Shown: piece after piece, positions 1-64,000 of the stretch | Layout: each line of letters opens with the position of its first letter | Position numbering within the stretch: position 1 is the stretch's first letter | From: a virus | Length of the DNA stretch: 64,000 bases | IMG/VR virus record: IMGVR_UViG_3300038379_000822 | Location: 1 to 64,000 of that record | Strand: one strand, 5' to 3' | Program-made: the position numbers and the translations under genes | The notes under the pieces: model-generated | The model's input: only the letters and a program-made list of their open reading frames with translations | Told to the model about the DNA's origin: nothing | The model's database searches: none

Positions 1-132
1 AAATGCTGCAGAACCCCAAGGTTCCCAGCTTCGCGAGCGGTCCCGGAACTGTGACCGGAACCCTCGCGCTCGCGCCATGGAGCTGGCGCACCATCCCCTC
101 TCGGGCCCCGCCTCGGAGGCGTCATGGTTCAT
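1..132. repeat. Left copy of a 132-bp perfect direct repeat (partner 2604..2735) bracketing the Cas12-like/CRISPR cassette; may continue left of the window
   Basis: Base-by-base comparison shows 1..132 is identical to 2604..2735. Identity ends at 133/2736. In minus sense each copy begins at the last base of the final sense codon plus the TGA stop of the gene upstream (stops at 129..131 and 2732..2734). Confidence 0.95.
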
Positions 133-1565
133 TCGGCTGCTTGCTCCCGAAGAGCAGCAGCCAGGTCCTCCTCTTGCTTGAGACGTTTGTTCCAGGTGTC
201 TGGGTTGAAGCCGCTTCGGCGCAGCATGTGCAGTGCTGCGACAAAGTCGGCTTCTCGGTGAAACGAGCATGCGCGGCAATGGAAAATGCCGGTACGCGTG
301 TTGTGTGCGGCCGTGTCCGTAACGTTGCAACGTGGACACGTGCAGGAGATGTACTCCTGTTCGATCTCGACGAGAGCAAGCTCACTCTTCTTGCATGCCC
401 AGTCAATCGCCGCTTTGAGTTGGTAGTACGGGAAGCGCGGAAGAAACCGTCGCACGTTACGATCTTCGTCCGGACCGATGCCGCCATACTGCTCGATCAC
501 GATGGACCCGCATCCTTGCAGTTTGGCGAGCTCGACCACGGCAGACGCTGCCTGCTGGCAGGCCGTCTTCACGACGCGGGCCTCGAGATCTTCGATACGA
601 CTGACCGCATCGAAGCGACGATCACGCCCATGACCTTTCGCGCCATCGCCGCGCTCATACGGCGAAACCATCCCCATGTCACGCCGGCGAGCAGCAAGGG
701 ATTGCTTCTGCGCGCGCAACTTGTTGCCGCGGATGAGCTTCCGGAAGTGGCCTTCGGTCGACATGCAAGTGATGAAGTTGTGCATCCCGCGATGCACAAC
801 CAGGGCCTTCTGCTGGTCGACGTCCTTCGCTGGCGTCTTCGGCGCGAAGACACTGAGCAGCACCATCCACTTCTTGCCGTCCTTCGTCAAGATCTTGGCT
901 CCACCCATCTCGAGCTCGCCGGCAGCGACTTGGCGAAGCAGGCTCCAGTGCGGCCCCTTCGTCGTCATCAGCGCGACCTTGATCTTGCCTTGCTTGCGAC
1001 CAGGGTCCAGCGTCATGGAGAGCACTGGCCGGTTGTCCTCGAGCGTGATGTCGAGCTCCGCGCGTCGGAGCGCGACGGGTGCCCCCTTTCCCATGGAGGG
1101 CAGCCGAGTGCTGCGACGTTCCTTCAGCCAGCGCTGCACCGACTGCTTGGCGATCTGATCCCATGCACTGACGGTACCGCCCGGAACGCCGCCCTCGATG
1201 AGGGCCGCGAACCGCTCCTTCACCTTCGCATCCTTGTGCGTGGTCACCCACTCGAGGAAGCTGTCGACCTCCATCTTGCCGGCCTCGTAACCATTGGGCT
1301 TGCGCCCGGACTGGAGTGCGTGAGCGTACTCGAGCGTCGACGCCTGGATACAGCGATGTGCCACAGCGGCGAGTCCGCGCAGCGTCGACCCGAGCTCATC
1401 CCAGGTGCGGTTGAGAGGCTTCGCGATCTCGCACGTCAGCGTGCGAGCGAGCACCTCTTTGCGCCGCTGCTCTTTCGCTTGCTTGTTGGCGAGACGGCGC
1501 TCCTTACGGATACGTGCCGCCGCCTGGTCTTCGGTCTCTGGCTGTTCCTGGGGTGCGTCGCTCAT
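129..1565 (-). CDS. Compact TnpB/Cas12-like (type V-like) RNA-guided effector candidate, 478 aa, with His258 where the RuvC-I Asp is expected
   Basis: ORF 129..1874 trimmed to ATG 1565 (GAGGAA 5-6 nt upstream); codons upstream of it are translated CRISPR repeats. TnpB/Cas12 layout: WED-like KILTKDGKKWMVLLSVF, then ALVVHRGMHNF at the xxGxDxG position, IVIEQY (Glu358), zinc ribbon CTCPRC...CRAC, READFVAALHML (Asp440). It lies directly downstream of the array on the same strand. Confidence 0.8.
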   Translation of the reverse strand: MSDAPQEQPETEDQAAARIRKERRLANKQAKEQRRKEVLARTLTCEIAKPLNRTWDELGSTLRGLAAVAHRCIQASTLEYAHALQSGRKPNGYEAGKMEVDSFLEWVTTHKDAKVKERFAALIEGGVPGGTVSAWDQIAKQSVQRWLKERRSTRLPSMGKGAPVALRRAELDITLEDNRPVLSMTLDPGRKQGKIKVALMTTKGPHWSLLRQVAAGELEMGGAKILTKDGKKWMVLLSVFAPKTPAKDVDQQKALVVHRGMHNFITCMSTEGHFRKLIRGNKLRAQKQSLAARRRDMGMVSPYERGDGAKGHGRDRRFDAVSRIEDLEARVVKTACQQAASAVVELAKLQGCGSIVIEQYGGIGPDEDRNVRRFLPRFPYYQLKAAIDWACKKSELALVEIEQEYISCTCPRCNVTDTAAHNTRTGIFHCRACSFHREADFVAALHMLRRSGFNPDTWNKRLKQEEDLAAALREQAAE

Positions 1566-1645
1566 TGTTTCCTCTTCGACGAGATCTTCATCGTGCTTCA
1601 CTGTCTCTCCGGCATCCATTGCGGCGAATGGCGCTTGCGCTTCCT

Positions 1646-2487
1646 GCTCCATCGGCTCTCCGTTGGAGCAGGCGTTGCGACGCTTGCGACCAAGCACGGC
1701 ATCGACGTAGCGAGCATGCTCCACCGGCTCTCCGTTGGAGTAGTCGTTGCGACTCCCCCCCCCCACGTACACGAAGGAGGGGCGTGCCACGACGCTCCAC
1801 CGGCTCTCCGTTGGAGTAGTCGTTGCGACCAATGAGCGCCCGACCGGAGGCTGAAGTCCCTTGCATTGCTCCACCGGCTCTCCGTTGGAGTAGTCGTTGC
1901 GACGCGCACCCGAGACTCCCGAGTCGATGGAGATGCTCGCTCCACCGGCTCTCCGTTGGAGTAGTCGTTGCGACTGCCAGGCCGCCTAGTACAGGCAGCG
2001 CCCGTGCTGCAGCTCCACCGGCTCTCCGTTGGAGTAGTCGTTGCGACCTTCCAAGAGCTGTGCCGAGAGCACGCGCTGCAGGTTGCTCCACCGGCTCTCC
2101 GTTGGAGTAGTCGTTGCGACGGGCCTGTCGATGAAGGACATCGACGTGGTGGAGCTGCTCCACCGGCTCTCCGTTGGAGTAGTCGTTGCGACTGCGCCCG
2201 CTGCTCGAGCCGGAGGACCTGTACGCGACGGCGCTCCACCGGCTCTCCGTTGGAGTAGTCGTTGCGACCCAAGAAGGGCTGACCGTGGTGATCGACGAGG
2301 GGGTCGCTCCACCGGCTCTCCGTTGGAGTAGTCGTTGCGACGCCAGCGCTCTGCTTCCGTGGGGTCCTGCGCAAAGAGGCTCCACCGGCTCTCCGTTGGA
2401 GTAGTCGTTGCGACGGTGGTTCGGCTCGCCGGCGAGCAGCGTCCCGTAGACGCTCCACCGGCTCTCCGTTGGAGTAGTCGTTGCGAC
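1646..2487 (-). CRISPR. CRISPR array: 11 identical 36-bp repeats plus one degenerate terminal repeat, 11 spacers of 35-40 bp
   Basis: Plus-strand repeat GCTCCACCGGCTCTCCGTTGGAGTAGTCGTTGCGAC starts at 1718, 1794, 1868, 1939, 2012, 2085, 2157, 2233, 2306, 2379 and 2452. A 3-mismatch copy lies at 1646..1681. All spacers are unique. The degenerate repeat is at the cas-proximal end, so the leader is inferred at 2488+ and transcription on the minus strand (repeat reads GTCGCAACGACTACTCCAACGGAGAGCCGGTGGAGC). Confidence 0.95.
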
Positions 2488-2603
2488 GGTCCTGCGAAGA
2501 CCCGTGCGGTTGCGCACGCTTGCGGACCGCTTGGCGAGCGGTCCGTGAAAACCCCCGAGGCGAGGCGCGAAAGGGCGGAGAGACGGCTTCCTGCCGAAGC
2601 AGG
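2488..2603 (-). promoter_or_regulatory. Leader-like, highly structured region upstream (minus sense) of the CRISPR array; a possible promoter/leader or small-RNA (tracr-like) locus
   Basis: Three perfect hairpins are seen: 2503..2518 (6-bp stem), 2523..2545 (8-bp stem) and 2588..2605 (7-bp stem with a 4-nt loop, UUCG in minus sense). The position is opposite the degenerate repeat. Confidence 0.4.
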
Positions 2604-2735
2604 AAATGCTGCAGAACCCCAAGGTTCCCAGCTTCGCGAGCGGTCCCGGAACTGTGACCGGAACCCTCGCGCTCGCGCCATGGAGCTGGCGCACCATCCC
2701 CTCTCGGGCCCCGCCTCGGAGGCGTCATGGTTCAT
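2604..2735. repeat. Right copy of the 132-bp perfect direct repeat (partner 1..132)
   Basis: Identical to 1..132. It overlaps the stop codon of the DUF1643 gene (2732..2734). Confidence 0.95.
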
Positions 2736-3364
2736 GAAACGGTCACCTCACTTTCACTCAAGCCGCGTTGTTGCTCGGCCTTTCCAGAGGTCTTCTTGCT
2801 CCGGGAGCGCGTCTCACGCTGCTCGAGTACACACGGCACCACCAGGGAGTCCTTGGGAAGGTACAAAGGATGCGGCGCACCGTAGTTTCCTGGCTTCGTG
2901 GGATGGCGTAGCGCCATCGGCGGTTCCAGCCCCGCCTGCTCACGTAGCTCGCGCAGCCTACGCCAGACCTGCTGGTCACGGTTCATGAATGAGCCATGCG
3001 TGCCCCCCCATGCGCACACCACGCGGTCCGCGGTGACGGCGATCACGCGCAGCCACTCGTCGTTGTCCGGGCCGACGGGATCTACCGCTGCATTCATCGC
3101 CTTGGGGTCGGTAGCGCGGAATGCGAACAGGTTGCCGCCGAGGAAGATGTCGTAACACCAGTCCCGGCAGAACCCGATGCATCGGCGAATCGTGGGATCG
3201 TTCCTCAGCTCGTCGGCCACCGAAGGGTTCAGCATAATGAAGGCGCAGACCTTCGGTGGAGTGGTCCGGAACATCTTCTGCTGCTTGATGGCGTAGCGGG
3301 AGACGGTGTACCGGTAGATCCGGTCCTCGGAGAAGCGAGTGCCGATTTCGTTGTAGGCGTTCAT
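2732..3364 (-). CDS. DUF1643-family protein
   Basis: 210-aa ORF with motifs FIMLNPSVAD, DPTIRRCIGF, NLFAFRAT, GPDND and VCAWGG, typical of DUF1643. ATGA overlap with the upstream gene at 3361..3364. Confidence 0.75.
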   Translation of the reverse strand: MNAYNEIGTRFSEDRIYRYTVSRYAIKQQKMFRTTPPKVCAFIMLNPSVADELRNDPTIRRCIGFCRDWCYDIFLGGNLFAFRATDPKAMNAAVDPVGPDNDEWLRVIAVTADRVVCAWGGTHGSFMNRDQQVWRRLRELREQAGLEPPMALRHPTKPGNYGAPHPLYLPKDSLVVPCVLEQRETRSRSKKTSGKAEQQRGLSESEVTVS

Positions 3365-3798
3365 GGCACGAGCCTTTCGTCTGCCGAGCGCCAGAGGTCC
3401 GCCCAGGTCAAGCCGTGACCGATGCGGAACCGACGCGAGCTGAACGTGACGTACTGATCTTCGGGATAGAACTGCCGCGAAGCCTCACAGTCGCACGTCG
3501 GCAAGATGTAGAAGTCGCGATCATCGGGCTCCACGACCAGTCGGCCGCAGAGCGGCCGCGGTTCATCGTTCACTTGCGGATGCATGAGCACGAAGTACGA
3601 CGGACAGGTAGCGCGGCCACCAGCCGCGACGCAGGTGCGTGGATCGTTGTGTCGCGAGCAGTCGAGCTCGGGCGCCGTGTAGCCCATGAAGCACGCATAC
3701 GAGTAGCCGGTGGCCGGCGCGTAGCGCGAGGTGCCGTTGCTCGGAGGCGCGCAGCTCACGAGCAGGAGCACGGCAAAGAGGAGCGCCATGCTCTTCAT
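3361..3798 (-). CDS. Predicted lipoprotein (145 aa)
   Basis: Internal ATG 3798 of ORF 3361..4131 overlaps the methyltransferase stop (ATGA). N-terminus MKSMALLFAVLLLVSCA is a signal peptide with an LVSC lipobox. The mature part is Cys-rich. Confidence 0.7.
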   Translation of the reverse strand: MKSMALLFAVLLLVSCAPPSNGTSRYAPATGYSYACFMGYTAPELDCSRHNDPRTCVAAGGRATCPSYFVLMHPQVNDEPRPLCGRLVVEPDDRDFYILPTCDCEASRQFYPEDQYVTFSSRRFRIGHGLTWADLWRSADERLVP

Positions 3799-5156
3799 GC
3801 TGCCTGCTCCAGGAGGTTGGCTCGTACGATGGCCGCCGCCACTTGTGGGCAAACGCTGTTGCCAGCCAGGCGCGTCTGCGCCGTCTTCGTGAACCGTTCT
3901 CCGGCTGCGTCGACATTGATCTCGTAGACCGATGGGAAGCCTTGCGCCGCGAAGAGCTCGCTCGGTTGCAGCATCCGCATGCCGATGTCGACGACCGGCA
4001 TGCCACGCACGAGTACCATGCGGGCGGCTGCTCCGGCCTGCCACGGCGAGTCGTGGCTCGAATCGCCAGCGCTCGGCACATAGTGGCCGCGCATGAAGTC
4101 GTACACCCGCTGCGCCTCGATGTCGGACCACTGGTCACGAAGAGTGGCAAGAGCGAGAGCGTGATGGTCGGTGGCCGTGATCGTACCCAGCGGTTGCCGC
4201 ACGTCGTGACCGACGACCCCGCCGTAGTGCTTCAGCACCACGGGCACCACGAGATGCTTATCGTTGGTGGCGCACACGGTCGCCAGCGGCATGTCGAGCG
4301 ACTGGCCGCGGAAGGTCCCAGCTCCGCAGCCGTCGCGGAGCCCCGCGCCGGTGATCGTCGAGTAGTGGCCATGGCGCACCAGGAACGGAGTCGGCGCATC
4401 GACCACGAAGCGATGGATGCCACGTGCTACGCGAGCGAGCGTCGCCTTGGCCAGCGAACGACGACGCCCGAAGATCGAAGGACAGGGAATCGACCAGTCG
4501 ATGATCTCCGCTGCGGAACGCCAGGACTGAGGGCGCGAGCGACCATGCGTCGCCGTTGGCCATGCCGGTCGGCGCCCATCCGCTCGCGCGACCAGGAAGA
4601 GGCGCTTGCGCGTCGTCGGTGCGCCATAGTCGGCGGCGACCAGGCTCTTCCACTCGAGGCTGTAACCGAGGCCCACCAGCGTTTGGGCCCACGCTTTGAA
4701 GTCTTCGCCTTCGCGCGTCTTGTCCGGGTGGCCATCCGCATCGAGGGGCCCCCACGTCATGAACTCCTCGACGTTCTCCACGATGATGACCCGTGGGCGC
4801 ACGTCGCGCGCCCAGTCGATGACCACGTTCGCGAGGCAGCGGAGCCCCTGGCTGCGCGGAGCCTTGCCTTTCGCGCGACTGAAGTGCGTGCAGTCCGGTG
4901 AGGCCCAGAGCAGCGCCGGCCGTTGCCGGCCGCAGACGTCCTTGGGTTGCACCTGCCAGACATCCTCGAGGAAGTGCTTCGTCTCGGGATGATTGCTGCG
5001 GTGCATGCGAATCGCATCTCGGTCGTGATTGACGGCGATGTTGACCGGGCGCCCGAGAGCCATCGCAATCCCGGTCGAGGCGCCGCCGCCGCCGGCGAAC
5101 AGGTCGATGATGAGGTCGCCGGTGGTCACCGCGTCTCTCCCTTGAGCGGCTCCCAC
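3795..5156 (-). CDS. DNA (cytosine-5)-methyltransferase
   Basis: Motifs DLFAGGGG (I), SPDCTHFS (IV), ENVEEF (VI), QGFP and GNSVCP (X). An alternative GTG start at 5129 overlaps the upstream stop (GTGA). Confidence 0.9.
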   Translation of the reverse strand: MGAAQGRDAVTTGDLIIDLFAGGGGASTGIAMALGRPVNIAVNHDRDAIRMHRSNHPETKHFLEDVWQVQPKDVCGRQRPALLWASPDCTHFSRAKGKAPRSQGLRCLANVVIDWARDVRPRVIIVENVEEFMTWGPLDADGHPDKTREGEDFKAWAQTLVGLGYSLEWKSLVAADYGAPTTRKRLFLVARADGRRPAWPTATHGRSRPQSWRSAAEIIDWSIPCPSIFGRRRSLAKATLARVARGIHRFVVDAPTPFLVRHGHYSTITGAGLRDGCGAGTFRGQSLDMPLATVCATNDKHLVVPVVLKHYGGVVGHDVRQPLGTITATDHHALALATLRDQWSDIEAQRVYDFMRGHYVPSAGDSSHDSPWQAGAAARMVLVRGMPVVDIGMRMLQPSELFAAQGFPSVYEINVDAAGERFTKTAQTRLAGNSVCPQVAAAIVRANLLEQAA

Positions 5157-5374
5157 GTCTCGGGCGCGCGCCCGAGGAACATGATGATGTCATCGTAGGC
5201 GAACCCGCCGCGCTGGGCGATGCGCTCGGCGTCCTGCCCCTTGCCGCAGCGCCGCGCGTACGCCTCCCGGATCAGCACGTGCTCGCTCCAGGCGATCGTG
5301 CCACCGGGACGGCTCTGCCCCCGCGGCCGCCAGTGGCCCTGCACGGGCGCGCGACGTTCGTCAGTGCTGGTCAT
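5126..5374 (-). CDS. Hypothetical protein (82 aa)
   Basis: ATG 5374 overlaps the stop of the upstream gene (ATGA); the stop overlaps the GTG of the methyltransferase. The N-terminal part of the longer track ORF is Arg-rich and was trimmed. Confidence 0.55.
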   Translation of the reverse strand: MTSTDERRAPVQGHWRPRGQSRPGGTIAWSEHVLIREAYARRCGKGQDAERIAQRGGFAYDDIIMFLGRAPETWEPLKGETR

Positions 5375-5652
5375 GGTGCGGCTCCAGGCGGCAGCGATCC
5401 CTCGGACGTGACGCCTTCGCGTTCGACGAAGGGGTCGCAGCGGATCAGCTCGAGGTCGGTCAGCGAGCACACGGTGTGAGCCTCGTCGGCCAGAAGCAAG
5501 GCAGCGCGAGCGCGTGCACCGAACCACGTCCGGTGGTTGGCGCGCACGTATAGGCTCGTCCCCGACCCTCGGTACTGGAACAGCCATTGCGTGCTCCCGG
5601 GCGGCGGGGGCAAGAACGCTGCCTTGCGCGACGGCTTCTGAGAATGCTTCAT
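5371..5652 (-). CDS. Hypothetical protein (93 aa)
   Basis: ATG 5652 (MKHSQKPSRK...) is the first start after the intergenic palindrome. The stop is coupled to the next gene. Confidence 0.55.
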   Translation of the reverse strand: MKHSQKPSRKAAFLPPPPGSTQWLFQYRGSGTSLYVRANHRTWFGARARAALLLADEAHTVCSLTDLELIRCDPFVEREGVTSEGSLPPGAAP

Positions 5653-5666
5653 ACGTCGAGTTGCCG

Positions 5667-5684
5667 GTGCTAGCATGCTAGCAC
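5667..5684. promoter_or_regulatory. Palindrome GTGCTAGCATGCTAGCAC (tandem TGCTAGCA), site 1 of a recurring intergenic motif
   Basis: Perfect 18-bp palindrome in the 68-nt gap between two minus-strand genes (5652/5721). The same core recurs at 9859..9888, 27689..27704, 38535..38544 and 54842..54881. Confidence 0.6.
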
Positions 5685-5720
5685 TCGTGAGTCCAGCGCT
5701 CGCCAGGGCGGCGGATGCGT

Positions 5721-6425
5721 TCATGGCGCGTCCATGTCGCTCACAGGCGCTTCATGGCTCGACGGCGTTCTCCAGTCGATCCATCCATGGTGACGCTGCT
5801 GCGCGCTGTCGTGGCGCCAGACGAAGACGCCGTACTCCGCATTGTCGGTGCCGCCTTCGGTGAAGCTCGGTCGTGGCCGCACCACGTACAGCCGATCGTA
5901 CGGGTGTGCATACCACCATGCCCGCCGCTTCGCTCCGCCGAGCACCGACAGCCGAAGAAGCATCGCGGTCGTGGTGCCACACCCCAGCGCCCGCGCAACG
6001 TGCTCGTGCCAGATGGGCTCCCCGTACTTCCGGCCAGGTACAGTTACAGCGAACGGCGGATTGCCCACGACCAGATTGAACTTGTCCGCGATCCGTTCGC
6101 AAGAGTCACCAAGCAGCTGGGTAGGCTCCGTCGTCAAAAAGTCACCGACCACGGATCGGTCGCACAGGGTAAGACCTGGCACCTGCGGGTTGATGTCGAC
6201 ACCGACGATGAACGATTGTTGGAAGACAGTGCGCAGCGCCTGCACGAACGAGCCACTGCCCACGCTGGGTTCCAGTACCCGCGATGGCGGGTCTGACGCG
6301 AAGAGATCGTCCTTCAGTCGACGCACAATGGCCAGCGTGAGTTCCGGCTGCGTGGTGTAGGCGTCATTGGCACGGCGCTTGTGAGCCGGCTTCTTGCGGC
6401 GTGGGGGCGTGGCTTCGGTGGTCAT
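5721..6425 (-). CDS. N6-adenine DNA methyltransferase (NPPF type)
   Basis: Motif I LEPSVGSGSF and motif IV GNPPF, with a basic N-terminus; 234 aa. Confidence 0.85.
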   Translation of the reverse strand: MTTEATPPRRKKPAHKRRANDAYTTQPELTLAIVRRLKDDLFASDPPSRVLEPSVGSGSFVQALRTVFQQSFIVGVDINPQVPGLTLCDRSVVGDFLTTEPTQLLGDSCERIADKFNLVVGNPPFAVTVPGRKYGEPIWHEHVARALGCGTTTAMLLRLSVLGGAKRRAWWYAHPYDRLYVVRPRPSFTEGGTDNAEYGVFVWRHDSAQQRHHGWIDWRTPSSHEAPVSDMDAP

Positions 6426-6511
6426 CGCTTGTGTCCTACTGCGTTCCAGAGCACCACCAGCACCACGAGCGATGCCAGGGTCAGATGAAAGAGGATGTCG
6501 GACGGTTCCAT
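6422..6511 (-). CDS. Small hydrophobic peptide (29 aa), tentative
   Basis: Hand translation gives MEPSDILFHLTLASLVVLVVLWNAVGHKR. The start shares a base with the upstream stop (TGATG) and the stop overlaps the downstream ATG (ATGA), filling an otherwise empty 85-nt gap. Confidence 0.35.
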   Translation of the reverse strand: MEPSDILFHLTLASLVVLVVLWNAVGHKR

Positions 6512-7020
6512 CAGTTCAGGTTCGTCTTGGACGCCGGCGCTTCGCCGGTCGGCGCCTCCTCGGTTTCCTCATCGGTGAACTTCTTCACGATGAGCACGCT
6601 CGCCTCCTGAAGCGCCGACAACAGGACGCCTTCCGGCTGGCCATTGCCCATGGCTTGCGCCAACCCCGTCATGCAGCGCTGGCCATCCGGCGTCTTGCCG
6701 TGCGGGATGTACACGCTGAACATCCATTGGCCATCCGGTAAGCGCTGCGTCTCCAGGGCGAGCATCGTCACGGCCCGCCTCGGCGTGTTCATGCGCTGCA
6801 CCCATGCGTCGCATGCGTTCGCGATGACGCCGATGTTCGCGAGCGACGCGATCGCGAGCGGCTCCGACTGCTCGGTATCGAGCAGCTCTGGGGCGTCCCG
6901 AACTACATTCCTCTTCTGGCGTCCTCGTGCGCGCCCTGCCTGATAGACCAGGGGGGCCACCAGGACGCAGACCACGAACATGACGATGATGGCGACCAAG
7001 GTCGCCTTGGCTTCCGTCAT
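6511..7020 (-). CDS. Hypothetical membrane-anchored protein (169 aa)
   Basis: N-terminal hydrophobic segment LVAIIVMFVVCVLVAPLVY. ATGA overlap with the upstream gene at 7017..7020. Confidence 0.6.
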   Translation of the reverse strand: MTEAKATLVAIIVMFVVCVLVAPLVYQAGRARGRQKRNVVRDAPELLDTEQSEPLAIASLANIGVIANACDAWVQRMNTPRRAVTMLALETQRLPDGQWMFSVYIPHGKTPDGQRCMTGLAQAMGNGQPEGVLLSALQEASVLIVKKFTDEETEEAPTGEAPASKTNLN

Positions 7021-7382
7021 GGCGCCCCATCGTCGGGTGCGTTCAGGTGGTGCTTCGCGGCGTCCGCGAACGATCCGCCGTAGATGCAGTCGAGCTTCTC
7101 GAAGAGGTAGGCGCGCTCGAAGTCTACCATCGGCAGACCGACTCCCGAATGCTTATGGCAGTTGCTGAAGTCGATCCCATCCAGGTGGGCGCGTCGCGCG
7201 ATCTTGATGTACTCGTTCATGAGTCCCGTGAACTCGATGAACGGATGACACCCGATGAGCATGGCGCGCCGGTAGAACTCATGCGATGCGGCGGCCATCT
7301 CGCGGAGCATCCGCTCACGCTGGTCGTGCGTTGCGCACTCTTCGGGTCGACGTGGCATGGCCGTGGTGACGGGATTGTTCAT
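7017..7382 (-). CDS. Hypothetical protein (121 aa)
   Basis: ATG 7382 (MNNPVTT...) overlaps the stop of the pentapeptide-repeat gene (ATGA). The upstream part of track ORF 7017..7829 is Arg/Pro-rich shadow. Confidence 0.6.
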   Translation of the reverse strand: MNNPVTTAMPRRPEECATHDQRERMLREMAAASHEFYRRAMLIGCHPFIEFTGLMNEYIKIARRAHLDGIDFSNCHKHSGVGLPMVDFERAYLFEKLDCIYGGSFADAAKHHLNAPDDGAP

Positions 7383-8044
7383 GGCTTTCCAATCGGGTAC
7401 TGGCCAGCTTCGGCGCTGGCGAGAAAAGTCGTCGCCCAGCTCAGCGTGATGGCGGCGATGGGGCAGTCTTCGGCGGTGGCGCTGGGCAGGATGCTGGCCA
7501 GCCAGCGGCGCGCCGCTCGGTGATGACGAGTGAAGTCGAGCGGCCCGACGGGCAACCCATTGTGGCTCTGCCGCCCACGGCGCAGATGCTCGATCAGCAT
7601 CAGCAGTGGCGCGAGGCCTTGCTGCCGGATGCGAGAGGCGATGAAGGCATCGAACGCTTCGCGGATGGCCTTGAGGTTGGCCATCTGCAGGCGCACGCCC
7701 GACAGATCGGCTGCGTAGAGCTGGGTCATGAACAGCGACGCGCCGTCGAGATCGACATCGCTCAGGTCGGCGAGGGTGAGATCGGCATAGTCGAGCCCCG
7801 CACCCGTGAAGTCTGCCCCGGCGAAGCACAGCTCGCTCAGGTGCGCGCCGGTGAAGTCGATGCCGGCGAGCCGCGCTCCCGCTAGTACGCCCTCGGTAGT
7901 GAAGTGCTCCGCGCCCGTCAGGTGCAAGCCCTTGCCATGGCCCGTGCGATCGCGTGCCACCGCCTCGAGCGCGTCCTTGGGAGAGCGCCCCGTCAGCACG
8001 ATCGTCTCGCGCTCGCTGCCACGGGTCAGGCGGTAGTGGTTCAC
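7379..8044 (-). CDS. Pentapeptide-repeat protein
   Basis: Consecutive A(D/N)LxG-type pentapeptides (GARLAGIDFTGAHLSELCFAGADFTGAGLDYADLTLADLSDVDLDGASLFMTQLYAADLSGVRLQMANL). Confidence 0.8.
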   Translation of the reverse strand: MNHYRLTRGSERETIVLTGRSPKDALEAVARDRTGHGKGLHLTGAEHFTTEGVLAGARLAGIDFTGAHLSELCFAGADFTGAGLDYADLTLADLSDVDLDGASLFMTQLYAADLSGVRLQMANLKAIREAFDAFIASRIRQQGLAPLLMLIEHLRRGRQSHNGLPVGPLDFTRHHRAARRWLASILPSATAEDCPIAAITLSWATTFLASAEAGQYPIGKP

Positions 8045-8250
8045 CGGCCGGGCTCCGGATGCTTCTCCAGGCTCGCGATGGCGACCGCGGCGATCATGCG
8101 TCCCTGATCGGCGCGGTACGTCACCGTTGCGGTGACGTTCACCTGCTGTGGATCCACGTTGCGGCTGCGTAACGCCCAGTGGATGACGGCCTGCTGGAGC
8201 TCTTCGTGCGTGACGATCACCAGCGGCGGGAACTCGATCGAATCAGCCAT
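8041..8250 (-). CDS. Hypothetical protein (69 aa)
   Basis: ORF whose stop overlaps the next start (8041..8044). Balanced amino-acid composition. Confidence 0.5.
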   Translation of the reverse strand: MADSIEFPPLVIVTHEELQQAVIHWALRSRNVDPQQVNVTATVTYRADQGRMIAAVAIASLEKHPEPGR

Positions 8251-8494
8251 TCTCGTCGTCCTTGCTGGTCAACCGCAGCGACAGCCGGAAGCCGAGCTGC
8301 CGTGCGAACTGCACCGCCTTGAGCCCCTGCGTACTCTTCAGCGCATCGACGGCCAGGTTGGCCACTTCGCCATCGGGGATGGCGATCTTGATGGAGCTGC
8401 CGGTGTCGTGGTCGAAGCCGATGTGCACGACATCGCGCTTCGGCTCGCGCACCCTCACCGGGGCCTTCTTGGCAGTCTTCTTGGCGCGCTTCAT
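8243..8494 (-). CDS. Hypothetical protein (83 aa), basic N-terminus
   Basis: ORF coupled at both ends (8491..8494 ATGA; 8-nt overlap at 8243..8250). Confidence 0.55.
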   Translation of the reverse strand: MKRAKKTAKKAPVRVREPKRDVVHIGFDHDTGSSIKIAIPDGEVANLAVDALKSTQGLKAVQFARQLGFRLSLRLTSKDDENG

Positions 8495-8853
8495 GACGAG
8501 GCTCCTTCGGCGTCGACTTCGCGCTCGCGCTGTGCCCGCGTCGGGGCGCGCTGGTAGAGAGCATCGAGCGGCATGAGACTCGCATGCAGCTCGATGAGCT
8601 CGTTCACAGAACCTTGCAGCGCCAGGGCACGCCGCGACGCCTTCGCCCAGTCCTCACTCGTGAACGGCGCCGTCGTCTGGTCTGCAATCTTGCAGACGAC
8701 GTCGTCGAGGTCCATCAGCTGGACGCTGAGCCGGGCAGCGATGCCCTGCATCGAGCGCGCCAGCTCGCGCGCTCGGACCATGCCGGGCGTGTCCAGGTCG
8801 GCGCTCCATCGAGCACGAACGGACCACGGTGGCGAGTTCTTCTTCATGCGCAT
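8491..8853 (-). CDS. Hypothetical protein (120 aa)
   Basis: ORF in the minus-strand operon. The stop overlaps the next ATG. Confidence 0.55.
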   Translation of the reverse strand: MRMKKNSPPWSVRARWSADLDTPGMVRARELARSMQGIAARLSVQLMDLDDVVCKIADQTTAPFTSEDWAKASRRALALQGSVNELIELHASLMPLDALYQRAPTRAQREREVDAEGASS

Positions 8854-8872
8854 GTTCTCTACCTAGTTTCCT

Positions 8873-9466
8873 TCAGATGAGCTTCGCGAGCGCGACCAGG
8901 CGCTCAGCGTTCCCCCGCGCGTCCTCGCTCCGTTGCGAGAGGCGCCCCTTGTGCTGCGCCTCGAGCGCCTTCGCGATGCGCTCGATGACGGACGCAACGT
9001 CCCACTTGCGAACCACGCGATCGAGCGTGAAGGGCACGAGCGTCGTCTCGTACTCGGCGCCGGCGCCCTGCCAGTTGGACCAGTGTCCATCGTACTTGAG
9101 GATGGCGAAGGTACCGTCCTGCAGGAGCAGACGGCCGCGGCCGTAGATGTTGCCAGCGTTCACGTGGCCATAGCCACCCCAGACCGCGCGATCGTCGCCT
9201 CCGACGCAGAGGCTGCGCTCCGTCTTCATGTAGATCGTCGACTCCGCATGCGAGGCGGTGCCGATGCCGGACAGCCTGTACTTGGCTACCATGCGGGAGC
9301 AGAGCGCCGGCAGTGCCGGCTTCACGAGTTCGAGTACGCGCTGGAGAAGCGCGGCCTCTGCCGCGCGTTCCTGCGTTTGCGCGTCCGTGAAGTCGGCGTG
9401 AGCCGCTGCGACGGCGGGGGCGAGTTGGGTGATGGTGTTGATGTGCTGTTGCTGTTCGATGTCCAT
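8873..9466 (-). CDS. Hypothetical protein (197 aa)
   Basis: Internal ATG 9466 (MDIEQQQH...) is preceded by GAGGAG. The upstream part of track ORF 8873..9874 is Arg-rich shadow. Confidence 0.65.
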   Translation of the reverse strand: MDIEQQQHINTITQLAPAVAAAHADFTDAQTQERAAEAALLQRVLELVKPALPALCSRMVAKYRLSGIGTASHAESTIYMKTERSLCVGGDDRAVWGGYGHVNAGNIYGRGRLLLQDGTFAILKYDGHWSNWQGAGAEYETTLVPFTLDRVVRKWDVASVIERIAKALEAQHKGRLSQRSEDARGNAERLVALAKLI

Positions 9467-9528
9467 GGTCACTCCTCGTGATCGCCCGGCTCCTCGCCGG
9501 GGTGGGCTTCCGGATGATGCGCGTTCGT

Positions 9529-9846
9529 TCAGGACGTCATTGCTTGCGCAATCGCATCGCTCACGATGCGCTCGTGGCTCGTGGGCTCGTACAGGCCGCG
9601 TGCAAGCACGCGGCCTTGCTCCGTGACGGACCCGGCGAAGACCGAATAGTGGGTCGTCGTGTGCCGCACGACCTTGACGCCGACCTGCGAGGCGCGATGC
9701 AGGTAGCTCTCGGTCCAGGTGCGGATCTGATTCGGCTGGCGGTCGCTGGTCATCTCGAAGCCAGCAGCGAGCAGCCGGGCATGAAGCTCGGCGAGGCGCG
9801 GCGGCCGCACGATGGCAACGGGTTTCGGGCGGGTCTTCTTCGGCAC
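9529..9846 (-). CDS. Hypothetical protein (105 aa)
   Basis: First ORF downstream (minus sense) of the 30-bp palindrome at 9859..9888. Confidence 0.55.
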   Translation of the reverse strand: MPKKTRPKPVAIVRPPRLAELHARLLAAGFEMTSDRQPNQIRTWTESYLHRASQVGVKVVRHTTTHYSVFAGSVTEQGRVLARGLYEPTSHERIVSDAIAQAMTS

Positions 9847-9858
9847 GATCCTCGTAGG

Positions 9859-9888
9859 CTGCTGGTGCTAGCATGCTAGCACCAGCAG
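9859..9888. promoter_or_regulatory. 30-bp perfect palindrome CTGCTGGTGCTAGCATGCTAGCACCAGCAG (site 2 of the TGCTAGCA motif)
   Basis: Verified base by base. It fills the 43-nt gap between the minus-strand stop at 9890 and the start at 9846. Confidence 0.7.
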
Positions 9889-9889
9889 G

Positions 9890-10510
9890 TCAACGCTTCT
9901 GGTGGATGGAGATCACGTTGGCGGGCTTGGTGTCGCGCACCTTCGCGTTTTGCTGTGCCGTCGCTGCAACATGTCGCAGGATGAGCACGTGGGCGATGAG
10001 CGCCGCGGACGGCCGCATGCCGTCGATCTCCGCGAGTAGGCCATGGCGCATCGCGGCGCGCACGCACGCCGCTTCGCTGTGCATGCAGGCCTCGTGCATC
10101 AGCGTAGCGGTCGGCTCCTCGAGCTGGTGGCACTGGAGCTGATGCAACGCGACCCGCGCGTCGTACACATGCGGTGACGGGAACTCGACCATCGAGCGAG
10201 GGAGGTGCTCCCACCCCAGCGCCGACAGGTCGAAGGCCGCCGCCGCGCACAGGTGCATCGGCATGCCGTGGTCGGGCCGGTCCGTGGGGACGGTGTACAC
10301 CGCTGGCACGAGAGCCGGAAACTCGCCGTGCACGACCATCCGGCCGTGCGAGAGCATCACCAGCTCCACGTAGTAGTCCGAACCCTTGACGGCCGACTCG
10401 AGCAGCAGCGAGACCCCGGACGTCGGGCGCGGGCGTAGCTTCCTCACGTCGGGCGCGAGGTGATCGATGATCTCCGTCGTGGCGGAGGCTGCGGATACCG
10501 ACTGGAGCAT
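9890..10510 (-). CDS. Hypothetical protein (206 aa)
   Basis: ATG 10510 (MLQSVSAAS...) shares a base with the methyltransferase stop (TGATG). The upstream part of the track ORF is Arg-rich shadow. Confidence 0.6.
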   Translation of the reverse strand: MLQSVSAASATTEIIDHLAPDVRKLRPRPTSGVSLLLESAVKGSDYYVELVMLSHGRMVVHGEFPALVPAVYTVPTDRPDHGMPMHLCAAAAFDLSALGWEHLPRSMVEFPSPHVYDARVALHQLQCHQLEEPTATLMHEACMHSEAACVRAAMRHGLLAEIDGMRPSAALIAHVLILRHVAATAQQNAKVRDTKPANVISIHQKR

Positions 10511-11286
10511 CAGCGCATGATCCTGACGAGGGTGGCGCCGACTTCCGTGCCGGAGCCACGGAACGTGCCCGGTTCGATGTCCCAGATGTCGACGAGGAAG
10601 CCGCGTGCGCGGGCGTCCTCGATGAAGTTCGTGAACGCCTTGCGTTGGCGGTTGGGCGCCATCAGCGCCACGAGCCTCACCGATGACACGACCGGCCCGC
10701 GCTCGAGCTGTCGCAAGAAGGCATGCTGGACGTGCTTCACGTCTTGGTTCCGCGTCCACGGCGGATTCATCACGATACGCGTGAAACCGTGACCTTCGGA
10801 CGCTTGCGGACAGCTCAGGAAGTCGCCGTGTTGCAAGAAGTGGCACCCCTTGTCGAGCAGGTGCTGACAGTTCGCAGGGTCGAGCTCGCAGACGAAGACC
10901 TTGCGGGCGCCCTCTTCACGGCACGCATCGACTAGCGCGCCACGCCCCGCGCTCGGTTCGAGCACGACGTGGCTATAGACATCCGCCAGCTTCGCCATCC
11001 TCCGTGCGAGCTCGGGCGGCGTGTAGAACTGCTGCAGCTCCTTCTTCACGTTCGTGCTCTTGCCCGTGGCAAGCGCCATCCCGAGGCGCTCTCGTGGGTC
11101 CGTCCCGAAGACATGCGCGGCTCGCGAGCGATTCCACTTGCCGCCGGCGTCGGTCAGCACCTTGTTCACCGCCACGTAGAGCGGCCTCGGTAGCTGCTCC
11201 GGAGGCAGCTTCACCTCGCGCTCGCCGATGATGCTTCGCTGAAGCACAGCCATCACCTCGGGAGCGATCGGCGTCTTGGACTTCAT
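10510..11286 (-). CDS. DNA methyltransferase (N6-adenine/N4-cytosine class, NPPW motif)
   Basis: QFYTPPELA, motif I LEPSAGRGAL and motif IV MNPPW. ATG 11286 overlaps the upstream stop (ATGA). Confidence 0.8.
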   Translation of the reverse strand: MKSKTPIAPEVMAVLQRSIIGEREVKLPPEQLPRPLYVAVNKVLTDAGGKWNRSRAAHVFGTDPRERLGMALATGKSTNVKKELQQFYTPPELARRMAKLADVYSHVVLEPSAGRGALVDACREEGARKVFVCELDPANCQHLLDKGCHFLQHGDFLSCPQASEGHGFTRIVMNPPWTRNQDVKHVQHAFLRQLERGPVVSSVRLVALMAPNRQRKAFTNFIEDARARGFLVDIWDIEPGTFRGSGTEVGATLVRIMR

Positions 11287-12044
11287 GCGTGCTGTTCCTT
11301 CTGCAACCTCGGTAGGAGGTCGACGTATGCCTCTGGCGCGTAGGCGAGTTGCTCGAAGCTCGTGCCGTGGGCGCTGGTCGCGTTGGTGTCGCGCGTCCTC
11401 CGGCAGCCGCACCGCATGCAGCACTCATCCACGACGATGCCGCCATACGTGGCCCGAACCCCCGGGTTCTCTGCGTTGCCACCGACGATCGCGAGCGGGC
11501 GCTGCCAGTCATGACCATCGTCCGCGGCGCAGGGTGGCTCGACCGGGTCGAGTACGACCGTGGTGCTCAGCTCCTCATCGGTCTCGCCGCAGTGGACGCT
11601 GACCTCGATTGCCCAAGACCGCAGCAGGTCGACCTCATCGTCTTCGGTCTCTGCCTCGTACTCGTAGTTGGCACGCGTGCCCCCCCGCGTCGCGAGCTCG
11701 AGCGCCTCTTCGGGCGAGCTGGCAGTGACGATCCAGCACCCGTCGGTATCGGTGGCGTCCCACGACCGCGGACAGTCGCTGCCGGCCAGGGCTCGCAGCG
11801 CGCGGTCCACTGCCGCATCGGCAACGTCCCATACGGCGAGGGCCGCATCTCTTCGGTTCAGGAACTCGACGTAGCGAGGGTGCTCCTCGGTGAGCTCGCC
11901 AGCTTCCTGCAGCATTTCCTCGACCGGATCCCACTCGTTCTCACAGCAGTCGATCGCATGTTGCGCCATCGCGCGCTCTGCTTCCGCCCGTACGACGGCG
12001 GCACGTAGCGGATGGATCACGGGCGTCGGGGTCTCTTCAGTCAT
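11283..12044 (-). CDS. Hypothetical protein, paralog of 22291..22986 (acidic, C-terminal Cys cluster)
   Basis: Shares SSxEEALExA...ANYE, LDPxxPPC, GHxW, GGxxxNPGV and CxxCGC with the plus-strand ORF 22291..22986. Confidence 0.7.
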   Translation of the reverse strand: MTEETPTPVIHPLRAAVVRAEAERAMAQHAIDCCENEWDPVEEMLQEAGELTEEHPRYVEFLNRRDAALAVWDVADAAVDRALRALAGSDCPRSWDATDTDGCWIVTASSPEEALELATRGGTRANYEYEAETEDDEVDLLRSWAIEVSVHCGETDEELSTTVVLDPVEPPCAADDGHDWQRPLAIVGGNAENPGVRATYGGIVVDECCMRCGCRRTRDTNATSAHGTSFEQLAYAPEAYVDLLPRLQKEQHA

Positions 12045-13282
12045 GATGATGGCTCTCCGGTAGCGATGGCGTCGACGACAGCTTGTGCCCCCGACGCCTG
12101 GGATAGATCGCCGTCGCTGACGTAAGTGTATCGCTCGGCATGGCGCCGCAGCGGATGGCCCTCCGACATGTAGGCACCGACACCTACCGAATAGAGACGG
12201 ATGCTGCGGAGCTTCAGCTCAGCCATGAAGTCGGCGAAGGGATGACCGTAGAGATCGTCGCTGTCGCCGTCCGTGATGCACACGATATCGGCGTTGTGCA
12301 CTCCCACATGCTCCCAGGCTCCGATCGCATCGGCCGCAACGCGCAGTGCCGATAGTGTCGCCGTGCCGCCATCCAGGAAGCACGCCTGCGCGTCGCGCAG
12401 AGCTTGTTGATCGCCGCGACGCAACTCGCGTTCCATGGCGAGCGTGCTGTAGTGGACGAGCTTGACCGGTCGCCGGTCGTCCCAAGCAATCTCGGTGAGC
12501 GCCGTCATGCACGCTTTCGCCCAAACATTGCGCGACCAGGTGCCGCCGCCCATCGAGCCCGACTCGTCGATCACGATGACGAGCGCCCCACGGCCACGGC
12601 GTTCGAAGCCCGCCACATCGTATTGCTCGGCGCGGCGATCCATGATGCGAGCTTGCAGTTCGGCTCGAGGCGCGCCGCCGAGAGCCCACAAAGCGAGTTC
12701 GTCCGCCGTCAGGCGCGGCACATCGCCTCCCTGGTGGATGCCCACGATCTCCTCGGGGATGTCGGGGGTGCGCGCACGCACGCGCCCCTTGAGCACCTCG
12801 CGCATGGCACCAGCGAGGTCGGCAATCGGCTTCATCTGTTCGCGAGCGGGTTGCGCCTTCGGATCGACGAGGTTGAACGATGCAGCCGTGCTGCAGCAGC
12901 CTCGCTGGTGCTGCTCCGCGCGCCACTCGTAGAACATGCGCCAGCCTGCGCTGGCGGCCTCCTCCCAGTGGTCGTTGTGCTGCGCCAGGTACGATGTGGC
13001 GGCAGTGGTCACCATCTCAGTGACGAGCGCCGCTAGCGCCTCGTTCATGGTGCACTTGACGGACAGATGGAACTCCATCTGCGCCAGGATGGCGGCGGCC
13101 AATGGATCATCCGCGAACGTCTCGCGACCGGAGATCACGTCCCACGTCTGCGCGTAGATGGCGGCGGCGCGCCGGGCGAGAAGAGCCTGGCGCGGCTGCA
13201 CTTCCGCGTACGCCCGCTGAGCGCGACGCTCCTTGGCCATGCGCTTGCGGCGCACGCCGTCGCGAGTCGGGGCCGCAGTCAT
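12041..13282 (-). CDS. von Willebrand factor A (vWA) domain protein
   Basis: MIDAS-type VIVIDESGSMGG and downstream ITDGDSDD. Coupled to the AAA+ gene (ATGA at 13279..13282). Confidence 0.85.
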   Translation of the reverse strand: MTAAPTRDGVRRKRMAKERRAQRAYAEVQPRQALLARRAAAIYAQTWDVISGRETFADDPLAAAILAQMEFHLSVKCTMNEALAALVTEMVTTAATSYLAQHNDHWEEAASAGWRMFYEWRAEQHQRGCCSTAASFNLVDPKAQPAREQMKPIADLAGAMREVLKGRVRARTPDIPEEIVGIHQGGDVPRLTADELALWALGGAPRAELQARIMDRRAEQYDVAGFERRGRGALVIVIDESGSMGGGTWSRNVWAKACMTALTEIAWDDRRPVKLVHYSTLAMERELRRGDQQALRDAQACFLDGGTATLSALRVAADAIGAWEHVGVHNADIVCITDGDSDDLYGHPFADFMAELKLRSIRLYSVGVGAYMSEGHPLRRHAERYTYVSDGDLSQASGAQAVVDAIATGEPSS

Positions 13283-14613
13283 TGATCCTTGGACCCCGAG
13301 GTGATCGACGCCGACGCCACGTAGGCAGACTTGTGCCCGTCACTGGTGAGCACCGAGTCTACGTTGAAGCGACTCACCGTCCACGCGTCGATGATCTCGT
13401 CGAGCAGTCTCGACGAGGAGCGCACCCGGCGCGCGAATCCGCGCATCCGCTCGAGGGTGCGCACAGGCAACTTCGCCTTGTCACCGAAGCGCTCGGTCAT
13501 CGTGACGCCGAAGATCTCGATGCGATTCAAGATCGCGAGCGCATCATCGTGCATACGAGTGAGGTCCAGATGGACCCGGTTCCGGTTGTTGCGGTACCGA
13601 TCATGCAGCTCTTCGACATCGCGCACCAGCTCGTCGGCCTGCACCTCGAACTCTGCAGCAATGGAGCGAGGCAGCAGCTTGAGCACAGCTTCGACGATGG
13701 CCTCCTCGTGCGGAGCGTTCCAGAGGACGTGCCGCAGCACGTCGAGATCGTCGACGTCAGCGTCGGTGAAACCAGCGTACCAGGCTGCGGCCTTCACCAT
13801 CTTGACCGCCTTCCCGATCGTGCGATCGGAGACGGGGCAGCCTCCCTTGCGGCACCCGTCCTGCACCGTGATGAGGTACTCGAGAACGGGATCCGAAACC
13901 CGGACGCGTTCGATCTCCGCGTGTGCAGCCGCGAGCTCATCCACGTGGATGGGTTCCAAGCGCGACCACACGTCGCCCCAGCCGGACTCGATGCCCTGCA
14001 GGAATGCGAGCCGTGGGCCTTTGCCCTCGATGTAGTCGACGGTGTGACCGATCAAGAAGCGATCGCGCAACGCGTTGAGCGAGTCGTCCTCCTGCCACTC
14101 GTTGGATGCGCCGAAGCACGTAATGAGCGGGCTCGTGATGCTGCCCTTCACCGTGCGCTCGTTCAGCCAGGCCAGCATGGCGTTGAGCGTCGAGCCCGAC
14201 GACTTGAACACCTCGTCGGCGAACGCCACGTGCGCCGCCGTAAGATGGTCATCCGTGATCCAGCGCTCCTTGCCGACCATGAGGTCGGGGATGGATCGCG
14301 TGGCGATGACGTCGCTCTCGGTCGTCTGCCGCGTCATCAGGTACTCGGCAAAGATGCCGCCCTTGATCTGCATGCAGATGACACGAGCCAGCGCGCTCTT
14401 GCCGGTGCCGGGCGGCCCGACCCACACGGCGTGCTCACGCGCCGCCAGCGCGAGCTGGCTCGTGTAGATGATGTCATCGCGCTCAACGAAGACGGAGCCG
14501 ATCAGCTCCGCGTTGTGCTGGAGTCGCTCGCGCACAGATCGCGGCTGTGGCGCGGGGGAGATGTCGGGATCGAAGTCGGTCATGGTTCTCTCGTGAGCGG
14601 CTGCGGAACGCAT
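13279..14613 (-). CDS. AAA+ ATPase (MoxR/RavA-like, AAA_5 type)
   Basis: Walker A GPPGTGKS, Walker B VAFADEVFK and sensor region FGASNEW; 444 aa. Confidence 0.9.
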   Translation of the reverse strand: MRSAAAHERTMTDFDPDISPAPQPRSVRERLQHNAELIGSVFVERDDIIYTSQLALAAREHAVWVGPPGTGKSALARVICMQIKGGIFAEYLMTRQTTESDVIATRSIPDLMVGKERWITDDHLTAAHVAFADEVFKSSGSTLNAMLAWLNERTVKGSITSPLITCFGASNEWQEDDSLNALRDRFLIGHTVDYIEGKGPRLAFLQGIESGWGDVWSRLEPIHVDELAAAHAEIERVRVSDPVLEYLITVQDGCRKGGCPVSDRTIGKAVKMVKAAAWYAGFTDADVDDLDVLRHVLWNAPHEEAIVEAVLKLLPRSIAAEFEVQADELVRDVEELHDRYRNNRNRVHLDLTRMHDDALAILNRIEIFGVTMTERFGDKAKLPVRTLERMRGFARRVRSSSRLLDEIIDAWTVSRFNVDSVLTSDGHKSAYVASASITSGSKDQ

Positions 14614-14620
14614 GGCCCCA

Positions 14621-15004
14621 TCAGCCCGTTGCGCGGCCCGGCGTAGGGCTGAGGCGGTCGACGTAGGCGTTCATCGCTAGGCTGAACGTCGATGCCGCTT
14701 TCGCCTTCTGTTCGTTGGATACGCTGCCGTCCGTCGCGAACGTCGAGCGGAACGCTTGCGCCGCCTCCCGCAGGTCGGGGCTGCCATCGCTATCGATGAG
14801 CGGCAGCAGTTCATCGATGATCTGTCGCTGGACCATGCGCTCCAGATGTTGGTACCTATCGCGCAGCTGATCGGTGACGTGCGTCGTGGTCGCAAAGTCG
14901 CAGGCAGCCCGTGCCAGTTGGCAGAATACCTCGCCACACTCGCCGCGCGTAGCGAGTCCCTCCTGCCAGATTGCCACGATGCGGCGCTCGGCGGTCTGGG
15001 TCAC
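14621..15004 (-). CDS. Hypothetical protein (127 aa)
   Basis: GTG 15004 overlaps the upstream stop (GTGA). Balanced composition from VTQTAERR... Confidence 0.55.
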   Translation of the reverse strand: MTQTAERRIVAIWQEGLATRGECGEVFCQLARAACDFATTTHVTDQLRDRYQHLERMVQRQIIDELLPLIDSDGSPDLREAAQAFRSTFATDGSVSNEQKAKAASTFSLAMNAYVDRLSPTPGRATG

Positions 15005-15153
15005 GACTCGGCCTCCTGGATGAGCCAGGCCATCGCGCAAGCGCGGCCCATCTTGGCGCAGGCCGACCACCAACGCGAACGGCGCCCGTTGAAGGACGCC
15101 GTCACGAGGTAGCCGCCCGAGCGCGCGGCGATAATGCTGTAGCTGGCCTTCAT
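15001..15153 (-). CDS. Small hypothetical protein (50 aa)
   Basis: ATG 15153 overlaps the stop of the 15150..15689 gene (ATGA), and its own stop overlaps the next GTG. Confidence 0.4.
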   Translation of the reverse strand: MKASYSIIAARSGGYLVTASFNGRRSRWWSACAKMGRACAMAWLIQEAES

Positions 15154-15689
15154 TCGTACTGCTCCGGATGCTTTACTCGGTGCTGCTTGAGGAGCTCGAG
15201 GCACTGGTCCTGAGCGGCGCCGAGCGAGCGCGTGCGGCCCGTGGCGTAGCGGTCGCCGCTCGGCGCGCAGACCTCGAAGTAGAACGGCAGTCCGCCCTGG
15301 GTCCAGGACCCTTGGTCGAGGATGGTCGCCGCGGGATGTGGATGCATCGTGTTGGTGTAGCGAAGCCCATGGCGGCGACCGCGGTCGGAGCCGCGCCAGA
15401 TCGAATCCAGAGTGATCTGGAGCCCATGTTCCTGGCGCAGCTGCCGGTACATCTGCTCCAGTGCCAGGTTGCACGCGGCCATGGCATCGTGGGACAGGGT
15501 CCCTTGGCCTTCCGTGAGGGTGTGGGGCGCGTTGGGAAACGCGGCCCACCACCTCCACATCGGGCCATCGTCGGTGCTGAACTGCAGCTTCGCCACCACA
15601 ATCTCCGTATCCCCGAGCGTGCGGCACTGCATGTCGGCCGAGTTCGCTTTCCAGGGCTTCACGATGGTGAGCATCGGCGTCATGCTCAT
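15150..15689 (-). CDS. Hypothetical protein (179 aa)
   Basis: ATG 15689 is preceded by AAGGAGG (reverse complement of 15691..15701). Confidence 0.65.
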   Translation of the reverse strand: MSMTPMLTIVKPWKANSADMQCRTLGDTEIVVAKLQFSTDDGPMWRWWAAFPNAPHTLTEGQGTLSHDAMAACNLALEQMYRQLRQEHGLQITLDSIWRGSDRGRRHGLRYTNTMHPHPAATILDQGSWTQGGLPFYFEVCAPSGDRYATGRTRSLGAAQDQCLELLKQHRVKHPEQYE

Positions 15690-15732
15690 GCCTCCTTGGC
15701 CTCGAGGGGAACTTGACCCGCCGCTTGGCGGA

Positions 15733-16029
15733 TCACGACTCCGTCTCGCGAGCGTAGGCCTCCACCCCGACGATGTAGTCGAGCCACGCGGCGATGAGCG
15801 CGGCCTCGGTATCATCCTCGGGATCGCGGGGGCCGCTCGGGACACAGTGCTCGCGTAGCGCGCTGATCGTGAGCTCGCCGGTGCGGAGCTTGCGCACGTC
15901 GCTGAGGGCCGCCTTCCAAGCGGTCTCCTCGGCTTCGCGCGTGGTGGCGGAGTGGCCGCCGAAAACCGTCATCATGACGCTGGCGGCGCGCACACTGAAG
16001 TAATTACGGGGGAACGGTTCGGTGCTCAT
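15733..16029 (-). CDS. Hypothetical protein (98 aa)
   Basis: Internal ATG 16029 (MSTEPFPRNYF...) with GGAG upstream. Confidence 0.55.
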   Translation of the reverse strand: MSTEPFPRNYFSVRAASVMMTVFGGHSATTREAEETAWKAALSDVRKLRTGELTISALREHCVPSGPRDPEDDTEAALIAAWLDYIVGVEAYARETES

Positions 16030-16040
16030 GCTCGATGCTC

Positions 16041-16259
16041 CTATCCTCGCGGTAGCCGCGAGTAGCGTTGCTCGCACCATGCCTTGCCCGCGGCGGGCGT
16101 CGACACGGTGCATGATTCGTAGGGCGGCGCCGCATGCTCGGCGTTCATGAGCGCCAGCCACTTGTCGGTCGGCGCCCCGAGCGGTTGCGAGACGACCATG
16201 ATGACGCCACGCGCGGGACGGGCGATGAAGTAGCGCGGGCCGTGTTCTTCCCAGTACAT
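16041..16259 (-). CDS. Hypothetical protein (72 aa)
   Basis: ATG 16259 (MYWEEHGPRYF...) with GAAGGA upstream. First gene after the 250-nt structured gap. Confidence 0.5.
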   Translation of the reverse strand: MYWEEHGPRYFIARPARGVIMVVSQPLGAPTDKWLALMNAEHAAPPYESCTVSTPAAGKAWCEQRYSRLPRG

Positions 16260-16274
16260 GGTCACGTCCTTCGT

Positions 16275-16368
16275 CCCCCACGCGAGGGAGCGCCGCGAGT
16301 CTGTTCCCGCTCGCAACAGCACCGGTAGCACCGTCGGTTGCGGCCCGCGACGCTCCCTCGCGTGGGGG
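16275..16368. repeat. Long inverted repeat (18-bp perfect arms, 58-nt spacer) in a 250-nt intergenic gap; candidate structured RNA or regulatory element
   Basis: CCCCCACGCGAGGGAGCG (16275..16292) is the exact reverse complement of 16351..16368. Confidence 0.65.
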
Positions 16369-16476
16369 AGCTTGGATGGTTCATCGCACGAAGGGGAGCA
16401 GCAGCAGACCAGACCACCGGCACCGCACGTACCATACGTGCGAGCACGGAGCCGCTGCGCCCCTGCGTGAGATGAA

Positions 16477-16500
16477 GGGCACCCGCTCTCGCGGGTGCCC
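16477..16500 (-). terminator. Hairpin downstream of the RyR-domain gene (candidate intrinsic terminator)
   Basis: 10-bp GC stem GGGCACCCGC/GCGGGTGCCC with a 4-nt loop. In minus sense it is followed by UUCAUCU. It starts 8 nt after the stop at 16508. Confidence 0.55.
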
Positions 16501-16507
16501 TCGTGGT

Positions 16508-16882
16508 TCAGGACCCGGAGCTCTCGAGCGACGCGATCGCGTCCACGAACGCCCGCACGGCGGTCACGTAGATCTGGTCCTTCGCCTTGTGGATCGGTGG
16601 CAGCTCCCCGTAGGGGACGAAGCACGGGTGCTCCTTGAGCACTTCGTCCTTCACCGGCCCGTACCGCCAGCCGGCGGCCTTCTTGAAGTCGAGCCACGAC
16701 TGGTGGCTCTGCTCCGGCGTGCAACCGTTGATCACACCGAGCACGCCCATCTGGGCGGACTCCCGGATCTCCGCGGTCGCCTCGTTCCACGGCTTCTGCG
16801 AATGGTCGCCATGAAGCTGGCACCAGGAGCGGTTCGCTTCGTGCGCGGCGCGAGCCGCCGCGATGATTTGTTCGTTGGTCAT
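16508..16882 (-). CDS. RyR (ryanodine-receptor-like) domain protein
   Basis: AARAAHEANRSWC...GWRYGPVKDEVLKEHPCFVPYGELP...KAKD matches the RyR-domain pattern. ATG 16882 is preceded by AGGAGG. Confidence 0.7.
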   Translation of the reverse strand: MTNEQIIAAARAAHEANRSWCQLHGDHSQKPWNEATAEIRESAQMGVLGVINGCTPEQSHQSWLDFKKAAGWRYGPVKDEVLKEHPCFVPYGELPPIHKAKDQIYVTAVRAFVDAIASLESSGS

Positions 16883-16966
16883 GTTCCTCCTGCCAATCCG
16901 GGCGCGCATGTCCCCGGAATCACGATGATGCGCGATCCACGTCGGGTCTTCAAATCGTCGAACCTA

Positions 16967-17005
16967 GGCCCTGGCGACGGAGCCCGAGGCTGCGTCGCCA
17001 GGGCC
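16967..17005 (-). terminator. 12-bp-stem hairpin downstream of 17162..18052 (candidate terminator)
   Basis: GGCCCTGGCGAC (16967..16978) pairs with GTCGCCAGGGCC (16994..17005). It lies in a 280-nt gap with no convincing ORF. Confidence 0.4.
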
Positions 17006-17161
17006 GCATGTCAGCGCGAACCGATAGCTACGAGTTACATGACATCCTCCTCTGAAACCCCAAGCAGCGGCACCGAGCGCAACATGCGCTGGGGGTATCG
17101 TGGCGCTCCGATGTTGGCGCCGGGATGCCGGCCACCACGACGACAGCGGTAGACCATGTGA

Positions 17162-18052
17162 CTAGCATGACGAGGTCGTCTTTCCGTCGTTGGCCAGCTC
17201 GGTGAGCAGCGCCGCGAACCTTTCGCGCATGCCGTCGGGACAGGTTGCGGCGTAGACGACGGAGGCGGCGGCGTTGGCGCCGGAGGCGGCGGAGGCGTCT
17301 GCGTAGGCGTCTGCGTTGGCGGCGTTGGCGGCGTCCGCGCGGGCGGCGGTGACGGCGGCGTTGGCGGCGGCGTTGGCGGCGGCATTGGCGGCGGCGTTGG
17401 CGGCGGCGTTGGCGGCGGCATTGGCGGCGGCGTTGGCGGCGTTGGCGGCGGCGTTGGCGGCGGCGTTGGCGGCGGCATTGGCGGCGGCGTTGGCGGCGGC
17501 GTTGGCGGCGGCGTTGGCGGCGTTGGCGGCGTTGGCGAGGGCGTTGGCGAACGCGTTGGTGGCGCTGGCGGCGCTGGCGGCGCTGGCGGCGCTGGCGGCG
17601 CTGGCGGCGGCAGCGGCGGCAGCGGCGGCAGCGGCGGCAGCGGCGTCGTCGGCGGTCTTACGGTCGACGACCGTGGGCAGCGCCCGCAGTCGCTTGGCAT
17701 CCTGCTCTCGCCCCGCAGCATCCAGCGCCATCGCAGCCGCCACGCGGACCGCGAAATCGACGAGTCGATAGGCGCGTTGCTGTTCAACGGCGCGATCGCG
17801 GCGCGATCCGACCAGTGCGACCGAGACCGGCCCCATGATCCGCGTCCGCGTGGCGTCATCGTGGATTCGATCGTTCAGAAACCGCGCTGCTGCGGCGAGC
17901 AGCGGGCATGCGCACTTTGGATGGTCGCTATGCGGTTCGCCGGCGAGCCACGCCGTTACCTCGAGGGCGCACATGCCCTCCTCATGGGTCTTGTGTGAGC
18001 CGGACGCGATCGTGATGCCCGCGACGCGGGCGAGTAGGTCTTCGCGATTCAT
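17162..18052 (-). CDS. Paralog family P member 1: conserved N-domain (EGMCAxE..AGExHSDxPxCxCP) plus a long Ala/Asn/Ser tandem-repeat region
   Basis: ATG 18052 (MNREDLL...) is preceded by GGAGAA. HEEGMCALEVTAWLAGEPHSDHPKCACPLLAAAARFLND aligns with the ORFs at 18072, 24078, 24985 and 25608. The centre is (AANA)n, (AAS)n and poly-Ala. Confidence 0.75.
   Translation of the reverse strand: MNREDLLARVAGITIASGSHKTHEEGMCALEVTAWLAGEPHSDHPKCACPLLAAAARFLNDRIHDDATRTRIMGPVSVALVGSRRDRAVEQQRAYRLVDFAVRVAAAMALDAAGREQDAKRLRALPTVVDRKTADDAAAAAAAAAAAAAASAASAASAASAASATNAFANALANAANAANAAANAAANAAANAAANAAANAAANAANAAANAAANAAANAAANAAANAAANAAVTAARADAANAANADAYADASAASGANAAASVVYAATCPDGMRERFAALLTELANDGKTTSSC
17355..17645. 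repeat. Coding tandem repeats (12-nt GCGGCGTTGGCG units, then 9-nt GCGCTGGCG x5, then 9-nt CAGCGGCGG x4)
   Basis: Read directly in 17341..17650. They encode ...AANAAANAA..., ASAASAAS and poly-Ala in the minus-frame gene. Confidence 0.9.
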
Positions 18053-18071
18053 AGTTCTCCGTTCGCGGCGA

Positions 18072-18695
18072 TCATGCCGCGTTGGCGAGGCCGATGAGAA
18101 GACCGGCGAGAGCTTCCTGTGCTCGGGGGTCGGCGGCGGCGTCGACCGCGACCGCGACCGAGTAGCCAGTGAGCGGCACGTAGTCGGCTTCGGCGGGCGC
18201 ATGGGCCGCTACCAGCGCAGCGTTTGCGGCGAGGGCGACGCAGGAACGCTCCGCATGCGTGGCAGAGTAGGCCGTCATGCATGCCTTCGCTGCCGACGCG
18301 CTCACCCGTGCCGACGCGGCGTCGACGATCGGCGGGAGTGCGCGCAGCCGGGCAGCTTGTTCGGTGAGGCCGACGGCCTCGAGATCGGCCGGCGCCAGAT
18401 AGCGCACGGCCCAATCGGCCATGATGAAGGCGCGGCGGAGCTCGGTGACATGACCGACACGCGACCCGACCAAGGCTTCGGAGACCGGCCGCATGATGCG
18501 CGTGCGGCGCATGTCGTCACGGATGTCGTCGTTCAGCGGCCGGGCCGCGGCCGCCAGCACCCGATCGGCGGTCTCCGGATGGTCGGAGTGGGGTTCGCCC
18601 GCGAGCACCGCGGCCAGCTCGGTGGCGCAGAGCCCTTGCGCCGGCGAGGCGTGCTTGCCTCGCGTGAGCACCAGGAAAGGTGGTGCGGCAGTCAT
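18072..18695 (-). CDS. Paralog family P member 2 (degenerate Cys motif)
   Basis: ATG 18695 overlaps the upstream stop (ATGA). GLCATELAAVLAGEPHSDHPE...LNDDIRDD..RTRIMRPVSEALVGSR aligns with the family. Ala-rich C-half. Confidence 0.7.
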   Translation of the reverse strand: MTAAPPFLVLTRGKHASPAQGLCATELAAVLAGEPHSDHPETADRVLAAAARPLNDDIRDDMRRTRIMRPVSEALVGSRVGHVTELRRAFIMADWAVRYLAPADLEAVGLTEQAARLRALPPIVDAASARVSASAAKACMTAYSATHAERSCVALAANAALVAAHAPAEADYVPLTGYSVAVAVDAAADPRAQEALAGLLIGLANAA

Positions 18696-19057
18696 GAGGC
18701 CGTCTCCGCGCGATCGTAGCCCGCGCCTGGTACCGTCGCGAGGATCCACCGGATCGTCGCGCCTTCGGGGAGCGAAGTGGCGCCTTCCGGGAGCCGCGCG
18801 CCGTTGTATTGAGCGACGAGCAGTTCGTCGCCGGCACAGAGCTCCGTTCCGACGCGGCGCATGGGCACGTCGGCGCCAAGCAGGGACGAAACGAGCAGCG
18901 CGGTGTCGGCGTGGCCGACGCAGGATAGCCACCCTTCTTCGGCCGCATAGGCCCGCGCCTCGTCCAGCGAGAGCGAGCGGAACCCTACTTTGACGCCGTC
19001 CGCCAAGGCCGTGGCGGACAGCATGCCGCACGAGAACGCGTTTCCAATATACTTCAT
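18692..19057 (-). CDS. DUF1874 (STIV B116/YddF)-like protein
   Basis: MKYIGNAFSCGML...SCVGHADTALLVSSLLG...RLPEGATSLPEGATI fits my recollection of the DUF1874 pattern. ATGA overlap at 19054..19057. Confidence 0.55.
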   Translation of the reverse strand: MKYIGNAFSCGMLSATALADGVKVGFRSLSLDEARAYAAEEGWLSCVGHADTALLVSSLLGADVPMRRVGTELCAGDELLVAQYNGARLPEGATSLPEGATIRWILATVPGAGYDRAETAS

Positions 19058-19713
19058 GGCTTCTCCGGGGGCGATGGGGTGAGCGCGAGCGCGAGAATGC
19101 GCACGACGCGTAGATCTTGTTCGGCGGGCCAGCATTCGTCTGGCGGCCATTCTGCGTTGAGAGCGAAGAGCGGCGTCGAGTCGCCGGTGGCGACGAGGAC
19201 GTTCACGGCGTCCTCGATCGCTGCTCGCGTGTCTTCCGACGGCGCGAACCCGATGCGCCGTCCACGAAGCCGCTCACGCAGGGCGGCGTGGCCACCGAGT
19301 GCGAGAAAGAACGTGTCGAGCGCGACAGCGAGGGAGCAGACGAAGCAATCCGTGTCCGCGCAGTCGCGGATCCAGCGCTCGCACGTCTCAACGCTCGCTC
19401 CACCGAAGTGTTCCGGTCGGCATCGTATCGCTCGGATGTCGGGCTGATCGCAGAGGGCGACGAACGCGCCGCTCTGCTGCGTGAGGCGGCGCTTCGCGAC
19501 GGATAGTTGGACCGGATGCGCGCCCCGCTCACCGCAGACGGCGTGCTGGATGAGCGCATCGAGGTAGTCGGTGGCCGACCATGCCAGGAGCGCGGGCCAG
19601 TCTTCTCCTGGCAGGTAGTGAGCCCGCACCCCATGAAGGGACGGGGTCGGCTGCCGCGGGGTAGGCGCCATGAACGGCACCGTCGCGGGTTGTTCGGGGG
19701 CCATGGGGTTCAC
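19054..19713 (-). CDS. Hypothetical protein (219 aa, GTG start)
   Basis: GTG 19713 overlaps the upstream stop (GTGA). Cys/Trp-containing, balanced composition. Confidence 0.6.
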   Translation of the reverse strand: MNPMAPEQPATVPFMAPTPRQPTPSLHGVRAHYLPGEDWPALLAWSATDYLDALIQHAVCGERGAHPVQLSVAKRRLTQQSGAFVALCDQPDIRAIRCRPEHFGGASVETCERWIRDCADTDCFVCSLAVALDTFFLALGGHAALRERLRGRRIGFAPSEDTRAAIEDAVNVLVATGDSTPLFALNAEWPPDECWPAEQDLRVVRILALALTPSPPEKP

Positions 19714-20042
19714 GCTGGGGAGCGGCCTTCGCGCCGCCGCGCTTGCTGGAGAGCGGCCGCGGAACGGTCGAGGAGGGCCCTAGCGAGATCGAGCTCTCGC
19801 CACTTCGCTTCCCGCTCGTACGGGCACTCGCACTCGGGATCGCTCCCGAAGTAGCGGACAGCGAGGCGGTAGCCGTCCTCGGCTTCCAGGTAGGCCTGCT
19901 CGGCCTCGATCAGATGGGAGGATGGCGGGGGCCCGAGGAGACTCAGGGGTCGGCGGCGGGGGCGGTGAGCCATGCCTCCCAGCCGGGGCGGAACGGCCCC
20001 CCCCGGGGGGGTGGGGGAACGCTCGAGCGCGTACGTTGCCAT
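19710..20042 (-). CDS. Hypothetical protein (110 aa), first gene of the leftward block
   Basis: ATG 20042 lies inside inverted repeat IR1. Internal starts are possible. Confidence 0.5.
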   Translation of the reverse strand: MATYALERSPTPPGGAVPPRLGGMAHRPRRRPLSLLGPPPSSHLIEAEQAYLEAEDGYRLAVRYFGSDPECECPYEREAKWRELDLARALLDRSAAALQQARRREGRSPA

Positions 20043-20062
20043 AATGACGATTATGGCAACGT
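20033..20062. promoter_or_regulatory. IR1: ACGTTGCCATAAT-GACG-ATTATGGCAACGT, operator-like inverted repeat containing the leftward start codon
   Basis: 13-bp perfect arms with a 4-bp spacer, in the AT-rich gap between the divergent blocks. The minus-strand ATG (20042..20040) sits in an arm. Confidence 0.65.
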
Positions 20063-20073
20063 GTACAGGCTAG

Positions 20074-20103
20074 ACGTTTCCATAAGCTTCATTATGGAAA
20101 CGT
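20074..20103. promoter_or_regulatory. IR2: ACGTTTCCATAA-GCTTCA-TTATGGAAACGT, operator-like inverted repeat containing the rightward start codon
   Basis: 12-bp perfect arms with a 6-bp spacer. The plus-strand ATG 20094 sits in the right arm. Near-identical to IR1 read on the other strand. Confidence 0.65.
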
Positions 20104-20966
20104 TGCGCCCGATCGCCTTGAGCCCAGCCGTTCCGCCCCGGCTGGCTGCCATGACCACGACCCCACGCCCCTACGCCGTCCAGGCCCGCCACGAGGCGGC
20201 GCCGCAACCCCTCACCTCATGGTGCGGCCCGATGCTCGAAGCGGGCGCCGCCCGCTTCTCGGGTCGCCTCATCCCCGAGGCCGACGACCTGCAAGACCGT
20301 GCGATCCGCGCCGCCTCACGGAAGGTGGAGCGCTACGAGAGCATTGAGGCCGCCCTCGCCGCGGCCTGCGGCCCCCGGCCGGCCCTGCCCGAGGGCGATC
20401 TCGCCCTCAAGCAGAGCTACGAGACCGCCCGGGACGCGGCGCGCGAGGCACGCCTGGCCTACGCCACGGCGCCCAGCGCTGAGCGCGAGACCGCGCGGAC
20501 CGCGATGCACGCCGCGGAGCGCGGCGAAGACGCCTCCCTGGCGGCGTGGATGAAGTCTCGCCGCGCCGAGGCGCGGGGCCAGATCGCCGCGATCGACGCC
20601 GAAGCCGTCGCGGCCGGGAAGGCGACGCGCGCCGCCGAGCGCGCCGAAGCCCGCGCCCAGCGGCGCCTCACGGCCAGCGAGGCTCGTCTCGCGGCCAAGC
20701 TCGCGAAGCAGCAAGCGGCCGCCGAAGCGCGCCGCGCTGCCGCGAAGGCCGAGCTCGACGCCGTGCGCGAACGCGCCGCGGCGCTCCCAACGGTATCGGA
20801 CGAGGCCCGCCGCGAGGCGTGCCTCATCATCCGCGAGATCCGCACCAGCGCGCATGCGGATGCCGCGGCCGAGCTCATTAACGGGCTCATGCCCGAGGGC
20901 TGGGATCCGAACGTCGAGAAGCTCTTCGATCAGAAGACGAAGCAGGTCGCGCACCGCGCGGCGTGA
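20094..20966 (+). CDS. Ala/Arg/Glu-rich coiled-coil protein (290 aa), first gene of the rightward block
   Basis: ATG 20094 (METLRPIAL...) is the first start after the AT-rich switch. An alternative ATG lies at 20151. Long AEARxxA heptad-like segment. Confidence 0.65.
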   Translation: METLRPIALSPAVPPRLAAMTTTPRPYAVQARHEAAPQPLTSWCGPMLEAGAARFSGRLIPEADDLQDRAIRAASRKVERYESIEAALAAACGPRPALPEGDLALKQSYETARDAAREARLAYATAPSAERETARTAMHAAERGEDASLAAWMKSRRAEARGQIAAIDAEAVAAGKATRAAERAEARAQRRLTASEARLAAKLAKQQAAAEARRAAAKAELDAVRERAAALPTVSDEARREACLIIREIRTSAHADAAAELINGLMPEGWDPNVEKLFDQKTKQVAHRAA

Positions 20967-20972
20967 TCCCTC

Positions 20973-21821
20973 ATGTCCATTCACGACCAGATCCGGAGAG
21001 TCGCTTACCCCGGCGACGAGGACAGTGGTTTTCAAGCCTGTCAGCTCGCCGCGGCTACCCTGCGAATGGCAGGGTCCACGGTGCTCGAGAAGTGGCACTT
21101 CTACACCGCCGCCCGAGCATGGGCAGAACATGGTGAGTGGATGGTGGGCGCGCCTTGCCGCGCACGGGACACGCTGCCCTGGTCGCGAGCCGTGAGCCGC
21201 GCGGTCGAAGAGATCGCGAAGCCGCATCGCTTTGCGATGGAGCGCGCGAGCCTCGCGCTCGCGGAGGCTCTCGGCACTGCGACCGACAAGCGCGCACACC
21301 GTCACGTGGAGCTGATGGCCTATGCGGCCATCTTCGCGGCGCAGCAGATGGTGCTGCATCCCGACGCCGCGCGGGCGTTCGCGAAGATCTACGCCTCCAG
21401 CATGGAGGCGGGCAAGAAGCCGCCCGGCACGGTGGTGCTCGCCGAATGGCTTCGGCCGTTCCATGCGATGGAAGAAATCGTCGACCCAGTGCTCGACCCA
21501 TATGAGCGAGGGCAGGCCGCGCTGCGGCTGGCGACTCTGGCGGGACGCCAAGAGGAGTTCGCCGAAGAACTCAACGCCATCTTGGGCGAGCAGTCCACGC
21601 TCCACGCCTCATGTTCTCGAGAGCATGAGGCGTTTCGAGCCTTGAGCCAGGCGCGCGTGCCCTGTGCGCCCCCGCCGAACCACGCCGGCCGTTCCGCGCG
21701 CCTTGCTCAAGGCTCGAAACAGCGGAAAGTTCAGCGAGCGGCACGGCACGTCGGGAGCATCCCGGCGCTTGCCGCGTCGTTCTGCAGAGGAGCAGCCATG
21801 AACAACACGGAGGCGCCATGA
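20973..21821 (+). CDS. Hypothetical protein (282 aa; C-terminal ~60 aa doubtful)
   Basis: The ORF starts 7 nt after the previous stop. The last part spans a 16-bp-arm inverted repeat and is Arg-rich. Confidence 0.6.
   Translation: MSIHDQIRRVAYPGDEDSGFQACQLAAATLRMAGSTVLEKWHFYTAARAWAEHGEWMVGAPCRARDTLPWSRAVSRAVEEIAKPHRFAMERASLALAEALGTATDKRAHRHVELMAYAAIFAAQQMVLHPDAARAFAKIYASSMEAGKKPPGTVVLAEWLRPFHAMEEIVDPVLDPYERGQAALRLATLAGRQEEFAEELNAILGEQSTLHASCSREHEAFRALSQARVPCAPPPNHAGRSARLAQGSKQRKVQRAARHVGSIPALAASFCRGAAMNNTEAP
21632..21720. repeat. Long inverted repeat (16-bp perfect arms, 57-nt spacer)
   Basis: GTTTCGAGCCTTGAGC (21632..21647) is the exact reverse complement of 21705..21720. Confidence 0.65.
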
Positions 21822-22294
21822 GTCGCGTCGCTCGTATCCTGGAGCGGATCACGCAGTCCGTGCCGGAGCCCCGCTACCGCAAGTGGTGGGAGGCGGATGA
21901 GATCCACGAGGCGCCATTCGGCGCTACGCGGCAAGAGCTCGTCGTCGACGAGCTGGGCCCCACGGCCGCGGCGCTGCGGCGCGAGATCCTCGAAGCTGCG
22001 CGCGAACGCCGTCGCGCGCGGCAAGAGGCATGCTCTCACGCGCATGCCTCTGTGATGCACGTAAAGGGCGTCACTGAGCTGTCGTGCCCAACCTGCGGGC
22101 GGCGCGAGGGGCGTGGGCAGAAGTATCTCGGGGCCGACGCCAGGCTTCGAAAATGGGCCTGCCGGCAGACGCTAGCGACGATCGCTGCGATGCTGCGCGC
22201 CGGTTCGCGTCCCGACATCCATGACCAGGTGGAGTGGGGCCATGACGCGCAGCGATGGCTCCATGACGTTCTCGTGCAGGAGGCACCCTCGTGA
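21818..22294 (+). CDS. Hypothetical protein (158 aa)
   Basis: ATGA overlap with the previous stop. Contains CPTCG. Confidence 0.6.
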   Translation: MSRVARILERITQSVPEPRYRKWWEADEIHEAPFGATRQELVVDELGPTAAALRREILEAARERRRARQEACSHAHASVMHVKGVTELSCPTCGRREGRGQKYLGADARLRKWACRQTLATIAAMLRAGSRPDIHDQVEWGHDAQRWLHDVLVQEAPS

Positions 22295-22986
22295 TCATGT
22301 ACCCCAGCGAACTCACCGTCTCAGCCATCGCCGCACTCGAGGCCGTCTACGGCCTCGGCGACCACACCGACGTCGTCGAGCACGACGTCGAAGCGCTGCG
22401 CGACGGCTCGCACACCCGCGAGTCGCTGCTCGCCCACTGCCTCGACGGCGCCAGCATGGCGGCCGATGAGGAGGAAGTAGTACGGGCCGCGTGGGAGTCG
22501 TACGTCGACGGCATCGTGGCGCTCGCGGCGAAGCCTCGGCGATGGGAGCTGGTCGAGGAGGGGCACAGTTACGACGTTGGCGAAGCGTCTTCCGCCGAGG
22601 AAGCGCTCGAGATCGCCAAGGCGCGGGTCGACCGCGCGAACTACGAGGTCGACCGCTCGATCTGGATTCACGTTGCGGTACGCCGCGAGGGGATCCCCGG
22701 CGTCGTCGCCGGCGCCAAGGTGCGGCTCGATCCCAAGCCGCCGCCGTGCGGACGCAACGGCGGCGAACACGCGTGGTCGGACGACCACGACATGGTCGGC
22801 GGTTGCAAGTCGAACCCCGGGGTCTGGGGCAGCGGAGGCGGCGTCCGCATGCACTGGGGCTGCAAGAAGTGCGGCTGCCAGAAAGCCGTCGACACGTGGG
22901 CGCAAGACCCGTACGACGGAGAGCAGGGGCTCACGTCGGTGGAGTACAACGAGCGCCACTACGACGTCGCTCGCGAGGAGCCATGA
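22291..22986 (+). CDS. Hypothetical protein, paralog of 11283..12044
   Basis: GTG 22291 overlaps the previous stop (GTGA). Shared motifs SSAEEALEIA..ANYE, LDPKPPPC, EHAW, GGCKSNPGV and CKKCGC. Confidence 0.7.
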   Translation: MIMYPSELTVSAIAALEAVYGLGDHTDVVEHDVEALRDGSHTRESLLAHCLDGASMAADEEEVVRAAWESYVDGIVALAAKPRRWELVEEGHSYDVGEASSAEEALEIAKARVDRANYEVDRSIWIHVAVRREGIPGVVAGAKVRLDPKPPPCGRNGGEHAWSDDHDMVGGCKSNPGVWGSGGGVRMHWGCKKCGCQKAVDTWAQDPYDGEQGLTSVEYNERHYDVAREEP

Positions 22987-23342
22987 GGCTCATCAGGACC
23001 ATCACGCCCGTCGGGATCACGCCGCAGCCCGATCTTTCTCCAGGCTGCTACGAAGTGCAGCTGGCTCTCGAGTTGAGGGTCGGTCGGCAGATCGAGAAGG
23101 CATCGACGAGCTTCTTCGTGGTGCCGACCAGATTCGGCAACCGCAGTTGCCGCTTCGAGCTTATCGCAAGCGACAAGGCAGATCCCAATGCAACGCCCAT
23201 CTACGCATGGCTCGTCGAGCACGCCGAGCTCCTGAAACTCTCCGGCGAAGTCGAGCGGTGCATGGTCGCGATGGCGGAAGCAGCGTGCGAACATGCACAC
23301 TGGATGGTGATCGAACGCAAGACGTGGGAGATCGATCAATGA
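22983..23342 (+). CDS. Hypothetical protein (119 aa)
   Basis: ATG 22983 overlaps the previous stop (ATGA). The upstream part of track ORF 22491..23342 is Arg-rich shadow. Confidence 0.65.
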   Translation: MRLIRTITPVGITPQPDLSPGCYEVQLALELRVGRQIEKASTSFFVVPTRFGNRSCRFELIASDKADPNATPIYAWLVEHAELLKLSGEVERCMVAMAEAACEHAHWMVIERKTWEIDQ

Positions 23343-24088
23343 CTGACTCAGCGAAGGAGACGGCAGCCGCTGCCGAGTGGGCAGCGTTCCAAGCCAGCGT
23401 GAGGCTGGACGACCTCGACGCCGAGCGCGAGCGCGTGGCGGCGATGATCGCGCGCGCCAAGGCGCTCCCTGGCAGCGCAGCCGCCGATTTGGTGGCCCGT
23501 CTGCGCTATCGTGATGCTCGCAACCGTAGCGACTGTAGTGACGCACGCTGGGCCACGTTGGAGGCCCAACGTGCGGCCGACGCGGCGGCCTGCGCTGTGC
23601 TGACGCGATGGCAGAAGGGCGCATTGCTGCGCCTCGCCGTGGAGTACGGCCACGGCTGGGCGGAGTACGTCCCCGCTGACGGCGACTGGGACTACCAGAC
23701 GATCTGCGACGCGATGAGCGCCGCGGAGAATGCCGAGGATTTCGGTCGCCCGACGGCTGGCATCAGGCCCGGCAGGCGGCACACCACCGGGACGGGGCGG
23801 CTCACCTGGTCCGCCGAGCTCGACGGCACCATTCGGGTGTCCGTCTCTCGACCGACCCCAAACGGTAGCCTCACGGTGCTCATCGCAGACGTGACCGAGG
23901 GCGGCAGCCCTGCGATCACGGTGCGCCCCTTCGACGGAGTCCCCATCGAGGCCCGCCATGCGGATGCGCTGTACCGGGCTCTCGACGCTATCGAGGGTTC
24001 GGAGCATCAGTCGTCATGGCCCGCGCCGCGCTTCACTCTCCAGATGGCCCTCGATGCCGCGAACACGGAGGTGACCCATGACGGATGA
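23339..24088 (+). CDS. Hypothetical protein (249 aa)
   Basis: ATG 23339 overlaps the previous stop. MTDSAKETAAAAEW... Confidence 0.65.
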   Translation: MTDSAKETAAAAEWAAFQASVRLDDLDAERERVAAMIARAKALPGSAAADLVARLRYRDARNRSDCSDARWATLEAQRAADAAACAVLTRWQKGALLRLAVEYGHGWAEYVPADGDWDYQTICDAMSAAENAEDFGRPTAGIRPGRRHTTGTGRLTWSAELDGTIRVSVSRPTPNGSLTVLIADVTEGGSPAITVRPFDGVPIEARHADALYRALDAIEGSEHQSSWPAPRFTLQMALDAANTEVTHDG

Positions 24089-24509
24089 AGAGCTTGAGCT
24101 GTTGGGGCCCGACCAGTCGGGTAGCGCGTGCCCCGTGTTGGCGGCGGCGTTTCGGTCGCTGAACGACGCACTCGAAGGCCCCGAGCGGGCCGCCCTCTTG
24201 GCGCCGGTGGCCGTGGCGCTCGTCGGCTCGCGCCGCGATCTCGAAACGGAGCTGCGGCGCGCGTGCCGCCTCATCGACTGGGCGGTCCGTGTGGCCACGC
24301 CGCGCGTGCTAGACTTCGCGGGGTTCATCGACGCGGCGGAGCGCTTGCGCGCGCTCCCCGAGATCGTCGACCGCGAGACGGCCTTAGCCGCCCGCGACGC
24401 CGCAGAGGTCGTCGCGTACGCCATTGAACAAGTCATCACCAAGGGTGACCCCGCGACCCAAGCAGAGCTGGCAGAGCTGATCGTTCGGCTCGCGAAGGAG
24501 AGCCAATGA
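24078..24509 (+). CDS. Paralog family P member 3 (short, N-motif truncated)
   Basis: SACPVLAAAFRSLND...VAVALVGSRRD...RLRALPEIVD...ELAELIVRLAKE aligns with the family. Confidence 0.65.
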   Translation: MTDEELELLGPDQSGSACPVLAAAFRSLNDALEGPERAALLAPVAVALVGSRRDLETELRRACRLIDWAVRVATPRVLDFAGFIDAAERLRALPEIVDRETALAARDAAEVVAYAIEQVITKGDPATQAELAELIVRLAKESQ

Positions 24510-24988
24510 CCACGGACGAACTGAAGGACGAGTTCGTCAAGCGGTTCGCCGCGTGGTTCAACACGCAGAATCTGTACGCGCAGGCCCTCGCAGAGCTGCG
24601 CGAGCAGAAATGGCGCGCGCTCGGTCATGCCCGATGGACGGAGCAGCAACGCTTGGCGATGGTTGCACCATTCGAGAAGCGAGCCGATGAGGCGTATGAC
24701 GCTGACCAGGAAGCCCTTCGGTGTTTCTGCCAGCTGGCCACCCAGATCACGCTGCTGGCGAGTTCCTGCAACATTGCATCGGAAGCGCGCGCGGCGCTGG
24801 TGCCGGCGGATAACTGGGCACTGCTCGCGACCGTCAATCGCGAGAGGTTGAACGAGTGCGCGCGAGAGCACCTTGAGCAGTGCTTCTATAGCGAGTCGCG
24901 CGCCGTGGCGCGAGCGTATGGTTACGTGGATCCGCCGTCAGAGGACGAGGACGATGCGCATGCTGAGCTGGCGAAGGAGGCAACCTGA
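24506..24988 (+). CDS. Hypothetical protein (160 aa)
   Basis: ATGA overlap with the previous stop. Confidence 0.65.
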   Translation: MTTDELKDEFVKRFAAWFNTQNLYAQALAELREQKWRALGHARWTEQQRLAMVAPFEKRADEAYDADQEALRCFCQLATQITLLASSCNIASEARAALVPADNWALLATVNRERLNECAREHLEQCFYSESRAVARAYGYVDPPSEDEDDAHAELAKEAT

Positions 24989-25611
24989 ACACCGACGACA
25001 TCATCATCCTGCACGGCAAGCACGCGACGCGTGAGGAGGGCATGTGCGCGATGGAGCTGGTGGCCTACCTCGCGGGCGAGGTGCACAGCGATCGTCCGCA
25101 TTGCGCATGCCCGGTGCTGGCTGAGGCGGCGCGCGTGCTGAACGATCTCATCGACAACGACGCTGACCGAACGCGGATCATGCGTCCCGTCGCCGAGGCG
25201 CTGGTGGGTTCGCGCCGCGACGCTGCAACGGCGCAGCGCCGTGCGTACCGGCTCGCCGACTTCGCCGTCCGCGTGGCGGCGCCTGCGGCGCTCGACGCCG
25301 CGGGGCGTGCGGAGAATGCGGCGCAACTGCGAGCAGTATCGCCGATCGTCGACCCGGATACCGCAAGAACTGCGTGTGACGCCGCCTACGCCTACGCCTA
25401 CGCCGCCACCGCCGCCACCGCCGCCACCGCCGCCACCGACGTCGCCGCCATCAACGCCGCCATCGCCGCCACCTACGCCACCAACGCCACCGACGTCGCC
25501 GCCATCAACGCCGCCATCGCCGCCATCAACGCCGCCATCGCCGCCAACGCCGCCGGCATGCGCAAAGAACTCGCTTCGCTCATCATCGAGCTGGCCAAGG
25601 AGGAAACGTGA
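24985..25611 (+). CDS. Paralog family P member 4; likely non-canonical CTG start (the track ORF starts at ATG 25042)
   Basis: The in-frame sequence upstream of ATG 25042 reads LNTDDIIILHGKHATREEG, homologous to the N-termini of members 1 and 5. The only plausible start is CTG 24985, 4 nt after AAGGAGG, overlapping the previous TGA (CTGA). Confidence 0.65.
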   Translation: MNTDDIIILHGKHATREEGMCAMELVAYLAGEVHSDRPHCACPVLAEAARVLNDLIDNDADRTRIMRPVAEALVGSRRDAATAQRRAYRLADFAVRVAAPAALDAAGRAENAAQLRAVSPIVDPDTARTACDAAYAYAYAATAATAATAATDVAAINAAIAATYATNATDVAAINAAIAAINAAIAANAAGMRKELASLIIELAKEET

Positions 25612-26168
25612 ACGACATCGTCATCCTGCGCGGCGAACACAAGACGCGCGAGGAAGGCATGTGCGCGATGGAGCTGGTGGCCTACCTCGCGGGCGAGGAG
25701 CACAGCGATCATCCGCGGTGCGCGTGCCCAGTGCTGGCCGGCGCCGCTCGCGGTCTGAACGACCGCATCCGCGACGACGCCAAGCGAACGCGGATCATGC
25801 TGCCGGTCGCTGAGGCGCTGGTCGGCTCGCGACGCGACGCTGCAACGGAGCAGCGCCGTGCGTACCGGCTCACCGACTTCGCCGTCCGCGTGGCGGCGCC
25901 TGCGGCGCTCGACGCCGTAGGTTACACGGAGGATGCAGCGCGGCTGCGGGCGCTGTCGCCGATCGTCGACCCGGATACCGCAAGGACTGCGAGTGACGCC
26001 GCCAACGCCCGCGCCTTCTCCAATGCCCTCGCCTATGCCGCCTATGCCGCCGCCGCCGCCGCCGCCGACGTCGCCCTCGCCTATGCCGCCGCCGCCGCCG
26101 CCTGCGCCGCCGGCATGCACGTAGCGCTTGCGGAGCTGATCGTCGCGCTCGCTAACGAGACGCCTTGA
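25608..26168 (+). CDS. Paralog family P member 5
   Basis: GTG 25608 follows AAGGAGGAAAC and overlaps the previous stop. REEGMCAMELVAYLAGEEHSDHPRCACPVLAGAARGLND. Ala/Tyr-rich repeat region. Confidence 0.75.
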   Translation: MNDIVILRGEHKTREEGMCAMELVAYLAGEEHSDHPRCACPVLAGAARGLNDRIRDDAKRTRIMLPVAEALVGSRRDAATEQRRAYRLTDFAVRVAAPAALDAVGYTEDAARLRALSPIVDPDTARTASDAANARAFSNALAYAAYAAAAAAADVALAYAAAAAACAAGMHVALAELIVALANETP

Positions 26169-26698
26169 TGAACCACAACAGCGCCCGTCGCGCTGCTGGA
26201 GCACAAGCCATGCATTCCGATCTTCGTGACCTGCTGCTTCGACTCGAAGACGCGCTAGAAACGATCGCGAGCATCAAACTCGCGTATAAGGCTGCCTTGG
26301 CGGTAGCGTGGCGGCATCCGGCATGGACCGAGATGTCGTTCCACTTCAACGACATCGCCGCACGGTGCCTCGATCTGATCGCCGAGACGGAGCGAGCGTT
26401 CAACGCCATCCTTCGCGTGCGCGATGTCGCGCGATGCGAGGCCGCGTTCGAAGCGGTTCGTGGGCTGTTCGAGGCGCAAGAGCGAGTGGTCCAAGCCCTG
26501 GATGATTGGCAGAGGCTCGCGCTGACCGACGCCAAGAGTCGCGACGTGGAGCTCGCACTCCTGGACCTCCAGGCAACGCTGCGCCACCGCGACGGCGTGC
26601 TTGTGGATCTCGCTCCACTCATCGCGGAAGCCAAAGCATGGCGGACCTCGAACGCGCCCTCGGTGAGCCGGCCACTCTCGCCGCTCCGCGAGAACTGA
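26165..26698 (+). CDS. Hypothetical helical protein (177 aa)
   Basis: ATGA overlap with the previous stop. Confidence 0.6.
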   Translation: MMNHNSARRAAGAQAMHSDLRDLLLRLEDALETIASIKLAYKAALAVAWRHPAWTEMSFHFNDIAARCLDLIAETERAFNAILRVRDVARCEAAFEAVRGLFEAQERVVQALDDWQRLALTDAKSRDVELALLDLQATLRHRDGVLVDLAPLIAEAKAWRTSNAPSVSRPLSPLREN

Positions 26699-26700
26699 CC

Positions 26701-27129
26701 ATGGTCATGCTTTCGCGATCAATGCGGAGCGCCATCGTGCTTCCAGGTGTCGAGCTGATTCGCGACCAACTTGAGATAATACTCGACCGGCTTCCGCGGG
26801 AAGCGTTCGCTGCGACGAACCTGCGCATCGCGTTCGAGCTGCCGTACGACGGCGTCAACACTCTGGCTGTGCTCGTCGTCGACCTGACGTCCGATGCGAC
26901 GGTGCGCGTGACCACCACGAATCGGGATGACTGTGATCTGCGCCTCTTCATCCCCCAGGAAGACTTCCTGGCGATCGCGACCGGCCGCTCGTCGCTGATG
27001 TCGCGCTTCGATCATGGCACCATCCTGGTTGCTGGCGACATCGCGCTGTTCGAGCGGCTGCTTCAGCTGCTGCCGCATCTCGAGCGGCTATGGAACGAGG
27101 AAGGAACTTCATCGCATGAAGCCGAGTAG
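26701..27129 (+). CDS. SCP2-like (sterol-carrier/alkylsulfatase C-terminal-like) domain protein, tentative
   Basis: ATG 26701 lies 2 nt after the previous stop (alternative ATG 26638). The pattern DLRLFIPQEDFLAIATGRSSLMSRFDHGTILVAGDIALFERLLQLL resembles SCP2. Confidence 0.5.
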   Translation: MVMLSRSMRSAIVLPGVELIRDQLEIILDRLPREAFAATNLRIAFELPYDGVNTLAVLVVDLTSDATVRVTTTNRDDCDLRLFIPQEDFLAIATGRSSLMSRFDHGTILVAGDIALFERLLQLLPHLERLWNEEGTSSHEAE

Positions 27130-27679
27130 CCATCGTCTCACCGTTGAGCTACCCGCGCGCCTTGCCGCGGGGCTGTTGCGCTTCACGTCGGACGCAGCGG
27201 ACCACGACATGGTCGTCGTGTCGCTCAAACGCAACAAGCTGCGCTTCGTGGTGCACGCGCACGACGGCTGGAGCGCCGAGATTTCGCAGTTCGTGCACGA
27301 TGACGACCGGCAGCTCTGGTGCGTTCAAGCGCGAACGTTGCGCGCGGCTGTGCGCGCCGTAGGGCTACGTGGCCTCATCGTGCTGAGCGAGGCCCTCAAG
27401 CCCGACCTGCTTCAGGTAGACGCCAGCACGAACAGCGTCGGCGTCGGCATGCTTAGCACCCCGTGGAAGACGATTTCCAAGCAACGCACACAGGAGCCAG
27501 TCACGCACGTCCGCGTCGCCGCGGCTCGCTTGGTGCATGCGGCGGCGCTGGCGAAAGCGATCGGCGCGGAGGCCACGATCGCTCCGGACTTCGCCGGCGC
27601 GGTCTTGATGATGAAGGGGCCCGCTAGTCGCGAAGGCGGCCAACTTTCGCTTCGCATCGAGATGCCGCGAGCCGCTTGA
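27116..27679 (+). CDS. Hypothetical protein (187 aa)
   Basis: ATG 27116 is preceded by GAGGAAGGAA. 14-nt overlap with the previous gene. Confidence 0.6.
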   Translation: MKPSSHRLTVELPARLAAGLLRFTSDAADHDMVVVSLKRNKLRFVVHAHDGWSAEISQFVHDDDRQLWCVQARTLRAAVRAVGLRGLIVLSEALKPDLLQVDASTNSVGVGMLSTPWKTISKQRTQEPVTHVRVAAARLVHAAALAKAIGAEATIAPDFAGAVLMMKGPASREGGQLSLRIEMPRAA

Positions 27680-27688
27680 CGCCCCATC

Positions 27689-27704
27689 TGCTAGCATGCT
27701 AGCA
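27689..27704. promoter_or_regulatory. TGCTAGCATGCTAGCA palindrome (site 3)
   Basis: Perfect 16-bp palindrome followed by CCAG, in the 48-nt gap between plus-strand genes (27679/27728). Confidence 0.6.
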
Positions 27705-27727
27705 CCAGTAACCGCCACGGAGACCCC

Positions 27728-28927
27728 ATGAACAACAAGACGGCGGAGGAGCTGCGCAACAAGCTCGCCGCGGAGATTCAGAAGAATGGCGGCGACCAGC
27801 AGCTGCTCGGGTACCAGTTCGGAGCGCGCTGGCCCGAGAACAAGGGCTCGCTCTACCCGCGCGAGCAGATCGCGAAGATCTGCGAGGAGCAGGGATTCAA
27901 GAACGCTGCCAAGGTGGCGCGCGAGTGCACGCCCGAACAGGCGCTCGTCGATGCCGTGCGCGCGCGCGGCGCCATCCTCGCTGCCGACGCGGCGAAGAAC
28001 CTCGAGAAGCACTCTTCGGGGAATCGGAAGTACATCTTCCACATCAATCCGCTCTACGCCGACAAGGACGACGGGCACTTGCGAGCCTTCGGTGTGTACC
28101 GTGAGCAGCGCAGCGAAAGTGAGCGCTCGTCGTCCTTCGAGCGACTCGGCGCGCGTATCTACGCGACCAGTGAGCAGGTCGTCGCGTCGGCCCCGCTCGA
28201 TGGTGCCCCAGACGCGTCCGCCGAGATCATCGCTGCCGAGATCACGAGACACGCCGGCGTGCTGCTCGAGTTCCTCGACAACACGCTGATGGGCAAGGTG
28301 TTGCTGGCCTGCTATGCGCAGGCTGGCGCCATCGTGCATCTATGTGAAGGGCTGCGCCTCTGCCTGGACCTCGACGCGGGCAGCCGCCTCGTCGATCTGA
28401 TCATCCGGTTGAAGTCGGAGGCCCAGGTGCCGGTGTCGTTCGAGCCGCGGTTCCGCGGCGGCCTATCCGAGGCGCATGCGTCGGAGAGCCTCACGCGAAG
28501 CATGGTGCAACGCATCGATCAACTCTGCCGCCAGCTGGCCGGAGAGTCCGGGCGTACCGTTCGCCCGCTGACGCTGATCCGTCGGCAGGACGAGCTCAAC
28601 GCGATGCTCGACGACGTGCAGCGCTATGCGAGCCTGCTCGACACCTTCAAGCAGAACATCGTCGTGAAGGTCGAGAGCCTCAAGGAGCAGTACCTGGCCG
28701 CACAACGCGGCCGAACGCTCCAGCTGCCGGACTGGGCACTCGAGGAGCCAAGCAGTGACGCCAACCTCTTCGCCAGCGTCACTGAGGACGCCGTGCCGGA
28801 GAGCGACCGTGCTGCGGTCATCCCGGATGGCGACGTCGACGCTACGGCGCCTCCGCCGCCCGCAACGCCACCACCCGTTGCGCCAACGACCGCACAAAGG
28901 CGCAGCGCGCTGGACGACTGGGCGTGA
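27728..28927 (+). CDS. Hypothetical protein (399 aa), Pro-rich C-terminus
   Basis: Long ORF with balanced composition. First gene after palindrome site 3. Confidence 0.75.
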   Translation: MNNKTAEELRNKLAAEIQKNGGDQQLLGYQFGARWPENKGSLYPREQIAKICEEQGFKNAAKVARECTPEQALVDAVRARGAILAADAAKNLEKHSSGNRKYIFHINPLYADKDDGHLRAFGVYREQRSESERSSSFERLGARIYATSEQVVASAPLDGAPDASAEIIAAEITRHAGVLLEFLDNTLMGKVLLACYAQAGAIVHLCEGLRLCLDLDAGSRLVDLIIRLKSEAQVPVSFEPRFRGGLSEAHASESLTRSMVQRIDQLCRQLAGESGRTVRPLTLIRRQDELNAMLDDVQRYASLLDTFKQNIVVKVESLKEQYLAAQRGRTLQLPDWALEEPSSDANLFASVTEDAVPESDRAAVIPDGDVDATAPPPPATPPPVAPTTAQRRSALDDWA

Positions 28928-28941
28928 TCAGGAGGACCACC

Positions 28942-29451
28942 ATGAACGACTCCGTCAAGCTGCTCATCGTCCGCCCAGGCCAGCCGCTCACGTTCGAGAC
29001 CAAGAGCGTCGAGCGCGCCGCGTTCCTCGCGGAAGCGCGGGAAGTGCTCGATGGCTATGTCGACGTCATCCGCGACCCCGGGGGCCTCGTCGGAGTCGAT
29101 GCTTGGATCTCCGATGACGGGCTCCTTCGCTGTAAGAGCGACCCCGACCCGTACGGCCCGTTCTCCCCGAGCATGAAGTTTCGCTCGTTCATGACGGATG
29201 AGCTGATCGTCTGCGGACCGATCGTGTTCACGGGGCGCGCCGATCTGGGTAGCGGCACGGATGTGGCGAGCCTCACCCCGACGCAGCGAGACCATCTCAT
29301 CCGCGCCGCGGAGGCCGTGCGGTCGCAGGGCGCCTACTGCGATCTGTTCGGTAACGGCTTCCACCCTGCGACGCGCGACCAGATCGACTTCAATCGGCCG
29401 ATGGTCAGCGTCTTCTCTTGGCCCGAGTCGGCCCCGAGCGAGGGAGGATGA
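28942..29451 (+). CDS. Hypothetical protein (169 aa; possibly DUF3846-like)
   Basis: ATG 28942 is preceded by AGGAGG. N-terminal VKLLIVRPGQPL...VLDGYVDVI...DAWISDDGLL resembles DUF3846 (weak, from memory). Confidence 0.6.
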   Translation: MNDSVKLLIVRPGQPLTFETKSVERAAFLAEAREVLDGYVDVIRDPGGLVGVDAWISDDGLLRCKSDPDPYGPFSPSMKFRSFMTDELIVCGPIVFTGRADLGSGTDVASLTPTQRDHLIRAAEAVRSQGAYCDLFGNGFHPATRDQIDFNRPMVSVFSWPESAPSEGG

Positions 29452-29756
29452 CGATGGCTACGGCGGGCACCATTCCTGTGCCGAACGCGCACTCGATCTC
29501 CGAGCAACCTGATCTACCGGATGGCAGCGTCATCGTACTGTTCGCCCGTGCTGGGTATCTGGAGCATGTCGGCGTATTCACCGTGCACCGCGTTGACGGT
29601 GAGCTCGGACTCCGGATGCTCGCTCCATGTCAGCAGTGGCCACGATACGTCGTCATGTGGTCGGACCTGACTGCCGGCATCTGGTGGCCGCATCACGCGT
29701 ACATGGAGCAGATGTACCTGAAGATGCATCTGATTCGCCCGTGGAGCACGCCATGA
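29448..29756 (+). CDS. Hypothetical Trp-rich protein (about 100 aa)
   Basis: ATG 29448 or 29454 follows GGGAGG and overlaps the previous stop. Shares the W.DL..G.WWP module with the next gene. Confidence 0.6.
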   Translation: MTMATAGTIPVPNAHSISEQPDLPDGSVIVLFARAGYLEHVGVFTVHRVDGELGLRMLAPCQQWPRYVVMWSDLTAGIWWPHHAYMEQMYLKMHLIRPWSTP

Positions 29757-30718
29757 CGACCCGTGCTGCCGCAGCGTTCAATGCTCCGGTGTCGGTGCAG
29801 TTTCCACCACAGCGGCATCATCACAAGAGCGTGATGCTCGCCGCGGTCGACCCGACGGGAGCAACCCTCATCGGCATGTACTCTATCCGCTGGGACACTA
29901 CCGGTAGGTGCATGTACCTCGACCGGAACTACCGGTGGCACGACTGGCGTGCATTGCGCAGCGGTGTCTGGTGGCCGGCTGCCGCATTCGAGGCCTTGCG
30001 GTCGCTTCCTCCGCCCGTGGTAGAAGCCGACGGTCGCCAGTGGCGCAGGCTTCCCGACGCACCCGACTCACCGCGCTGGGTGCTCGTGTTCAGCCCGAGG
30101 CTGGACCATACCTGGATCGCCCGCTTCTTCGACGGATCATGGCAGCCACACCCGAGCGACATGGACCAAGATGCGCGGTGGTGTGAACTCCCGAAGTGGG
30201 GCCTGGCGCTCCCGCCGCCCTACGCGGTCGCGTCCCTGCCACCAGTCCCTGTTTTGGGCGATCCGTGTTCCATCACGCACGTCCCTAATCTGCGGTGCGG
30301 TTCCGCGGTGGTGCTGGCGGCCACGGGTGCGCGCGGACTTGAAATGATTGGTCCGCATCCAGTCATGCTTGCCACGCATGGCGTGGCCTACCGCACCCAG
30401 AATGGCGGATATGTCGCATGGGACTCCTTGCGCAGCGGTGTGTGGTGGTACGAGAAGACGTTCGATGAACTGGCCATTACTCCACGGCCATGGCCCGGGA
30501 GTGACGATGTCGAGTGGCACACGATGGATGTGGTACCCGAGAGCGACGGATGGCTGCTCGTGAAGGAGCCTGACGGCAACGCCCTGATGGGGCGTTGGCG
30601 TGGCGGAGTATGGTTCCCATGGGGCACGATGCTCGGCCCTAATCCAGAAGCGCGATGGTGCTACCCGCCGTCTTCGTGGTACGAGGCGTGGCGCGAAGCC
30701 AGCAGGTCGGGATCGTGA
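29753..30718 (+). CDS. Trp-rich repeat protein (321 aa) with DUF551-like segments
   Basis: ATGA overlap. Internal duplication WRALRSGVWWPAAAF / WDSLRSGVWWYEKTF and RWVLVFSP...ARWCELP / GWLLVKEP...ARWCYPP. Confidence 0.7.
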   Translation: MTTRAAAAFNAPVSVQFPPQRHHHKSVMLAAVDPTGATLIGMYSIRWDTTGRCMYLDRNYRWHDWRALRSGVWWPAAAFEALRSLPPPVVEADGRQWRRLPDAPDSPRWVLVFSPRLDHTWIARFFDGSWQPHPSDMDQDARWCELPKWGLALPPPYAVASLPPVPVLGDPCSITHVPNLRCGSAVVLAATGARGLEMIGPHPVMLATHGVAYRTQNGGYVAWDSLRSGVWWYEKTFDELAITPRPWPGSDDVEWHTMDVVPESDGWLLVKEPDGNALMGRWRGGVWFPWGTMLGPNPEARWCYPPSSWYEAWREASRSGS

Positions 30719-31224
30719 CGCCGGTGGAGAGAGCGCTGCGCGTCGTACGTGGCCGTGCGCCCCATTTTGCGGAGCCGCTCCGGCTGTCCGGCCTGTTGCT
30801 GGACGCGTTGCATGACGCGCGCGTCGTCTGCTTTTGGCAGGAGCGAGGCTATCCCATCTCGCTGAACAACCAGTATCTGGTGGAGAGCTCTGAGGACGAT
30901 GGCGAATGCATGCTCAGCCTTGAAGCTGCGCTACTCTTGCGGCGCCACCCACGACTCGGCAGCGTCGCCTTTCCTCTCACGCCGGAGGGTCTATGTGATC
31001 TCGCTCTGCGAGCGTCGCCGACGTGGCAATACGCGCAGAACGCGCTCGCATGCTTGAGCGCCGGCGACATGGCAGAGGCTCTCGAGGCATACGGTGACAA
31101 CTATGCGCCCTATGCGGGCAAGATGATCCGGGCGTTCTCCGTGACGCCGGTATCGGACGATGTCGATGCGTGGCTGTCCGACATGGAGATGGTGCAGTCG
31201 GAACTTCAGCGTGTTGGGCTATAG
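30715..31224 (+). CDS. Hypothetical protein (169 aa, GTG start)
   Basis: GTG 30715 overlaps the previous stop (GTGA). Confidence 0.6.
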   Translation: MTPVERALRVVRGRAPHFAEPLRLSGLLLDALHDARVVCFWQERGYPISLNNQYLVESSEDDGECMLSLEAALLLRRHPRLGSVAFPLTPEGLCDLALRASPTWQYAQNALACLSAGDMAEALEAYGDNYAPYAGKMIRAFSVTPVSDDVDAWLSDMEMVQSELQRVGL

Positions 31225-31232
31225 TGATTCCA

Positions 31233-31424
31233 ATGGCACACTACGATCGGGCCGCGATGGAAGCACTCGTGGAAGAACTCAAAGACGAGATCGCCGACTT
31301 GCGGCGCGCGATCGTCTACCAACGTTACCTCTTGCGGCGCGCCCATCGCGTGCTGCTCGTCGCTGCCGTCGTGCTGCTCGTTCTGCTCTTCGGCTACGTC
31401 GCGCTGATCGCGCTGCTGCCATGA
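31233..31424 (+). CDS. Small C-terminally membrane-anchored protein (63 aa)
   Basis: ATG 31233 (MAHYDRAAMEAL...). C-terminal VLLVAAVVLLVLLFGYVALIALL. Confidence 0.5.
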   Translation: MAHYDRAAMEALVEELKDEIADLRRAIVYQRYLLRRAHRVLLVAAVVLLVLLFGYVALIALLP

Positions 31425-32107
31425 CCGACACGCATCATTCGCCGCCGCCGGCTCGACGGCTCACCGAGCTACCGCTCGTTGGACTGCTCGTCGGCACGAC
31501 GAGCAGTCGAGTCTTCTCGACGGCCACTCTCGTCGTTCCGTCGCCGGTCGCCGGGTACGCGGTGCAGCAGGTCGAAGGGTTCCGCGATGGGTGCGTCACT
31601 GGATCGCTCGTGGAGTCATACTGGTGGGAACGCTTTCTCAAGACGGGCGACGCGATCATGCTCGACGAACCGACGGCCTCTCCATGGAACGAGGTCGAGG
31701 TGTGGCGCATCTCGCTAGAGGTTCAGCTCCTCGCTGCGCCCCACGAGGAGCCAGAGCGCGTACCAAGCCAGCTTCTGGCGCGGCACCATGATGTTGACTG
31801 CTGGCTGGTGGAGGTTGGCAACGCCGCGAAAGCGCTGCGCCGCCGCTGGTCGCGCGCGTTCCTCACGGGAGCGCGCGACCGGAGCTTCCATGCGAAGCTT
31901 CGTGAGAAGCTGGCGTTCGATGCATTCGCGCTCACGCCGACGCACGACGCCGAGGTATGGGGCGTGCTGGTGCACATCCTACGGCTTCAGGGTCGCATCG
32001 TCGGTGCGGATGGCATGCTGACCTCGGCCGGCACCAGCATCGGCGCGGACTTCGGCGCAGAAGTCGCTCGCGTCGAGCAGGAGGAACGCATGAGGGAGGG
32101 CGCATGA
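31421..32107 (+). CDS. Hypothetical protein (228 aa)
   Basis: ATGA overlap at 31421..31424. Confidence 0.6.
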   Translation: MTDTHHSPPPARRLTELPLVGLLVGTTSSRVFSTATLVVPSPVAGYAVQQVEGFRDGCVTGSLVESYWWERFLKTGDAIMLDEPTASPWNEVEVWRISLEVQLLAAPHEEPERVPSQLLARHHDVDCWLVEVGNAAKALRRRWSRAFLTGARDRSFHAKLREKLAFDAFALTPTHDAEVWGVLVHILRLQGRIVGADGMLTSAGTSIGADFGAEVARVEQEERMREGA

Positions 32108-32397
32108 TTCGCATCGCCGCCGACCTCATGAACGAGCTCTTGTGCGTCACCACTCTCAGTGGCGGCTGCCTGTATACCTTCATCCTGGTCACGTGCGCCA
32201 TGGTGCGCGGTTCGTCGTTCGTAGCCGTTGTCATGGAGTTTGGTTGGCACATCGCAATTGTTCATTCAGTGATGATGGCGGCCACCATCACGCTGAACTG
32301 CGGCGCGCTCGCCGCGTCGATCGTTGATGACACTATCGCGGCTGACCAACCCAGTGTCGCCCGAACGCGCCGCGCCAGCGCGAAGGCGGCCGCATGA
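32104..32397 (+). CDS. Small membrane protein (97 aa)
   Basis: ATGA overlap. Two to three hydrophobic segments. Lies in a region of lower G+C. Confidence 0.55.
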   Translation: MIRIAADLMNELLCVTTLSGGCLYTFILVTCAMVRGSSFVAVVMEFGWHIAIVHSVMMAATITLNCGALAASIVDDTIAADQPSVARTRRASAKAAA

Positions 32398-32651
32398 GGC
32401 ACCGTTCCGACGACGTCGACTGGAAGAACAGTCCGGAGATGTTCGTGTTCATGACCAACTGCGTGCTCATTGGCCTCGAGCTGTTGGTGTTCTTTGAGCG
32501 CGGTTTCCAGCGCGGTTCGTTTTCGTCAGCAGCCGCGGACGTGGTACATGAACTGTGGGTGTATTGTGTGCTGGCGCATTCGCTCCTGGTAGCTGTGGCC
32601 CTCACGATCGCCGGTGGCTATATTGCCAGAGAGGTGGAGCGTGACCTCTGA
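32394..32651 (+). CDS. Small membrane protein (85 aa)
   Basis: ATGA overlap. Hydrophobic segments FVFMTNCVLIGLELLVFF and VYCVLAHSLLVAVALTIAGGYI. Confidence 0.55.
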   Translation: MRHRSDDVDWKNSPEMFVFMTNCVLIGLELLVFFERGFQRGSFSSAAADVVHELWVYCVLAHSLLVAVALTIAGGYIAREVERDL

Positions 32652-32847
32652 GGACAAGTTCGACCGCTACCGCGAAGATCGCGTCTTCGAGATGGCCTTG
32701 GTGCATGCCACTATCCTGGTGGTGCCGATTCTTGTGGTCATCATCGAGTCTCTCGACGGGGGGTCGGCGACTGCCGTCGCCCGTGATCTGTGGGCGCACT
32801 TCGTGCTGAACCACGCCGTCTCTGTAGCTTTGTTCATCACGGGTTAG
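32641..32847 (+). CDS. Small membrane protein (68 aa from GTG 32641; alternative ATG 32614)
   Basis: GTG is preceded by GAGGTGGAG. Hydrophobic segments ALVHATILVVPILVVII and HFVLNHAVSVALFI. Confidence 0.5.
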   Translation: MTSEDKFDRYREDRVFEMALVHATILVVPILVVIIESLDGGSATAVARDLWAHFVLNHAVSVALFITG

Positions 32848-32890
32848 CTGGTGTACGACGAGTGATGCTCGCCAGCCTATCTGAGGAACC

Positions 32891-33205
32891 ATGACTCATC
32901 CCTATCGTGAAGCGCCGCCCCCCGAACCCACTCCTCCGCCTCCGAATCGGTGCGGCGACTGCCACTGGCGGCGGAAGGGCCATGACGGCAGCGGCGGCAT
33001 CTGCGGTGCTCCGGAGCTGAAGACCGACGAATGCTACAAGATCCACCCTGGCATCGGCAAGGCTTGCCGCTACTGGGAACCTGGTGATGAGCGCCGCACG
33101 CGCTTGATCGCCGCGCACACGCTAGTGATGATCCGCGTGTGGCCATGGCTCGTGCTGATCGCGTCGCTCAGCACCGCACTGCTCGCTGCGAAGTACGTAC
33201 GATGA
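32891..33205 (+). CDS. Cys-rich protein with a C-terminal TM segment (104 aa)
   Basis: CGDCHW...CGAPE...C...C motif, then VWPWLVLIASLSTALLAA. Confidence 0.55.
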   Translation: MTHPYREAPPPEPTPPPPNRCGDCHWRRKGHDGSGGICGAPELKTDECYKIHPGIGKACRYWEPGDERRTRLIAAHTLVMIRVWPWLVLIASLSTALLAAKYVR

Positions 33206-33642
33206 CCGACGAGAGACAGTCGAAGTCCCCGGCGGACCTTCTCAGCGAGACCGAGGAGTGGTTGCTCTTCCTCGGTCGCACGTCGCGCGACCCGCAGGGA
33301 ATGGCAACCGCCAAGGCCTGCATCAGGCACATGCGCGAGCTGCATGATCGGGTCACGTCGCTGCTGGCCGCATCCCCCGCGGCGGGCGATGCCTCGCAGG
33401 TGGGCTCCCTGTTGCCATGGCACGACATGGGCGACTTGGCCGTGCGCCTGAACCCGATGGGTGATGCTGGCTATGAAGTACGTCTATCCGCGGCTGGTTG
33501 GCTGGCGTACAGCATTGCGTCGGACCTATCCGCGACGACGCAAGAGCGGTGCTCGGTGCAGACGCACGCTACGAAGGCTGACGCCATGGTCGAAGCGGAC
33601 GCTCATGCGCGATCCCGCGGATGGCGGCTCGAAGGAAGGTGA
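33202..33642 (+). CDS. Hypothetical protein (146 aa)
   Basis: ATGA overlap at 33202..33205. Confidence 0.6.
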   Translation: MTDERQSKSPADLLSETEEWLLFLGRTSRDPQGMATAKACIRHMRELHDRVTSLLAASPAAGDASQVGSLLPWHDMGDLAVRLNPMGDAGYEVRLSAAGWLAYSIASDLSATTQERCSVQTHATKADAMVEADAHARSRGWRLEGR

Positions 33643-33648
33643 GACGCC

Positions 33649-34125
33649 GTGATGGCAAGCATCCCCGATGAGCTCGTCACGTTCCGGGAAGCGCTCGAGC
33701 GCGCCGCGGCGAGTTTGTTAGGCAACGGCCAGCATCGCCGGCAGGGCTGGGTTTGCGATACCGGTTGCTGGGAAGACATGCTCGCGGTCGCCGAGGGGCT
33801 TCGTGGCGTCGAAGGTCGACTGCTGCTTGCCCACTACGAGAGCGCAGCCCTGGTCCGCGCGTTCTACCAGCTCGCGGCCTACCAACTCGCGGTGCTCGTT
33901 CGTCGGCCGATGAGCGCTGACTCACCCGATGCTACGGCTACCGAGCTTCTCAAGGACGTGCACGCGCGAGTCTGTAGCCTCGCGGAACAGCTTCGCTGCG
34001 TGAGCGCGCCACGCGTCTGCGTGATGTGCTCGAGCGACGCCCTGCCCGATGACATGGTCTGCGCTGAGTGTCGCGGGTCAGTGAACTTCCGGATGGCGCC
34101 ATGGTCCGCGCCGGATGGCTCCTGA
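33649..34125 (+). CDS. Hypothetical protein (158 aa), C-terminal CxxC..CxxC
   Basis: GTG/ATG start at 33649/33652. CVMCSSDALPDDMVCAEC. Confidence 0.6.
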   Translation: MMASIPDELVTFREALERAAASLLGNGQHRRQGWVCDTGCWEDMLAVAEGLRGVEGRLLLAHYESAALVRAFYQLAAYQLAVLVRRPMSADSPDATATELLKDVHARVCSLAEQLRCVSAPRVCVMCSSDALPDDMVCAECRGSVNFRMAPWSAPDGS

Positions 34126-34295
34126 TGAGGCAGGTTCTCTCGAAGTACTACCCTAACCCTCCGCCGCTCGTTGCGGAAACGCGGAGGTAGGCAGCCCGTG
34201 CGTGGTTCGGGTCATGCAGTAGTGAACGCCGGCGAAGCGTGCCGAACCAGCCGTGACGGCTCGGAGAGACGAGCTCTTACCTATCGGAGTGAACC

Positions 34296-34643
34296 ATGAA
34301 CGAACAGACGGACCACCGTACGGATATCCTCACGAGTCTGCTCGGCTTCGCAGGCCGCCATCGCACGAACGACGGCGTGGTTCTTGTGTGGCGCTCCTTC
34401 CGCTGTATCAGCGATGCCCTACGGCTCGAACACCTGGTCGTCGTGACGCCGGTTATTCCGCATCTGCTCGTGGATGCGCGTGCACGGCACCTTGGCGATG
34501 CGCCGGTACGTCACGCGTATGCCGCAACGCAGTTCAGTGCGCTGGATGACTTCTTCCGCGCGGCGCTCGGCACTGCGCTTCTGCTGCCGCCGGTACCTGG
34601 ACCGCGCCAGCGCGCCGATGCCGCGCTCCGGAGCTGGGCATGA
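34296..34643 (+). CDS. Hypothetical protein (115 aa)
   Basis: ATG follows GGAGTGAACC. First gene after the 170-nt gap at 34126..34295. Confidence 0.55.
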   Translation: MNEQTDHRTDILTSLLGFAGRHRTNDGVVLVWRSFRCISDALRLEHLVVVTPVIPHLLVDARARHLGDAPVRHAYAATQFSALDDFFRAALGTALLLPPVPGPRQRADAALRSWA

Positions 34644-35023
34644 GCGCCATGACCCCCGATCAAGAGCGCCTGCGGGCGATGAGCAGCGAAGACCTGCTCG
34701 GCGAATGTCTTGCTCACGTGGCGAACGCTGCGTTGGGCGGGCGCCTCGCGTCCTTGCTCGCCGAGCTCGCCGAGCTCGCCGAGCTACGTCGCCGCCTCTC
34801 CGCCTACGCGATGCCGCAGGCGCGCGTGGAGTGGAGCGGGGAGGCGAGCGTACCCCACCGCGGGCTGCCACCAGAGCACTGGGTGGTGATGCGTGTCATT
34901 GGGGCTTCGGATAGGCCCATGTGGACGGACACGGCGAGCGTTCACGATGCGCCTGAGGACGCGCGCGGCTCGCTCGCTGACTGCCTCAACGCCATCACCG
35001 ACTTCGTGCGGAGGGTCCGATGA
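34640..35023 (+). CDS. Hypothetical protein (127 aa)
   Basis: ATGA overlap. Confidence 0.6.
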   Translation: MSAMTPDQERLRAMSSEDLLGECLAHVANAALGGRLASLLAELAELAELRRRLSAYAMPQARVEWSGEASVPHRGLPPEHWVVMRVIGASDRPMWTDTASVHDAPEDARGSLADCLNAITDFVRRVR

Positions 35024-35349
35024 CGCCTGACGAACTGCGGGCGATGAGCGGTAAGGGACTGCGCCTGGAGCTTTGCTACTACGACGTTGGCGCCTGCGAT
35101 CCAGATGACACTGATGCTCTGTTCGACGAGCTCGAGCGCCGCCTTCTCCTGCTCGAAGAGCTGACGATGGCGCTTGAGCGAGCGCGGGCTGACGTCGATA
35201 GCGAGCGCGACAGTGTCGCCAGCGACATGCGGCGCCCTCGCATCCCGGAGCCGCGTCTTGTGCGGCTCGACGCGCGCGAAGACGCGCTAGGGGACATGCT
35301 CAACACTCTCGATCGTCTCCTCACTCTCGCCCGCGGAGGCACGCCATGA
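35020..35349 (+). CDS. Hypothetical protein (109 aa)
   Basis: ATGA overlap. Shares the N-terminal TPDxxRAMS motif with the previous gene. Confidence 0.6.
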   Translation: MTPDELRAMSGKGLRLELCYYDVGACDPDDTDALFDELERRLLLLEELTMALERARADVDSERDSVASDMRRPRIPEPRLVRLDAREDALGDMLNTLDRLLTLARGGTP

Positions 35350-35762
35350 CCGCGCGACAGTGGACCGATGAGGAGCGGCAGGCGCTGAGCGACGCGGACG
35401 ACGCGTTGGAGCATGTTACTCGCGCCGTCCTGGCCATGCCTCGCCTGTCTGGTGTAGCCCGGCACCTGAGATTTGCCGAGAATACCCGACCGGCGCTGCC
35501 GCACGTGACGAGCGCACAGTGTGACGCCCTCGCTCTCGCGTGGTCGCGTCGGTGGCGGACGTTTGGGGAGGAGGCGCCGAAGCCCCGGCAGGCAGTGACG
35601 ATGCTCGCCGGACGCGGAAGGGTGACGATCGAGCGCTACATCGGCGTCGATCCGTTCAGCGGCCTCCACACCACGAGCCCTCACAACCTCGACCAAAGGT
35701 TCACGGTCCACTGGCCCAGTACGTGTCTCTGGCGCCCCGCGCCCACGTGGGGGGAGCTGTGA
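35346..35762 (+). CDS. Hypothetical protein (138 aa)
   Basis: ATGA overlap. Confidence 0.6.
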   Translation: MTARQWTDEERQALSDADDALEHVTRAVLAMPRLSGVARHLRFAENTRPALPHVTSAQCDALALAWSRRWRTFGEEAPKPRQAVTMLAGRGRVTIERYIGVDPFSGLHTTSPHNLDQRFTVHWPSTCLWRPAPTWGEL

Positions 35763-36088
35763 CCCGCGCCACCCTCGCAGCCGCCATGCGCCGCGCGGCA
35801 GACCGGATCATGGTTCCGGGGCAGTGGTGTCGATTTGGCAAGGCGCTTGGCCTCGCCAACACTCGTACGTCTCCCACGGCACCAGACGCGCACGCGTGGT
35901 GCGCCATTGGCGCGCTCGGAGTCGAGATGGGGACCAACCTCCCTGAGGTGCTCATCACGCAGGCGTACCCGCTGGTCGGTGCACGAGTCTACGCGCTGGC
36001 CTTCGCCAACGACAAGGCAGAGACGCCCGACATCCCCGCCGCGCGCCTGCGCGCGATGGCGGATGAGCTGGAGGGGCGCGATGTGTGA
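35759..36088 (+). CDS. Hypothetical protein (109 aa, GTG start)
   Basis: GTG 35759 overlaps the previous stop (GTGA). Confidence 0.6.
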   Translation: MTRATLAAAMRRAADRIMVPGQWCRFGKALGLANTRTSPTAPDAHAWCAIGALGVEMGTNLPEVLITQAYPLVGARVYALAFANDKAETPDIPAARLRAMADELEGRDV

Positions 36089-36422
36089 ACTCGACACGGA
36101 TCACGCTGTCACCAGCTCAGAGCGGCGGCGTGCCCGCAAGCTGCACGTCTGCTGCGCGTGCGGCGAGACCATCCCCGTTGCAGCCCTACATGTCTACACG
36201 ACGCAGCTCTACGGCGGCGACTGGCAGCACTGGCGACACTGCGCGCGCTGCTGGCTGATGGTCGATGCCGTGATCTCGCGCGGCGAGTCGTGTTATTGGC
36301 AACTCGACTGCGGCGCGTCATGGGAGGCCGCGTTCGGCGCTGCGCCACCTGATGACGTGGCGGCGCTCGCGTTCTTGACGCCGCGCGAGGCGCAACAACG
36401 GCTGGAGACGACGCGTGTCTGA
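36081..36422 (+). CDS. Cys-rich hypothetical protein (113 aa)
   Basis: ATG 36081, with an 8-nt overlap. HVCCACGETI...HCARC. Confidence 0.6.
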   Translation: MCELDTDHAVTSSERRRARKLHVCCACGETIPVAALHVYTTQLYGGDWQHWRHCARCWLMVDAVISRGESCYWQLDCGASWEAAFGAAPPDDVAALAFLTPREAQQRLETTRV

Positions 36423-36609
36423 CCTCACGCCGAATGAGATCGCGAAGCTGGCGCGGCGGCTGGTGCTGCCGTGGTCGCCCATCGTGGGTGAGCCGAGCGA
36501 GGTACGCGTGATGCTCACGAGCGGAGCCTGCTTTCCTCGACAGAGCGCTGAAGCCATAGGCAGCGACAAAATCATCTGTCGCTGCCACGCGATGAAGGAA
36601 ACGCCGTGA
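36415..36609 (+). CDS. Small protein (64 aa), N-terminal SDLTxxEIAxLA..R...PW module
   Basis: GTG 36415. The N-terminus is homologous to 37126..37419 and to an internal segment of 37412..37837. Confidence 0.5.
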   Translation: MSDLTPNEIAKLARRLVLPWSPIVGEPSEVRVMLTSGACFPRQSAEAIGSDKIICRCHAMKETP

Positions 36610-37133
36610 ACACTACTGAAGCAGAATCCGAAGTGGCCGACGTACGGACGATGTCCATCACTGATCTTCTCGCCGCGCTGGGTCACCCGGCGCTGGGCGA
36701 ACGAGCTGACGCCGGCACGAGATCTCTCGTCGACGAAGTCGTGCGACGTGTGCGGCTACTGGAATACTTGATGGCGGAACTCGAGCGCGAGCATGCGGGC
36801 TACCACGTTGACATCAACACGCTTCGCGCCATCATCCACGCCGGCACGCGGAAGGACGCTGGACCGTGGTTCTCCGATGACGGCGACGGATGCTATCGCT
36901 CTTGGAGCAAGAGCGAAGGACGCTTGGCTGCTTGCGTCATGATCGGGGCTGACGGACTGTTGCTGGCTCGCATCTGGGACTATGCCGCGAGCTACACCCG
37001 CGATGCCGCGCCGCATAGCGAGCGCTCCTTCGACTCGATCACGGAGGCGCGCAACTGGTGCGATGCGAAGCTCACCGAACACGGGTACGGGCTCCGGATG
37101 GAGGAGGAGGATGACGATGACGACGATGAGTGA
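36606..37133 (+). CDS. Hypothetical protein (175 aa) with C-terminal FDSIxxARxWCDxxL module and poly-Asp tail
   Basis: GTGA overlap. C-terminus FDSITEARNWCDAKLTEHGYGL...DDDDDDE. Confidence 0.65.
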   Translation: MNTTEAESEVADVRTMSITDLLAALGHPALGERADAGTRSLVDEVVRRVRLLEYLMAELEREHAGYHVDINTLRAIIHAGTRKDAGPWFSDDGDGCYRSWSKSEGRLAACVMIGADGLLLARIWDYAASYTRDAAPHSERSFDSITEARNWCDAKLTEHGYGLRMEEEDDDDDDE

Positions 37134-37419
37134 CCTGACCGGCGACGACATCGCCATCCTGGCGCAACGCACTGCCCGTGCCTGGGTCAGCCGCAGCATT
37201 TCCAGCACCCGGCATGCGCTGTTGGGCTTTGATATCCCTATGGCGAACGTCCGGATCATGCACGAAGCGATCGTGGCGCGCGTCATGAGCACCCGTGCGC
37301 ATGGTGCTCCGTACATCGAGAAAGCGTTCGACTCCATCACGGCGGCACGCGACTGGTGCGACTCGCAGCTGATTGCTCGGGGCTGGTTTCTGATGACGAA
37401 GGACGACCGCAATGCATGA
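37126..37419 (+). CDS. Hypothetical protein (97 aa), paralogous modules shared with its neighbours
   Basis: ATG 37126 (MSDLTGDDIAILAQR..AW). C-terminus FDSITAARDWCDSQLIARGWFLMTKDD. Confidence 0.6.
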   Translation: MSDLTGDDIAILAQRTARAWVSRSISSTRHALLGFDIPMANVRIMHEAIVARVMSTRAHGAPYIEKAFDSITAARDWCDSQLIARGWFLMTKDDRNA

Positions 37420-37837
37420 TCGGCACGTCGTGGTGCGCGAACTTCGCAAGATGGCTGCTGTCCTCCGCGCTGGTCTGACCATGCCGGAGACGGTCAACAA
37501 CGCAGTGCTGAGCACGCTCGATGAAGCTGCCGATATGCTGGAGTCATCGGAGCCGAAGTCCGCCAACGATCTCGCAAAGCTGACGGAACGGGTGCTGTTG
37601 CCGTGGCGTCACAAGTACCACGACGGCTACCACGAACGCCGTGGGCTCGCTAACTCGGTTGGTACACGTGCAAAGGTGCATGAAGCTCCATATGGGTACA
37701 TGGCTAGCGTGTGGCGCGACGCGTCCACTGGCGGCATTCAGTCCAGCCATGGGCATCTAGCGGGCGCCCTGGCCTGGTGCGACGCCCAGCTCGCTGCCGC
37801 TGGCTGGCTCCTGATGACGGAGGACAACGATGAGTAA
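37412..37837 (+). CDS. Hypothetical protein (141 aa), same WCDxxLxxxGWxLM C-terminal module
   Basis: SANDLAKLTERVLLPW and ALAWCDAQLAAAGWLLMTEDNDE. Confidence 0.65.
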   Translation: MHDRHVVVRELRKMAAVLRAGLTMPETVNNAVLSTLDEAADMLESSEPKSANDLAKLTERVLLPWRHKYHDGYHERRGLANSVGTRAKVHEAPYGYMASVWRDASTGGIQSSHGHLAGALAWCDAQLAAAGWLLMTEDNDE

Positions 37838-38243
37838 CGTGAGTCGGATGAAGGGCGACGAACTCGCCCACGAGCTGCTCCGAACGGTCGGAGAGGACTG
37901 GGGCGCTGACGAAGGGCCGTCGGCGGAGACGCGCTCGCTATACGACGAGGTCGCCAGGCGCCTGCGGCAGCTCGATACCGGCGAACTGCAGATGAGTCCG
38001 CAGCGCGGCATCGTGGCGCATTTCGATGTCCTCTGGCACCCGCTCGCGGACGTGCCGAAAGATGAGGAGATGGTGCTCGTCGCCGAGTGCGGCCATGGGG
38101 AAGTTACGCTTGCCCGATACATGGACGAAGGATGGTCCTTCGTCATCAAGTTCGGTCGTGGTGAGGCGCCGACGGACAACCCGCTTCACTGGCGGTGGTG
38201 CCAACTCCCCTGGTGGCGCATCGGGCATGTCTCGAGCAAGTAG
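37830..38243 (+). CDS. DUF551-like protein (137 aa)
   Basis: WHPLADVPKDEEMVLVAECGHGEVTLARYMDEGW...HWRWCQLP fits the DUF551 pattern (from memory). Confidence 0.6.
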   Translation: MSNVSRMKGDELAHELLRTVGEDWGADEGPSAETRSLYDEVARRLRQLDTGELQMSPQRGIVAHFDVLWHPLADVPKDEEMVLVAECGHGEVTLARYMDEGWSFVIKFGRGEAPTDNPLHWRWCQLPWWRIGHVSSK

Positions 38244-38265
38244 TCCGAACGCAGCGCGGCCGCGG

Positions 38266-38532
38266 ATGTTGCCCGCGAGGGCAACTGACGGCACGACCGG
38301 CCCCAATCACGTCTCTCCGGGCGAGCTCGAGCTTCGGCGACGCGTCCAGCGTGAGCACGAGGCGCTCATGGAGCGCGTGCGGAACCATCCGCACCTCCGC
38401 TTCGGACGCGAGCTGATCTCGTCGCGGGAGTGGCACGAACGCATGGCTGCTGCTCGCGCCACCGGGAAGAGCATCAAGCCGTGCCCGGACTGCCGATGCG
38501 ATGCTTGCCTGGCGCTTTCACGAGCGCGCTGA
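38266..38532 (+). CDS. Hypothetical protein (88 aa), C-terminal CPDCRCDAC
   Basis: Internal ATG 38266 of track ORF 38026..38532. Weak SD. Confidence 0.45.
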   Translation: MLPARATDGTTGPNHVSPGELELRRRVQREHEALMERVRNHPHLRFGRELISSREWHERMAAARATGKSIKPCPDCRCDACLALSRAR

Positions 38533-38534
38533 TT

Positions 38535-38544
38535 GTGCTAGCAC
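38535..38544. promoter_or_regulatory. GTGCTAGCAC palindrome followed by CAGC (site 4, single unit)
   Basis: Lies in the 85-nt gap between plus-strand genes (38532/38618). Same core and CCAGC flank as sites 2 and 3. Confidence 0.45.
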
Positions 38545-38617
38545 CAGCAAGGCATCATGGTTGGGTGCGCGACATGGCGGCGCGCACGATCCGACGGTGA
38601 CGGAAAGGAACGCGAGG

Positions 38618-39400
38618 ATGGCGCGACGCAAAGATAACCGCCCGGTTCTGGCCTGGCACCTCTCGGAAGATGGATGGGAAGGCTCCGCCGAGATTGTCTT
38701 TGCGCGCAACGCGGCCCAAGCGCGCCGTAACTGCACCGTGATGAGCGACCCCGAGGGGTGCGAGATCGTTCGCGTTCCCAAGTACGACTGCTTCCTGGAC
38801 GATCCGGAAGGTCTGTTCTGGGCGCAGATGGCGGACGGCTGGTGGATTCGGTGCGCCGGATGCGAGACGCACATCGCGGAGAGCATGATCGACGACGCTG
38901 AGATCAATCCTTACGGTCGGTACTTGAGCGAGATCTCCAAGAACGAGCCAGCGCCCAGCTTCGAGGATGTCGTATGGCGCCACGGCGAAGCCTGGTGCTC
39001 CGAATGGTGCTGTGGCGCGCATGCTGTGGACCGCGTGAACTTGCGGATTCTGCGCTGGGAAGGGATCGCGTGGGCAGTGAAGCGGTTTCCTGGATGCGAA
39101 GTGACGGGGGTGCAGGACTGCCTCACGAATAATGCCAGGGCCTACGAGCGGCAGGTAGCCCTGAAGCTGTTGCTTCCACCGGGGCGCGATAGCTTTCATG
39201 TATATAGCGTCGACTTCGAGCGGGAACTCACGGATGGTACGATGAGACTCTCGCTGCATTCCGCCGCGATCTGGTGGCACTACCAGGAGTGGTGTCTGGC
39301 GCATGGCCATAAACCGCCCTGCACGATTGATGTTGCGGCTGTCAACGAGGAGTTCCGTCGATACCTCGACGGCATGAAAGTGAGCGAGGCACATCTATGA
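38618..39400 (+). CDS. Hypothetical Cys/Trp-rich protein (260 aa)
   Basis: ATG 38618 (MARRKDNRPV...) follows AGGAACGCGAGG. Confidence 0.7.
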   Translation: MARRKDNRPVLAWHLSEDGWEGSAEIVFARNAAQARRNCTVMSDPEGCEIVRVPKYDCFLDDPEGLFWAQMADGWWIRCAGCETHIAESMIDDAEINPYGRYLSEISKNEPAPSFEDVVWRHGEAWCSEWCCGAHAVDRVNLRILRWEGIAWAVKRFPGCEVTGVQDCLTNNARAYERQVALKLLLPPGRDSFHVYSVDFERELTDGTMRLSLHSAAIWWHYQEWCLAHGHKPPCTIDVAAVNEEFRRYLDGMKVSEAHL

Positions 39401-39819
39401 GTCTGGAACACGGGGCATGCGTGCAGGTCATGCGCGAGATTATTCCACTGCTGGAGCGCTTCGAGCCCGCGATCGATTCCAGGCACTTCAAGTTGGTCAT
39501 GGAGAGCGACAGTGATCTCTACGAGCTCGCGCATGCGATCGTGGCCATGATCGAGGTGCGCGGCATCGAGAACGAGTACGCTAAAGTCGTGCGAGACGCC
39601 TGGTGCAAGTGGGCTGCGTCCCATCCAGCGCCGAAGTCCTCGTGGCTGGTCCCCTGGGAGGACCTCGACGCCGAACAGCGTGACGCAGACCGCGCGATTG
39701 CACGCGCCCTGATCCGGCACTTCATGCTCAAGGAACGCATGGGAAGCGTGCAACCCGTGATGGATGCCGTCGCGCTCCTGGCGCCGTTCAGCCACAAGTA
39801 CAAGCGGCCACTGTGGTAA
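39397..39819 (+). CDS. Hypothetical protein (140 aa)
   Basis: ATGA overlap. Confidence 0.65.
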   Translation: MSLEHGACVQVMREIIPLLERFEPAIDSRHFKLVMESDSDLYELAHAIVAMIEVRGIENEYAKVVRDAWCKWAASHPAPKSSWLVPWEDLDAEQRDADRAIARALIRHFMLKERMGSVQPVMDAVALLAPFSHKYKRPLW

Positions 39820-39831
39820 GGTCGGGGACCG

Positions 39832-40191
39832 ATGTCGGTTCGTAAGCGGGAAGCGCATGCTGATGCCGCGCGGAGGCGCAAGGGTCAGCCGCCGGAGTTC
39901 GCGTGCATGTCGCGTAAGCGGCGGCGCTACAGCAGGAAGAATCAGCGTTGCCACGCGCGCGTATCACCCTTCTGGCGCGCCTATGACCATCTGGCGCTTC
40001 AGAAGCTGTGCCAGGGGCACCATCTACGATGGCAAGGTATCGCGGAGTTCGTGGAGGAGCATGGGCGTCATCCTGTGGCGGAGGACTGGTGGGCGCTCCC
40101 ACCATGGGAGATGCCCTGGTTGACGCGCGGTCCGTGGCGCAAAGGACCCTTCCACCCCCACCTGGTAGCCTGGGATGACATCCCGTTCTGA
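39832..40191 (+). CDS. Hypothetical basic, Trp-rich protein (119 aa)
   Basis: Fits the gap between neighbouring plus-strand genes. Competing ORFs on the other strand and frames look like shadows. Confidence 0.5.
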   Translation: MSVRKREAHADAARRRKGQPPEFACMSRKRRRYSRKNQRCHARVSPFWRAYDHLALQKLCQGHHLRWQGIAEFVEEHGRHPVAEDWWALPPWEMPWLTRGPWRKGPFHPHLVAWDDIPF

Positions 40192-40198
40192 GAGCCAC

Positions 40199-41122
40199 AT
40201 GAGCAACGACAAGATCACCGCCCGCATCGTCCTCGACTCGCTCAATAGCCGTCTTCCGGGTCGCGTGCATCGGCTCACGACCCTGGTCGTGACGTTCCCG
40301 CGTTTCATTCTCGCTGAGCTCAATACGCATCGTGCGTTCTCACGCAACTCGGCGAGTAGCCGCGCCATCCCGTTACGGCGGCAGCTCGAGCTCCTACTGC
40401 GCGAGTCCTTCGTCCCTTCGCCATGGACGCGCAACCAACCCGGCATGCAGGCATCGGAGGTGGAAACCGACCCGGGCGTCATCGTTCAGAACGACGCCGC
40501 GTGGCTGGACAGCATGCTCTGCGCCAGGGACGCAGTCAGCGCGCTCGAGCTCAGCGGGGTCCACAAGCAACACGCGGCCCGGCTGCTCGAGCCGTTCATG
40601 TTCCATGAGGTCGTGATCTCTTCGACGGACTGGGCGAACTTCTTCGCGCAGCGTCCGACGCCCATGGCGCAGCCCGAGATGCGTGAACTCGCGGAGAAGA
40701 TGCGTGACGCCTACCTGGCGAGTGAACCGACGGAGCGGAGCTTTCACGCACCGTTCGTGACGCCCGAGCTGGATCCGGCGCTGAGCGCAGCGGAGGCGTA
40801 CGGGCTCGTCGGGCGCGATGCGGTCGCGCGTGCGGCACGCGTCAGCTATGGCCGCACTGACACGGGGACGACGGAGGAGAACAACGCACTCACCGAACGC
40901 CTCGCGGCATCGCGCCACTGGAGCCCATTCGAGCACGTTGCGGCTGCGATGCCGCCGGAGGACGCGCACCTCTTCGAGCGTCCCGTGCTGCGCTGGCGAG
41001 GATGGAAGCCCGAGCCGGTGCCCGGCAAGTTCACGTACTACTGCGGCAACTTCAACGGATGGATCCAGGCGCGGAAGATCCATGACGGCGAAGACGGCGG
41101 CGAGCACATGGCAGACGCCTGA
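40199..41122 (+). CDS. thyX: ThyX-like FAD-dependent thymidylate synthase (divergent)
   Basis: FPRFILAELNTHRAFSRNSASSRAIP resembles the ThyX RHRxxSxxxxSxR signature, with Thr for the first Arg. ATG 40199 (MSNDKITARIV). Confidence 0.6.
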   Translation: MSNDKITARIVLDSLNSRLPGRVHRLTTLVVTFPRFILAELNTHRAFSRNSASSRAIPLRRQLELLLRESFVPSPWTRNQPGMQASEVETDPGVIVQNDAAWLDSMLCARDAVSALELSGVHKQHAARLLEPFMFHEVVISSTDWANFFAQRPTPMAQPEMRELAEKMRDAYLASEPTERSFHAPFVTPELDPALSAAEAYGLVGRDAVARAARVSYGRTDTGTTEENNALTERLAASRHWSPFEHVAAAMPPEDAHLFERPVLRWRGWKPEPVPGKFTYYCGNFNGWIQARKIHDGEDGGEHMADA

Positions 41123-41307
41123 GGTGCACACCTCGGCTCGACGACATCGGATGCGGGCTGCTGCCCGACGATCACAAGGCGCTCTACAGAGACTTCCTCG
41201 GTCAACGCATCGTCGGCGTCACTCATCGGCATCCAACTGAAAGTGGAGGCGATGGCTGGCACCTGGATCTTGCGAACGGCGGGCGTATTACCATCGCGGC
41301 GGTCATC

Positions 41308-41652
41308 ATGAGGCTTCTAGTCTGCGGCGGCCGGCGGTTCCGAGAGCGCTCATGGCTCCGCGATGTGCTAGCCGGCCTTCATCGGCAATCGCCGATCACG
41401 TTGCTCATCAACGGCAATGCGCCCGGTGCCGATGCCTTGGCGCTTGAGTGGGCCGCCGAGGAGGGCGTTCCGACCTCCATGCACGCGGCTGCATGGGACC
41501 GCTATGGCGCTGCGGCGGGGCCGCGGCGGAACGCACAGATGCTGCTAGCACGACCAGATATCGTGGTAGCCTTCCCTGGCGGTCGCGGGACCGCCGACAT
41601 GGTTCGCAGGGCGCGCGCGGCGGGCGTGCGTGTCATCGAGCCGATGCGGTGA
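41308..41652 (+). CDS. DUF2493 / SLOG-family (YspA/DprA-like) protein
   Basis: MRLLVCGGRRF...INGNAPGADALALEWA...AAWDRYGAAAGPRRNAQML...VVAFPGGRGTADMV. The frame is open upstream to 41119 (see findings). Confidence 0.75.
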   Translation: MRLLVCGGRRFRERSWLRDVLAGLHRQSPITLLINGNAPGADALALEWAAEEGVPTSMHAAAWDRYGAAAGPRRNAQMLLARPDIVVAFPGGRGTADMVRRARAAGVRVIEPMR

Positions 41653-41662
41653 GGAGTGAAAG

Positions 41663-42040
41663 ATGGACGATCAGCAAGTACCGACGCATCCGCTCTTCGA
41701 CGACAAGCTGCTGGTTCTCTTGTGCAAGTGCGAAGACGCATGGGGCGCGGACTCCCAGATTCGCGTAGCTCAGGAAGAGCTCTGCGAGCTCGCGGCGTGC
41801 ATCAACCAGTTCGCTAGCGGGTTCCGGGCGCTGCTCTCGGAAAACATCGAGGATTGCTTCGACTGGTTGCGCTCGAGCGAGCGCGATCTGGCAGTGCCGC
41901 GATGTGTCGTGTTGCGATGGATGGTGCAACGCCGTGGCGATCGATTCGAGGTCTGCCCAGGCGAGGCGAGCGCCCACCTTGTCGCGCTGGAAAACATGGC
42001 TCTTCGTGGGTTTCGGGGTCAGCGTGAGACGTGGGTCTGA
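41663..42040 (+). CDS. Hypothetical protein (125 aa; weak MazG-like NTP-pyrophosphohydrolase resemblance)
   Basis: AQEELCELAACINQF and ENIEDCFDWL resemble MazG EExxE/ExxD helices. Low certainty. Confidence 0.5.
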   Translation: MDDQQVPTHPLFDDKLLVLLCKCEDAWGADSQIRVAQEELCELAACINQFASGFRALLSENIEDCFDWLRSSERDLAVPRCVVLRWMVQRRGDRFEVCPGEASAHLVALENMALRGFRGQRETWV

Positions 42041-42079
42041 GGTCGGCGAGCCGAGCGTGCCGAGCCTCAATGCCTGAGC

Positions 42080-43685
42080 TCGGCGGGGCGGCTCGAGCAC
42101 TGAGTCTCGCCGCGCTCGGCTCGAAGCGGCGGTGGTGTTCATGCTGCTTTGCTCGGCACAGGCGCCGGGAGGTCGAGCCCGAGGAAACGGCGCACTCCGT
42201 CACGGGTGCCGAGCGGATTGGCGCAGAGGAAGCGGAGCTTGAGGAAGAGGTGGTCGTGGTCCCGGTACCCACGGCCGCGACGGACCAAGGCTTCCCAGTT
42301 GTTGTTGAGGGCTTCGAGGCGGCCGGTCTTCGGGCGGAGTCGCACGAGGGCGAGGATGCCGTCCCAGTGAGCCAAGAGGCTGTCATGCAGCTTGCGCATC
42401 GGCTGGTTGGCGCGCCTCGCAGTGGCGCGGAGGATGTGATGCATCGCCGTTCCGAGTTCGGCGGCGCGCCGCAGCTTGAGCGCGTCACGCAGAGCCTCCA
42501 CGGTCTGGTAGGCGCGAGCGAGCTTACCGTTGCTGGCGACGAAGAGGGCTCGCAGCTGCTTGCGCTCGGGCTCGGCGAGGCGCGCCCAAGGTCGCAGCAA
42601 CAACCATCGCGCACCACGACCGAGGCCGCGGAGCTCAGCGCCGCCGCGGAAGAAGAGTTCGCGACGCAGTTCGCTGAGCGCTTCACCCGCGCGTTTCATG
42701 ATGTGGAAGGGGTCGTGCACGTAGGCCGCATGGGCGAGGTCCGGCTCCTCACGAATCGCCTTCTTGAAGGGCGCGTACATGTCGGACGCAACGAGCCGCA
42801 CGCGCCGCTTCTGCTTCTTGGTGAGCGTCGCGAGCCACTGCTTCACCGTCTCGGCGTCGCGACCGCGTCCCATCCAGACGGGCTCGCCAGTCTCGAGATC
42901 ACTCACCAGCGTGACGAAGCGCTCCGCGAGGCGGTTGCGTCGGCCGAGCCACTTCTCGTCGAGGCCGACGTGGCGAAGCGGCGGTCGAGGCGTCGACCGG
43001 TCCCAGCGCTCGAGCGCTGCCCGCTCCGCGCGCCTCACCGCATGCCAGTCCACTTCGTGCGCTGCGGCCACGTGGGAGAGCGGTGCCGACGCCGCCTCGA
43101 AGGCAAGCTGCTGCTGAAAAGCTCGGGTCGTTCGCTGCTTCGCGTCCGCCCAAGGCAGCAGCTCCGTGCACGAGCTCCCGCACTGCTTGCACCGGTACCG
43201 CGCCGCCGCGTACTCGATGCTCGCTGGATGACCGCGCAGCGGCAGCTCCTGCCACTGTCGGGGAGGGCGCCGCTCGTGGCACCGCGACTCCGGGACCAGA
43301 GCCCTGCAGTGCCCGCAGCGGGCCGCCCACCGGCGCCGCAACGTGATGACCAGCCGCGCCGACCGCGGCGCCGGCAGCATCGGCCCTACCTCGAGCTCGC
43401 GCCCGTCCGAGCCGACCCACCGGCAGCCCACCACTTTCCACCCCACGTAACCCGCTACCTCGTTCAGAATCCGCAGGCGCTGTCCCATCTCGGCCCTCTC
43501 CTCGGTGCTCAAGAACAACGAGAAGAAGCCACCGCACTTCGGCGGTGTCGATGGGGCAGCGCGCTCACCCGCCGACGCCCACGAACTCAAGCCAACCGAG
43601 CGAGATCAGCCGAGTTCGCGCCGACCCCGATTCGCCCGAAGAGCGGAAAACATCTTCTCGGCGCTCAGTGGTCGCGGTCAGGTTG
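42080..43685 (-). mobile_element. ISL3-family insertion sequence (boundaries approximate)
   Basis: Contains the transposase gene. The candidate imperfect terminal inverted repeats are GCTCGAGCACTGAG (about 42091..42104) and CTCAGTGGTCGCGG (about 43664..43677). No clean target duplication was found by eye. Confidence 0.5.
42139..43488 (-). CDS. ISL3-family DDE transposase (449 aa)
   Basis: N-terminal zinc-finger CGHC...CKQCG, HVGLDEKWLGRRN..FVTLVSDLETGEPVW, VASDMYAPFKKAI, VHDPFHIMKR, and C-terminal TGRLEALNNNWEALVRRGRGYRD. ATG 43488. Confidence 0.85.
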   Translation of the reverse strand: MGQRLRILNEVAGYVGWKVVGCRWVGSDGRELEVGPMLPAPRSARLVITLRRRWAARCGHCRALVPESRCHERRPPRQWQELPLRGHPASIEYAAARYRCKQCGSSCTELLPWADAKQRTTRAFQQQLAFEAASAPLSHVAAAHEVDWHAVRRAERAALERWDRSTPRPPLRHVGLDEKWLGRRNRLAERFVTLVSDLETGEPVWMGRGRDAETVKQWLATLTKKQKRRVRLVASDMYAPFKKAIREEPDLAHAAYVHDPFHIMKRAGEALSELRRELFFRGGAELRGLGRGARWLLLRPWARLAEPERKQLRALFVASNGKLARAYQTVEALRDALKLRRAAELGTAMHHILRATARRANQPMRKLHDSLLAHWDGILALVRLRPKTGRLEALNNNWEALVRRGRGYRDHDHLFLKLRFLCANPLGTRDGVRRFLGLDLPAPVPSKAA

Positions 43686-43744
43686 TCGAATCCGGTCGCT
43701 CGGCGATTGAAGGTCTGCTACCGATGTCCCATGATGGGTGCGTC

Positions 43745-43879
43745 ATGACCGATTACTTCCACGCCAAGGCATACCGGAACGGCAACCTGCACTTACGGTT
43801 CCGTAGCCTGGAGCTACTCGAGCGTTTCAACATGATGGCAGGCGGCCGACGCCTGAGCGGTGCCCGGGAAGGCGATTAA
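43745..43879 (+). pseudogene. Possible C-terminal gene remnant next to the IS (44 codons)
   Basis: MTDYFHAKAYRNGNLHLRFRSLELLERFNMMAGG reads like the conserved C-terminal end of a larger protein, but only a short ORF follows the IS. Confidence 0.3.
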
Positions 43880-43881
43880 CG

Positions 43882-44835
43882 ATGACCGACAAGAAGGATG
43901 ACGAGCCCACCTCTGCGGAGGTGGCGAAGAACAACGACCAAGGGCTCGCCAGCCCCATCCCCGCGGACGGCGGTCCCTGGTCCCTGTTCGGGGCCCCGCG
44001 AGATCCGGCGCAGTTCCGAGAAGCACTCGATGCGCGCCAGCGGGACCAAGAAGAAGAGAAAGTGCGCCAAGGTGCGTCCGATGACATCGTCTCCCGGGCT
44101 GTGCGGGAGCACGCCGAAGCTCGCGCGAAGCGTCTGACGAACGTGAAGCTCGTGCGTGATCTCACCGTCAAGAACACGCACAGGCGCACCGTGAACTGGG
44201 CGCGCGACGAAGCGGACGCGCGCACGACCGATGTGCTGCAGATGAAGCAAGCCCTGGGTCTGCTCGACTATCGCGATCAGCCCGGAACCACTCTCCGTAT
44301 ACTGGAAGATCTGAGCAGCACGGAACTCAGTGATCTCATCCGCGTGCTCTACATGCAGATCTACGTGATGGATGCGCGTCTTCTCGATATGCGGGCGCAT
44401 CATGAAAACAACCAGCGGCCGCCTGTACTGGGCGGCGGCATCTTCCGCGACAGAACCGATGACGATGTGGATAGGCGTGTCGACGAAACTTTCTCGCCAT
44501 ACGAGCGTGTCGACGAAGCTTTCGCGGCATATCGCGCCAAGACCACCGAGCCAGATGCGCCAACCATGACGGCGGCGAATTCACGCCAGGCTGGCCATGA
44601 TGCGGCACATCAGGCTTCGCCTGGTCGCCCCGTGCCGGTTCCGCCGGCACCCGCTTCCATGACGGTGGGCGGTGCCGCATCCGCGTATCAGCGTCGCGCC
44701 GTCGGGGAGGAGCTCGCCGAGCTATTGAAGCGTCAGCAGCTCGCTGGACGACCGGTCGCTCTCGAGCTCGAGCTCATCGCACGGCTGCTCCTGGCTGGAG
44801 CGAGCCTCAACGCCGACCTCGGCGGTCCGCACTGA
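43882..44835 (+). CDS. Hypothetical protein (317 aa)
   Basis: ATG lies 2 nt after the previous stop. Balanced composition. Confidence 0.65.
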   Translation: MTDKKDDEPTSAEVAKNNDQGLASPIPADGGPWSLFGAPRDPAQFREALDARQRDQEEEKVRQGASDDIVSRAVREHAEARAKRLTNVKLVRDLTVKNTHRRTVNWARDEADARTTDVLQMKQALGLLDYRDQPGTTLRILEDLSSTELSDLIRVLYMQIYVMDARLLDMRAHHENNQRPPVLGGGIFRDRTDDDVDRRVDETFSPYERVDEAFAAYRAKTTEPDAPTMTAANSRQAGHDAAHQASPGRPVPVPPAPASMTVGGAASAYQRRAVGEELAELLKRQQLAGRPVALELELIARLLLAGASLNADLGGPH

Positions 44836-44841
44836 GCGAGC

Positions 44842-45126
44842 ATGGCGGCTTCTAGCGCGAAGACGAAGACTGGGTTGCCATCGGGGTTCATCTTCGACGG
44901 CAACCCGTGGCACCCCGACGAGGCGTACTCGGCCTGGAAGAAGACGACGAAGCGGAAGCCTGGGGAACCGCCGAGCATCGACGAGCACGACGCGGTTGCC
45001 GCGATGCGCGCGAGCCCGAAACAGGTCACCTGGCACGCGCTGCGCCGCTTCTGCTCGGGAGACAAGGACGAAGTGGTCGCCCTGCTCTATGCCGCGCTGA
45101 AGCCGGATCGTAAGAGGACCCAATGA
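44842..45126 (+). CDS. Hypothetical protein (94 aa)
   Basis: The ORF starts 7 nt after the previous stop. Confidence 0.55.
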   Translation: MAASSAKTKTGLPSGFIFDGNPWHPDEAYSAWKKTTKRKPGEPPSIDEHDAVAAMRASPKQVTWHALRRFCSGDKDEVVALLYAALKPDRKRTQ

Positions 45127-45572
45127 GCAGCACGTCGTGGTCATCGCTAGTGAAGCAGGTGAGTCAGCCAGATGACGCATTGCGCGTGAGCGTCTCGGGC
45201 GAGTTCCGGTTCCACGTCTTTCGCGAAGGTCTGATCGTTGAGGATCAGCACTTCGCCTGCGAAGTGCACTTCTACACGAGCTGCTTCGCGGGGCACAGCT
45301 GCTCCCAGCAGACTAGCATCAGCGAGTGGTTCTACTGTTCGCTCTGGCGCGAACTCTACCCGGAGCCGCTTGCTGTGGGGCGTCAGACGCTGCCTGGGTA
45401 CCGGCTTCGCGACAGCGACATGCTGTTGCAGCTTGCGCAAGGCATTGCCGCACGGCCGGAGGATGTGACGTTCCTGAACGTATGCCTCATCGGGGATCCG
45501 AGTTTCACGCGTGCATTCAAAGAACTCGTTTATGACTGCAGGCGCGAGAACCGGCACGCTCAGCGCACCTGA
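45123..45572 (+). CDS. Hypothetical protein (149 aa), last gene of the rightward block
   Basis: ATGA overlap. Its 3' end overlaps the convergent giant ORF by 13 nt. Confidence 0.6.
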   Translation: MSSTSWSSLVKQVSQPDDALRVSVSGEFRFHVFREGLIVEDQHFACEVHFYTSCFAGHSCSQQTSISEWFYCSLWRELYPEPLAVGRQTLPGYRLRDSDMLLQLAQGIAARPEDVTFLNVCLIGDPSFTRAFKELVYDCRRENRHAQRT

Positions 45573-48500
45573 AGCGCGGCCATCACACGGAACGGCGACG
45601 GCAGCGCGCTCGTCATCTTGACCGCTGCATCCTGCATCGCCGTGAGCGCCGACTCCGTGACGTAGACGTGCGTGTCGGACGGGTTCTTGGTGATGCGCCC
45701 ATCGAAGCCAATCCGGAACAGCTTCGTGCGCGCAGCGCTATCCGCACGATGCTTCAGGAGCACGCGGCGTCCCGGGTTCTCAACCATCTTCTTGCGACGC
45801 GACGCGCGCTCACCCCCTGCGCTGGCGATGACGATGTCCGTCTCTGCGGACCGGCGACGCTCCGCCCGCACGGCTTCGGCTGCCGACCTGCTGATGCGTA
45901 GCGACATGTTCCCGGTCTCCGGGTCGAGCAGCTCCATCACCGACGCTTCTTCCGCGGAGACGCGCGAGATCTCGGCGGCGAAGCTCAGACTGACGGCCAT
46001 CTGCTGAGCGGCGGCCTCGAGCTGAGCCGGAGTAGCTTCCTCGGTCGTGACCTCCTCGCCAGTGAGCAGCTTGCGCACGATGGCTGCCTGCGACGTGAGC
46101 CATAACCGGCGAGCGTTGGCGCCAGCGACGATGGTTCCTCCGATCTCGCGAGCTTGGCGCTCCATCTGCTCGGGCGCAGGGACGACCGTGGCCAGGTACT
46201 GGAGCATCACGCCCCACACGAGCTTGGTGTTGTCGCCCTTGTCCGCGCGGATGCCCTTGCTCTCGCGTCCGGTGGCGACGACGTACTCCCACATCGCTCG
46301 GCATGCGCGCCGCAGGACGAGTTGCGGGAACGGAACATCAAACCGCGCACGAAATCGCTGCTGGGCGCTCTCATCGAGCGTAATCGTGTGCTTCTTCTGA
46401 TCGATCGCGAAGAACGCGGCGTCGAAGAGCGGGCTGTCCGCGAAGATGTTCACCGGACCGGGGTCGCCCTCTGCGAGAGGCACGTAACGATTCAGGTAGG
46501 CGATCACGAGCGGTCGGATATCGCGCCCGGTCTCGCGGCCGCCGAGGTCGGCGTCTTCCGGAAGCGGCAACGCCTTGGCCTCAAAGCCTGCGCGCAGGAG
46601 AGCCACGTTCTCCTTGGTCGCTGCAAGCTGCTCGCGGTACTCGCGCTTCCCCGTGATCCCGTAGCGGCTGACGATGCGCTCGGTGACCTCGGCATCGCCC
46701 GCGAAGAACTGCTTGCTCAGCGCGTTGAGCTCCGCGAGCTTTCGTTGCTCCTCGAGGTAGAAGGTCAGCTCCTTCTCGAGCAGCTCTCGCCGCTTCTCAA
46801 CGCTCTGCTCGGCGAAGGCGACGTTCTTGCGGCGGGTCTCCTTGCGTTCGGAGCTGAGACGCTGCCCCGTGACGCTGGCCAGCCAGCTCGTGAACCGCTT
46901 CCATTCGTCGGCGCTGCGCTTGTAGATGCTGTGCACCGGATCGTCTTCCGCGAACCATACCGGCAGCTCTTCCGCAAACCCCACGCCCGAGCTCGCCGCA
47001 CCGATGAATGCTTCCGCGAAGGCCTCATCGTCCTTGCGATCTTCGACCCCGCGCCCGCGCTTCATCTCCGTCATGTAGCGAGCCGTCACCAAGAAGGTGT
47101 GGGCGTTGAGCTCGAACCACTTGGCGAGCCAGTCGTCGCTGTGTGCCCGCAGTGCCGCGCCGCGCTCGATGGCGGCCTCGTAGGGCATCCACGTGGGCGT
47201 CGGCCGCTTCCGCTTGCGGAAGTACTCGAGCAGCGTCCCGGTGATGTGCGAGAAGGCCCCGAACCATCGCATGAGCCCATACGTGCGACTCGGTTGAGCG
47301 CTGCCTGCCCAGTCGGCGTAGAGCCGATCGAGCGCGTTCAGCAGCGGCGTGTCCTCGGTATCGGGCCAGATCTGCGCTGGGGCAAGCACGGGGAGCGCCG
47401 GGATCTTGATCTTCTTCTTCTCGGTCGAGAAGACCGGATCAGCGAGCACGATGCCGTCATCGGAGACGTGGCTCGCTCGCGCAAAGAAGGGGAGCAGCGT
47501 ATCGACCCCGATGCCGTAGTTCCGGGGCCATGGATCGTAGAACTCGGCCAAGAACGAGTGCTTGTTGTTGTTCAGCTGGTAGAGCTTCTCGCCGCGCGAC
47601 TCGTCGATGACTTCAGCACCAGGGCGCGCGGTCTTGCTCGTCTTGGTCCATTCGATGCGCTCCGCATCATCGGTTCCGAACATGTCGTAAGCCCAGTCCG
47701 GCGACCCGGCACTCACGTCATCGACCGGGCTATGCGGGACCTCGGCCTGCCGGTGCTCGCCGGCATCGAGATCGACAGCCACGATGCGGTCATCGCGATC
47801 GACGATGGCCACACCGCCGGGTCCGGGCTCGACATCGACGGCGCGGAGGGGAACGTCCTCGCCGATCGTGGGCACCACAGGGACCTCCCAGGGGGGAGGG
47901 GCCTCGGCCACGGGCGCGGGCGGAGCGACTGGAGGAGGAGGCTCTGGACGGCGCGGAGCGGCCGCAGCAGGCGACTGCTGCACTTCGACCGCGTAGGTGT
48001 CGATCACCTGCGGCGAAGGCTTTCTGGGAGCGCTTGGCGGCGGCGAAGCCGGTTGCGCTGGAGCAGTCGAGATGCCGGCCCGGGCCGCAATCTTCTCGAT
48101 GTAGGACAGGATCTCGGTCTGACCGGTGAGGCGTTCGGCCGCGCCAATCTCCTCGAGGTAGCCCTCGGTGGTGGTCACCGACTCATGCCCCAAGATCGCC
48201 TGCACCTCCCGCAAGGGCTTGCCGGCCTCGATCATGGCCGTCGCGGCAAAGTGCCGAAGGGCGTGCGGATGCAGTAGCTTCAGCTCATCGTCCGTGAGCC
48301 CAGCATGCAGTCCGAGCCGTCGAAGCCACGCGCGACTCGCGGGGCGCGTCATGCTTCGCCGGTAGTTGAGCTCGGCGTTCGGCTTGAACTCCTGGTACTT
48401 GCCAGCAGCATTCGCTCCCCAGAGCCGCAGCGGAGGGAAGAGTGGAGCATCGGCGTTCACGACGAGTTCGCGTAGGCGTTCGTCCGCGCGAGGGCGGCGC

Positions 48501-49669
48501 GAATCCACTTCCAATGCCGCCTGAAACTGCAGGAGCGCTTGGTAGGCGACCGAGGGATACGGCAGGATCATGCGCTTCCCGCCCTTGCGCAGCAGCAGCA
48601 CACGCGGCTCCGTGCCCGTCGCATCGAGCCAACCAGGCCACTGAACCCCTTGCCGAGGCGGTGGCTCCGCTCGGCGCAGATTCAGCGTCTCGCTGATGCG
48701 CGAGCCGAGCAGGATCAGGAAGAGGAACATCGCCCGATCACGCAGGCCTTCGGTCGACTTCACGGTATCGAGGTAGGCCAAGATCTTCGGCACGATCTCG
48801 GGTGGCATGCGCTTCATGGCGCGTCGCGACTTCCGTTCACTGGAGAAGCCGCTCGAGAGCCGGCTCTTCAGTCCATCGAAGATGTCGTACTTCACGAGCG
48901 GCGTATCGGGTCCGGTGTTCTCTCCGCGCCCGAGCACCTTCCAGAAACTGGAGAGCGCCGACACCCGCTGCAGGATGGATGCGCGACTCAGGCCGCGCGG
49001 CTGCGGGATCATGTACGTGTAGATGTCGCGGATGGGCTTCCCATCGATGACCGAGGTGGAGAAGATCGCCATGCCGCGATGCTGAGCACGCAACTGCGCG
49101 ATGGTCGGAGTGCGGATGAGCAGACGATGCAGCACCATGCGCCCGAGTCGTGCGGCGAGCTGCTCACCGTTCAGCGCATCGTCGGCTTTGCGCTCCGCGT
49201 CCGTGAACATCCCCTCGATGTCCCGTTGCGTGGCGCGCCCTCCCAGCTTGGTAACGATCTCGAAGACGCGTCGGCGGATGGGATCGTCGCTGTCTTTCGC
49301 GCGCTCGGCGACCAGAGAGAAGGGTCGGTTCGCGAGCCAGTTGACGTACTCCTCGGCATCGGAGCGAAGCACCTGGTGTGGCGCCACCGGGCGTCCATAC
49401 TTGACCGCCAGCCACTCGAAGAACTCCGACAGCGCGCGCGAGTAGGCGATCTTGGTGTGGGGCGAGCGCTGACCGATGTAGCTCTGCCAGGTGTCGCCGC
49501 TGCTGCTCGAGGGCTGCCCGAAGAACGCGTCGAGAGCGGCAAGGCACCGCCGGGCTTCGTCCCGGTTGCCGAAGGCGTCGACCCAGGCCTTCACCGATGC
49601 CTCGTCGCGTTTCCCGCGGAAGATGGCGAGCTCGGGGCGGTTCTTGGTCAGCGCGGTCGATCGGGGCAT
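45560..49669 (-). CDS. Giant tyrosine recombinase/integrase fusion (1369 aa): N-terminal ~520-aa integrase, Pro/Ala linker, ~800-aa C-terminal region of unknown function
   Basis: Integrase signatures: SAM-like AYSRALSEFFEWL...AEEYVNWL, LLGSRISETLNLR, HPHALRHFAATAMIEAG and ILGHESVTTTEGYL. The single uninterrupted ORF has balanced composition throughout. Confidence 0.85.
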   Translation of the reverse strand: MPRSTALTKNRPELAIFRGKRDEASVKAWVDAFGNRDEARRCLAALDAFFGQPSSSSGDTWQSYIGQRSPHTKIAYSRALSEFFEWLAVKYGRPVAPHQVLRSDAEEYVNWLANRPFSLVAERAKDSDDPIRRRVFEIVTKLGGRATQRDIEGMFTDAERKADDALNGEQLAARLGRMVLHRLLIRTPTIAQLRAQHRGMAIFSTSVIDGKPIRDIYTYMIPQPRGLSRASILQRVSALSSFWKVLGRGENTGPDTPLVKYDIFDGLKSRLSSGFSSERKSRRAMKRMPPEIVPKILAYLDTVKSTEGLRDRAMFLFLILLGSRISETLNLRRAEPPPRQGVQWPGWLDATGTEPRVLLLRKGGKRMILPYPSVAYQALLQFQAALEVDSRRPRADERLRELVVNADAPLFPPLRLWGANAAGKYQEFKPNAELNYRRSMTRPASRAWLRRLGLHAGLTDDELKLLHPHALRHFAATAMIEAGKPLREVQAILGHESVTTTEGYLEEIGAAERLTGQTEILSYIEKIAARAGISTAPAQPASPPPSAPRKPSPQVIDTYAVEVQQSPAAAAPRRPEPPPPVAPPAPVAEAPPPWEVPVVPTIGEDVPLRAVDVEPGPGGVAIVDRDDRIVAVDLDAGEHRQAEVPHSPVDDVSAGSPDWAYDMFGTDDAERIEWTKTSKTARPGAEVIDESRGEKLYQLNNNKHSFLAEFYDPWPRNYGIGVDTLLPFFARASHVSDDGIVLADPVFSTEKKKIKIPALPVLAPAQIWPDTEDTPLLNALDRLYADWAGSAQPSRTYGLMRWFGAFSHITGTLLEYFRKRKRPTPTWMPYEAAIERGAALRAHSDDWLAKWFELNAHTFLVTARYMTEMKRGRGVEDRKDDEAFAEAFIGAASSGVGFAEELPVWFAEDDPVHSIYKRSADEWKRFTSWLASVTGQRLSSERKETRRKNVAFAEQSVEKRRELLEKELTFYLEEQRKLAELNALSKQFFAGDAEVTERIVSRYGITGKREYREQLAATKENVALLRAGFEAKALPLPEDADLGGRETGRDIRPLVIAYLNRYVPLAEGDPGPVNIFADSPLFDAAFFAIDQKKHTITLDESAQQRFRARFDVPFPQLVLRRACRAMWEYVVATGRESKGIRADKGDNTKLVWGVMLQYLATVVPAPEQMERQAREIGGTIVAGANARRLWLTSQAAIVRKLLTGEEVTTEEATPAQLEAAAQQMAVSLSFAAEISRVSAEEASVMELLDPETGNMSLRISRSAAEAVRAERRRSAETDIVIASAGGERASRRKKMVENPGRRVLLKHRADSAARTKLFRIGFDGRITKNPSDTHVYVTESALTAMQDAAVKMTSALPSPFRVMAALQVR

Positions 49670-49673
49670 CGTG

Positions 49674-49685
49674 TTATGGAAACGT
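49674..49685 (-). promoter_or_regulatory. Single copy of the IR2 arm (ACGTTTCCATAA in minus sense), 4 nt upstream of the recombinase ATG
   Basis: Plus-strand TTATGGAAACGT at 49674..49685 is identical to the right arm of IR2 (20092..20103). Confidence 0.5.
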
Positions 49686-49737
49686 ACGCGAGTCCGGCTC
49701 CATCCTCAACGGTCACCTGTCGTGATACCGTCAATGG

Positions 49738-50316
49738 ATGCGCCGTGAAGTGCCGATGACCGACGACCAGATCAACCTCTACCGACTCTTCGGCATCGAG
49801 GCGTCCACCATCCTCCCGAACCGCCTCTACATGGGCTCCATCCCGCCCAAGGGGCCTCTCGTCGAACGCGCTGGCTTCACGCATCTGGTGCTCTGCGCCG
49901 AGGAGTACCAACCCCGGAGCACCGAGTTCTCGCCAGGTCTCAAGGTTCTGCACGTTCCGATGCGTGACGACGGGCAGCCGCTTGCGGCCAACGCCGAACG
50001 GCAGATCGAACACGCTGCTGCCGCCGTCGCTGACTACATCGTGCGGGGAGCGCGCGTGCTCGTCACGTGCGCCGCCGGACGCAACCGCTCCGGCATCATC
50101 TGCGCCTTCACGCTCGCTCGAGCCACTCGGATCTCGCCCTGGCGTGCCGGGCTGCGCATCCGTGGCCTGCGTGTGACGCCTGATGGGGCACCCGCGATGA
50201 CGAATCCCGCCTTCAATGCCTTCGCGCTGCGACGCTCCACCCACGATGTCGACGCGGTGCGTTCGTCGCGACGTGCACGACGTGCTCATGACTTCGGCGC
50301 CATCCTACCTAGATAG
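49738..50316 (+). CDS. Cys-based dual-specificity/tyrosine protein phosphatase
   Basis: Active-site loop VLVTCAAGRNRSG (CX5R-S). Upstream VPMRDDG (candidate general-acid loop). Alternative ATG 49756. Confidence 0.8.
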   Translation: MRREVPMTDDQINLYRLFGIEASTILPNRLYMGSIPPKGPLVERAGFTHLVLCAEEYQPRSTEFSPGLKVLHVPMRDDGQPLAANAERQIEHAAAAVADYIVRGARVLVTCAAGRNRSGIICAFTLARATRISPWRAGLRIRGLRVTPDGAPAMTNPAFNAFALRRSTHDVDAVRSSRRARRAHDFGAILPR

Positions 50317-50960
50317 TACCGCGTCTCGTCGTCCCACATCTCGCGCGCAGCGATGAGCTTCATCGATCCTGACTTCGCGAACTTCTGCTCCATCGTTTCG
50401 ACGACCAGCCCGCGCAGAATCCCCGTCACAGCGATGTTGAGCGCCTGTGCTCGGCGCCGCAGCGCGCGATAGGCCCCCGCCGTGACCAGCGCGCGCTCCA
50501 CGTATGGGTACTTCGTCGTGCCGTCGACCCGGTGAACACCTGGATCAATCGCGGAGTACTCCCGCCCGCGATACACCCAGCCCTCCGTCATGTGGCGCGG
50601 CTCCCACGTGCCCATCAAGTACAGGTGCACGATGCTTCGCAGGAGCACACTGCCGTCAACACCGCGATGCATGGCGTACGCCTTCCACTCATCGAAGATC
50701 ACGCGTGGAAACCTGATCTCGACCTGCGGATGCTTGCTCCCAGCCTTCTTGTCACCCAACACTGGTTGCAGTCCCGCTTCCTGGGCTCGGCGTTTCCGGA
50801 GTTCGAATGCATCGCGCAGCGCATCGGGCGCCACGCCCAGACGTTGAGCCAACACCACGAGCTGTTGCTCTTCCAACACTCGCGCAGTGACGGCCGACAC
50901 GCTCAGCTTGTCGATCAACCAGGCTCGGAATCCGTCGAGTGCGTCGCGCCTACCGCCCAT
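50286..50960 (-). CDS. Hypothetical protein (224 aa)
   Basis: Minus-strand ORF whose 3' end overlaps the convergent phosphatase gene by 31 nt. Confidence 0.65.
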   Translation of the reverse strand: MGGRRDALDGFRAWLIDKLSVSAVTARVLEEQQLVVLAQRLGVAPDALRDAFELRKRRAQEAGLQPVLGDKKAGSKHPQVEIRFPRVIFDEWKAYAMHRGVDGSVLLRSIVHLYLMGTWEPRHMTEGWVYRGREYSAIDPGVHRVDGTTKYPYVERALVTAGAYRALRRRAQALNIAVTGILRGLVVETMEQKFAKSGSMKLIAAREMWDDETRYYLGRMAPKS

Positions 50961-51483
50961 ATGCGTGCACCATCGCCGACAACTTCGCCAGCACCATGAT
51001 CACGGCAAGCACCATGACCGCAACGACCACAACACTGAGCACCCAGCGGACTCCCTGGTGCCGTTCCGGCCGCGGTCTCGTCAGGATGCGCTCATGCTTC
51101 GCTGGCCTCATCTCCCGTTTCGCCGCCTGCAGCGCCTTGACCTTGGCCGCCTGCAGCAGCTTCGCCCTCAACTGCTCCCTCTCCGCGCGCATCGTCGGCA
51201 TGATCCGGTGGCGCATTGCATGCAGGAGCTGGAGTGGCCTGGCCCCATCAAGATGGTCCTCCTGGTTCAGCCCTTCGATGCGGCACATCAAGCACCAGCG
51301 CCAGCTTCCACTGGGCGCCTGGTGCCGCATGAGCGTCGCGACGAAGTCGCCGGAGCTGGTCACGAACCGCAGCCCTTCGCGGCATGACCAGACGCCATCG
51401 GTGAGCATCTCGAGCTCCTGCACCCTGTAGCCGCGCCACGCGAACGAGCGCAGCAGAATCTGTCCCTGGCGCATCGCGTTCAC
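50950..51483 (-). CDS. Hypothetical protein with a C-terminal TM anchor (177 aa)
   Basis: C-terminal WVLSVVVVAVMVLAVIMVLA. Confidence 0.6.
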   Translation of the reverse strand: MNAMRQGQILLRSFAWRGYRVQELEMLTDGVWSCREGLRFVTSSGDFVATLMRHQAPSGSWRWCLMCRIEGLNQEDHLDGARPLQLLHAMRHRIMPTMRAEREQLRAKLLQAAKVKALQAAKREMRPAKHERILTRPRPERHQGVRWVLSVVVVAVMVLAVIMVLAKLSAMVHAYGR

Positions 51484-51794
51484 GCCTGGAGCAGGATCTC
51501 CTGCTTCACACGACTGACGTACGACACCTGCGCGGAGCTGAGTAGCGTCTCGATGTAGTGGCCGTCGCCCTCATTGCGCTCTAGGCGCACGTGCAGCATC
51601 GTGAAGTTCGTGCCTACCGAGACATCGACCAGGATGCCGCGGATGAAGGTGCCGGCCACGGGCACGCTTTGGCCGTCGTGCCCGGCGAGCTGAAGCTCGA
51701 GCCTCTCGGTCGGCGCGACCATCGGCTCCCGTAGCTGAAGTAGCACTTCGTGACCCACGAACTCTTCCCACACGTTCTGCTTTTCCATGTTCAT
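51480..51794 (-). CDS. Hypothetical protein (104 aa)
   Basis: ATGA overlaps at both ends. Confidence 0.6.
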   Translation of the reverse strand: MNMEKQNVWEEFVGHEVLLQLREPMVAPTERLELQLAGHDGQSVPVAGTFIRGILVDVSVGTNFTMLHVRLERNEGDGHYIETLLSSAQVSYVSRVKQEILLQA

Positions 51795-52909
51795 CCTCCG
51801 TCGGTTGCTGCCAGGTGTTCGAGTGCATGCCGATCACGATCGGCAATGGCTCCCCATGACCAATGACTCCAGAGATCGCACGCGAACACGTGTTGCGCGT
51901 TCAGCGTCGCCGGATCCTCTGCCTCACGGAGCAGTCGCGGCAACGTCTCGGTGAGCGCGCTGTGGACGGCATCGACGCGGAGCATCGGTGCCTCGGCCCC
52001 CGGGAAGTCATCGATCGGCCCCGTCGCCTCGAGCGCGATGTTCGTGCACATCGACTCCATGGCACTGCCGAACGCGTACTCCCTATGCCCGGTCCGTCGC
52101 GTCAGAATGGCCGGCACGCCCATGCAGAGCCCCTGCAGCGGCACAAGCCCGAATCCCTCCGACCTCGAGGGCTGCACCACGACCAGGGCGCGTCGAATCC
52201 GACGTGCCATCTGACTCGTTGGACATCCATCGTGCAGCACCACCTCGATCGATGGCTCATCTTCGGCTTGGTACAGGTACTCGAGCTGGGCTTCCGGGTT
52301 GCAGATGATGCGCAAGCGTACCTGCCGGCGCAGTCTCGGCTCGAGACGTTTCCATGCGAGGATGAGCTCACGCGTACCCTTGCGTTGATGCGTCGAGCTC
52401 GTCACGTGCAGCGCGATGCGCTCAATCTCGCCGCTCTGGCGCGGTCCCCAGGCATACGGCGAGTACGCACGCGAGACACCATGCCGCACCTTGCGAATGT
52501 CGATATCGCGTCCCTGAGGCATCGCGTTCCAGAGCCCGTTGGCCACGACGTACAATGACGTATGGCTCGGCACGACGATGCCGTGCAGTTTCTCGTTCCG
52601 CAGCAGTCGCTCGAGGTACTCCCGAAGCCGCGGCGCCATCGTCAGCGAGTTCATTGCCAGCAGCAGCCAGATCTTCGTCGGCTGATCGAGCATGTGCACG
52701 ACCTCGACGGTCGCTGGATCGCCGACGACCAACGCGGTCGCGACTGGATCCTCGGACGGTCGCAGCTCTTCCAGGTTCAGCGTATCGACGGCCGTGAACC
52801 CACTGAGGAGGCTCGCCGCATGCAGCGCTTCGCACATGCCGAGCGCCACCTGCCGAAAGGACCCCTGCCCCGCACGCGGTCCATACACCCGCACGCCCGG
52901 TCGCGTCAT
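51791..52909 (-). CDS. Glycosyltransferase (GT-B, GT1/GT4-like)
   Basis: VVQPSRSEGFGLVPLQGLCMGVPAILTRRTGHREY matches the GT1 E..G...E...G.P signature. Confidence 0.8.
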   Translation of the reverse strand: MTRPGVRVYGPRAGQGSFRQVALGMCEALHAASLLSGFTAVDTLNLEELRPSEDPVATALVVGDPATVEVVHMLDQPTKIWLLLAMNSLTMAPRLREYLERLLRNEKLHGIVVPSHTSLYVVANGLWNAMPQGRDIDIRKVRHGVSRAYSPYAWGPRQSGEIERIALHVTSSTHQRKGTRELILAWKRLEPRLRRQVRLRIICNPEAQLEYLYQAEDEPSIEVVLHDGCPTSQMARRIRRALVVVQPSRSEGFGLVPLQGLCMGVPAILTRRTGHREYAFGSAMESMCTNIALEATGPIDDFPGAEAPMLRVDAVHSALTETLPRLLREAEDPATLNAQHVFACDLWSHWSWGAIADRDRHALEHLAATDGG

Positions 52910-54258
52910 GGGCCAAATCCCACGAGTTCATCGGGGATGCACCCGATCTGCTTCAGGCAAGCCAGCGCCGTCGCGCCCACCGTCGGCATGCCGAAGCGCT
53001 GGTAGAGCCCCATCGGGTGGATGCGCTCGACCGGTGGCTCCACACGCCGCATGGCGGCTTGAAGCATCTGCACATCGCCATCTTCCTGGCCGCCGGCGCA
53101 GTCCATCCAGGTCGCTTCGCCCCAGCCGTATCCAGGATGCACGGGCTCCGGCGTCGCCATGTCGATGTCGTAGGTACCGCTCCGCAGTCGTCCATGCCGC
53201 AGCGCCTCGGGCACGTAATCATCGTACGCCTGATCGGGAGGGTAGATGAGCATGTTGCCCGCGCAGACCGCGTCGAACGCCGGGACATCCCACGCCTCAC
53301 CATGCGAAGCGCTGACGTAGATGTTGTTTTGTTCGTGCAGCTGCACGATCTCGTCCGCCGTCATCACACCGACGATGAGCCGCACTCGCGCATCGAAGTT
53401 CTTCGGCGTCCATCCATTCGCCTTGATCGCAGCATCGTGCTCGAGCATGGTCGGGATCGCCGTCTGGAACTTGTAGCCATCCCACTCGCCCCACTCGTGA
53501 GTCTTCACGATGAGCGATGCCCGCTCGGACGGCCTGAACGCGCGCAAGAACCCCCTGATGATGGCCAGTTGGTTCTTGCGCGGCTCCCACTTGCCGATGT
53601 GGTAGAAGCGCTTGCCGTCGGGCACCGGCTTGAAGCCTCGCGGTTGCGCTACCGCACTCGCCCCGCGCGATGGCGAGTACGGCATCGGCACGATGTGCAC
53701 GCGCTGCACGCCAGCGCGGCGAAACACGTCCGCGTTGAAGCGACATGGCACCCAGGTCTGACCGAGACGATTCAAGGTCTCGACCATCTCGTCGGGCATG
53801 TCCAGCCGCTCCCACGAGGTATACACGATGGTGTGCGCCAGCACATGCTTGACCGCTTGCAGCGGCATCTGGCGTAGGTTCGGGTGCATCACCGCTTGCC
53901 GCAGCGATTCGGCGCTATGCAACACCACGTGGTGAATGGCGCAGAGCGTCTTGGCCGCCGACACGCGGGCCAGATGCAGCATGTCGTGCGCCACCTGTGG
54001 GTCCAAGTCATCATCGAGCACGAGATGCCCGGCCGTGCTCGACTTGAGGCGAACCGGCATCCCAACCGTCGCCAGAGCCTGGGCGATCGCACGCGAGTGC
54101 GCTGCCATGCCGTCGTTCGAAGGTCGCCAGTGTGCCGAGAGCTCGATGCACCACGGCAAGTGCGCCTCCGCCCCCACCGCAGCCTTCTCGGTGGAGAAGT
54201 CCGTGCGATCGGCTTCTGCGTTACCCTGAAACTGCGCCAGCTGGTCGGCCAGCGTCAT
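52906..54258 (-). CDS. Glycosyltransferase-like protein (GT-B-like, 450 aa)
   Basis: YHIGKWEPRKNQ and YVSASHGEAWDVPAFDAVCAGNMLIY. ATG 54258 overlaps the upstream stop (ATGA); the track start at 54291 is also possible. Confidence 0.7.
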   Translation of the reverse strand: MTLADQLAQFQGNAEADRTDFSTEKAAVGAEAHLPWCIELSAHWRPSNDGMAAHSRAIAQALATVGMPVRLKSSTAGHLVLDDDLDPQVAHDMLHLARVSAAKTLCAIHHVVLHSAESLRQAVMHPNLRQMPLQAVKHVLAHTIVYTSWERLDMPDEMVETLNRLGQTWVPCRFNADVFRRAGVQRVHIVPMPYSPSRGASAVAQPRGFKPVPDGKRFYHIGKWEPRKNQLAIIRGFLRAFRPSERASLIVKTHEWGEWDGYKFQTAIPTMLEHDAAIKANGWTPKNFDARVRLIVGVMTADEIVQLHEQNNIYVSASHGEAWDVPAFDAVCAGNMLIYPPDQAYDDYVPEALRHGRLRSGTYDIDMATPEPVHPGYGWGEATWMDCAGGQEDGDVQMLQAAMRRVEPPVERIHPMGLYQRFGMPTVGATALACLKQIGCIPDELVGFGP

Positions 54259-54833
54259 CGCTCCATCACCCGGCTCTCGGCGATCTGGCACGCCCAGCCG
54301 CAGCCCTCGGCATCGCAGCGCAGGATGGAGTCGACGGTCACCTCGCCCGCGACGAGCACCACCGTGCTCACGCCCATCGCGGTGACTCGCTTCGGGCCAG
54401 CTTTGCGCTGATCGATGTGGAACTTCCGATGCGACTCGCGCACCAAGATCTGCGAGCTATCCTGCGGGCGCCCCATCGCGATGCATCGCGGGCATACGAA
54501 GACGAAGAACATGTCGAGCTTCGTTGGATCGCTCGGATGCGGTAGATGCGAGATCTCGCAGATGCAGTCCTGATCCGTCTTGACGTAGTAGAGAACCAAC
54601 TTCGGCGACATCGGCGACAGCTGGCGCGTCTGCATGCCGTTGACCTCGACGCCCTTCGGTCCGGCCGTGAGCCCTGCCTTCGCCTTCGCCGCTGCGATCA
54701 TCTGGTCGTCGTACGCTCGACGCGCTTCGGCATCCGCGCGACTCTTCGCCCAGTTACGGTCCTGCGACGACGACGTCGTGCCTCCGCGCACGAGGATCGT
54801 AGGCAGGGGAGCACGCTTCGGTTGTTCCGCCAT
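54255..54833 (-). CDS. Hypothetical Cys-containing protein (192 aa)
   Basis: First gene after the motif cluster at 54842..54881. FVCPRC and CDAEGCGWAC. Confidence 0.65.
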   Translation of the reverse strand: MAEQPKRAPLPTILVRGGTTSSSQDRNWAKSRADAEARRAYDDQMIAAAKAKAGLTAGPKGVEVNGMQTRQLSPMSPKLVLYYVKTDQDCICEISHLPHPSDPTKLDMFFVFVCPRCIAMGRPQDSSQILVRESHRKFHIDQRKAGPKRVTAMGVSTVVLVAGEVTVDSILRCDAEGCGWACQIAESRVMER

Positions 54834-54841
54834 GAAGCATC

Positions 54842-54881
54842 GTGCTACCCGAAAGTGCTAGCACCGTCAAGGTGCTAGCAC
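54842..54881. promoter_or_regulatory. Cluster of GTGCTAGCAC palindromes (site 5): two perfect units plus one degenerate
   Basis: GTGCTAGCAC occurs at 54855..54864 and 54872..54881, with GTGCTAC at 54842..54848. The cluster fills the 49-nt gap between minus-strand genes. Confidence 0.55.
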
Positions 54882-54882
54882 G

Positions 54883-55236
54883 CTAGCTGTATTGCTTTTC
54901 GATCGCGCGCTCGACGCGCCGCGCGACGATGCTGGAGATCACGCCCACCGCCGTCGCCGTCACGATGCCGATGAACAGCGGATGCCGGTACCAAGGGTCG
55001 GCCTTCGGCTTGCCCCCCTCGCACCGCGAGCACCCCGGGTGCGGATTGCCCGGCTCGCACACGACGCAACTCCCGTCGCGCAGGTAGCTGCACTGCGGGC
55101 ACGTTTGAAACACCGGCACCTCGCCGGCGAGCGGGAAGCCGCTGAGGGCGTACATCCCTGGTAGGGTAGCCTGCGGCTCCAAGCGCAACGACGCCCACGC
55201 AGCAGGAGCTGGTGGGCGTCGCGCGTGGAACGTCAT
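54883..55236 (-). CDS. Cys-rich, C-terminally membrane-anchored small protein (117 aa)
   Basis: ATG 55236 lies 8 nt after the upstream stop. CPQC...CVVC...C.RC, then LFIGIVTATAVGVISSIVA. Confidence 0.5.
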   Translation of the reverse strand: MTFHARRPPAPAAWASLRLEPQATLPGMYALSGFPLAGEVPVFQTCPQCSYLRDGSCVVCEPGNPHPGCSRCEGGKPKADPWYRHPLFIGIVTATAVGVISSIVARRVERAIEKQYS

Positions 55237-55243
55237 CGGCCGA

Positions 55244-55663
55244 TCAGGTGAACGTCGTGATGCGCGCCGCGACGACACCCACGTGGCGCAGACCCTTGCT
55301 CGACCCTGCCTGACCACAGCCGAGGTAGACGATTCGTCCATCGGCGATCGCTCGCTGCTTGGCAGCGAGGTTGCCGGCGACCAGGGATTCCTCGGACGTG
55401 CCCTCATAGCAGAAGATGCGAGGCACGAGGCCAGCCGCAGGGTTGGTGATCAGGCTGTTGTAGTCCACGCGGCAGATGATGCTGTTGCCGTCTCCGGACA
55501 CCGACACGTCGATGCCTTGAACGAGGCGAGGCGTTGCCGTGAGCGATGCGTTGACCTGGTCCTCCAGATCGTCGGCGGTGCTGGCCGAGAAGAAGAGGGA
55601 CGCGGCAATCGCCGTACCGAGCGCGTTCGCGGCGTCGAGTGGAAGTGCGTAGACGTTGGCCAT
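55244..55663 (-). CDS. Paralog family A member (139 aa; GDGN...EGTSE...GSSKG)
   Basis: ATG 55663. Shares SGDGN, EGTSEE and AGSSKG.R blocks with 59290..59715 and 59723..60148. Confidence 0.7.
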   Translation of the reverse strand: MANVYALPLDAANALGTAIAASLFFSASTADDLEDQVNASLTATPRLVQGIDVSVSGDGNSIICRVDYNSLITNPAAGLVPRIFCYEGTSEESLVAGNLAAKQRAIADGRIVYLGCGQAGSSKGLRHVGVVAARITTFT

Positions 55664-55665
55664 GG

Positions 55666-55962
55666 TTACCTCTTGTGCATGAACAGGTAGTAGAACGCCG
55701 CGCCGGCGACGACGCCGACGATCCAGGGGGTTGCCGACTTCATGTCGATCTCGCCGATCGCAGCGTAGCGAGGTAGCACCGCGCTCTCCAGCGGGATGTT
55801 GTCGCTGTACGTGCCGACGCCGATGCGGGCATAGCCCGGCCCCGAGCTGAGCGGGTTGATGCCCCACCCCGGTACCGGCGCTTCGCCGGGACCCATGTAG
55901 GGGTCGACCGTCTGGTAGAAGTAGGGCGCCATGCCGGCGTTCGGGAGTGCGACGTAACTCAT
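55666..55962 (-). CDS. Small C-terminally membrane-anchored protein (98 aa)
   Basis: ATG 55962 overlaps the upstream stop (ATGA). C-terminal PWIVGVVAGAAFYYLF. Confidence 0.55.
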   Translation of the reverse strand: MSYVALPNAGMAPYFYQTVDPYMGPGEAPVPGWGINPLSSGPGYARIGVGTYSDNIPLESAVLPRYAAIGEIDMKSATPWIVGVVAGAAFYYLFMHKR

Positions 55963-56753
55963 CGGCGACCTCGGTGAAGGTAGCGCAAGCCTACCACCGT
56001 TGCGACGGTAACGGCAGCCGTCATGCCCCAGCTCATCGGCGAGTAGTCGATGACGTTTCCGCCGGGAACACCCGGACCACGCGGCTGGAACCCGCTCAGC
56101 GGACGAAGCCCGTAGATGATCTGCGGCTGCGCCATCACCGCCCAGCGGTCGAGCACGAACGTCTGGAACAGCGACGTCCAGAGACGCTGCCCGGGCTTGC
56201 TGCGCATCCAGATCCACAGGTTACCCACGGTCCCGATGAGCGTTCCGAACCGCTCCGGCGACTGCTCTTGATCGAGGCTGATCGCGTTGACCAGCCAGGA
56301 CTTCCCGTCAGGGTAAGCTTTCACGTACTCGCGGTGAGCGCGGTCGAGGAACGCCCTGGCTTCAGCCTCTTGGTTCGGCTCCACCATGATTACGAGCATC
56401 GGTCCCAGAAACGGCAGCTCGGTGTCGGCGTACTTGTCGCCCTTGGTGTTCGGGGCTGCGATCGCCTTCACTGCGAACGGGATTGCTTCCTCCATCGGGG
56501 CGCCGGCGATGAGCGCGACATCGAGGTCTTTCGCGTTCTCGGCGATGAGCATCGACGCTTCACTCGTCATCCCTGGAGACGAGCTTTCGAGTCCCATCCG
56601 CCGAACGCGCGTAAAACCAAAATGGTTGGCTGCGTTGTAGGCGCTCTCGCGCAGCCGGCGACGCCCCATCCGCGAGTCGGCGTAGAGGAACCCGCGCGGG
56701 TCTTCCGTCGGCACAGCCGACATGGGATCGATGACGACGTCGATGGCGGTCAT
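55959..56753 (-). CDS. Paralog family B member (264 aa), C-terminal LSGFQ..PGGN motif plus TM anchor
   Basis: ATG 56753 shares a base with the upstream stop. GPMLVIMVEPNQEA and LSGFQPRGPGVPGGNVIDY align with 57903..58730. Confidence 0.65.
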   Translation of the reverse strand: MTAIDVVIDPMSAVPTEDPRGFLYADSRMGRRRLRESAYNAANHFGFTRVRRMGLESSSPGMTSEASMLIAENAKDLDVALIAGAPMEEAIPFAVKAIAAPNTKGDKYADTELPFLGPMLVIMVEPNQEAEARAFLDRAHREYVKAYPDGKSWLVNAISLDQEQSPERFGTLIGTVGNLWIWMRSKPGQRLWTSLFQTFVLDRWAVMAQPQIIYGLRPLSGFQPRGPGVPGGNVIDYSPMSWGMTAAVTVATVVGLRYLHRGRR

Positions 56754-57256
56754 CAGTCGTCTTCGCCTACATGGATCGACACACCACACACGGCCAAAAC
56801 CCAGAACCGCCAATAGAGAACCTGGCTCGGTGAACGCATCAGCTTCATCCCCTTTCGGAGCAGCGCTTCGTCATCGAAGGCGTTGCCGTTGAACTGATTC
56901 GCAGTGTTCAGCAGCCACCTTTCAATGTCGTTCACTTCTTCTTCGCTCTTGGCGATCGTATCTTCCGACGTGCCAACGAAAAAGGTCTCCGGGACTGCTG
57001 CGACACTGTCGCGAATCACCAGGTAGGTGTTCTGAAGCGGCACCAGATACCCCTGGTGGCCAGGCATTGTACCGTACTCCGCAGAGAAATAGACAGGCTG
57101 TCCGCGCTCCGCGCGCAAGGCGATCATCGCCAGATACGCCTCGAACATGAAAGCGACACCTGGAAACTCCTGGCTCAGTCGCGCCGATTCCTTGCTGGCT
57201 GGAATACCCTGGTTCAGGGTGGCCACGAGCCTGCTGTACAACGACTCACTGCTCAT
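56753..57256 (-). CDS. Hypothetical protein with a C-terminal hydrophobic segment (167 aa)
   Basis: ATGA overlap at 57253..57256. C-terminal VLYWRFWVLAVCGVSI. Confidence 0.6.
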   Translation of the reverse strand: MSSESLYSRLVATLNQGIPASKESARLSQEFPGVAFMFEAYLAMIALRAERGQPVYFSAEYGTMPGHQGYLVPLQNTYLVIRDSVAAVPETFFVGTSEDTIAKSEEEVNDIERWLLNTANQFNGNAFDDEALLRKGMKLMRSPSQVLYWRFWVLAVCGVSIHVGEDD

Positions 57257-57876
57257 GCCGCCCTCTTCTCTTCGTGCTCTCGCAGTAGTGCGTATGCCTC
57301 GTTGATCTTCTTCATGCGTTCGGCGTCGCCACCTTTGCGATCGGGATGCCAGCGAGCGGCGAGCTCGCGGTAGGCGTCATGCACAGCCGACCATGGCGCG
57401 GATGCCGTGACGCCGAGAGTCTTGCGGGCGGCAACGAGGCGGCGCTTCTGCTCAAGCGGGTCGTTCTTCGGGCTACCGTGAGCACTCGTCTGCTGCTGGC
57501 GCTTCCAGGCCACGAACTCCACCAGGCAGCGCTCGCAGAAGGCCTCGGCGTGATGGCTGACCATGCAGTGCGCGAGGCAAGTCCTCATCTGGCACACGGA
57601 GCACCGCATCATCCACGGCTCGTCGCAACCATGATGCTCGCAGGCCGACGTGCCGACCTGGGGATCGCTCCACTGCGTGCGGCGCGCGTTGGCGCTGAAG
57701 GCCGCAATCCAGCGCGCGAACGGATGATCGGGAGCCTCCTGCGGGCGCACCATCGCAGCCAGTTCCTCAGCCCCCTCCATCAGCGAGGTCGCCTTCGAGA
57801 AGAAGCCTTGCAACGACCCCGCGAACTCGCGGAAGTCGAACGCGCTGCGTTCCTCTCGAGGCTTGCGCTTGGCCAT
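57253..57876 (-). CDS. J-domain (DnaJ-like) protein with a Cys/His-rich N-terminal half
   Basis: C-terminal VHDAYRELAARWHPDRKGGDAERMKKINEAYALL (HPD motif). N-terminal CEHHGCDEPWMMRCSVCQMRTCLAHCMVSHHAEAFCERC. Confidence 0.8.
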   Translation of the reverse strand: MAKRKPREERSAFDFREFAGSLQGFFSKATSLMEGAEELAAMVRPQEAPDHPFARWIAAFSANARRTQWSDPQVGTSACEHHGCDEPWMMRCSVCQMRTCLAHCMVSHHAEAFCERCLVEFVAWKRQQQTSAHGSPKNDPLEQKRRLVAARKTLGVTASAPWSAVHDAYRELAARWHPDRKGGDAERMKKINEAYALLREHEEKRAA

Positions 57877-57902
57877 GATGCGCCCTTGAGCCTGAGGCTA
57901 GG

Positions 57903-58730
57903 TCATTTCCTGGCCAAGAACCAGCGAGCGGCGAGCACCGTGGCAGCGGCAGCCGCGAGCGACTTCGCCACATCGGCGAGCCCCCAACCCCAGTTCAGGA
58001 TGTTGCCTCCAGGAGACGTCGCGCTCGGCAACTGGAAGCCGCTGAGCGAGTCCGTTCGCGGAACCAGGCGCTGATCCCAGCGGGCCTCGATGATCTTCGT
58101 CCAGTCGATGGCATCCTGCACCGCGCCGGTGCGCCTAGGGGCAACCGCGATGAGTAGGTTGCCGGCCGCGAAGGCGAGCTGCACACGGGGAGGAAGCTTG
58201 AGATCAGGGATGGTCACGGCCGGCGAGAACTCGCGACCTTGGTTGAATGCTTCGCGGGCGACCGTATCGGTCATGTGTCGCGCGGCCTCGAGGTACATCG
58301 AGGCCTGCGGCTCGGTCACCGCGAGGAGCATCATGGGACCGAGGTACAGCCGGTCGGTTCCTGCCTCGAGCTGCGCGCCCACCTCGATCGCTTCGCGCAT
58401 GTAGGGCAAGAGCGTCGTGAGGCGCGTTACCTCTGGGCGCTGCCGTTCTGCCGCCGTCCGCAGCAGGGGGTTCATATGGCTGAAGTCATAGCTTCGCAGG
58501 TCGGTGACGATGACGTCTGCCTTGTCGTAGAGGCTCGGCGGGACTTCGTCTTGTGCGATCGTGACGATCAGTCCGATGCGGCGTGGTTTCTCCGCATAGA
58601 CCGCGTCGATGCCCGTCGACCACGGCTCTCCGATCGACCACTCGCTCGTAGGAAGGCTCGGCGTCGCACGGATGCCGAGCTCGTCCTTCTGCAGCGTGAC
58701 GATGTGGTCGATGCCCGAGTTGTCGGCCAC
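57903..58730 (-). CDS. Paralog family B member (275 aa), TM-anchored
   Basis: GPMMLLAVTEPQAS, LSGFQLPSATSPGGNILNW, and C-terminal LAAAAATVLAARWFLA. Confidence 0.65.
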   Translation of the reverse strand: MADNSGIDHIVTLQKDELGIRATPSLPTSEWSIGEPWSTGIDAVYAEKPRRIGLIVTIAQDEVPPSLYDKADVIVTDLRSYDFSHMNPLLRTAAERQRPEVTRLTTLLPYMREAIEVGAQLEAGTDRLYLGPMMLLAVTEPQASMYLEAARHMTDTVAREAFNQGREFSPAVTIPDLKLPPRVQLAFAAGNLLIAVAPRRTGAVQDAIDWTKIIEARWDQRLVPRTDSLSGFQLPSATSPGGNILNWGWGLADVAKSLAAAAATVLAARWFLARK

Positions 58731-58733
58731 GCG

Positions 58734-59192
58734 CTACTTCTTCGCGATGAAGTAGCCGCCGATGGCGAGCACGAGAGCAGCTGCGCCGCCGATGAGCAGC
58801 TGCTGCTTCGTGAACCCGAATGCAACCGGTTCATCGTCGCCCAGCGACCCGTCACGGTAGGCCCTCAGCGAGCCGAGCGAGCCGTCGCGGTACGCACTCA
58901 GGGTCCCGAGCGACCCGTTGCGGTACGGGCTGAGGGTCCCCAGCGAGCCATCACGGAAGGCTCGAGTCGCACGTCCTGGGATGCGGTGCTCGATGGTGAT
59001 CGGGCCTCGGATGAGACGGCCGTTCAGGTGCACCGGGTGACCAGGTTCGTTCGGGTCGTGACTGAGCTGCAGCGGCTTGTCGTACGCTTCGCCGTCGACG
59101 TAGAGCGGTAGTCCGAGCGAGGAGACCGCGCCGAGGCCGGAGGCTCCCTGATGGATCGTGTCGCCCTGGGGGCTGAAATAGGCTCCGAGCAT
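58734..59192 (-). CDS. Membrane-anchored protein with 11-aa tandem repeats (RDGSLGTLxxY x about 3.5)
   Basis: AFRDGSLGTLSPYRNGSLGTLSAYRDGSLGSLRAYRDGSLG (about 58839..58961). C-terminal LLIGGAAALVLAIGGYFIA. Confidence 0.65.
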   Translation of the reverse strand: MLGAYFSPQGDTIHQGASGLGAVSSLGLPLYVDGEAYDKPLQLSHDPNEPGHPVHLNGRLIRGPITIEHRIPGRATRAFRDGSLGTLSPYRNGSLGTLSAYRDGSLGSLRAYRDGSLGDDEPVAFGFTKQQLLIGGAAALVLAIGGYFIAKK

Positions 59193-59227
59193 GGTGTCCT
59201 CGCTTGAACGCAGTGGTTACGAAAGTG

Positions 59228-59279
59228 GGAGCGCGGCGGTCAGGTGGCGGGGGAGGATGGATCCCAACCGCCGCGCTCC
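59228..59279 (-). terminator. 12-bp-stem hairpin after the family A gene pair (candidate terminator)
   Basis: GGAGCGCGGCGG (59228..59239) pairs with CCGCCGCGCTCC (59268..59279), with a 28-nt loop. It lies in the 97-nt gap after the stop at 59290. Confidence 0.4.
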
Positions 59280-59289
59280 GAGTCGGTGA

Positions 59290-59715
59290 TCAGCTGTCGA
59301 CCTCGAAGATCAACACCCGCATGAAGCGGGTGCCCTTCGACGACCCCGCGGTAGCCGTGCTCGTGAGTACGCGATTGCCGAGCGCAACCACCTGAGCCAC
59401 GACGGCGGCATACTTGGCAGCGAGCTCGCTCTCGGACGTTCCTTCGATCACGCGAACCAGGATCGGACCGACGAGCGGCTCCGGCGGCGTCGCGATGAAG
59501 GTGTCGAGCGTCACCATGAAGGTGTTGCCGTCTCCGGCTGCGGAGAGTTCCGCATCGAATACCGATCGTTGGGCACCGGCAACGATCGCATCGAATGCAG
59601 CCTGCAGCCGAGTCTGGATGGTGGCGGCATCCGTGCCCTGGATGAACGTGCCGGTGAGCGATGCCGGCAACGCGCCCTGTTCGGGCCCCGTGTAGAGTCT
59701 GCTGAAGTTTCCCAC
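59290..59715 (-). CDS. Paralog family A member (141 aa)
   Basis: MGNFSRLYTGPE...AGDGNTFMV...VIEGTSESELAAKY...AGSSKGTRFM. Confidence 0.7.
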   Translation of the reverse strand: MGNFSRLYTGPEQGALPASLTGTFIQGTDAATIQTRLQAAFDAIVAGAQRSVFDAELSAAGDGNTFMVTLDTFIATPPEPLVGPILVRVIEGTSESELAAKYAAVVAQVVALGNRVLTSTATAGSSKGTRFMRVLIFEVDS

Positions 59716-59722
59716 GTGAACC

Positions 59723-60148
59723 TCAGGGCAGGATGAAGACCAGCGCCTGCATGAAGCGCTGACCCTTGGAGCTACCGGCGACGCCGCTACGCCTCAGCGC
59801 GGCCGTCGGGGCGCCAGCGACGAAAGCGGCTACGACCGCGCTGTACTTGGCCGAGAGCTCTTCCACCGAAGTGCCCTCGATGACTCGAACGAAGAGCGGT
59901 CCAGCCTGCGGTTCGACCGGGTTCGCGACGAAGGTCTCGAGCACCGCCATGAAGACATTGCCGTCGCCCGCGCCCACGAGATTCAGGTCGAAGATGCTTC
60001 GCTGCGCCCCCGCGATGATCGTATCGAGAGCAAGCTGAAGCTGTGCCTCGATCTCGGCCGCCGTGGAGCCTTGAAAGTACTGAGCCGTGAGGCTCGTGAC
60101 GAAGGCTCCGATCTCGGGACCAGTGTACAGGCTTCCGAAGTTTCCCAT
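59723..60148 (-). CDS. Paralog family A member (141 aa)
   Basis: MGNFGSLYTGPE...AGDGNVFMA...VIEGTSVEELSAKY...AGSSKGQRFM. Tandem with 59290..59715. Confidence 0.7.
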   Translation of the reverse strand: MGNFGSLYTGPEIGAFVTSLTAQYFQGSTAAEIEAQLQLALDTIIAGAQRSIFDLNLVGAGDGNVFMAVLETFVANPVEPQAGPLFVRVIEGTSVEELSAKYSAVVAAFVAGAPTAALRRSGVAGSSKGQRFMQALVFILP

Positions 60149-60204
60149 GGTCGTCTCCTGATTGAGGGGGCGCCCAACTTAGGCCCCGTGATCTGCTTCC
60201 GATT

Positions 60205-60435
60205 CTACTCACCAAAGCGGTCGTGGGCGAACCATCCGCCTAGCGCACCGGCTCCGACACCGATGACGAACCAGGCCCACCCCGGCACGCCGGCCTCTTG
60301 CTCGAGTTCGCCTAGCCCGATGAAGGTTTTGGCGATGCCGACTGGACCGCCCATGTGCGAGATGATCCCATCCGCTTGGGTGAACGCTTGCGACGCGTTG
60401 CCGAGACCGCTCACCGCCATGATGTTCGGGTTCAT
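60205..60435 (-). CDS. Small membrane protein (76 aa)
   Basis: ATGA overlap at 60432..60435. GVPGWAWFVIGVGAGALGGWFA. Confidence 0.5.
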   Translation of the reverse strand: MNPNIMAVSGLGNASQAFTQADGIISHMGGPVGIAKTFIGLGELEQEAGVPGWAWFVIGVGAGALGGWFAHDRFGE

Positions 60436-61211
60436 CGCGCCCCCTTGAGGTAGGAACGGACGCCGATGAAGCCGCCGGCCAGAAACGCCGCCCCGATGAT
60501 GAATGGCATGAAGCCGACCGATGCCTTCGTAGTCGAGCCTCCAGATCCGGGAGGAACCTGCGGAGGCGTGTACACCTGCGGTGGAGCGGTAGGCGTTCCA
60601 CCACCCGGCGGAGTCGGCGTGACCGGATCTCCCGTCACACGCGACCCCAGCAAGGCCGTGGCGAACGGCGTGACCGGTTTTCCACGCTTGGCCGTCGCGG
60701 CGTAGGGTAGCTGCAGCCCGGTCGCCGCGGCCCCGGAGAGGCGCGAAGCGATGCTGTCGACACTGCCTCCGCCGCGCGCCTCATCGTTCGGACTGCGCAG
60801 CGCGTACCAGACGAGGTAGACGATGCCGGGCGGCTCGAGCCGATCATCCTGGGCATAGGCCGCCTGCACCTCGTAGAAGCCATAGGGCGTGCCACGCCCC
60901 GCCATCTCGGCTTCGACCTGCGTCGGTTCCCGACGTGAGAGCACGACAAAGTAGGGCGGCATCGCGCCCATCATCGCCTGAGTCAGCTGGTTCAGTCGCA
61001 CCTGAGGCAACTGGAAGAGCTGCACGTTGAACTCGGGGCTCTTGACCTCGGTCCATTTGAAGTCGCTGTGGCGCGTTGCCCACGGCGTGACGATACCGAG
61101 CTCCGTCATCGCCAGCCGCTCGAGCGCCATGCGCAGCAGATCGTTCTCGGGAAGCAGGGCTTCACCGACCGGCGATGCCGGTACGCATCCGAAGGAGCGG
61201 AGGTACATCAT
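60432..61211 (-). CDS. Pro-rich, C-terminally membrane-anchored protein (259 aa)
   Basis: ATG 61211/61208 follows GAGGCAGGGG. PVTPTPPGGGTPTAPPQVYTPPQVPPGSGG, then FMPFIIGAAFLAGGFIGV. Confidence 0.6.
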   Translation of the reverse strand: MMYLRSFGCVPASPVGEALLPENDLLRMALERLAMTELGIVTPWATRHSDFKWTEVKSPEFNVQLFQLPQVRLNQLTQAMMGAMPPYFVVLSRREPTQVEAEMAGRGTPYGFYEVQAAYAQDDRLEPPGIVYLVWYALRSPNDEARGGGSVDSIASRLSGAAATGLQLPYAATAKRGKPVTPFATALLGSRVTGDPVTPTPPGGGTPTAPPQVYTPPQVPPGSGGSTTKASVGFMPFIIGAAFLAGGFIGVRSYLKGAR

Positions 61212-61229
61212 CGTACCCCTGCCTCTACA

Positions 61230-61335
61230 TCCTTCATGGAACGGATGAGCAACGCCCCTGGATGCGTCGCGCCGCGCCGCTTTTTGGGTGCGATGAGGGT
61301 TGAGCACATGCGGTGCTCACCCGTTCCATGAAGGA
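61230..61335. repeat. Long inverted repeat (21-bp arms with 1 mismatch, 64-nt spacer) filling the intergenic gap
   Basis: TCCTTCATGGAACGGATGAGC (61230..61250) against the reverse complement of 61315..61335. The spacer holds the 7-bp hairpin TGAGCAC-ATGCG-GTGCTCA and a T5 run. Confidence 0.6.
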
Positions 61336-61341
61336 GATGCA

Positions 61342-62169
61342 TCATGGCGCCGGCCTCGCGATCGGCGTAGCGCAGGCCTGGATCTGCTTCACCCAGGTGT
61401 TCGGGATCAGTAGCCCGGTGACCGAGTACTCGATGAACGCGATCGGCGTCGGAAAACGCCGCCAGGCGATGAACTTCGCCGTCCAGGTCTGCCCGGACTC
61501 GATGGTCACCGTGAACGGTACGTCGAGTGCACCATACCGCGTCGTGCGCTGCGGTTGGGTGGCAAGGCCCACGCCCGATGCTGCGGCAAACTCCGAGGCG
61601 CGCTGCTTCTCAAAGAACGCCGGCGGCGGCGTATTCTCTCCCGGCAACAGCTGCATGCTGCCCTCGCCATTGAAGCTGGGCATGCTGGCGCCGAACGACG
61701 AATAGATCTGCGGCTGGAAAGCGAACTGAACCGACTGGTTGCCGGGTGCCGGCTCGAGCTGATATTCGATGTTTGCCGGCGTCCGATCGTTGATCAGGAA
61801 CTGAAACCCGCAGATCGAGCTGAACCTCCGCTCTTCGACAGGGATCGTGTCGCCAACGTCCACGCCAACGTTACGGTAGATGTCTGCCCGAAGCCCGAGC
61901 ACCAGCAGAGCAAACGTCTGCGGCACCCGATCCGCGACGATCTCCATGACTACCGGGAGCTGAGGATTCAATGCGGGGCTGTAGAGCCGGCTCACCGGAA
62001 TACGACGCCCAACCCTCTCGTACGGCGTGACGTTCGGGTGCACCAACAGGCTGTTGAGCAGGCCGCCAGCAAGTTGTACTCGCGACTCATTACAGGCCGT
62101 GCTCTGCCCCGGGGCCGGACTGCGTTCTTGATGCCGCGGCCAGCCAGTCGTGAAGCCCGATTGAGTCAT
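61342..62169 (-). CDS. Beta-rich putative virion structural protein (275 aa)
   Basis: Composition and alternating-residue pattern suggest beta-sheet. Sits next to two similar genes. No motif recognised. Confidence 0.6.
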   Translation of the reverse strand: MTQSGFTTGWPRHQERSPAPGQSTACNESRVQLAGGLLNSLLVHPNVTPYERVGRRIPVSRLYSPALNPQLPVVMEIVADRVPQTFALLVLGLRADIYRNVGVDVGDTIPVEERRFSSICGFQFLINDRTPANIEYQLEPAPGNQSVQFAFQPQIYSSFGASMPSFNGEGSMQLLPGENTPPPAFFEKQRASEFAAASGVGLATQPQRTTRYGALDVPFTVTIESGQTWTAKFIAWRRFPTPIAFIEYSVTGLLIPNTWVKQIQACATPIARPAP

Positions 62170-62184
62170 CGTGATGCGATCCTA

Positions 62185-63153
62185 TCAGAGCGCCACGGGC
62201 CCCGGCGGCTGGATGATCCTGTACCCATGGTACACGACCAGCAGGATACCATCGGCCGAACGCGTGACCGGGTCTTCGGTCACTCCGACTTGACTCACGT
62301 CACGGATCCCCTCCTGAACGTCATACTGCGCCGAGGAGAATGGAAATGAACCGGCAATCCCGAACGCGTTGCCGAACGGCGGATTGTTCACGTGGCTCGG
62401 TTGAACTTTCAACTGGAGCGTCTCGCCACGCTCGAAGAAGTCCAGTGCCGCCAGATCGAACGGTTCGTTGATCGACTCGGTGAAGAACGACGTCGGCACC
62501 GGTACGTTCTGGCGCGGGTAGGACGTGCCTTGGTTGACGAACTCGAGAAACCCATCGAACTGCATCGTGCGGAAGGGCGACTGCGTCGACGGCGATGCAT
62601 AGATGGCTTCACCGGTACCCGTCGGTACACCGATGGGTACACCTGCCGCAGCATCGTTGAGATCCCACGCGGAGTGCGCCGGCCGGAAGCGCCCGAAGCT
62701 TCGTCCCTGGAAGGTGCCGCTCTCGCCCTCTTCCTGTGACGTCACCCGGAACGTGTGCTGCGAGAGGAACGTCACCGACCTCCGGACCGCGATGAACGGG
62801 CCTTCCTGCGGGATGGTGTACGTGGCCTGTACCGTCTGCGTCGAGTTGTTCGGGATGGGAAGAGTGAAGATCAGGTCGAACGGTACGCGGCGTCCCGGGA
62901 TCGTCTCGATGTAGCGGACGTTCTCCTTGGACATCACGCCACCTGCGGGATCGCCCGCTCCGCGCAGAGCATCCGCTTTCTGCAGCGCCGCCAGAACACG
63001 ATCCTGCTTGTTGGCGGCCTCGCGGTTCGCGATCTCGAGCAACGCGATTTGCGACTTGAGCGCCTGGATCTGCTCGTCGGAACGCTTCACGCCCGCGACG
63101 GCAAACCCTGCCTGGCGCGCTACTCCTTGAATGTACTCCTGCAGCGTCGACAT
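62185..63153 (-). CDS. Putative virion structural protein (322 aa): N-terminal coiled coil plus a beta-rich body
   Basis: N-terminal QIQALKSQIALLEIANREAANKQDRVLAALQKA, then a Pro/Gly/Phe/Thr-rich beta-like sequence. Confidence 0.65.
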   Translation of the reverse strand: MSTLQEYIQGVARQAGFAVAGVKRSDEQIQALKSQIALLEIANREAANKQDRVLAALQKADALRGAGDPAGGVMSKENVRYIETIPGRRVPFDLIFTLPIPNNSTQTVQATYTIPQEGPFIAVRRSVTFLSQHTFRVTSQEEGESGTFQGRSFGRFRPAHSAWDLNDAAAGVPIGVPTGTGEAIYASPSTQSPFRTMQFDGFLEFVNQGTSYPRQNVPVPTSFFTESINEPFDLAALDFFERGETLQLKVQPSHVNNPPFGNAFGIAGSFPFSSAQYDVQEGIRDVSQVGVTEDPVTRSADGILLVVYHGYRIIQPPGPVAL

Positions 63154-63216
63154 ATTGTGCCTCCCGATGGGAGTTCCGAACTCGCGAGAGTTCGTTCCGT
63201 TCAGTCTGAAGAAGAC

Positions 63217-63248
63217 CCCCGGGTCGCAGCTCTGGCTGCGACCCGGGG
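63217..63248 (-). terminator. Strong hairpin after the capsid-like gene (candidate intrinsic terminator)
   Basis: 14-bp GC stem CCCCGGGTCGCAGC/GCTGCGACCCGGGG with a 4-nt loop. In minus sense it is followed by GUCUUCUUCAG. It starts 8 nt after the stop at 63256. Confidence 0.6.
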
Positions 63249-63255
63249 CTGGAGA

Positions 63256-64000
63256 TCACTGCACGTCGCGGGCGAAGAGCCCGTCGAACGTGAACTGGAT
63301 CACCTTCTGGATGCCGTCCGCCGCGTTCAGGTTGTCGCGGAGCGACAACATGTTGCGACCACCCGGCGCCGTCGTCCCCAGCAGCGTGCCGTTGCCACCG
63401 TCCGGCAGCGCGCTGATCGTCGCCGTGCAGAGCACGTTCTGACGAGGCGGCAGCAGGATGGCGCGCGCGAGCCGGAGGATCGCCTCGTGGGTCGGCATGC
63501 CGTTCACGAGGTTGATCAGATCCGACGCCCCACCGAGATCACCGAAGAGACCGCCGCCATCGGGGAAGTACTTCGTCGGCATGTTCGAGAGCGAGGGCTT
63601 CTCGCCGGTGCCGAACGTCCAGTGGAGTTGTTCCATCGCCTGGACGTAGATCCGGTACACGTCCTCGGTCGAGCCGATCGAGTTGTTCTGCGCCGCGCCC
63701 GTGCCGAAGAAACCGGCCGCCCCGCCCGGCGAGAAGTCGCCGTTGCGGTTGGAGATCACGTCGGCACCGGGGGTGGCCGATCGGATCTGCGAGTTGCGCG
63801 CCGACACGAACACGCGGAGCGCGAGCGTGACGTGGCTCTGATCGGACGGCAGCGTGCTGCCGTTCGGGAGGTTGGTCACGGCGTCGAGGTTTCCCTGGCG
63901 CGCGCGGTTCGTGAACAGCGCCTCACGGTCGCTGATCTGCGGACTCGTTCCGCCCATACCGGCGGTACGGATGAGGGTGTCGTAGAAGGGCTGGTGAACG
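63256..64000 (-). CDS. Putative major structural (capsid-like) protein, 5'-partial (frame open to the window edge)
   Basis: Hand translation upstream of ATG 63957 (..VHQPFYDTLIRTAG-MGG..) has no stop up to 63999. Beta-rich, Gly/Asn/Thr-rich, and followed by a strong terminator hairpin. Confidence 0.65.
   Translation of the reverse strand, partial: VHQPFYDTLIRTAGMGGTSPQISDREALFTNRARQGNLDAVTNLPNGSTLPSDQSHVTLALRVFVSARNSQIRSATPGADVISNRNGDFSPGGAAGFFGTGAAQNNSIGSTEDVYRIYVQAMEQLHWTFGTGEKPSLSNMPTKYFPDGGGLFGDLGGASDLINLVNGMPTHEAILRLARAILLPPRQNVLCTATISALPDGGNGTLLGTTAPGGRNMLSLRDNLNAADGIQKVIQFTFDGLFARDVQ

Follow-up and report, generated by a model that had tools for sequence, protein, structure and literature searches.

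CRISPR-Cas systems of type V-F1, formerly called V-U3, carry no adaptation genes and employ a tracrRNA (Karvelis et al. 2020, PMC7229846). AsCas12f1 and other members of this group (PDB 8J12, 8DZJ and 7WJU) are carried on the chromosomes of Clostridia or Bacilli. Effectors that only bind have precedent elsewhere in type V, in V-C, V-M and others (PMC12669027), and relatives of Cas12f and TnpB with natural RuvC mutations, the dCas12f and TldR proteins, have also been described (Hoffmann et al. 2026, PMC13472631; Wiegand et al.). The cassette analyzed here lies at the start of a 64-kb stretch of DNA, referred to as the window. It shares with AsCas12f1 the size of its effector, the WED/REC/RuvC/zinc-ribbon fold and the GHGRxRR and YxSxxCPxC motifs, repeats of 36 bp with spacers of ~36 bp, the absence of cas1, cas2 and cas4, and an array-adjacent tracrRNA with a predicted pseudoknot to the repeat 3' end and a second anti-repeat. 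Unlike AsCas12f1, to which the effector is ~21% identical, the present system resides on high-G+C viral or mobile elements, its effector has a basic N-terminal helix of ~40 aa and a His in place of Asp at RuvC motif I, its array precedes the gene, its tracrRNA gene is partly duplicated, and its relatives have a coiled-coil partner gene. We consider it moderately likely (probability about 0.6) that this is a type V-F-like cassette of the AsCas12f/V-U3 kind, free of adaptation genes, that would target DNA in a tracrRNA-dependent manner without canonical cleavage.

The effector gene occupies positions 129 to 1565 on the minus strand (ATG at 1565, stop codon at 129-131), with a GAGGA ribosome-binding site 6 nt 5' of the ATG, and encodes a protein of 478 aa. 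This protein is a Cas12f whose nearest counterpart is AsCas12f. Its Pfam match is Cas12f1-like_TNB, and the PADLOC models Cas12u3 (E = 1.6e-40) and Cas12f (E = 2e-38) match it at full length over residues 40-444. AsCas12f is recovered from the PDB both by phmmer with the effector itself (E = 1.6e-27) and, over the full length, by a profile of the family (E = 2e-56). Foldseek comparison of an AlphaFold model (pLDDT 88.2) placed AsCas12f first (E = 7e-27), other Cas12f next and TnpB after these; dCas12f (9N9C) scored E = 7e-17, weaker than AsCas12f, and CasPhi-2 appeared at rank 43. In its size and its modeled WED/REC/split RuvC/zinc-ribbon TNB fold the effector agrees with type V-F1. The original prediction of a TnpB/Cas12-like C-terminal layout was borne out by E358, a zinc ribbon made of C410/C413 and C430/C433, and D440, as was its general picture of a Cas12f/TnpB-sized, adaptation-less type V locus on a mobile element. 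An IS200/IS605 TnpB transposon was ruled out by the multi-spacer array, by low NCBIfam scores (guided_TnpB, 86 bits, below the 100-bit cut-off; IS200_TnpB, 16 bits vs. a cut-off of 425) and by the lack of TnpA among the window ORFs.

Profile alignment sets V-H258-R-G of the effector opposite I-D-L-G of AsCas12f, with H258 at the catalytic Asp, so that the aligned RuvC triad (motifs I, II and III) reads H258/E358/D440 and the intact D-E-D of V-F1 effectors is lacking. Motif I holds a residue other than Asp in 138 of the 143 relatives (His in 97, Arg in 27, Asn in 9, Leu in 3 and Lys in 2), and the five that bear Asp have canonical GIDLG-type motifs. R259 and G260, beside H258, are nearly invariant; motif II is Glu in 120/143 relatives and Gly in seven, and motif III is Asp in 130/143. 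Since the motif I Asp is replaced by His258 in the effector, and by His, Arg, Asn, Lys or Leu among its relatives, ordinary two-metal cleavage has probably been lost or changed. A dead site should drift more than is seen at E358 and D440, which are strongly kept, or at position 258, where His is the majority residue; residual or different catalysis, such as RNA processing or His-assisted chemistry, is therefore possible.

Recounting of the CRISPR array (1645-2487, minus strand) gave 12 repeats of 36 bp, 11 identical and one degenerate, separated by 11 unique spacers of 35-40 bp, just as had been described. The exact repeat reads GCTCCACCGGCTCTCCGTTGGAGTAGTCGTTGCGAC on the plus strand, and its 11 copies start at positions 1718, 1794, 1868, 1939, 2012, 2085, 2157, 2233, 2306, 2379 and 2452; the transcript sense proposed for it earlier (GTCGCAACG...) is correct. 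The degenerate copy (1645-1680) marks the cas12f-proximal end of the array, and the leader should therefore lie at the 2488 side. Array and gene were correctly reported to share a strand, although the distance between the cas12f start and the degenerate repeat is 79 nt and not 81 nt. This junction (1566-1644, minus strand) holds the ribosome-binding site and a strongly decayed 13th repeat at ~1594-1630, where the plus strand is complementary to the repeat (-35 kcal/mol). The repeat's own 3' hairpin (CUCCA...UGGAG), which had been likened to the stems of other type V repeats, proved peculiar to the present locus and is not kept in relatives; what is conserved is the 3' ...GGAG end that pairs with the tracrRNA loop. 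The exact repeat had no match in viral contigs or GTDB genomes, and its absence from the GTDB genomes means that no host array was identified. None of the 11 spacers had a protospacer within the window or any fetched locus, nor did spacers 11, 9 and 7 in viral contigs, spacer 9 in genomes or spacer 10 in metagenomes.

The structured element beside the array is a predicted tracrRNA with anti-repeats, as type V-F1 requires. Covariance model R1 matches its core of five helices (2567-2698, minus strand) with 127 bits, and the core is followed by a 3' tail or array leader (2488-2566, minus strand) containing two hairpins, including ACCGCUCGCCAAGCGGU, that are conserved with loci L012 and L013 (alignments A2 and A3). 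A hairpin loop, GCUCCAU (2680-2686, minus strand), is complementary to GUGGAGC, the repeat's last 7 nt, and is predicted to form a pseudoknot with it as duplex 1 of repeat and anti-repeat, while anti-repeat 2, GCCGUCUCUCCG (2576-2587, minus strand), is complementary, apart from one mismatch, to nt 20-31 of the repeat. Across seven independent loci both segments vary in step with the CRISPR repeat: in 7/7 loci the loop fits the 3' end of the repeat found at that locus, with covariation in L002 and L014, and the equivalent of anti-repeat 2 matches the local repeat in L002, L004, L011, L012, L013 and L014. Compared with loci that have proteins of just 34-36% identity, the tracrRNA retains ~75% column identity, and the covariance model finds copies that were not used in its training in L011, L002/L010 and L014. 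Alignment A8 had 96.4% of its cells paired and 21 of 30 pairs changed on both sides, which was matched by 0/500 shuffles and compares with 30-46% pairing in slid controls, although the alignment was fitted to the covariance model and its pairing counts are inflated by this. A loose pattern for the tracrRNA stem returned >100 mostly unrelated high-G+C loci, and only the covariance model separated the true copies; a match in L095, with no cas12f nearby, is probably due to chance. Rfam had no relevant family for positions 1-3000, and a simple scan detected no promoter or terminator. The RuvC-I substitution, the tracrRNA and the nature of the flanking repeat as part of it had all been missed by the original prediction.

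The direct repeats said to bracket the locus are exact, positions 1-132 being identical to 2604-2735. By homology this 132-bp sequence is the 5' two-thirds of the conserved tracrRNA gene. Copy 2 (2604-2735, minus strand) starts at the DUF1643 stop codon and belongs to the complete tracrRNA gene; copy 1 (1-132, minus strand) begins at the cas12f stop codon and amounts to the 5' portion of another tracrRNA-like copy. The window start, probably the contig start as well, truncates copy 1, and model R1 matches this copy at 1-95 with 92.5 bits and a flag for 3'-end truncation. An integron-like attC reading was dropped since the repeat is homologous to the tracrRNA of other loci. Within IMG/VR the core of the direct repeat occurs only in L009, and it had no match in JGI metagenome contigs.

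We suggest that a single transcript, beginning just beyond the DUF1643 gene, probably spans the tracrRNA, the array and cas12f. The tracrRNA would then pair with each repeat at two places, through the loop GCUCCAU with the repeat 3' end as a pseudoknot and through the downstream anti-repeat with nt 20-31, and host RNases would trim the duplex. If solved Cas12f structures are a guide, the dual RNA would be loaded by a Cas12f dimer, which would search for PAM-flanked DNA matching a spacer. Tight RNA-guided binding would most likely block transcription or replication of competing elements, as with Cas12m or Cas12c; alternatively, the bound complex may recruit a partner. Predicted RNA-guided binding, with interference but no target cutting, is what the present system has in common with Cas12m (V-M), Cas12c (V-C) and Cas12k (V-K), as are mobile-element carriage and, for Cas12m, small size. 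However, these belong to other Cas12 lineages (the Foldseek match to Cas12m has E ~1e-11, vs. 1e-27 for Cas12f). The D-E-D triad is intact in Cas12m and Cas12c, and Cas12k acts together with Tn7 proteins, whereas no transposition genes are linked to the present locus.

Other readings of the cassette differ in what they make of the effector. The original prediction suggested a type V subtype not yet described, with a likeness to Cas12j/Cas-phi, which now appears highly improbable. The effector is only ~20-25% identical to any solved Cas12f, its guided_TnpB score is below the cut-off, and the start of the repeat presumably resembles that of Cas-phi repeats. Cas12j/Cas-phi, Cas-lambda, the Cas12p 'hacker' and Cas12r are likewise virus-borne, compact and adaptation-less, with a presumed use against competitors, but the effector has no specific sequence or fold affinity to them; literature comparison also set Cas12p, whose repeats end in AAAC and whose protein needs thioredoxin, and a myxophage Cas12m apart as different systems. 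Cas12j needs no tracrRNA, whereas a tracrRNA-like partner is present here, the repeat's own hairpin is unconserved, and the architecture is that of a tracrRNA-dependent system. Moreover, phmmer against the PDB reached Cas-phi-3 only at E = 0.52 and through the zinc ribbon alone, while the PADLOC, profile and fold matches run the full length and place the effector firmly in a named subtype with the same architecture (V-U3, PMC7229846). An ordinary active nuclease, with His258 or another residue standing in for the Asp and DNA cut as by AsCas12f, is a substantial possibility that we nonetheless think unlikely. The conservation of E358 and D440 would fit it, the prevalence of His at motif I beside the nearly invariant R259/G260 argues for selection on the site, and the C-terminal zinc ribbon and lid region are complete, unlike those of the truncated natural dCas12f (PMC13472631). 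However, the Arg, Asn, Lys or Leu found at motif I in 41/143 relatives cannot coordinate metal as Asp does, Gly has replaced motif II too in seven, and our literature search turned up no H-E-D triad among characterized Cas12 or TnpB nucleases. The substituted RuvC site and carriage on a host-manipulating mobile element would also suit an RNA-guided regulator like TldR or dCas12f, with guides directed at host or own-genome promoters and no part in immunity or competition; nuclease-dead TnpB and Cas12f homologs do regulate, and some natural dCas12f adjoin CRISPR arrays that are preceded by a structured guide scaffold, as here (PMC13472631). Such a role is nevertheless improbable. The regulators compared (dCas12f-sigmaE and the array-linked dCas12f of Chitinophagaceae among the dCas12f) are located on chromosomes of Bacteroidota and accompanied by sigma-factor or HTH partners, of which none was seen here (no window ORF had a sigma-factor Pfam match), and they are C-terminally truncated without motif III, whereas the present effector has a full C-terminus with E358 and D440. 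They also work without a tracrRNA, on one or a few fixed guides, in contrast to a predicted tracrRNA and 11 different spacers that turn over in the population (contig L001 is a variant of the array without spacers 6-8) and that match nothing in the window or any related locus.

The layout itself, which on the minus strand runs tracrRNA, 11-spacer array, cas12f, might instead be a product of assembly, with a true order of cas12f, tracrRNA, array and the 132-bp repeat arising from a cycle in the assembly graph. The repeat exceeds the usual largest assembly k-mer, so that joins across it would not be proven by k-mers. Two contigs of another sample, L136 and L009, start exactly where the window does, and L007 and L008, which come from two further samples, stop within the repeat just after the DUF1643 gene. 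In contig L001 (2,476 bp, its ends overlapping by 94 nt) the order is cas12f, repeat, leader, array, and in relatives it is gene-tracrRNA-array (L004, L012 and L013) or tracrRNA-gene-array (L002/L010). We still find this explanation rather doubtful, as the junction from the last repeat to the cas12f start is present in three assemblies, where a chimera through the 36-bp repeats is impossible, and the DUF1643-repeat, cas12f-repeat and repeat-leader junctions were each directly observed, from which it follows that there are at least two genomic copies of the repeat, three counting L009. A broader version of the binding-only reading is equally tentative: a virus-specific Cas12f branch without canonical cutting (H/R/N-E-D) might silence rivals or host genes by binding, mostly with an uncharacterized coiled-coil partner, and the cassette between the tracrRNA-segment copies might loop out or move by recombination, L001 being its circular or tandem form, or might be located at the physical terminus of a linear genome.

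If this clade binds DNA without cutting, it would represent a further independent loss of cleavage in type V, here in viruses and in the family with the smallest effectors (~440-480 aa). Such a clade would also show phage use of CRISPR against competitors without adaptation genes, and might offer a naturally nuclease-free, very compact DNA-binding scaffold. If the effector does cut DNA with an H-E-D site, its RuvC chemistry would be unusual. The predicted tracrRNA, whose five helices, pseudoknot loop and second anti-repeat all covary with the repeat, is directly testable. The duplicated segment is a tangible example of a gene for a CRISPR RNA that acts as a breakpoint in recombination or assembly, and it bears on how such loci are read in metagenomes.

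Finally, we examined the surroundings of the cassette. The DUF1643 gene (2732-3364, minus strand; Pfam E = 6e-34) is the upstream neighbor; it is outside the system and marks its boundary. The neighbors named originally, DUF1643 and methyltransferases, were found, the latter as three DNA methyltransferases, together with a MoxR/VWA pair. Adaptation genes had been reported absent between the direct repeats, and this holds for the entire window, with no match to the Cas1, Cas2 or Cas4 Pfam families among its 67 ORFs. Neither megablast nor blastn of the window and the locus matched INPHARED phages. A coiled-coil partner gene adjoins the effector in 9/10 related loci but is absent from the window by tblastn and profile HMM, and the present locus may not be complete, or its mode of action may differ from that of its partner-bearing relatives. 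The cassette sits on a mobile, most likely viral, genome. The description of the locus as lying inside a phage-like element has only indirect support, from its viral relatives and a viral sibling contig; the window itself yielded no virion gene. The relatives lie in viral contigs of 44-298 kb, near portal, terminase and DnaB genes, and their mini-arrays have a period of 72-74 bp.

We found the CRISPR array much as the original prediction had described it, with 11 exact copies of a 36-bp repeat (GCTCCACCGGCTCTCCGTTGGAGTAGTCGTTGCGAC, + strand sequence) between 1718 and 2487, a degenerate 12th copy at 1645-1680, and 11 different spacers of 35-40 bp between the repeats. The 478-aa ORF and the bracketing direct repeats were likewise present. 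The ORF lies on the minus strand from an ATG at 1565 to a stop codon at 129-131, with GAGGA 6 nt upstream of the ATG. The direct repeat is a perfect 132 bp (1-132 and 2604-2735); copy 1 starts at the stop codon of the ORF and copy 2 at that of a DUF1643 gene (2732-3364). The gap said to separate array and ORF does exist, but it holds a further, strongly decayed repeat at about 1594-1630. The reported lack of adaptation genes extends to the entire 64-kb window, none of whose 67 ORFs matched the Cas1, Cas2 or Cas4 families.

The 478-aa protein is a member of the Cas12f family, closest to the former V-U3 group, since independent sequence and fold searches agree on this placement. The sole domain found with Pfam is the Cas12f1-like TNB zinc ribbon, and PADLOC returned Cas12u3 (E 1.6e-40) and Cas12f (E 2e-38), both models spanning residues 40-444. 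AsCas12f was found by phmmer against PDB sequences (E 1.6e-27) and, over its full length, by a profile of 23 homologues (E 2e-56). An AlphaFold model built on the homologue alignment was confident (mean pLDDT 88.2), and Foldseek again placed AsCas12f at the top (E 7e-27), followed by OsCas12f, SpCas12f1, CnCas12f1, Un1Cas12f1 and then the natural dCas12f and TnpB. Cas12m, Cas12g, Cas12k and Cas12j ranked far lower, so a proposed affinity to Cas12j/CasPhi is not borne out. Profile HMMs and structure comparison, two of the checks suggested with the original prediction, thus both lead to Cas12f. In the former V-U3 group as described by Karvelis et al. (PMC7229846), adaptation proteins are missing and a putative tracrRNA lies between the gene and the array; the present locus resembles that group in lacking adaptation genes and having a predicted tracrRNA. 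Therefore, the idea of an undescribed type V subtype has to be given up, as the protein belongs to a named one with the same architecture.

The RuvC active site is unusual. In the profile alignment, V-H258-R-G stands opposite I-D-L-G of AsCas12f, that is, at the motif I aspartate, while the Glu of motif II and the Asp of motif III correspond to E358 and D440, as anticipated from the C-terminal layout. In the AlphaFold model all three residues occupy the positions expected for RuvC: the first RuvC strand has His258 at its C-terminal end, the fourth strand has E358 at its end, and the last helix has D440 at its start. Among 1.8 billion representative proteins searched, 920 matched with E below 1e-3 and 95 with E below 1e-30, the closest being 45% identical. 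Among 143 full-length relatives aligned from this search, the motif I column holds H in 97, R in 27, N in 9, D in 5, L in 3 and K in 2; motif II holds E in 120, D in 8, G in 7 and others in 8; and motif III holds D in 130, E in 10 and others in 3. The five Asp-bearing relatives are the most distant matches and carry canonical GIDLG-type motifs. The four zinc-ribbon cysteines are each kept in 140-141 of the 143. The alignment shows a clade-wide loss of the first catalytic aspartate with the remainder of the domain retained.

We consider it most likely, with a probability of about 0.6, that the locus is a tracrRNA-dependent Cas12f system deployed by a mobile element against competitors, and that its effector would bind without canonical DNA cutting. 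The main alternative, that the effector is an active nuclease despite its unusual site, appears rather unlikely. That His, E358 and D440 are conserved argues for a remaining role of the pocket, and the Arg, Asn, Lys and Leu found at the motif I position in relatives argue that this position no longer binds metal. Type V effectors are documented to have lost RuvC activity more than once (PMC12669027). The natural dead Cas12f described previously is truncated, chromosomal and sigma-factor-linked (PMC13472631), whereas the clade found here is full-length and virus-borne. In the literature searched, no description of a full-length, virus-borne H/R/N-E-D clade was found; it may already be catalogued, for instance in the survey of virus-encoded systems by Al-Shayeb et al. 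2022.

The bracketing 132-bp repeat is predicted to be part of the tracrRNA gene. An alignment of 250 nt on the upstream side of the array with the equivalent stretches of related loci gave about 75% mean column identity with L012 and L013 (their proteins are only 34-36% identical), and the conserved block consists of the 132-bp repeat and about 40 nt beyond it. RNAalifold gave a multi-helix structure with compensatory changes. A covariance model trained on four loci recovers the window copy at 2567-2698 (127 bits), a truncated copy at 1-95, and copies outside the training set in L011, L002/L010 and L014/L092. In the resulting alignment, which was itself fitted to the model, pairing is kept in 96.4% of cells, and both sides have changed in 21 of 30 pairs; 0 of 500 shuffles reach these values, and slid controls pair at 30-46%. 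In all seven loci compared, the loop of the second hairpin (GCUCCAU, 2680-2686, in the window) is complementary to the last 5-7 nt of the locus's own CRISPR repeat, and the two covary: CUCCG is combined with ...CGGAG in L002, and CCCGAU with ...GUCGGG in L014. A 3' segment (GCCGUCUCUCCG, 2576-2587, in the window) is complementary to repeat nt about 18-32, also in 7/7 loci. The same arrangement of a pseudoknot and a second anti-repeat has been described for guide RNAs of the Cas12 family. The 3' hairpin noted earlier within the CRISPR repeat itself does exist, but is not common to the relatives.

The closest homologues lie in contigs of 16-298 kb with portal, terminase, Mu-F, DnaB, integrase and HNH genes, as well as in eight IMG/VR contigs. 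Arrays with a 72-74 bp period were present in 10/10 related loci examined, and in the closer ones the repeat begins GTCG(C/T)... and ends ...GGAG (gene sense). The parts do not always follow one order: L004 has gene, tracrRNA and array; in L012 and L013 the same series has a partner gene between gene and tracrRNA; and L002/L010 begin with the tracrRNA, followed by gene and array. The partner gene encodes a protein of about 190-230 aa and sits beside the cas12f-like gene in 9/10 related viral loci (L013:1951-2532, L012:5358-5927, L011:5527-6153, L015:4788-5423, L016:4716-5417, L002:9829-10422, L004:~10329-10841 and L014:~3291-3827); it is absent from this window. Its product has a conserved N-terminal region and a leucine-zipper-like coiled coil at the C-terminus, and matched no Pfam or PHROG family, except that the coiled coil of the L002 copy weakly matched PHROG 3671. 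The gene calls of 557- and 558-aa homologues appear to overlap the tracrRNA, at L002:8001-8243 (N-terminal extension) and L004:9348-9677 (C-terminal). These long forms are probably annotation artefacts, since similarity to the query is confined to the central 430-440 codons.

Five contigs other than the window touch the 132-bp repeat. L136 (sample 3300043259) equals window 1-2560 exactly and begins at the same base as the window. L008 (same sample) and L007 (SRR12687280) match the DUF1643 side at 100% and end within the repeat. L009 (3300043259, IMG/VR, 24.7 kb) has the same start base and 127 nt in common, followed by an unrelated 208-aa gene, a methyltransferase and an endolysin-like gene. 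The latter (L009:1651-3333, minus strand; Amidase_2 and peptidoglycan-binding domain), 1.5 kb away from the shared 127 nt, is alone among the genes linked to the exact repeat in having a clear phage function. L001 (3300043242) is 2,476 bp long, and its two ends overlap by 94 nt; closed at this overlap, it forms a circular path of 2,382 bp through cas12f, 132-bp repeat, leader and array. It lacks window spacers 6-8, and the array therefore varies within the population. Limited searches of the window, related loci, INPHARED phages, IMG/VR, GTDB genomes and JGI metagenome contigs gave no spacer matches; that several spacers resemble high-G+C coding sequence is only an impression.

The repeat is preceded by three different genes, and the array leader is the sole continuation seen. 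Because the repeat is longer than typical assembly k-mers, we infer that it was the assembler that chose how to join sequences across it. At the outer repeat end, one start base is common to three contigs of at least two assemblies (window 1, L136:2560 and L009:1), which could be either an assembly-graph branch point or a physical DNA end. The data fit a plain second copy of part of the tracrRNA with other sequence after it; they also fit a tandem or circular cassette, of the kind that the L001 path would form, and a cassette at a physical DNA end.

The window also carries the methyltransferase and DUF1643 neighbours reported before. Its genes include DUF1643, three DNA methyltransferases, a MoxR/VWA pair, ThyX, glycosyltransferases, DnaJ-, RyR- and phosphatase-domain proteins, an ISL3 transposase and a 1,369-aa protein with an integrase domain; the 67 ORFs match only 19 Pfam families. 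No virion gene was found among them, while the relatives' contigs carry portal, terminase and DnaB genes, so the label "phage-like" is plausible but indirect for this window. The methyltransferases (one C5-cytosine, two others) and the MoxR-type AAA ATPase/VWA pair adjoin the cassette (3795-5156, 5721-6425, 10510-11424 and 12041-14613), which suggests a counter-defence region. In the 1,369-aa ORF (45560-49669, minus strand), the tyrosine-recombinase (Phage_integrase) domain occupies only residues ~208-506; a protein this large is not typical of integrases and could be relevant to the handling of element ends or to integration. The ISL3-family transposase (42139-43590, minus strand) adjoins it. 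Long GC-rich, short-period tandem repeats at 17247-17655 and 25379-25559, with units GGCGGCGGCGTT and CGCCGCCAC..., probably encode low-complexity Gly/Ala- or Pro-rich segments. A single gene for tRNA-Val, with anticodon CAC, lies at 19171-19253 on the plus strand.

What the first reader, a model, noticed from the sequence alone, without database searches (positions are those of the whole stretch)
1..2735. The CRISPR-Cas cassette is bracketed by 132-bp perfect direct repeats that each start at a stop codon
Positions 1..132 and 2604..2735 are 100% identical. In minus sense each copy begins with the last base of the final sense codon plus the TGA stop: the DUF1643 gene (2732..2734) for the right copy and the Cas12-like gene (129..131) for the left copy. 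The structure looks like gene-X-stop plus downstream sequence R, then leader-array-cas12-stop plus R again. This implies the 2.6-kb unit was inserted as a cassette exactly after a stop codon, carrying or duplicating the downstream segment. It could be lost or gained by homologous recombination between the repeats. Perfect identity suggests a recent event or ongoing conversion. The left copy touches the window edge, so the repeat may be longer.
Basis: seen in the sequence. Interest (0 to 1): 0.78.

Follow-up and report, generated by a model that had tools for sequence, protein, structure and literature searches.

The report
Guide-RNA scaffold copies flank phage CRISPR
The 132-base perfect repeat is real, but it is the first two-thirds of the CRISPR system's own helper-RNA (tracrRNA-like) gene, present three times in this phage-like genome, so it marks a rearranged, recombination-prone CRISPR cassette rather than a duplicated insertion site.

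Summary
Observation confirmed: window 1-132 equals 2604-2735 exactly, and each copy starts at a TGA stop. The interpretation needs revision. The repeat (R) is not the 3' flank of the DUF1643 gene. It is positions 1-117 of a 163-position structured RNA conserved next to the Cas12f-like gene or its array in distant relatives. The structure is covariation-supported, and one hairpin loop covaries with the 3' end of the CRISPR repeat, as a tracrRNA anti-repeat would. Only copy 2604-2735, together with the 'leader', forms the complete scaffold. Copy 1-132 has lost its 3' third as far as the data go.

All relatives with arrays carry the array downstream of the gene, so this locus is a circular permutation of the family layout. 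A third identical copy (127 nt, inverted) follows another gene's stop about 97.6 kb away on the same 111,584-bp contig. The window starts at a contig end, and contigs from another sample stop at the same base, so R is an unresolved assembly-graph node. One sample gives a circular 2,382-bp contig with a single R, which is the product expected from R x R recombination or tandem amplification. No empty DUF1643 site was seen. What follows the left copy remains unknown.

The parts
1..132 (-). R copy B: truncated tracrRNA-like scaffold (P1 5' strand, H2 with anti-repeat loop at 78-83, H3, H4) directly after the cas12f-like stop codon. It ends at the window/contig end.
   Evidence: Identical to 2604-2735. 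CM R1 hit at 1-126, 94.6 bits, model positions 1-117 of 163, cut off at its 3' end. L021 and L004 end at the same base.
129..1565 (-). Cas12f/TnpB-like effector gene (478 aa plus stop). The RuvC-I Asp is replaced by His.
   Evidence: Pfam PF07282, 7.7e-09. NCBIfam guided_TnpB, 3e-24, below cutoff. PDB AsCas12f 8j3r/7wju, about 1e-27, with 'VVHRG' aligned to 'GIDLG'.
1566..1645 (-). 80-nt junction between the terminal degenerate repeat and the cas12 start codon. It is unique sequence, identical in L003 and L021.
1646..2487 (-). CRISPR array: 12 repeats of 36 nt (GTCGCAACGACTACTCCAACGGAGAGCCGGTGGAGC on the minus strand) and 11 spacers of 35-40 nt. The degenerate repeat is at 1646-1681, next to cas12.
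   Evidence: L003 carries the same array minus spacers 4-6. L021 carries all 11 spacers.
2488..2603 (-). 'Leader', which is the 3' continuation of the scaffold. 2568-2603 holds hairpin H5 (CCTGCTTCGGCAGG) and the 3' strand of the closing helix P1. 2488-2567 is the linker to the first repeat and holds the conserved GACCGCTCGCC motif.
   Evidence: The CM R1 full-length hit 2568-2729 (123.5 bits) spans the R/leader boundary. Independent folds of six homologues agree. Alignment.
2604..2735 (-). R copy A: the 5' two-thirds of the complete scaffold (anti-repeat loop GCUCCA at 2681-2686). It starts at the A+TGA that ends the DUF1643 ORF.
2732..3364 (-). DUF1643 gene, whose stop codon lies inside R (junction GTTTC|ATGAACC).
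   Evidence: Pfam PF07799, 6e-34. PHROG 3230. Sequence.

Best explanation
R is the first 132 nt of the tracrRNA-like (omega-RNA-derived) scaffold of a phage-borne Cas12f-like CRISPR system. The complete scaffold is R copy A plus about 36 nt of the 'leader' (window 2568-2729, minus strand). It is a multi-branch RNA closed by a long-range helix P1. Its H2 loop (GCUCCA) pairs with the 3' end of each CRISPR repeat (UGGAGC). In the family the scaffold normally lies between gene and array. Here the unit is circularly permuted to scaffold->array->gene, and the gene is still followed by the first 132 nt of the scaffold (copy B). A third 127-nt copy (C) follows an unrelated gene Z, in inverted orientation, about 95 kb away. 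The three copies are 100% identical. The same genome encodes RecT and a YqaJ exonuclease. I therefore infer that the copies are kept identical by recombination and serve as its substrates. A x B recombination excises or tandemly amplifies the 2.4-2.6-kb cassette, which is the junction seen in L003, and recombination with C inverts large segments. The junctions at DUF1643 (ATGA) and Z (CCATGA) look like microhomology joins that lend R's stop codons to those ORFs. Shown: the identity of R, the structure and its covariation, the permutation relative to relatives, three genomic contexts, and the circular contig. Inferred: that the integrated two-copy form is the physical genome, that recombination is ongoing, and that copies B and C are non-functional as tracrRNA.
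For: Scaffold homology. The H2/H3 motifs lie 190-255 nt upstream of the first repeat in L005, L010, L011, L015 and L016. Six sequences fold independently into the same P1-H2-H3-H4-H5 architecture. CM R1 also finds members it was not trained on: L014 (5e-10), L008/L013 (9e-09) and L017 twice. Covariation: 89.4% of cells are paired against 68.4% in shuffles and 38-48% in slid controls, and 26 of 33 pairs show compensatory changes. The anti-repeat loop covaries with the repeat 3' end: CUCCA:UGGAG, CUCCG:CGGAG (L008), CCCGA:UCGGG (L017). R matches only model positions 1-117 of 163. The array is downstream of the gene in every relative that has one. Third copy: L004 starts with R 1-127 and then runs into an unrelated gene Z, whose TGA lies inside R. 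Z, the lysin, cas12 and DUF1643 all sit on a 111,584-bp contig. The Logan contig places Z->R at about 97.6 kb, inverted. The Logan k=31 contigs end at r30 and r35, exactly as expected for entries merging at r1 and r6. The circular contig L003 has one R. RecT and YqaJ are in L024.
Against: The sequence after copy B is unknown, because the window, L021 and L004 all stop at r132. The assembly graph is the same whether the cassette is integrated once, tandemly repeated, or a free circle. L003 could be a chimeric walk through a 132-bp repeat shorter than the reads' resolving power. No cassette-less DUF1643->R->X contig was found. The position of copy C and the 13.9 kb beyond it are inferred from a Logan contig plus the contig length, not read directly. 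The CM-derived alignment is fitted to the model, so the pair counts lean towards the structure. No expression data exist.
Confidence: 0.65

Rival explanations
1. One reading: a mobile 2.6-kb cassette was inserted just after the DUF1643 stop codon. It duplicated the target's own downstream segment R, much like a long target-site duplication or attL/attR pair.
For: Perfect direct repeats start at stop codons. A circular single-R form exists.
Against: R is homologous to the scaffold RNA beside cas12 or the array in relatives that have no DUF1643 neighbour, for example DnaB in L005. R is therefore cassette-native, not target-native. The cas12-stop->scaffold junction is ancestral (L010, L011). No integrase or transposase lies inside the cassette. 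R's distal end cuts a conserved helix.
Confidence: 0.07
2. Assembly-graph artefact, or a non-integrated form. The cassette is really a free circle or a tandem array, or sits at another R. The contig's DUF1643->R->cassette->R path is only one traversal of a loop hanging on a 3-copy repeat.
For: The window starts at a contig end inside R. L002, L021 and L004 all break in or at R. L003 is a closed cycle that does not break at R. R (132 nt) is near typical k-mer and read lengths, and L004 shares exactly 127 nt.
Against: A 2.4-kb circle with no replication gene is not a plausible replicon. The junctions DUF1643|R and Z|R are seen with two assemblers, and the k=31 contig ends fit three real entries. 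The 111-kb assembly resolved two of the three copies.
Confidence: 0.18
3. Copies B and C are complete extra guide-RNA genes. Each R would be followed by a diverged 3' scaffold part and a solitary repeat plus fixed guide, as in L017 and L011. Only the 5' 127-132 nt would have been homogenised by gene conversion.
For: L017 has two complete scaffold copies bracketing its cas12-like gene, one followed by a single degenerate repeat. L011 has a scaffold plus a single repeat and no array.
Against: The L017 copies are only loosely alike across their whole length, not perfect over part of it. Copy C starts 5 nt into R and lends its stop codon to an unrelated gene. All three copies end at the same base r132, in the middle of the structure. 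The sequence beyond r132 is not available.
Confidence: 0.08
4. R is a site-specific recombination site (integron attC/VCR-like, or an att site) or the terminal inverted repeat or physical end of a linear genome.
For: A repeat of about 130 nt directly after the stop codons of three different genes, plus a circular single-site form, resembles integron cassettes. Contigs end at the same base, and the terminal sequence is 5'-AAATGC.
Against: There are no RYYYAAC/GTTRRRY core sites. The fold has four separate hairpins rather than one imperfect palindrome. No IntI-type integrase is nearby; the only tyrosine-recombinase domain is in a 1,369-aa protein 43 kb away. Copy C appears to be internal, with about 13.9 kb beyond it, which argues against a genome end.
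Confidence: 0.04

Closest known systems
tracrRNA of miniature type V systems (Cas12f; Cas12 'hacker'/V-P) and the omega-RNA of TnpB
   Same: A long, multi-stem RNA encoded beside a TnpB-like effector of about 450-550 aa. A pseudoknot or anti-repeat pairs with the 3' end of the repeat; this is described as general for Cas12 tracrRNAs in bioRxiv 10.1101/2025.01.20.633832. In several relatives the scaffold starts at or overlaps the gene's 3' end, as the omega-RNA does (PMC10097598).
   Different: Here the 5' two-thirds of the scaffold gene is present in three identical copies. Two of them are detached from the array and abut unrelated ORFs. The effector has His in place of the RuvC-I Asp.
Recombination between direct repeats (Campbell-type excision/integration; solo-LTR formation; unequal crossing-over)
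   Same: Perfect 132-bp direct repeats flank a 2.5-kb unit. A circular or tandem junction with one repeat is seen (L003). A 'solo' R exists at another locus (after gene Z). The phage encodes RecT and YqaJ.
   Different: The repeat is a fragment of the cassette's own functional RNA gene, not a long terminal repeat or att site. An empty site at DUF1643 has not been observed.
Integron gene cassettes (attC / Vibrio VCR repeats)
   Same: Elements of about 120-130 bp directly after the stop codons of unrelated ORFs, and cassettes that are circular with a single site.
   Different: There are no attC core sites, no single bulged hairpin and no IntI. R is homologous to a tracrRNA scaffold.
Repeat-mediated modular shuffling in phage genomes (e.g. 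PeSL elements of T4-type phages; recalled from memory, not checked here)
   Same: Short identical intergenic modules at gene ends that promote the gain, loss and reordering of accessory genes.
   Different: Those modules are promoter/stem-loop units of about 50-70 bp. Here the module is a piece of a guide-RNA gene, and it flanks a CRISPR-Cas unit.
Locus L017 (IMG/VR 297-kb contig), a distant member of the same family
   Same: The cas12-like gene is bracketed by two scaffold copies in direct orientation.
   Different: Both L017 copies are complete and have diverged from each other with compensatory changes, which implies an old and probably functional duplication. The window copies are perfect, and one is truncated as far as it can be seen.

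Membership tests
Type V-F-like (Cas12f/TnpB-derived) CRISPR-Cas | Effector with a TnpB-type RuvC and a zinc-ribbon (TNB) domain, about 400-550 aa | tested here: met
   PF07282, 7.7e-09. AsCas12f structures at about 1e-27 over residues 42-446.
Type V-F-like (Cas12f/TnpB-derived) CRISPR-Cas | Intact RuvC D-E-D catalytic triad | tested here: not met
   RuvC-I Asp (AsCas12f GIDLG) aligns to His in 'VVHRG'. H-R-G is invariant in 23 homologues. The Glu and the third Asp are conserved.
Type V-F-like (Cas12f/TnpB-derived) CRISPR-Cas | Adjacent CRISPR array on the gene strand | tested here: met
   12 repeats at 1646-2487. Arrays are present in nearly all relatives examined; L011/L012 carry only a single repeat.
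Type V-F-like (Cas12f/TnpB-derived) CRISPR-Cas | Adaptation genes (cas1/cas2/cas4) | not tested
   None is seen among the few flanking ORFs that were scanned, but no systematic scan was made.
tracrRNA / omega-RNA-type scaffold | Conserved secondary structure supported by covariation | tested here: met
   26 of 33 pairs show compensatory changes. 89.4% of cells are paired, against 68% in shuffles and about 40% in slid controls. Independent MFE folds agree.
tracrRNA / omega-RNA-type scaffold | Anti-repeat complementary to the CRISPR repeat | tested here: met
   The H2 loop and the repeat 3' end covary in three states across ten scaffold copies.
tracrRNA / omega-RNA-type scaffold | Expressed, and bound by the effector | not testable with these tools
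   Needs RNA-seq or RIP.
Integron cassette / attC | R''(RYYYAAC)...R'(GTTRRRY) core sites and a single imperfect-palindrome fold | tested here: not met
   Sequence read directly. The fold gives four separate hairpins.
Integron cassette / attC | IntI integrase adjacent | tested here: not met
   None within the flanking ORFs. The only tyrosine-recombinase domain is in a 1,369-aa ORF at 45.5-49.7 kb.
IS200/IS605 TnpB transposon | TnpA and LE/RE ends, with a guide that flanks the RE | tested here: not met
   There is no TnpA ORF in the 2.6-kb unit. The guides come from a CRISPR array.
Repeat-mediated (homologous) excision/amplification unit | Identical direct repeats long enough for RecT-type recombination | tested here: met
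   132 of 132 nt identical. RecT and YqaJ are encoded in the same genome.
Repeat-mediated (homologous) excision/amplification unit | Recombinant junction (circle or tandem) observed | tested here: inconclusive
   L003 is a circular contig with one R, but it could be an assembler's walk through the repeat.
Repeat-mediated (homologous) excision/amplification unit | Empty site (DUF1643->single R->downstream sequence) | tested here: inconclusive
   Not found. All DUF1643 contigs stop inside R. The public DNA collections lack these samples.

The most novel reading that the evidence does not exclude
The tracrRNA-derived block R works as a portable homology 'handle'. With the phage's own RecT/YqaJ system, the whole effector-array unit can pop out as a circle, amplify in tandem, or re-enter at any R-tagged gene end (solo R copies such as the one after gene Z). 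That would make it a homology-driven, integrase-free mobile CRISPR cassette, and inverted copies would also flip large genome segments.
Probability: 0.2. Interest if true: 0.7.

Novelty: new variant of a known kind. Interest (0 to 1): 0.45.

Why it matters
It identifies what the repeat is: part of a covariation-supported tracrRNA-like scaffold for a little-studied, phage-borne Cas12f-like clade. It also shows that a fragment of a guide-RNA gene can be dispersed in a genome and bracket its own CRISPR-Cas unit. If the circular or tandem form is physical, it would be a simple recombination-based route by which phages gain, lose, amplify or relocate a CRISPR module without a dedicated recombinase. 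Practically, it is a warning that this 'cassette' sits on an unresolved assembly node. The scaffold model and anti-repeat rule derived here would also allow single-guide design for this compact effector family, whose RuvC-I Asp->His change suggests unusual activity.

Tried and rejected
- Rfam scan of 1-4000: nothing relevant.
- Promoter/terminator consensus scan: nothing in R or the leader.
- Exact-pattern scans for the R core: 0 hits in metagenome contigs and genome contigs, so these samples are not held there. One hit in IMG/VR (L004).
- The search for related loci with the single Cas12f-like protein in IMG/VR: no relatives. The alignment worked.
- Attempt to recover the sequence beyond r132 by searching for proteins that start with the R-encoded peptide: the query was too short, then no candidates.
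The 111,584-bp contig itself is not retrievable with the look-up tools.
- BLAST of 1-8000 against GenBank phages: only C5-methylase hits, no related backbone.
- DUF1643 relatives in IMG/VR are only 33-45% identical, too distant to serve as an 'empty site'.
- Spacer matches to the window and all fetched loci: chance-level 14-mers only.
- tblastx of L004 against the window: no real homology apart from R.
- The attC/integron and linear-genome-end (ITR) ideas were considered and rejected (see rivals).
- PHROGs and Pfam on large neighbouring ORFs gave little context.
Full report
**1. The observation**

Window 1-132 and 2604-2735 are identical over all 132 bases, and identity stops at 133 versus 2736. 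BLAST of the unit against the whole 64 kb finds only these two copies (E=1e-67) plus chance matches of at most 16 nt.

Read on the minus strand, each copy starts with A-TGA. The TGA at 129-131 ends a 478-aa ORF (132-1565). That ORF carries the Cas12f1-like TNB domain (PF07282, 7.7e-09). It matches NCBIfam guided_TnpB below cutoff, and AsCas12f structures at about 1e-27. The TGA at 2732-2734 ends a DUF1643 ORF (PF07799, 6e-34).

Between the copies lie a 12-repeat/11-spacer array (1646-2487) and 116 nt of 'leader' (2488-2603). The array's repeat is 36 nt, and its degenerate repeat sits next to the cas12 start. The description is therefore accurate.

**2. What R is**

I call the gene-direction (minus-strand) bases of the repeat r1-r132.

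In loci encoding relatives of the effector (35-43% identity), the sequence just after the stop codon is visibly homologous to R plus the leader. Examples:
- Window: GCGCCAGCTCCATGGCGC-GAG-CGCGAGGG...CTCGCG
- L010: GCGCCGGCTCCACGGCGC-AAA-CGCGAGAG...CTCGCG
- L011: GCGGTGACTCCACACCGC-AAA-TGCGAGAG...CTCGCA

Each is followed by a hairpin: window CCTGCTTCGGCAGG, L010 CCTGGCTTCGGCCAGG, L011 CCCTGCAATGTCAGGG. In the window this hairpin lies beyond r132, inside the 'leader'. The same motif lies 190-255 nt upstream of the first CRISPR repeat in L005, L015 and L016.

Six sequences fold independently into one architecture. A long-range closing helix P1 encloses hairpins H2 (loop xCUCCA), H3, H4 and H5. 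A covariance model built on them (R1, 163 positions) gave these hits:
- The window's copy A plus leader at full length (2568-2729, 123.5 bits).
- Untrained members L014 (5e-10), L008/L013 (9e-09) and two copies in L017.
- Window 1-126 matched only model positions 1-117 (94.6 bits, cut at its 3' end).

On the ten-sequence model alignment 89.4% of cells pair, against 68.4% in shuffles and 38-48% when partners are slid. Twenty-six of 33 pairs show compensatory changes, including all 8 pairs of P1. One caveat is that this alignment is fitted to the model.

P1 joins R's 5' part to sequence beyond r132. R alone therefore lacks H5 and half of P1.

**3. The scaffold is a tracrRNA-type RNA**

The H2 loop is complementary to the 3' end of the CRISPR repeat, and the two covary:
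- CUCCA with UGGAG in the window, L005, L010, L011, L015 and L016.
- CUCCG with CGGAG in L008.
- CUCCG with UGGAG (a G.U pair) in L014.
- CCCGA with UCGGG in both L017 copies.

Pseudoknot pairing between the tracrRNA and the repeat 3' end is described as general for Cas12 tracrRNAs (bioRxiv 10.1101/2025.01.20.633832). In L008/L013 the scaffold lies upstream of the gene while the array lies downstream, so it can act in trans.

**4. The locus is a permuted version of the family layout**

In every relative that has an array, the array is downstream of the gene on the same strand. The relatives are L005, L008/L013, L010 and L014-L018. In L010 and L011 the scaffold begins 3-9 nt after the stop codon, as copy B does here. 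The C-terminal codons GCNGCCGAATGA are shared with L010.

The junction cas12-stop->R (copy B) and the junction R->leader->array (copy A) are therefore both ancestral. The window order scaffold->array->gene->R is a rotation of gene->scaffold->array.

DUF1643 simply borrows R's stop codon (GTTTC|ATGAACC). Two of R's three reading frames hit a TGA within 11 nt, so ending at a stop codon is not remarkable for a fused ORF.

**5. More copies, and the assembly context**

An IMG/VR contig from sample 3300043259 (L004, 24.7 kb) starts at exactly the same base as the window. It shares R 1-127 and then runs into an unrelated 208-aa gene Z, whose TGA is the second TGA of R. Z, its neighbours, cas12, DUF1643 and a gene at window 62 kb are all recorded on one 111,584-bp contig.

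A 54,001-bp Logan contig links window 52-64 kb to Z. It places Z->R at window-frame about 97.6 kb, with Z on the plus strand. That makes it an inverted third copy with about 13.9 kb of contig beyond it.

The Logan k=31 contigs end at r30 (after DUF1643) and r35 (after Z). These are the values expected if one further sequence merges at r1 (cas12) and Z merges at r6.

In sample 3300043259 all three entries are broken at R:
- L002 ends at r113.
- L021 runs array->cas12->R and ends at r132.
- L004 ends at r132.

The window start is therefore a contig end at an unresolved repeat node, and nothing shows what follows copy B. A self-consistent model is a circular genome of about 111.46 kb whose contig opens in copy B, with the 13.9-kb segment flanked by inverted copies B and C. 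This is an inference.

**6. Evidence for recombination**

L003 (sample 3300043242) is a 2,476-bp contig with a 94-nt exact terminal overlap, which makes it a 2,382-bp circle. It reads array->cas12->R->leader->array with a single R and an array lacking spacers 4-6.

This is the junction expected from recombination between copies A and B, either as an excised circle or as a tandem amplification. It does not break at R, which suggests the cycle outweighs the flanking joins in that sample. It could still be an assembler's walk through a 132-bp repeat.

The same genome encodes RecT and a YqaJ-type exonuclease, which would act efficiently on 132-bp identities (established knowledge of Red/RecET-type systems). 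Perfect identity of all three copies fits recent spread or ongoing conversion. No cassette-less DUF1643 site was found, because the collections that can be searched by DNA do not hold these samples.

**7. Comparison with known systems**

The unit works like a miniature type V-F/TnpB-derived system with a tracrRNA. Membership is qualified because the RuvC-I Asp is His in the whole clade.

R is not an attC site. It has no core sites, folds into four hairpins and has no IntI nearby. It is not an IS605 end. It is unlikely to be a genome terminus, because copy C appears to be internal.

The nearest analogue for the arrangement is recombination between direct repeats, as in Campbell-type excision or solo-LTR formation. 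L017 shows that two scaffold copies can bracket the gene in this family, but those copies are complete and diverged.

**8. Verdict**

The 'cassette inserted after a stop codon with duplication of the downstream segment' reading is replaced by a different one. R is a truncated copy of the system's own tracrRNA-like scaffold. It is present at least three times, brackets a permuted CRISPR unit, and probably drives that unit's excision, amplification and inversion.

I rate it a new variant of known things (a tracrRNA-bearing miniature type V system, and repeat-mediated rearrangement), of moderate interest. The physical state of the locus remains to be settled by read-level data.

Noticed in passing
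window 132-1565 (minus); residue H258 of the 478-aa protein ('LVVHRGMHN'): The RuvC-I catalytic Asp (AsCas12f 'GIDLG') is replaced by His, and H-R-G is invariant in all 23 homologues. The RuvC-II Glu and RuvC-III Asp are kept. The clade may be nuclease-dead or use an altered active site.
   Followed up: partly
L017 2910-3064 and 5436-5616 (IMG/VR 3300033233_000001, 297 kb): Two complete, diverged scaffold copies in direct orientation bracket the cas12-like gene. The upstream copy is followed by a single degenerate repeat (about 3138-3170), the downstream copy by a 5-repeat array. This may be a natural single guide plus a normal array.
   Followed up: partly
L011 7398-7683 / L012: This homologue has the scaffold followed by one repeat-like unit and no array, an omega-RNA-like arrangement within a CRISPR-associated clade.
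   Followed up: no
L008 6072-6227 / L013 3829-3984; L005 7357-7507: The scaffold position varies. It is upstream of the gene in L008/L013. In L005 it lies inside the annotated 3' end of the ORF, where the first repeat overlaps the ORF end. The long ORF calls (557-558 aa) probably over-extend.
   Followed up: partly
window-frame ~97.6 kb (L004 1-127; L022 10622-10748): The third R copy is inverted relative to the window copies. Inverted 127-bp identities about 14 kb and about 95 kb apart could flip large genome segments.
   Followed up: partly
L003 versus window 2150-2370: The circular contig's array lacks spacers 4-6 of the window array. L021 has all 11. This shows population-level spacer deletion.
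   Followed up: yes
window 42142-43590 (minus): An ISL3-family transposase (PF01610, 4e-44) sits inside the phage-like genome. By coordinate arithmetic, the 54-kb Logan contig ends at about window 43.6 kb, beside it.
   Followed up: no
window 45563-49669 (minus): A 1,369-aa ORF with a tyrosine-recombinase (Phage_integrase) domain at residues 439-505. This is unusually large for an integrase.
   Followed up: no
window 2529-2549 and the equivalent position in relatives: A motif GACCGCTCGC(C/G)AA about 70 nt upstream of the first repeat is conserved across loci. It resembles the 3' strand of H3, so it may be an alternative pairing or a second anti-repeat element.
   Followed up: no
window 1754-1763: Spacer 10 ends in a run of ten G (ten C on the plus strand). 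The same run is in L003 and L021, so it is not a single-assembly error.
   Followed up: no
L024 7044-8973: RecT and a YqaJ-like exonuclease, with DnaB nearby, are encoded in the same genome. No terminase, portal or capsid gene was recognised among the ORFs scanned, so the 'phage' label rests on the IMG/VR call and a lysin.
   Followed up: no

Follow-up and report, generated by a model that had tools for sequence, protein, structure and literature searches.

The window, a stretch of 64,000 nt taken from an IMG/VR virus record, contains a gene for a Cas12f-derived effector in which the catalytic Asp of RuvC-I is replaced by His (H258). Loss of this Asp is shared by a large group of relatives, and we consider the effector to be, more probably than anything else we weighed, an RNA-guided DNA binder or silencer that has kept its RuvC pocket as a strand clamp.

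The cas12f-like gene is on the minus strand at 129..1565 and is predicted to encode a protein 478 aa long (ATG at 1565..1563, stop codon at 131..129). Translation could instead begin at a GTG at 1601, which would give the 490-aa protein P0001, in which H258 is numbered H270. An identical 478-aa protein is present in a second sample. The Pfam match of the effector is Cas12f1-like_TNB, with PF07282 spanning residues 380-445, and the CCCC zinc finger of the TNB domain (267..338, minus strand) is formed by C410, C413, C430 and C433, all four of them invariant in an alignment of 23 homologs. PADLOC models for Cas12u3 (E 1.6e-40) and Cas12f (E 2.1e-38) both matched residues 40-444. AsCas12f matched with an E of 1.6e-27 when the effector was used as a single sequence and, over its full length, with an E of 2e-56 when the family profile was used. 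The AlphaFold2 model (mean pLDDT 88) has a miniature WED-REC-RuvC fold and a TNB zinc finger. Foldseek with this model gave AsCas12f 8j12 as the best match (E 7e-27), and the best 20 matches were Cas12f structures throughout except for one dCas12f entry (9n9c). The closest solved relative in both sequence and fold is AsCas12f1 from Acidibacillus sulfuroxidans (type V-F, former V-U3; 8j12, 8dzj, 7wju). It shares with the window system a small size, the WED-REC-RuvC-TNB organization, the CCCC zinc finger, a GxGAKGHG motif, an adjacent array, a trans-encoded RNA (predicted in the window) and the lack of adaptation genes. In the AlphaFold2 model the window protein differs from AsCas12f by extra N- and C-terminal helices.

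Codon 258, at the catalytic position of RuvC-I, is CAT (792..794, minus strand; read as c794 a793 t792) and encodes His in the context KALVVHRGMHNFITC. Because a profile of 23 family members aligned V-V-H-R-G with G-I-D-L-G of AsCas12f, H258 corresponds to AsCas12f D225, which is mutated to Ala in the dead variants deposited as 8dzj and 7wju. The family profile was used to fix this position; a single-sequence phmmer alignment was two residues off and put V256 on the Asp. At RuvC-II, E358 (GAG, 492..494, minus strand) aligns with AsCas12f E324, and at RuvC-III, D440 (GAC, 246..248, minus strand) aligns with D401 and is invariant among the 23 sequences. The AlphaFold2 model puts H258 at the end of strand 250-259, E358 at the end of strand 352-358 and D440 at the start of helix 439-450, which as modeled are the canonical positions of an RNase H fold. 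These results bear out the initial annotation, which had reported a His in place of the RuvC-I Asp with the RuvC-II Glu and RuvC-III Asp retained. It had also pointed to D248 and D250 as the nearest Asp residues; both are where it placed them and neither can act as a substitute, as they are not conserved and are located where the beta-1 strand begins, away from its catalytic end, with D250 at the far end of the strand. AsCas12f1 is a dsDNA cutter with an Asp-Glu-Asp triad (D225, E324, D401). Since the triad of the window protein is His-Glu-Asp instead, the effector, judged by its sequence, is derived from Cas12f (V-U3 branch) and is not a canonical Cas12f nuclease.

Alignment of the effector with 23 homologs that are 35-42% identical to it (mean column identity 32%) showed that H258, R259 and G260 are invariant (23/23). 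Because of this invariance and the identical protein in the second sample, H258 goes far beyond chance or sequencing error. Across a wider set of 132 full-length cluster representatives, the RuvC-I position is H, N, R or K in 126, and only six basal, AsCas12f-like sequences keep the Asp. The position toggles among these four residues within the clade, with Arg, Lys and Asn lineages interspersed with His lineages and no reversion to Asp or Glu. This distribution indicates that loss of the Asp is a signature of a large clade and no one-off mutation. Two distant relatives (L025 and L026) read GVDRG, and by this comparison 'HRG' is nothing more than the 'DRG' motif common in type V, its Asp having been changed. 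Most relatives have Glu at RuvC-II. There is a near-monophyletic subclade with Gly in its place (His-Gly-Asp), so the RuvC-II Glu is not strictly required; in two members of this subclade the neighboring residues are not acidic either. In two more distant, phage-borne loci (L013 and L014) the triad is fully decayed, yet the arrays contain 13-15 repeats. The family is CRISPR-associated, with adjacent arrays in 17 of its 21 distinct loci. A search of a genome collection returned a single match, in a Sandaracinaceae MAG.

The CRISPR array of the window (1646..2487) is on the same, minus, strand as the cas12 gene, 80 nt from its start codon. Its 12 repeats (GTCGCAACGACTACTCCAACGGAGAGCCGGTGGAGC) are 36 nt long and are separated by 11 spacers measuring 35-40 nt, and the gene-proximal terminal repeat (1646-1681) is degenerate. 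The array, together with the Cas12f profile and fold matches, agrees with the earlier description of a Cas12f/TnpB-type effector adjoining a CRISPR array. No cas1, cas2 or cas4 adaptation genes were seen among the ORFs neighboring the effector. Spacer content varies between loci and also between two samples of one locus. Searches for spacer targets found none within the window with up to 8 mismatches allowed, none in 50,697 phage records and none in IMG/VR with exact 26-mers of spacers S1 and S2. Two spacers from relatives matched only their own arrays, and a comparison of 121 spacers with all retrieved loci gave only weak matches (e.g. 21/24 nt). In these searches no spacer, whether from the window or from relatives, could be assigned a protospacer. 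The exact array repeat had no match in metagenome contigs.

Alignment of the loci also led to the discovery of a conserved, structured RNA, a predicted trans-RNA. Copy A (25..93, minus strand) is 36 nt downstream of the cas12 stop codon and was matched by the covariance model R1 with 83 bits (E 1e-15). The identical copy B (2628..2696, minus strand) is upstream of the array, and a conserved structured RNA adjoins cas12 in 16 distinct loci. Two hairpins are formed in the RNA. Hairpin 1 has a loop (AGCUCCAU) with complementarity to the 3' end of the repeat (GUGGAGC). The pairing involves the last 5 nt of the repeat, and it is just these 5 bp that covariation supports. The demonstrable repeat complementarity is thus only 5 bp, which distinguishes this trans-RNA from that of AsCas12f1. 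Copy B lies within a 248-nt region that we call X (2488..2735, minus strand), which extends from a stop codon to the first repeat; on contig L001 the identical 248 nt sits between the cas12 stop codon and the array. The first 132 nt of X (2604-2735) recur as a perfect direct repeat at 1..132 (no strand assigned), where the edge of the window cuts it. This repeat signals a putative tandem or circular module of RNA, array and cas12. For a long anti-repeat in region X, the RNA duplex energy was no better than that of shuffled sequences (255/300 were equally good), and an anti-repeat scan over whole loci was dominated by GC-rich noise. The trans-RNA matched no Rfam family, and a scan for promoters and terminators was uninformative.

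Most relatives have a further gene encoding a coiled-coil partner protein of about 190 aa (12 of 16 relatives' loci), and this is the only conserved neighbor gene of the clade's effectors. It was not seen in the window. The partner has a weak match to HTH_Tnp_1 (E 0.005), and no recognizable HTH fold is seen in its model. Searches with it returned no Pfam or PHROG family, no sigma-factor Pfam match and no fold match in the PDB. We know of no previous description of either the co-varying trans-RNA or the conserved partner gene. The relatives are often found on phage contigs, including contigs with portal and terminase genes and contigs from IMG/VR. Among about 40 window ORFs scanned against PHROGs and Pfam there were no virion genes (capsid, portal, terminase). 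The matches were to a C5 methylase, an integrase-like protein, a transposase, thymidylate synthase, DnaJ, glycosyltransferases and an ATPase with a VWA protein. From gene content, a phage origin is evidenced for the relatives, and the 64-kb window shows no recognized virion gene.

By analogy, Cas12m2 (type V-M, former V-U1; 8hhl, 8pm4) offers the best guide to how the window protein may work. In Cas12m2 the RuvC-I Asp is also changed to His, giving a His-Asp-Asp triad, and the non-target strand is clamped by a single Mg2+ bound to His317 and Asp579 (PMC10442227). Cas12m variants with His-Asp-Asp or Asn-Asp-Asp bind and silence without cleavage (PMC11013384), and the window protein's family, like Cas12m, includes Asn variants. 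Cas12m proteins are about 600 aa long, combine a REC2 coiled coil with an HCCC zinc finger and use crRNA alone, whereas the window protein has 478 aa and a CCCC zinc finger and is accompanied by a trans-RNA. The family profile matched no Cas12m chain in the PDB at E<=1e-3, and Foldseek with the effector model gave an E of 1e-11 for Cas12m versus about 1e-26 for Cas12f. The PADLOC Cas12u1 model matched only residues 331-451, the C-terminal ~120 residues (E 7e-9). Because Cas12m is no relative in sequence, the His arose in parallel in Cas12m and in this clade.

We propose that the effector binds DNA without destroying it, and binding or silencing is, as the initial annotation had suggested, the likeliest consequence of the RuvC-I change. 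The pocket lacks the bridging Asp of two-metal catalysis and therefore most likely does not cut dsDNA; the dead variants behind Cas12f structures are likewise RuvC-I Asp mutants. The array would be transcribed from the X side toward cas12, and the crRNAs would assemble with the protein and the trans-RNA, the loop-repeat pairing being the part seen in the covariation. The complex would then bind complementary DNA beside a PAM, and His258 and Asp440 might hold the displaced strand, either through one metal ion or directly through a phosphate, as suggested by Cas12m2. A stable complex of this kind would block transcription or replication of the target. Because the carrier is a mobile element, and a phage in the relatives, competing elements or host genes are the likely targets. 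Fixation of the His and the Asp while the RuvC-II Glu is dispensable fits a clamp, in that the corresponding two residues hold the single Mg2+ in Cas12m2. The His also interchanges with Arg and Lys, which are unable to bind Mg2+, and this argues for a contact with phosphate and against a catalytic role. The adjacency of arrays in 17 of 21 distinct loci, the arrays kept by L013 and L014 despite their decayed triad, and the absence of acidic reversions at RuvC-I likewise favor a binder. Against this reading, cutting is poorly predicted by the triad in Cas12m: members that have the canonical Asp-Glu-Asp do not cut either, and cutting was not regained when His-Asp-Asp was changed back to Asp-Glu-Asp.

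The conserved E358, D440, zinc finger and RuvC fold could also reflect residual or altered catalysis such as nicking, cleavage of ssDNA or RNA, or guide processing. One unlikely alternative is that the His-Glu-Asp pocket is a re-tooled active nuclease and that the module still carries out destructive interference. Such an enzyme might work with a single metal or with one of the Mn/Zn type, the His serving as a ligand or general base, and its activity could be nicking of the non-target strand, ssDNA cleavage or collateral cutting. This would account for the invariance of D440, the mostly conserved E358, the intact zinc finger and RuvC fold, and a His that is strongly conserved in the crown group with no drift; it has been argued that conserved rearrangements of catalytic sites often mean that activity is retained (Altae-Tran 2023, PMC10691335). 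However, Arg, Lys and Asn in interspersed lineages are incompatible with a fixed catalytic chemistry, and the Gly subclade at RuvC-II, with its two members devoid of an adjacent acidic residue, also counts against an active site. In addition, Cas12m2, whose RuvC site is the sole one solved with a His in place of the first Asp, is inactive and holds one Mg2+ (PMC10442227).

We regard as distinctly doubtful a more elaborate possibility, in which the His-pocket Cas12f, the trans-RNA and the coiled-coil partner form a phage-borne gene-control system that goes beyond blocking polymerases, by recruitment of the partner or through a re-tooled pocket. If true, it could switch host or rival-phage genes, or nick one strand, and type V systems would gain a functional class, and RuvC sites a chemistry, that are both new.

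There is only a slight chance that the RuvC pocket is kept solely for processing of the guide RNA (pre-crRNA or trans-RNA). This explanation overlaps with the proposed binder, target binding still being the output, and differs in the reason it gives for conservation of the His and Asp. A 12-repeat array must be processed and the trans-RNA pairs at the 3' end of the repeat, near the expected cut, but trans-RNA systems often depend on host RNases, and the Arg and Lys variants speak against catalysis. Cas12c and Cas12j are described in PMC10442227 as processing pre-crRNA in the RuvC site; this processing, however, requires metal and involves all three residues of the Asp-Glu-Asp triad, and processing in Cas12m is RuvC-independent (PMC10442227, PMC11013384). 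Finally, the effector could be in decay or a decoy and lack any RNA-guided function of its own, for instance as an anti-CRISPR-like guide RNA sponge. This would suit the fruitless spacer target searches and the case of a Cas9 encoded by a phage, its RuvC domain inactivated, that was suggested to be an anti-CRISPR (PMC12669027), but is very improbable given that effector, array, co-varying trans-RNA and partner gene are conserved jointly across proteins only about 35-40% identical and that spacers differing between loci and between samples fit a working guide system.

A RuvC Asp-to-His conversion understood so far only in Cas12m has thus occurred independently within the Cas12f lineage and become fixed in a large, often phage-borne clade that retains CRISPR arrays. 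If the effector is an RNA-guided binder, this strengthens the view that CRISPR effectors of mobile elements have repeatedly been selected for RNA-guided occupancy instead of cutting, and provides a concrete system for asking what phages silence. The predicted natural DNA binders of the clade are about 440-480 aa long, smaller than Cas12m, with a defined guide architecture, and are possible compact scaffolds for CRISPRi, base editing and epigenome editing. The trans-RNA and the partner gene are leads for follow-up.

Going by its described features, the clade may correspond to the uncharacterized V-U24. V-U24 comprises CRISPR-associated Cas12 proteins with a non-canonical RuvC-I only and a linked HTH-domain protein (Altae-Tran 2023, PMC10691335). 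The clade similarly has a RuvC-I-only change and the ~190-aa partner with its weak HTH_Tnp_1 match; by contrast, the window has no partner gene and the partner model has no recognizable HTH. Our literature search found no functional work on V-U24. The dCas12f-sigmaE systems (PMC12259090; 9n9c) are likewise Cas12f-derived, nuclease-dead RNA-guided binders with a dedicated protein partner. They occur in Bacteroidetes, are C-terminally truncated with loss of RuvC-III and the zinc finger, and mostly adjoin rpoE and have no arrays (PMC12259090), whereas the present system keeps an intact RuvC-III and zinc finger as well as its arrays, and lacks a sigma factor. The family profile matched 9n9c with an E of only 2.5e-4. 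Like the effector in its predicted role, Cas12c, Cas12k and TldR bind under RNA guidance and leave the target uncut. Silencing is the outcome for Cas12c, choice of transposition targets together with Tn7 proteins for Cas12k, and repression for TldR, which lacks arrays. They belong to different lineages with different partners and none is close in sequence to the effector; Cas12c also retains an active Asp-Glu-Asp triad for RNA processing, unlike the His-Glu-Asp of the window protein. The Cas12p 'hacker' (D378/E478/D582) and Cas12r (D238), which we also considered, are active Asp-containing nucleases of other families.

The initial annotation of this viral DNA held that the Cas12-like effector encoded on the minus strand at 1565..129 has a histidine in place of the first catalytic aspartate of the RuvC domain (RuvC-I). 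Reading the minus strand, we found the codon CAT at 794..792 within gttgtgCATcgcggg. This codon specifies His258 of the 478-aa translation from the ATG at 1565, in the context KALVVHRGMHNFITC. There is a possible alternative start at a GTG at 1601, corresponding to the 490-aa database entry P0001, and this does not affect the histidine. RuvC-II and RuvC-III are occupied by E358 (GAG, 494..492) and D440 (GAC, 248..246), and all four zinc-finger cysteines were found. Because a contig from a second sample encodes an identical protein, His258 is not a sequencing error.

The sole Pfam match of this protein was the Cas12f1-like TNB domain, and NCBIfam gave sub-threshold matches to TnpB and Cas12f2. 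PADLOC matched it over its full length to Cas12u3 (E 1.6e-40) and also to Cas12f. The nearest solved structures by sequence were entries of AsCas12f, with E values of 1.6e-27 from the single sequence and 2e-56 from the family profile. When an AlphaFold2 model of the protein (mean pLDDT 88) was submitted to Foldseek, AsCas12f was the best match (E 7e-27) and Cas12m2 followed at about 1e-11. By these sequence comparisons the protein is Cas12f-derived and belongs to the V-U3 branch. Its triad is not Asp-Glu-Asp and it is therefore not a canonical Cas12f nuclease.

A single-sequence alignment had placed the catalytic Asp of AsCas12f two residues off, and this was superseded by the family-profile alignment. 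The profile sets V-V-H-R-G over G-I-D-L-G of AsCas12f and thus equates H258 with D225, a residue that the deposited dead variants 8dzj and 7wju carry as Ala. It also equates E358 with E324 and D440 with D401. In the AlphaFold2 model, H258 is at the end of beta-1, E358 is at the end of beta-4, and D440 opens the helix after beta-5, which are the canonical RNase-H-fold positions as modeled. The observation of His at RuvC-I is correct and robust. The claim of the initial annotation that the RuvC-II Glu and RuvC-III Asp are kept was also borne out.

The histidine is shared by relatives. H-R-G was read in 22 of 22 homologs (35-42% identity), in which D440 is invariant and Gly replaces E358 in some. 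A profile search of 1.84 billion representatives returned 419 proteins at E<=1e-30. We aligned 163 sequences comprised of the best 150 of these 419, which already held 10 of the 22 homologs, the 12 further homologs, and the window protein. The triad was His-Glu-Asp in 86 of the 163, followed by Asn-Glu-Asp (14), Arg-Glu-Asp (9), His-Gly-Asp (8), and His-Asp-Asp, Arg-Glu-Glu, and Asp-Glu-Asp (6 each); rarer or incomplete triads made up 28. The six Asp-Glu-Asp sequences score lowest and share the reading IMGIDLGIV with AsCas12f. A neighbour-joining tree of 132 full-length sequences places the Asp-Glu-Asp group at its base, with Asn and Arg forms branching next. The window protein lies in a His crown group within which Arg, Asn, and Lys forms are scattered, and none of the 126 derived sequences in the tree has Asp or Glu at position I. 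Loci from IMG/VR and metagenomes show the same triad pattern. Two distant relatives (L025 and L026) have GVDRG at this site, and HRG thus differs from the common DRG motif in the Asp alone. In two more distant relatives on IMG/VR contigs (L013 and L014) the triad is fully decayed, with C-P-G at I, His or Asn at II, and Glu or Asp at III, and arrays of 13-15 repeats adjoin. Across the sequences compared, His at RuvC-I is a clade signature and not a lesion.

In Cas12m2, one Mg2+ is bound by the RuvC-I His and RuvC-III Asp and acts as a clamp on the non-target strand. The site has lost its second metal, and the protein silences its targets and leaves DNA uncut (PMC10442227). The same behavior is described for Cas12m variants carrying His-Asp-Asp or Asn-Asp-Asp triads (PMC11013384). 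The two residues invariant in a 23-sequence alignment of our clade match the metal-binding His and Asp of Cas12m2. Across the clade, the RuvC-II Glu can be replaced by Gly, and the His by Arg, Lys, or Asn. This pattern of substitution fits a pocket that would hold phosphate and not two-metal catalysis. It is on this pattern, together with the Cas12m2 precedent, that we favor binding without cleavage: we infer, for every functional step, that the effector complex would bind DNA under RNA guidance without cutting it, and we regard this as the probable reading. A RuvC site that has been re-tooled and is still active is unlikely. Retention of the pocket for guide processing only is more doubtful still, and a decoy protein is very improbable. 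The binding or silencing role proposed in the initial annotation is a reasonable hypothesis.

The CRISPR array at 2487..1646, on the gene strand (minus), contains 12 repeats of 36 nt and 11 spacers of 35-40 nt. It stops 80 nt ahead of the start codon, with a degenerate repeat at the gene-proximal end. With duplicate fetches of a locus collapsed to one, 17 of 21 distinct loci, including the window, carry an array whose repeat is similar and ends in (U)GGAG, and among these only the window has its array upstream of cas12. A perfect 132-nt direct repeat (1-132 and 2604-2735) flanking the array-cas12 module accounts for this position. In L001 (1-2476), a contig from another sample, the cas12 stop is followed by an identical copy of the 248-nt region X (2488..2735 of the window), then repeat 1, spacer 1, and repeat 2, and the canonical order is therefore cas12, X, array. 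The ends of L001 overlap by 94 nt, closing the contig on itself, and window spacers 4-6 are missing from it. In both assemblies the module looks like a tandem duplication or circular path. All searches for spacer targets came back empty.

A conserved RNA emerged when the regions upstream of arrays were aligned. We trained a covariance model on seven loci; it gives 83 bits to each of the window copies (93..25 and 2696..2628, minus strand) and 28-68 bits to matches in eight loci outside the training set. All eight new instances are on the cas12 strand. Seven are immediately 3' of cas12 or share bases with its annotated 3' end; the instance with the weakest placement, in L003 (33 bits), is within the cas12 ORF. 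Across 16 distinct loci, the two-hairpin RNA nearly always follows cas12 directly (examples are L009 5975-6043, L010 2582-2650, and L022 4379-4447). In the alignment fitted to the covariance model, both hairpins are supported by compensatory changes at eight pairs, with 98.8% of cells paired; none of 500 shuffles reached this value and slid controls gave 31-53%. Hairpin 1 has a loop of 8 nt (GACUCCAC; AGCUCCAU in the window) that complements the last 5 nt of the repeat. With the register set by hand, loop and repeat co-vary as CUUC/GAAG in L023 and L024, UUCC/GGAA in L016, and CUCCG/CGGAG in L003. In L011, CCCGA faces UCGGG shifted by one position; this was read by eye and is outside the co-variation count. 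No Rfam family matched. The RNA looks like a candidate tracrRNA or a short-complementarity "scout"-type RNA. Separately, the effectors of L003 and L005 (P0004 and P0003, each about 558 aa long) end in a basic tail of ~100 aa. The DNA encoding this tail extends into the first CRISPR repeat and, in L005, shares sequence with the conserved RNA (11390-11443) as well. Such an overlap could be a real dual use of sequence or reflect an over-extended ORF.

When 16 loci of relatives were compared for neighbouring genes, 12 were seen to encode a conserved protein of ~190 aa, on the cas12 strand and either between cas12 and the array or just past the array (L010 1951-2532; L009 5358-5927; L008 5527-6153; L005 12188-12862; L002 12016-12642; L003 11829-12422; and six further loci). 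The protein is all-helical with a long coiled coil at the C-terminus. It matched no Pfam or PHROG family, apart from one weak match to HTH_Tnp_1, and no PDB fold. The gene was not found within the window and may lie beyond its left edge.

The known system that would be most similar in presumed working is Cas12m, yet the window protein falls outside that family: the profile gave no match to it, size and zinc finger differ, and the window system has a trans-RNA. It also differs from dCas12f-sigmaE proteins, which are truncated, lack arrays, and are rpoE-linked (PMC12259090), and from the active nucleases Cas12p and Cas12r. Altae-Tran et al. (PMC10691335) describe altered sites in Cas12f branches and in V-U24, V-U43, and V-U44, with V-U24 having a non-canonical RuvC-I and a linked HTH protein. 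Our clade matches this description of V-U24 and may correspond to it, the comparison being one of descriptions; we found no mention of V-U24 in follow-up papers. According to the 2025 CRISPR classification, RuvC has been inactivated repeatedly and silencing has been demonstrated for V-C and V-M. Natural Cas12 binders with a RuvC His are, as a concept, already known from another lineage. What is new is the scale and lineage of this clade, the frequent phage association of relatives, the co-varying trans-RNA, and the partner gene.

Relatives occur on eight IMG/VR contigs of 44-298 kb, and some relatives' contigs carry Mu-like portal, terminase, Mu F, DnaB, and integrase genes. The single match among 185,579 reference genomes was a Sandaracinaceae (Myxococcota) MAG. 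The window is 66% G+C and mostly ORFans, with no virion genes recognised among about 40 ORFs scanned; a phage origin is plausible. In L020 (1-4626), a cas12 and partner pair lies between homologs of two genes that adjoin in the window (54255-54833 and 52906-54291), 50 kb from the module, and L020 has no array within 3 kb downstream. This comparison of L020 with window 52906-54833 suggests that the module is a mobile cassette. Elsewhere in the window, an unusually long ORF at 45560-49669 (minus, 1369 aa) has a tyrosine-integrase catalytic domain at ~residues 208-506 and no domain recognised outside it. Beside the module are a member of phage protein family phrog_3230, of unassigned function (2732-3364, minus), and a C5 cytosine methylase (3795-5156, minus). 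The ORF at 5721-6425 (minus) has an NPPF motif, read by eye, that is typical of N6-adenine methylases.
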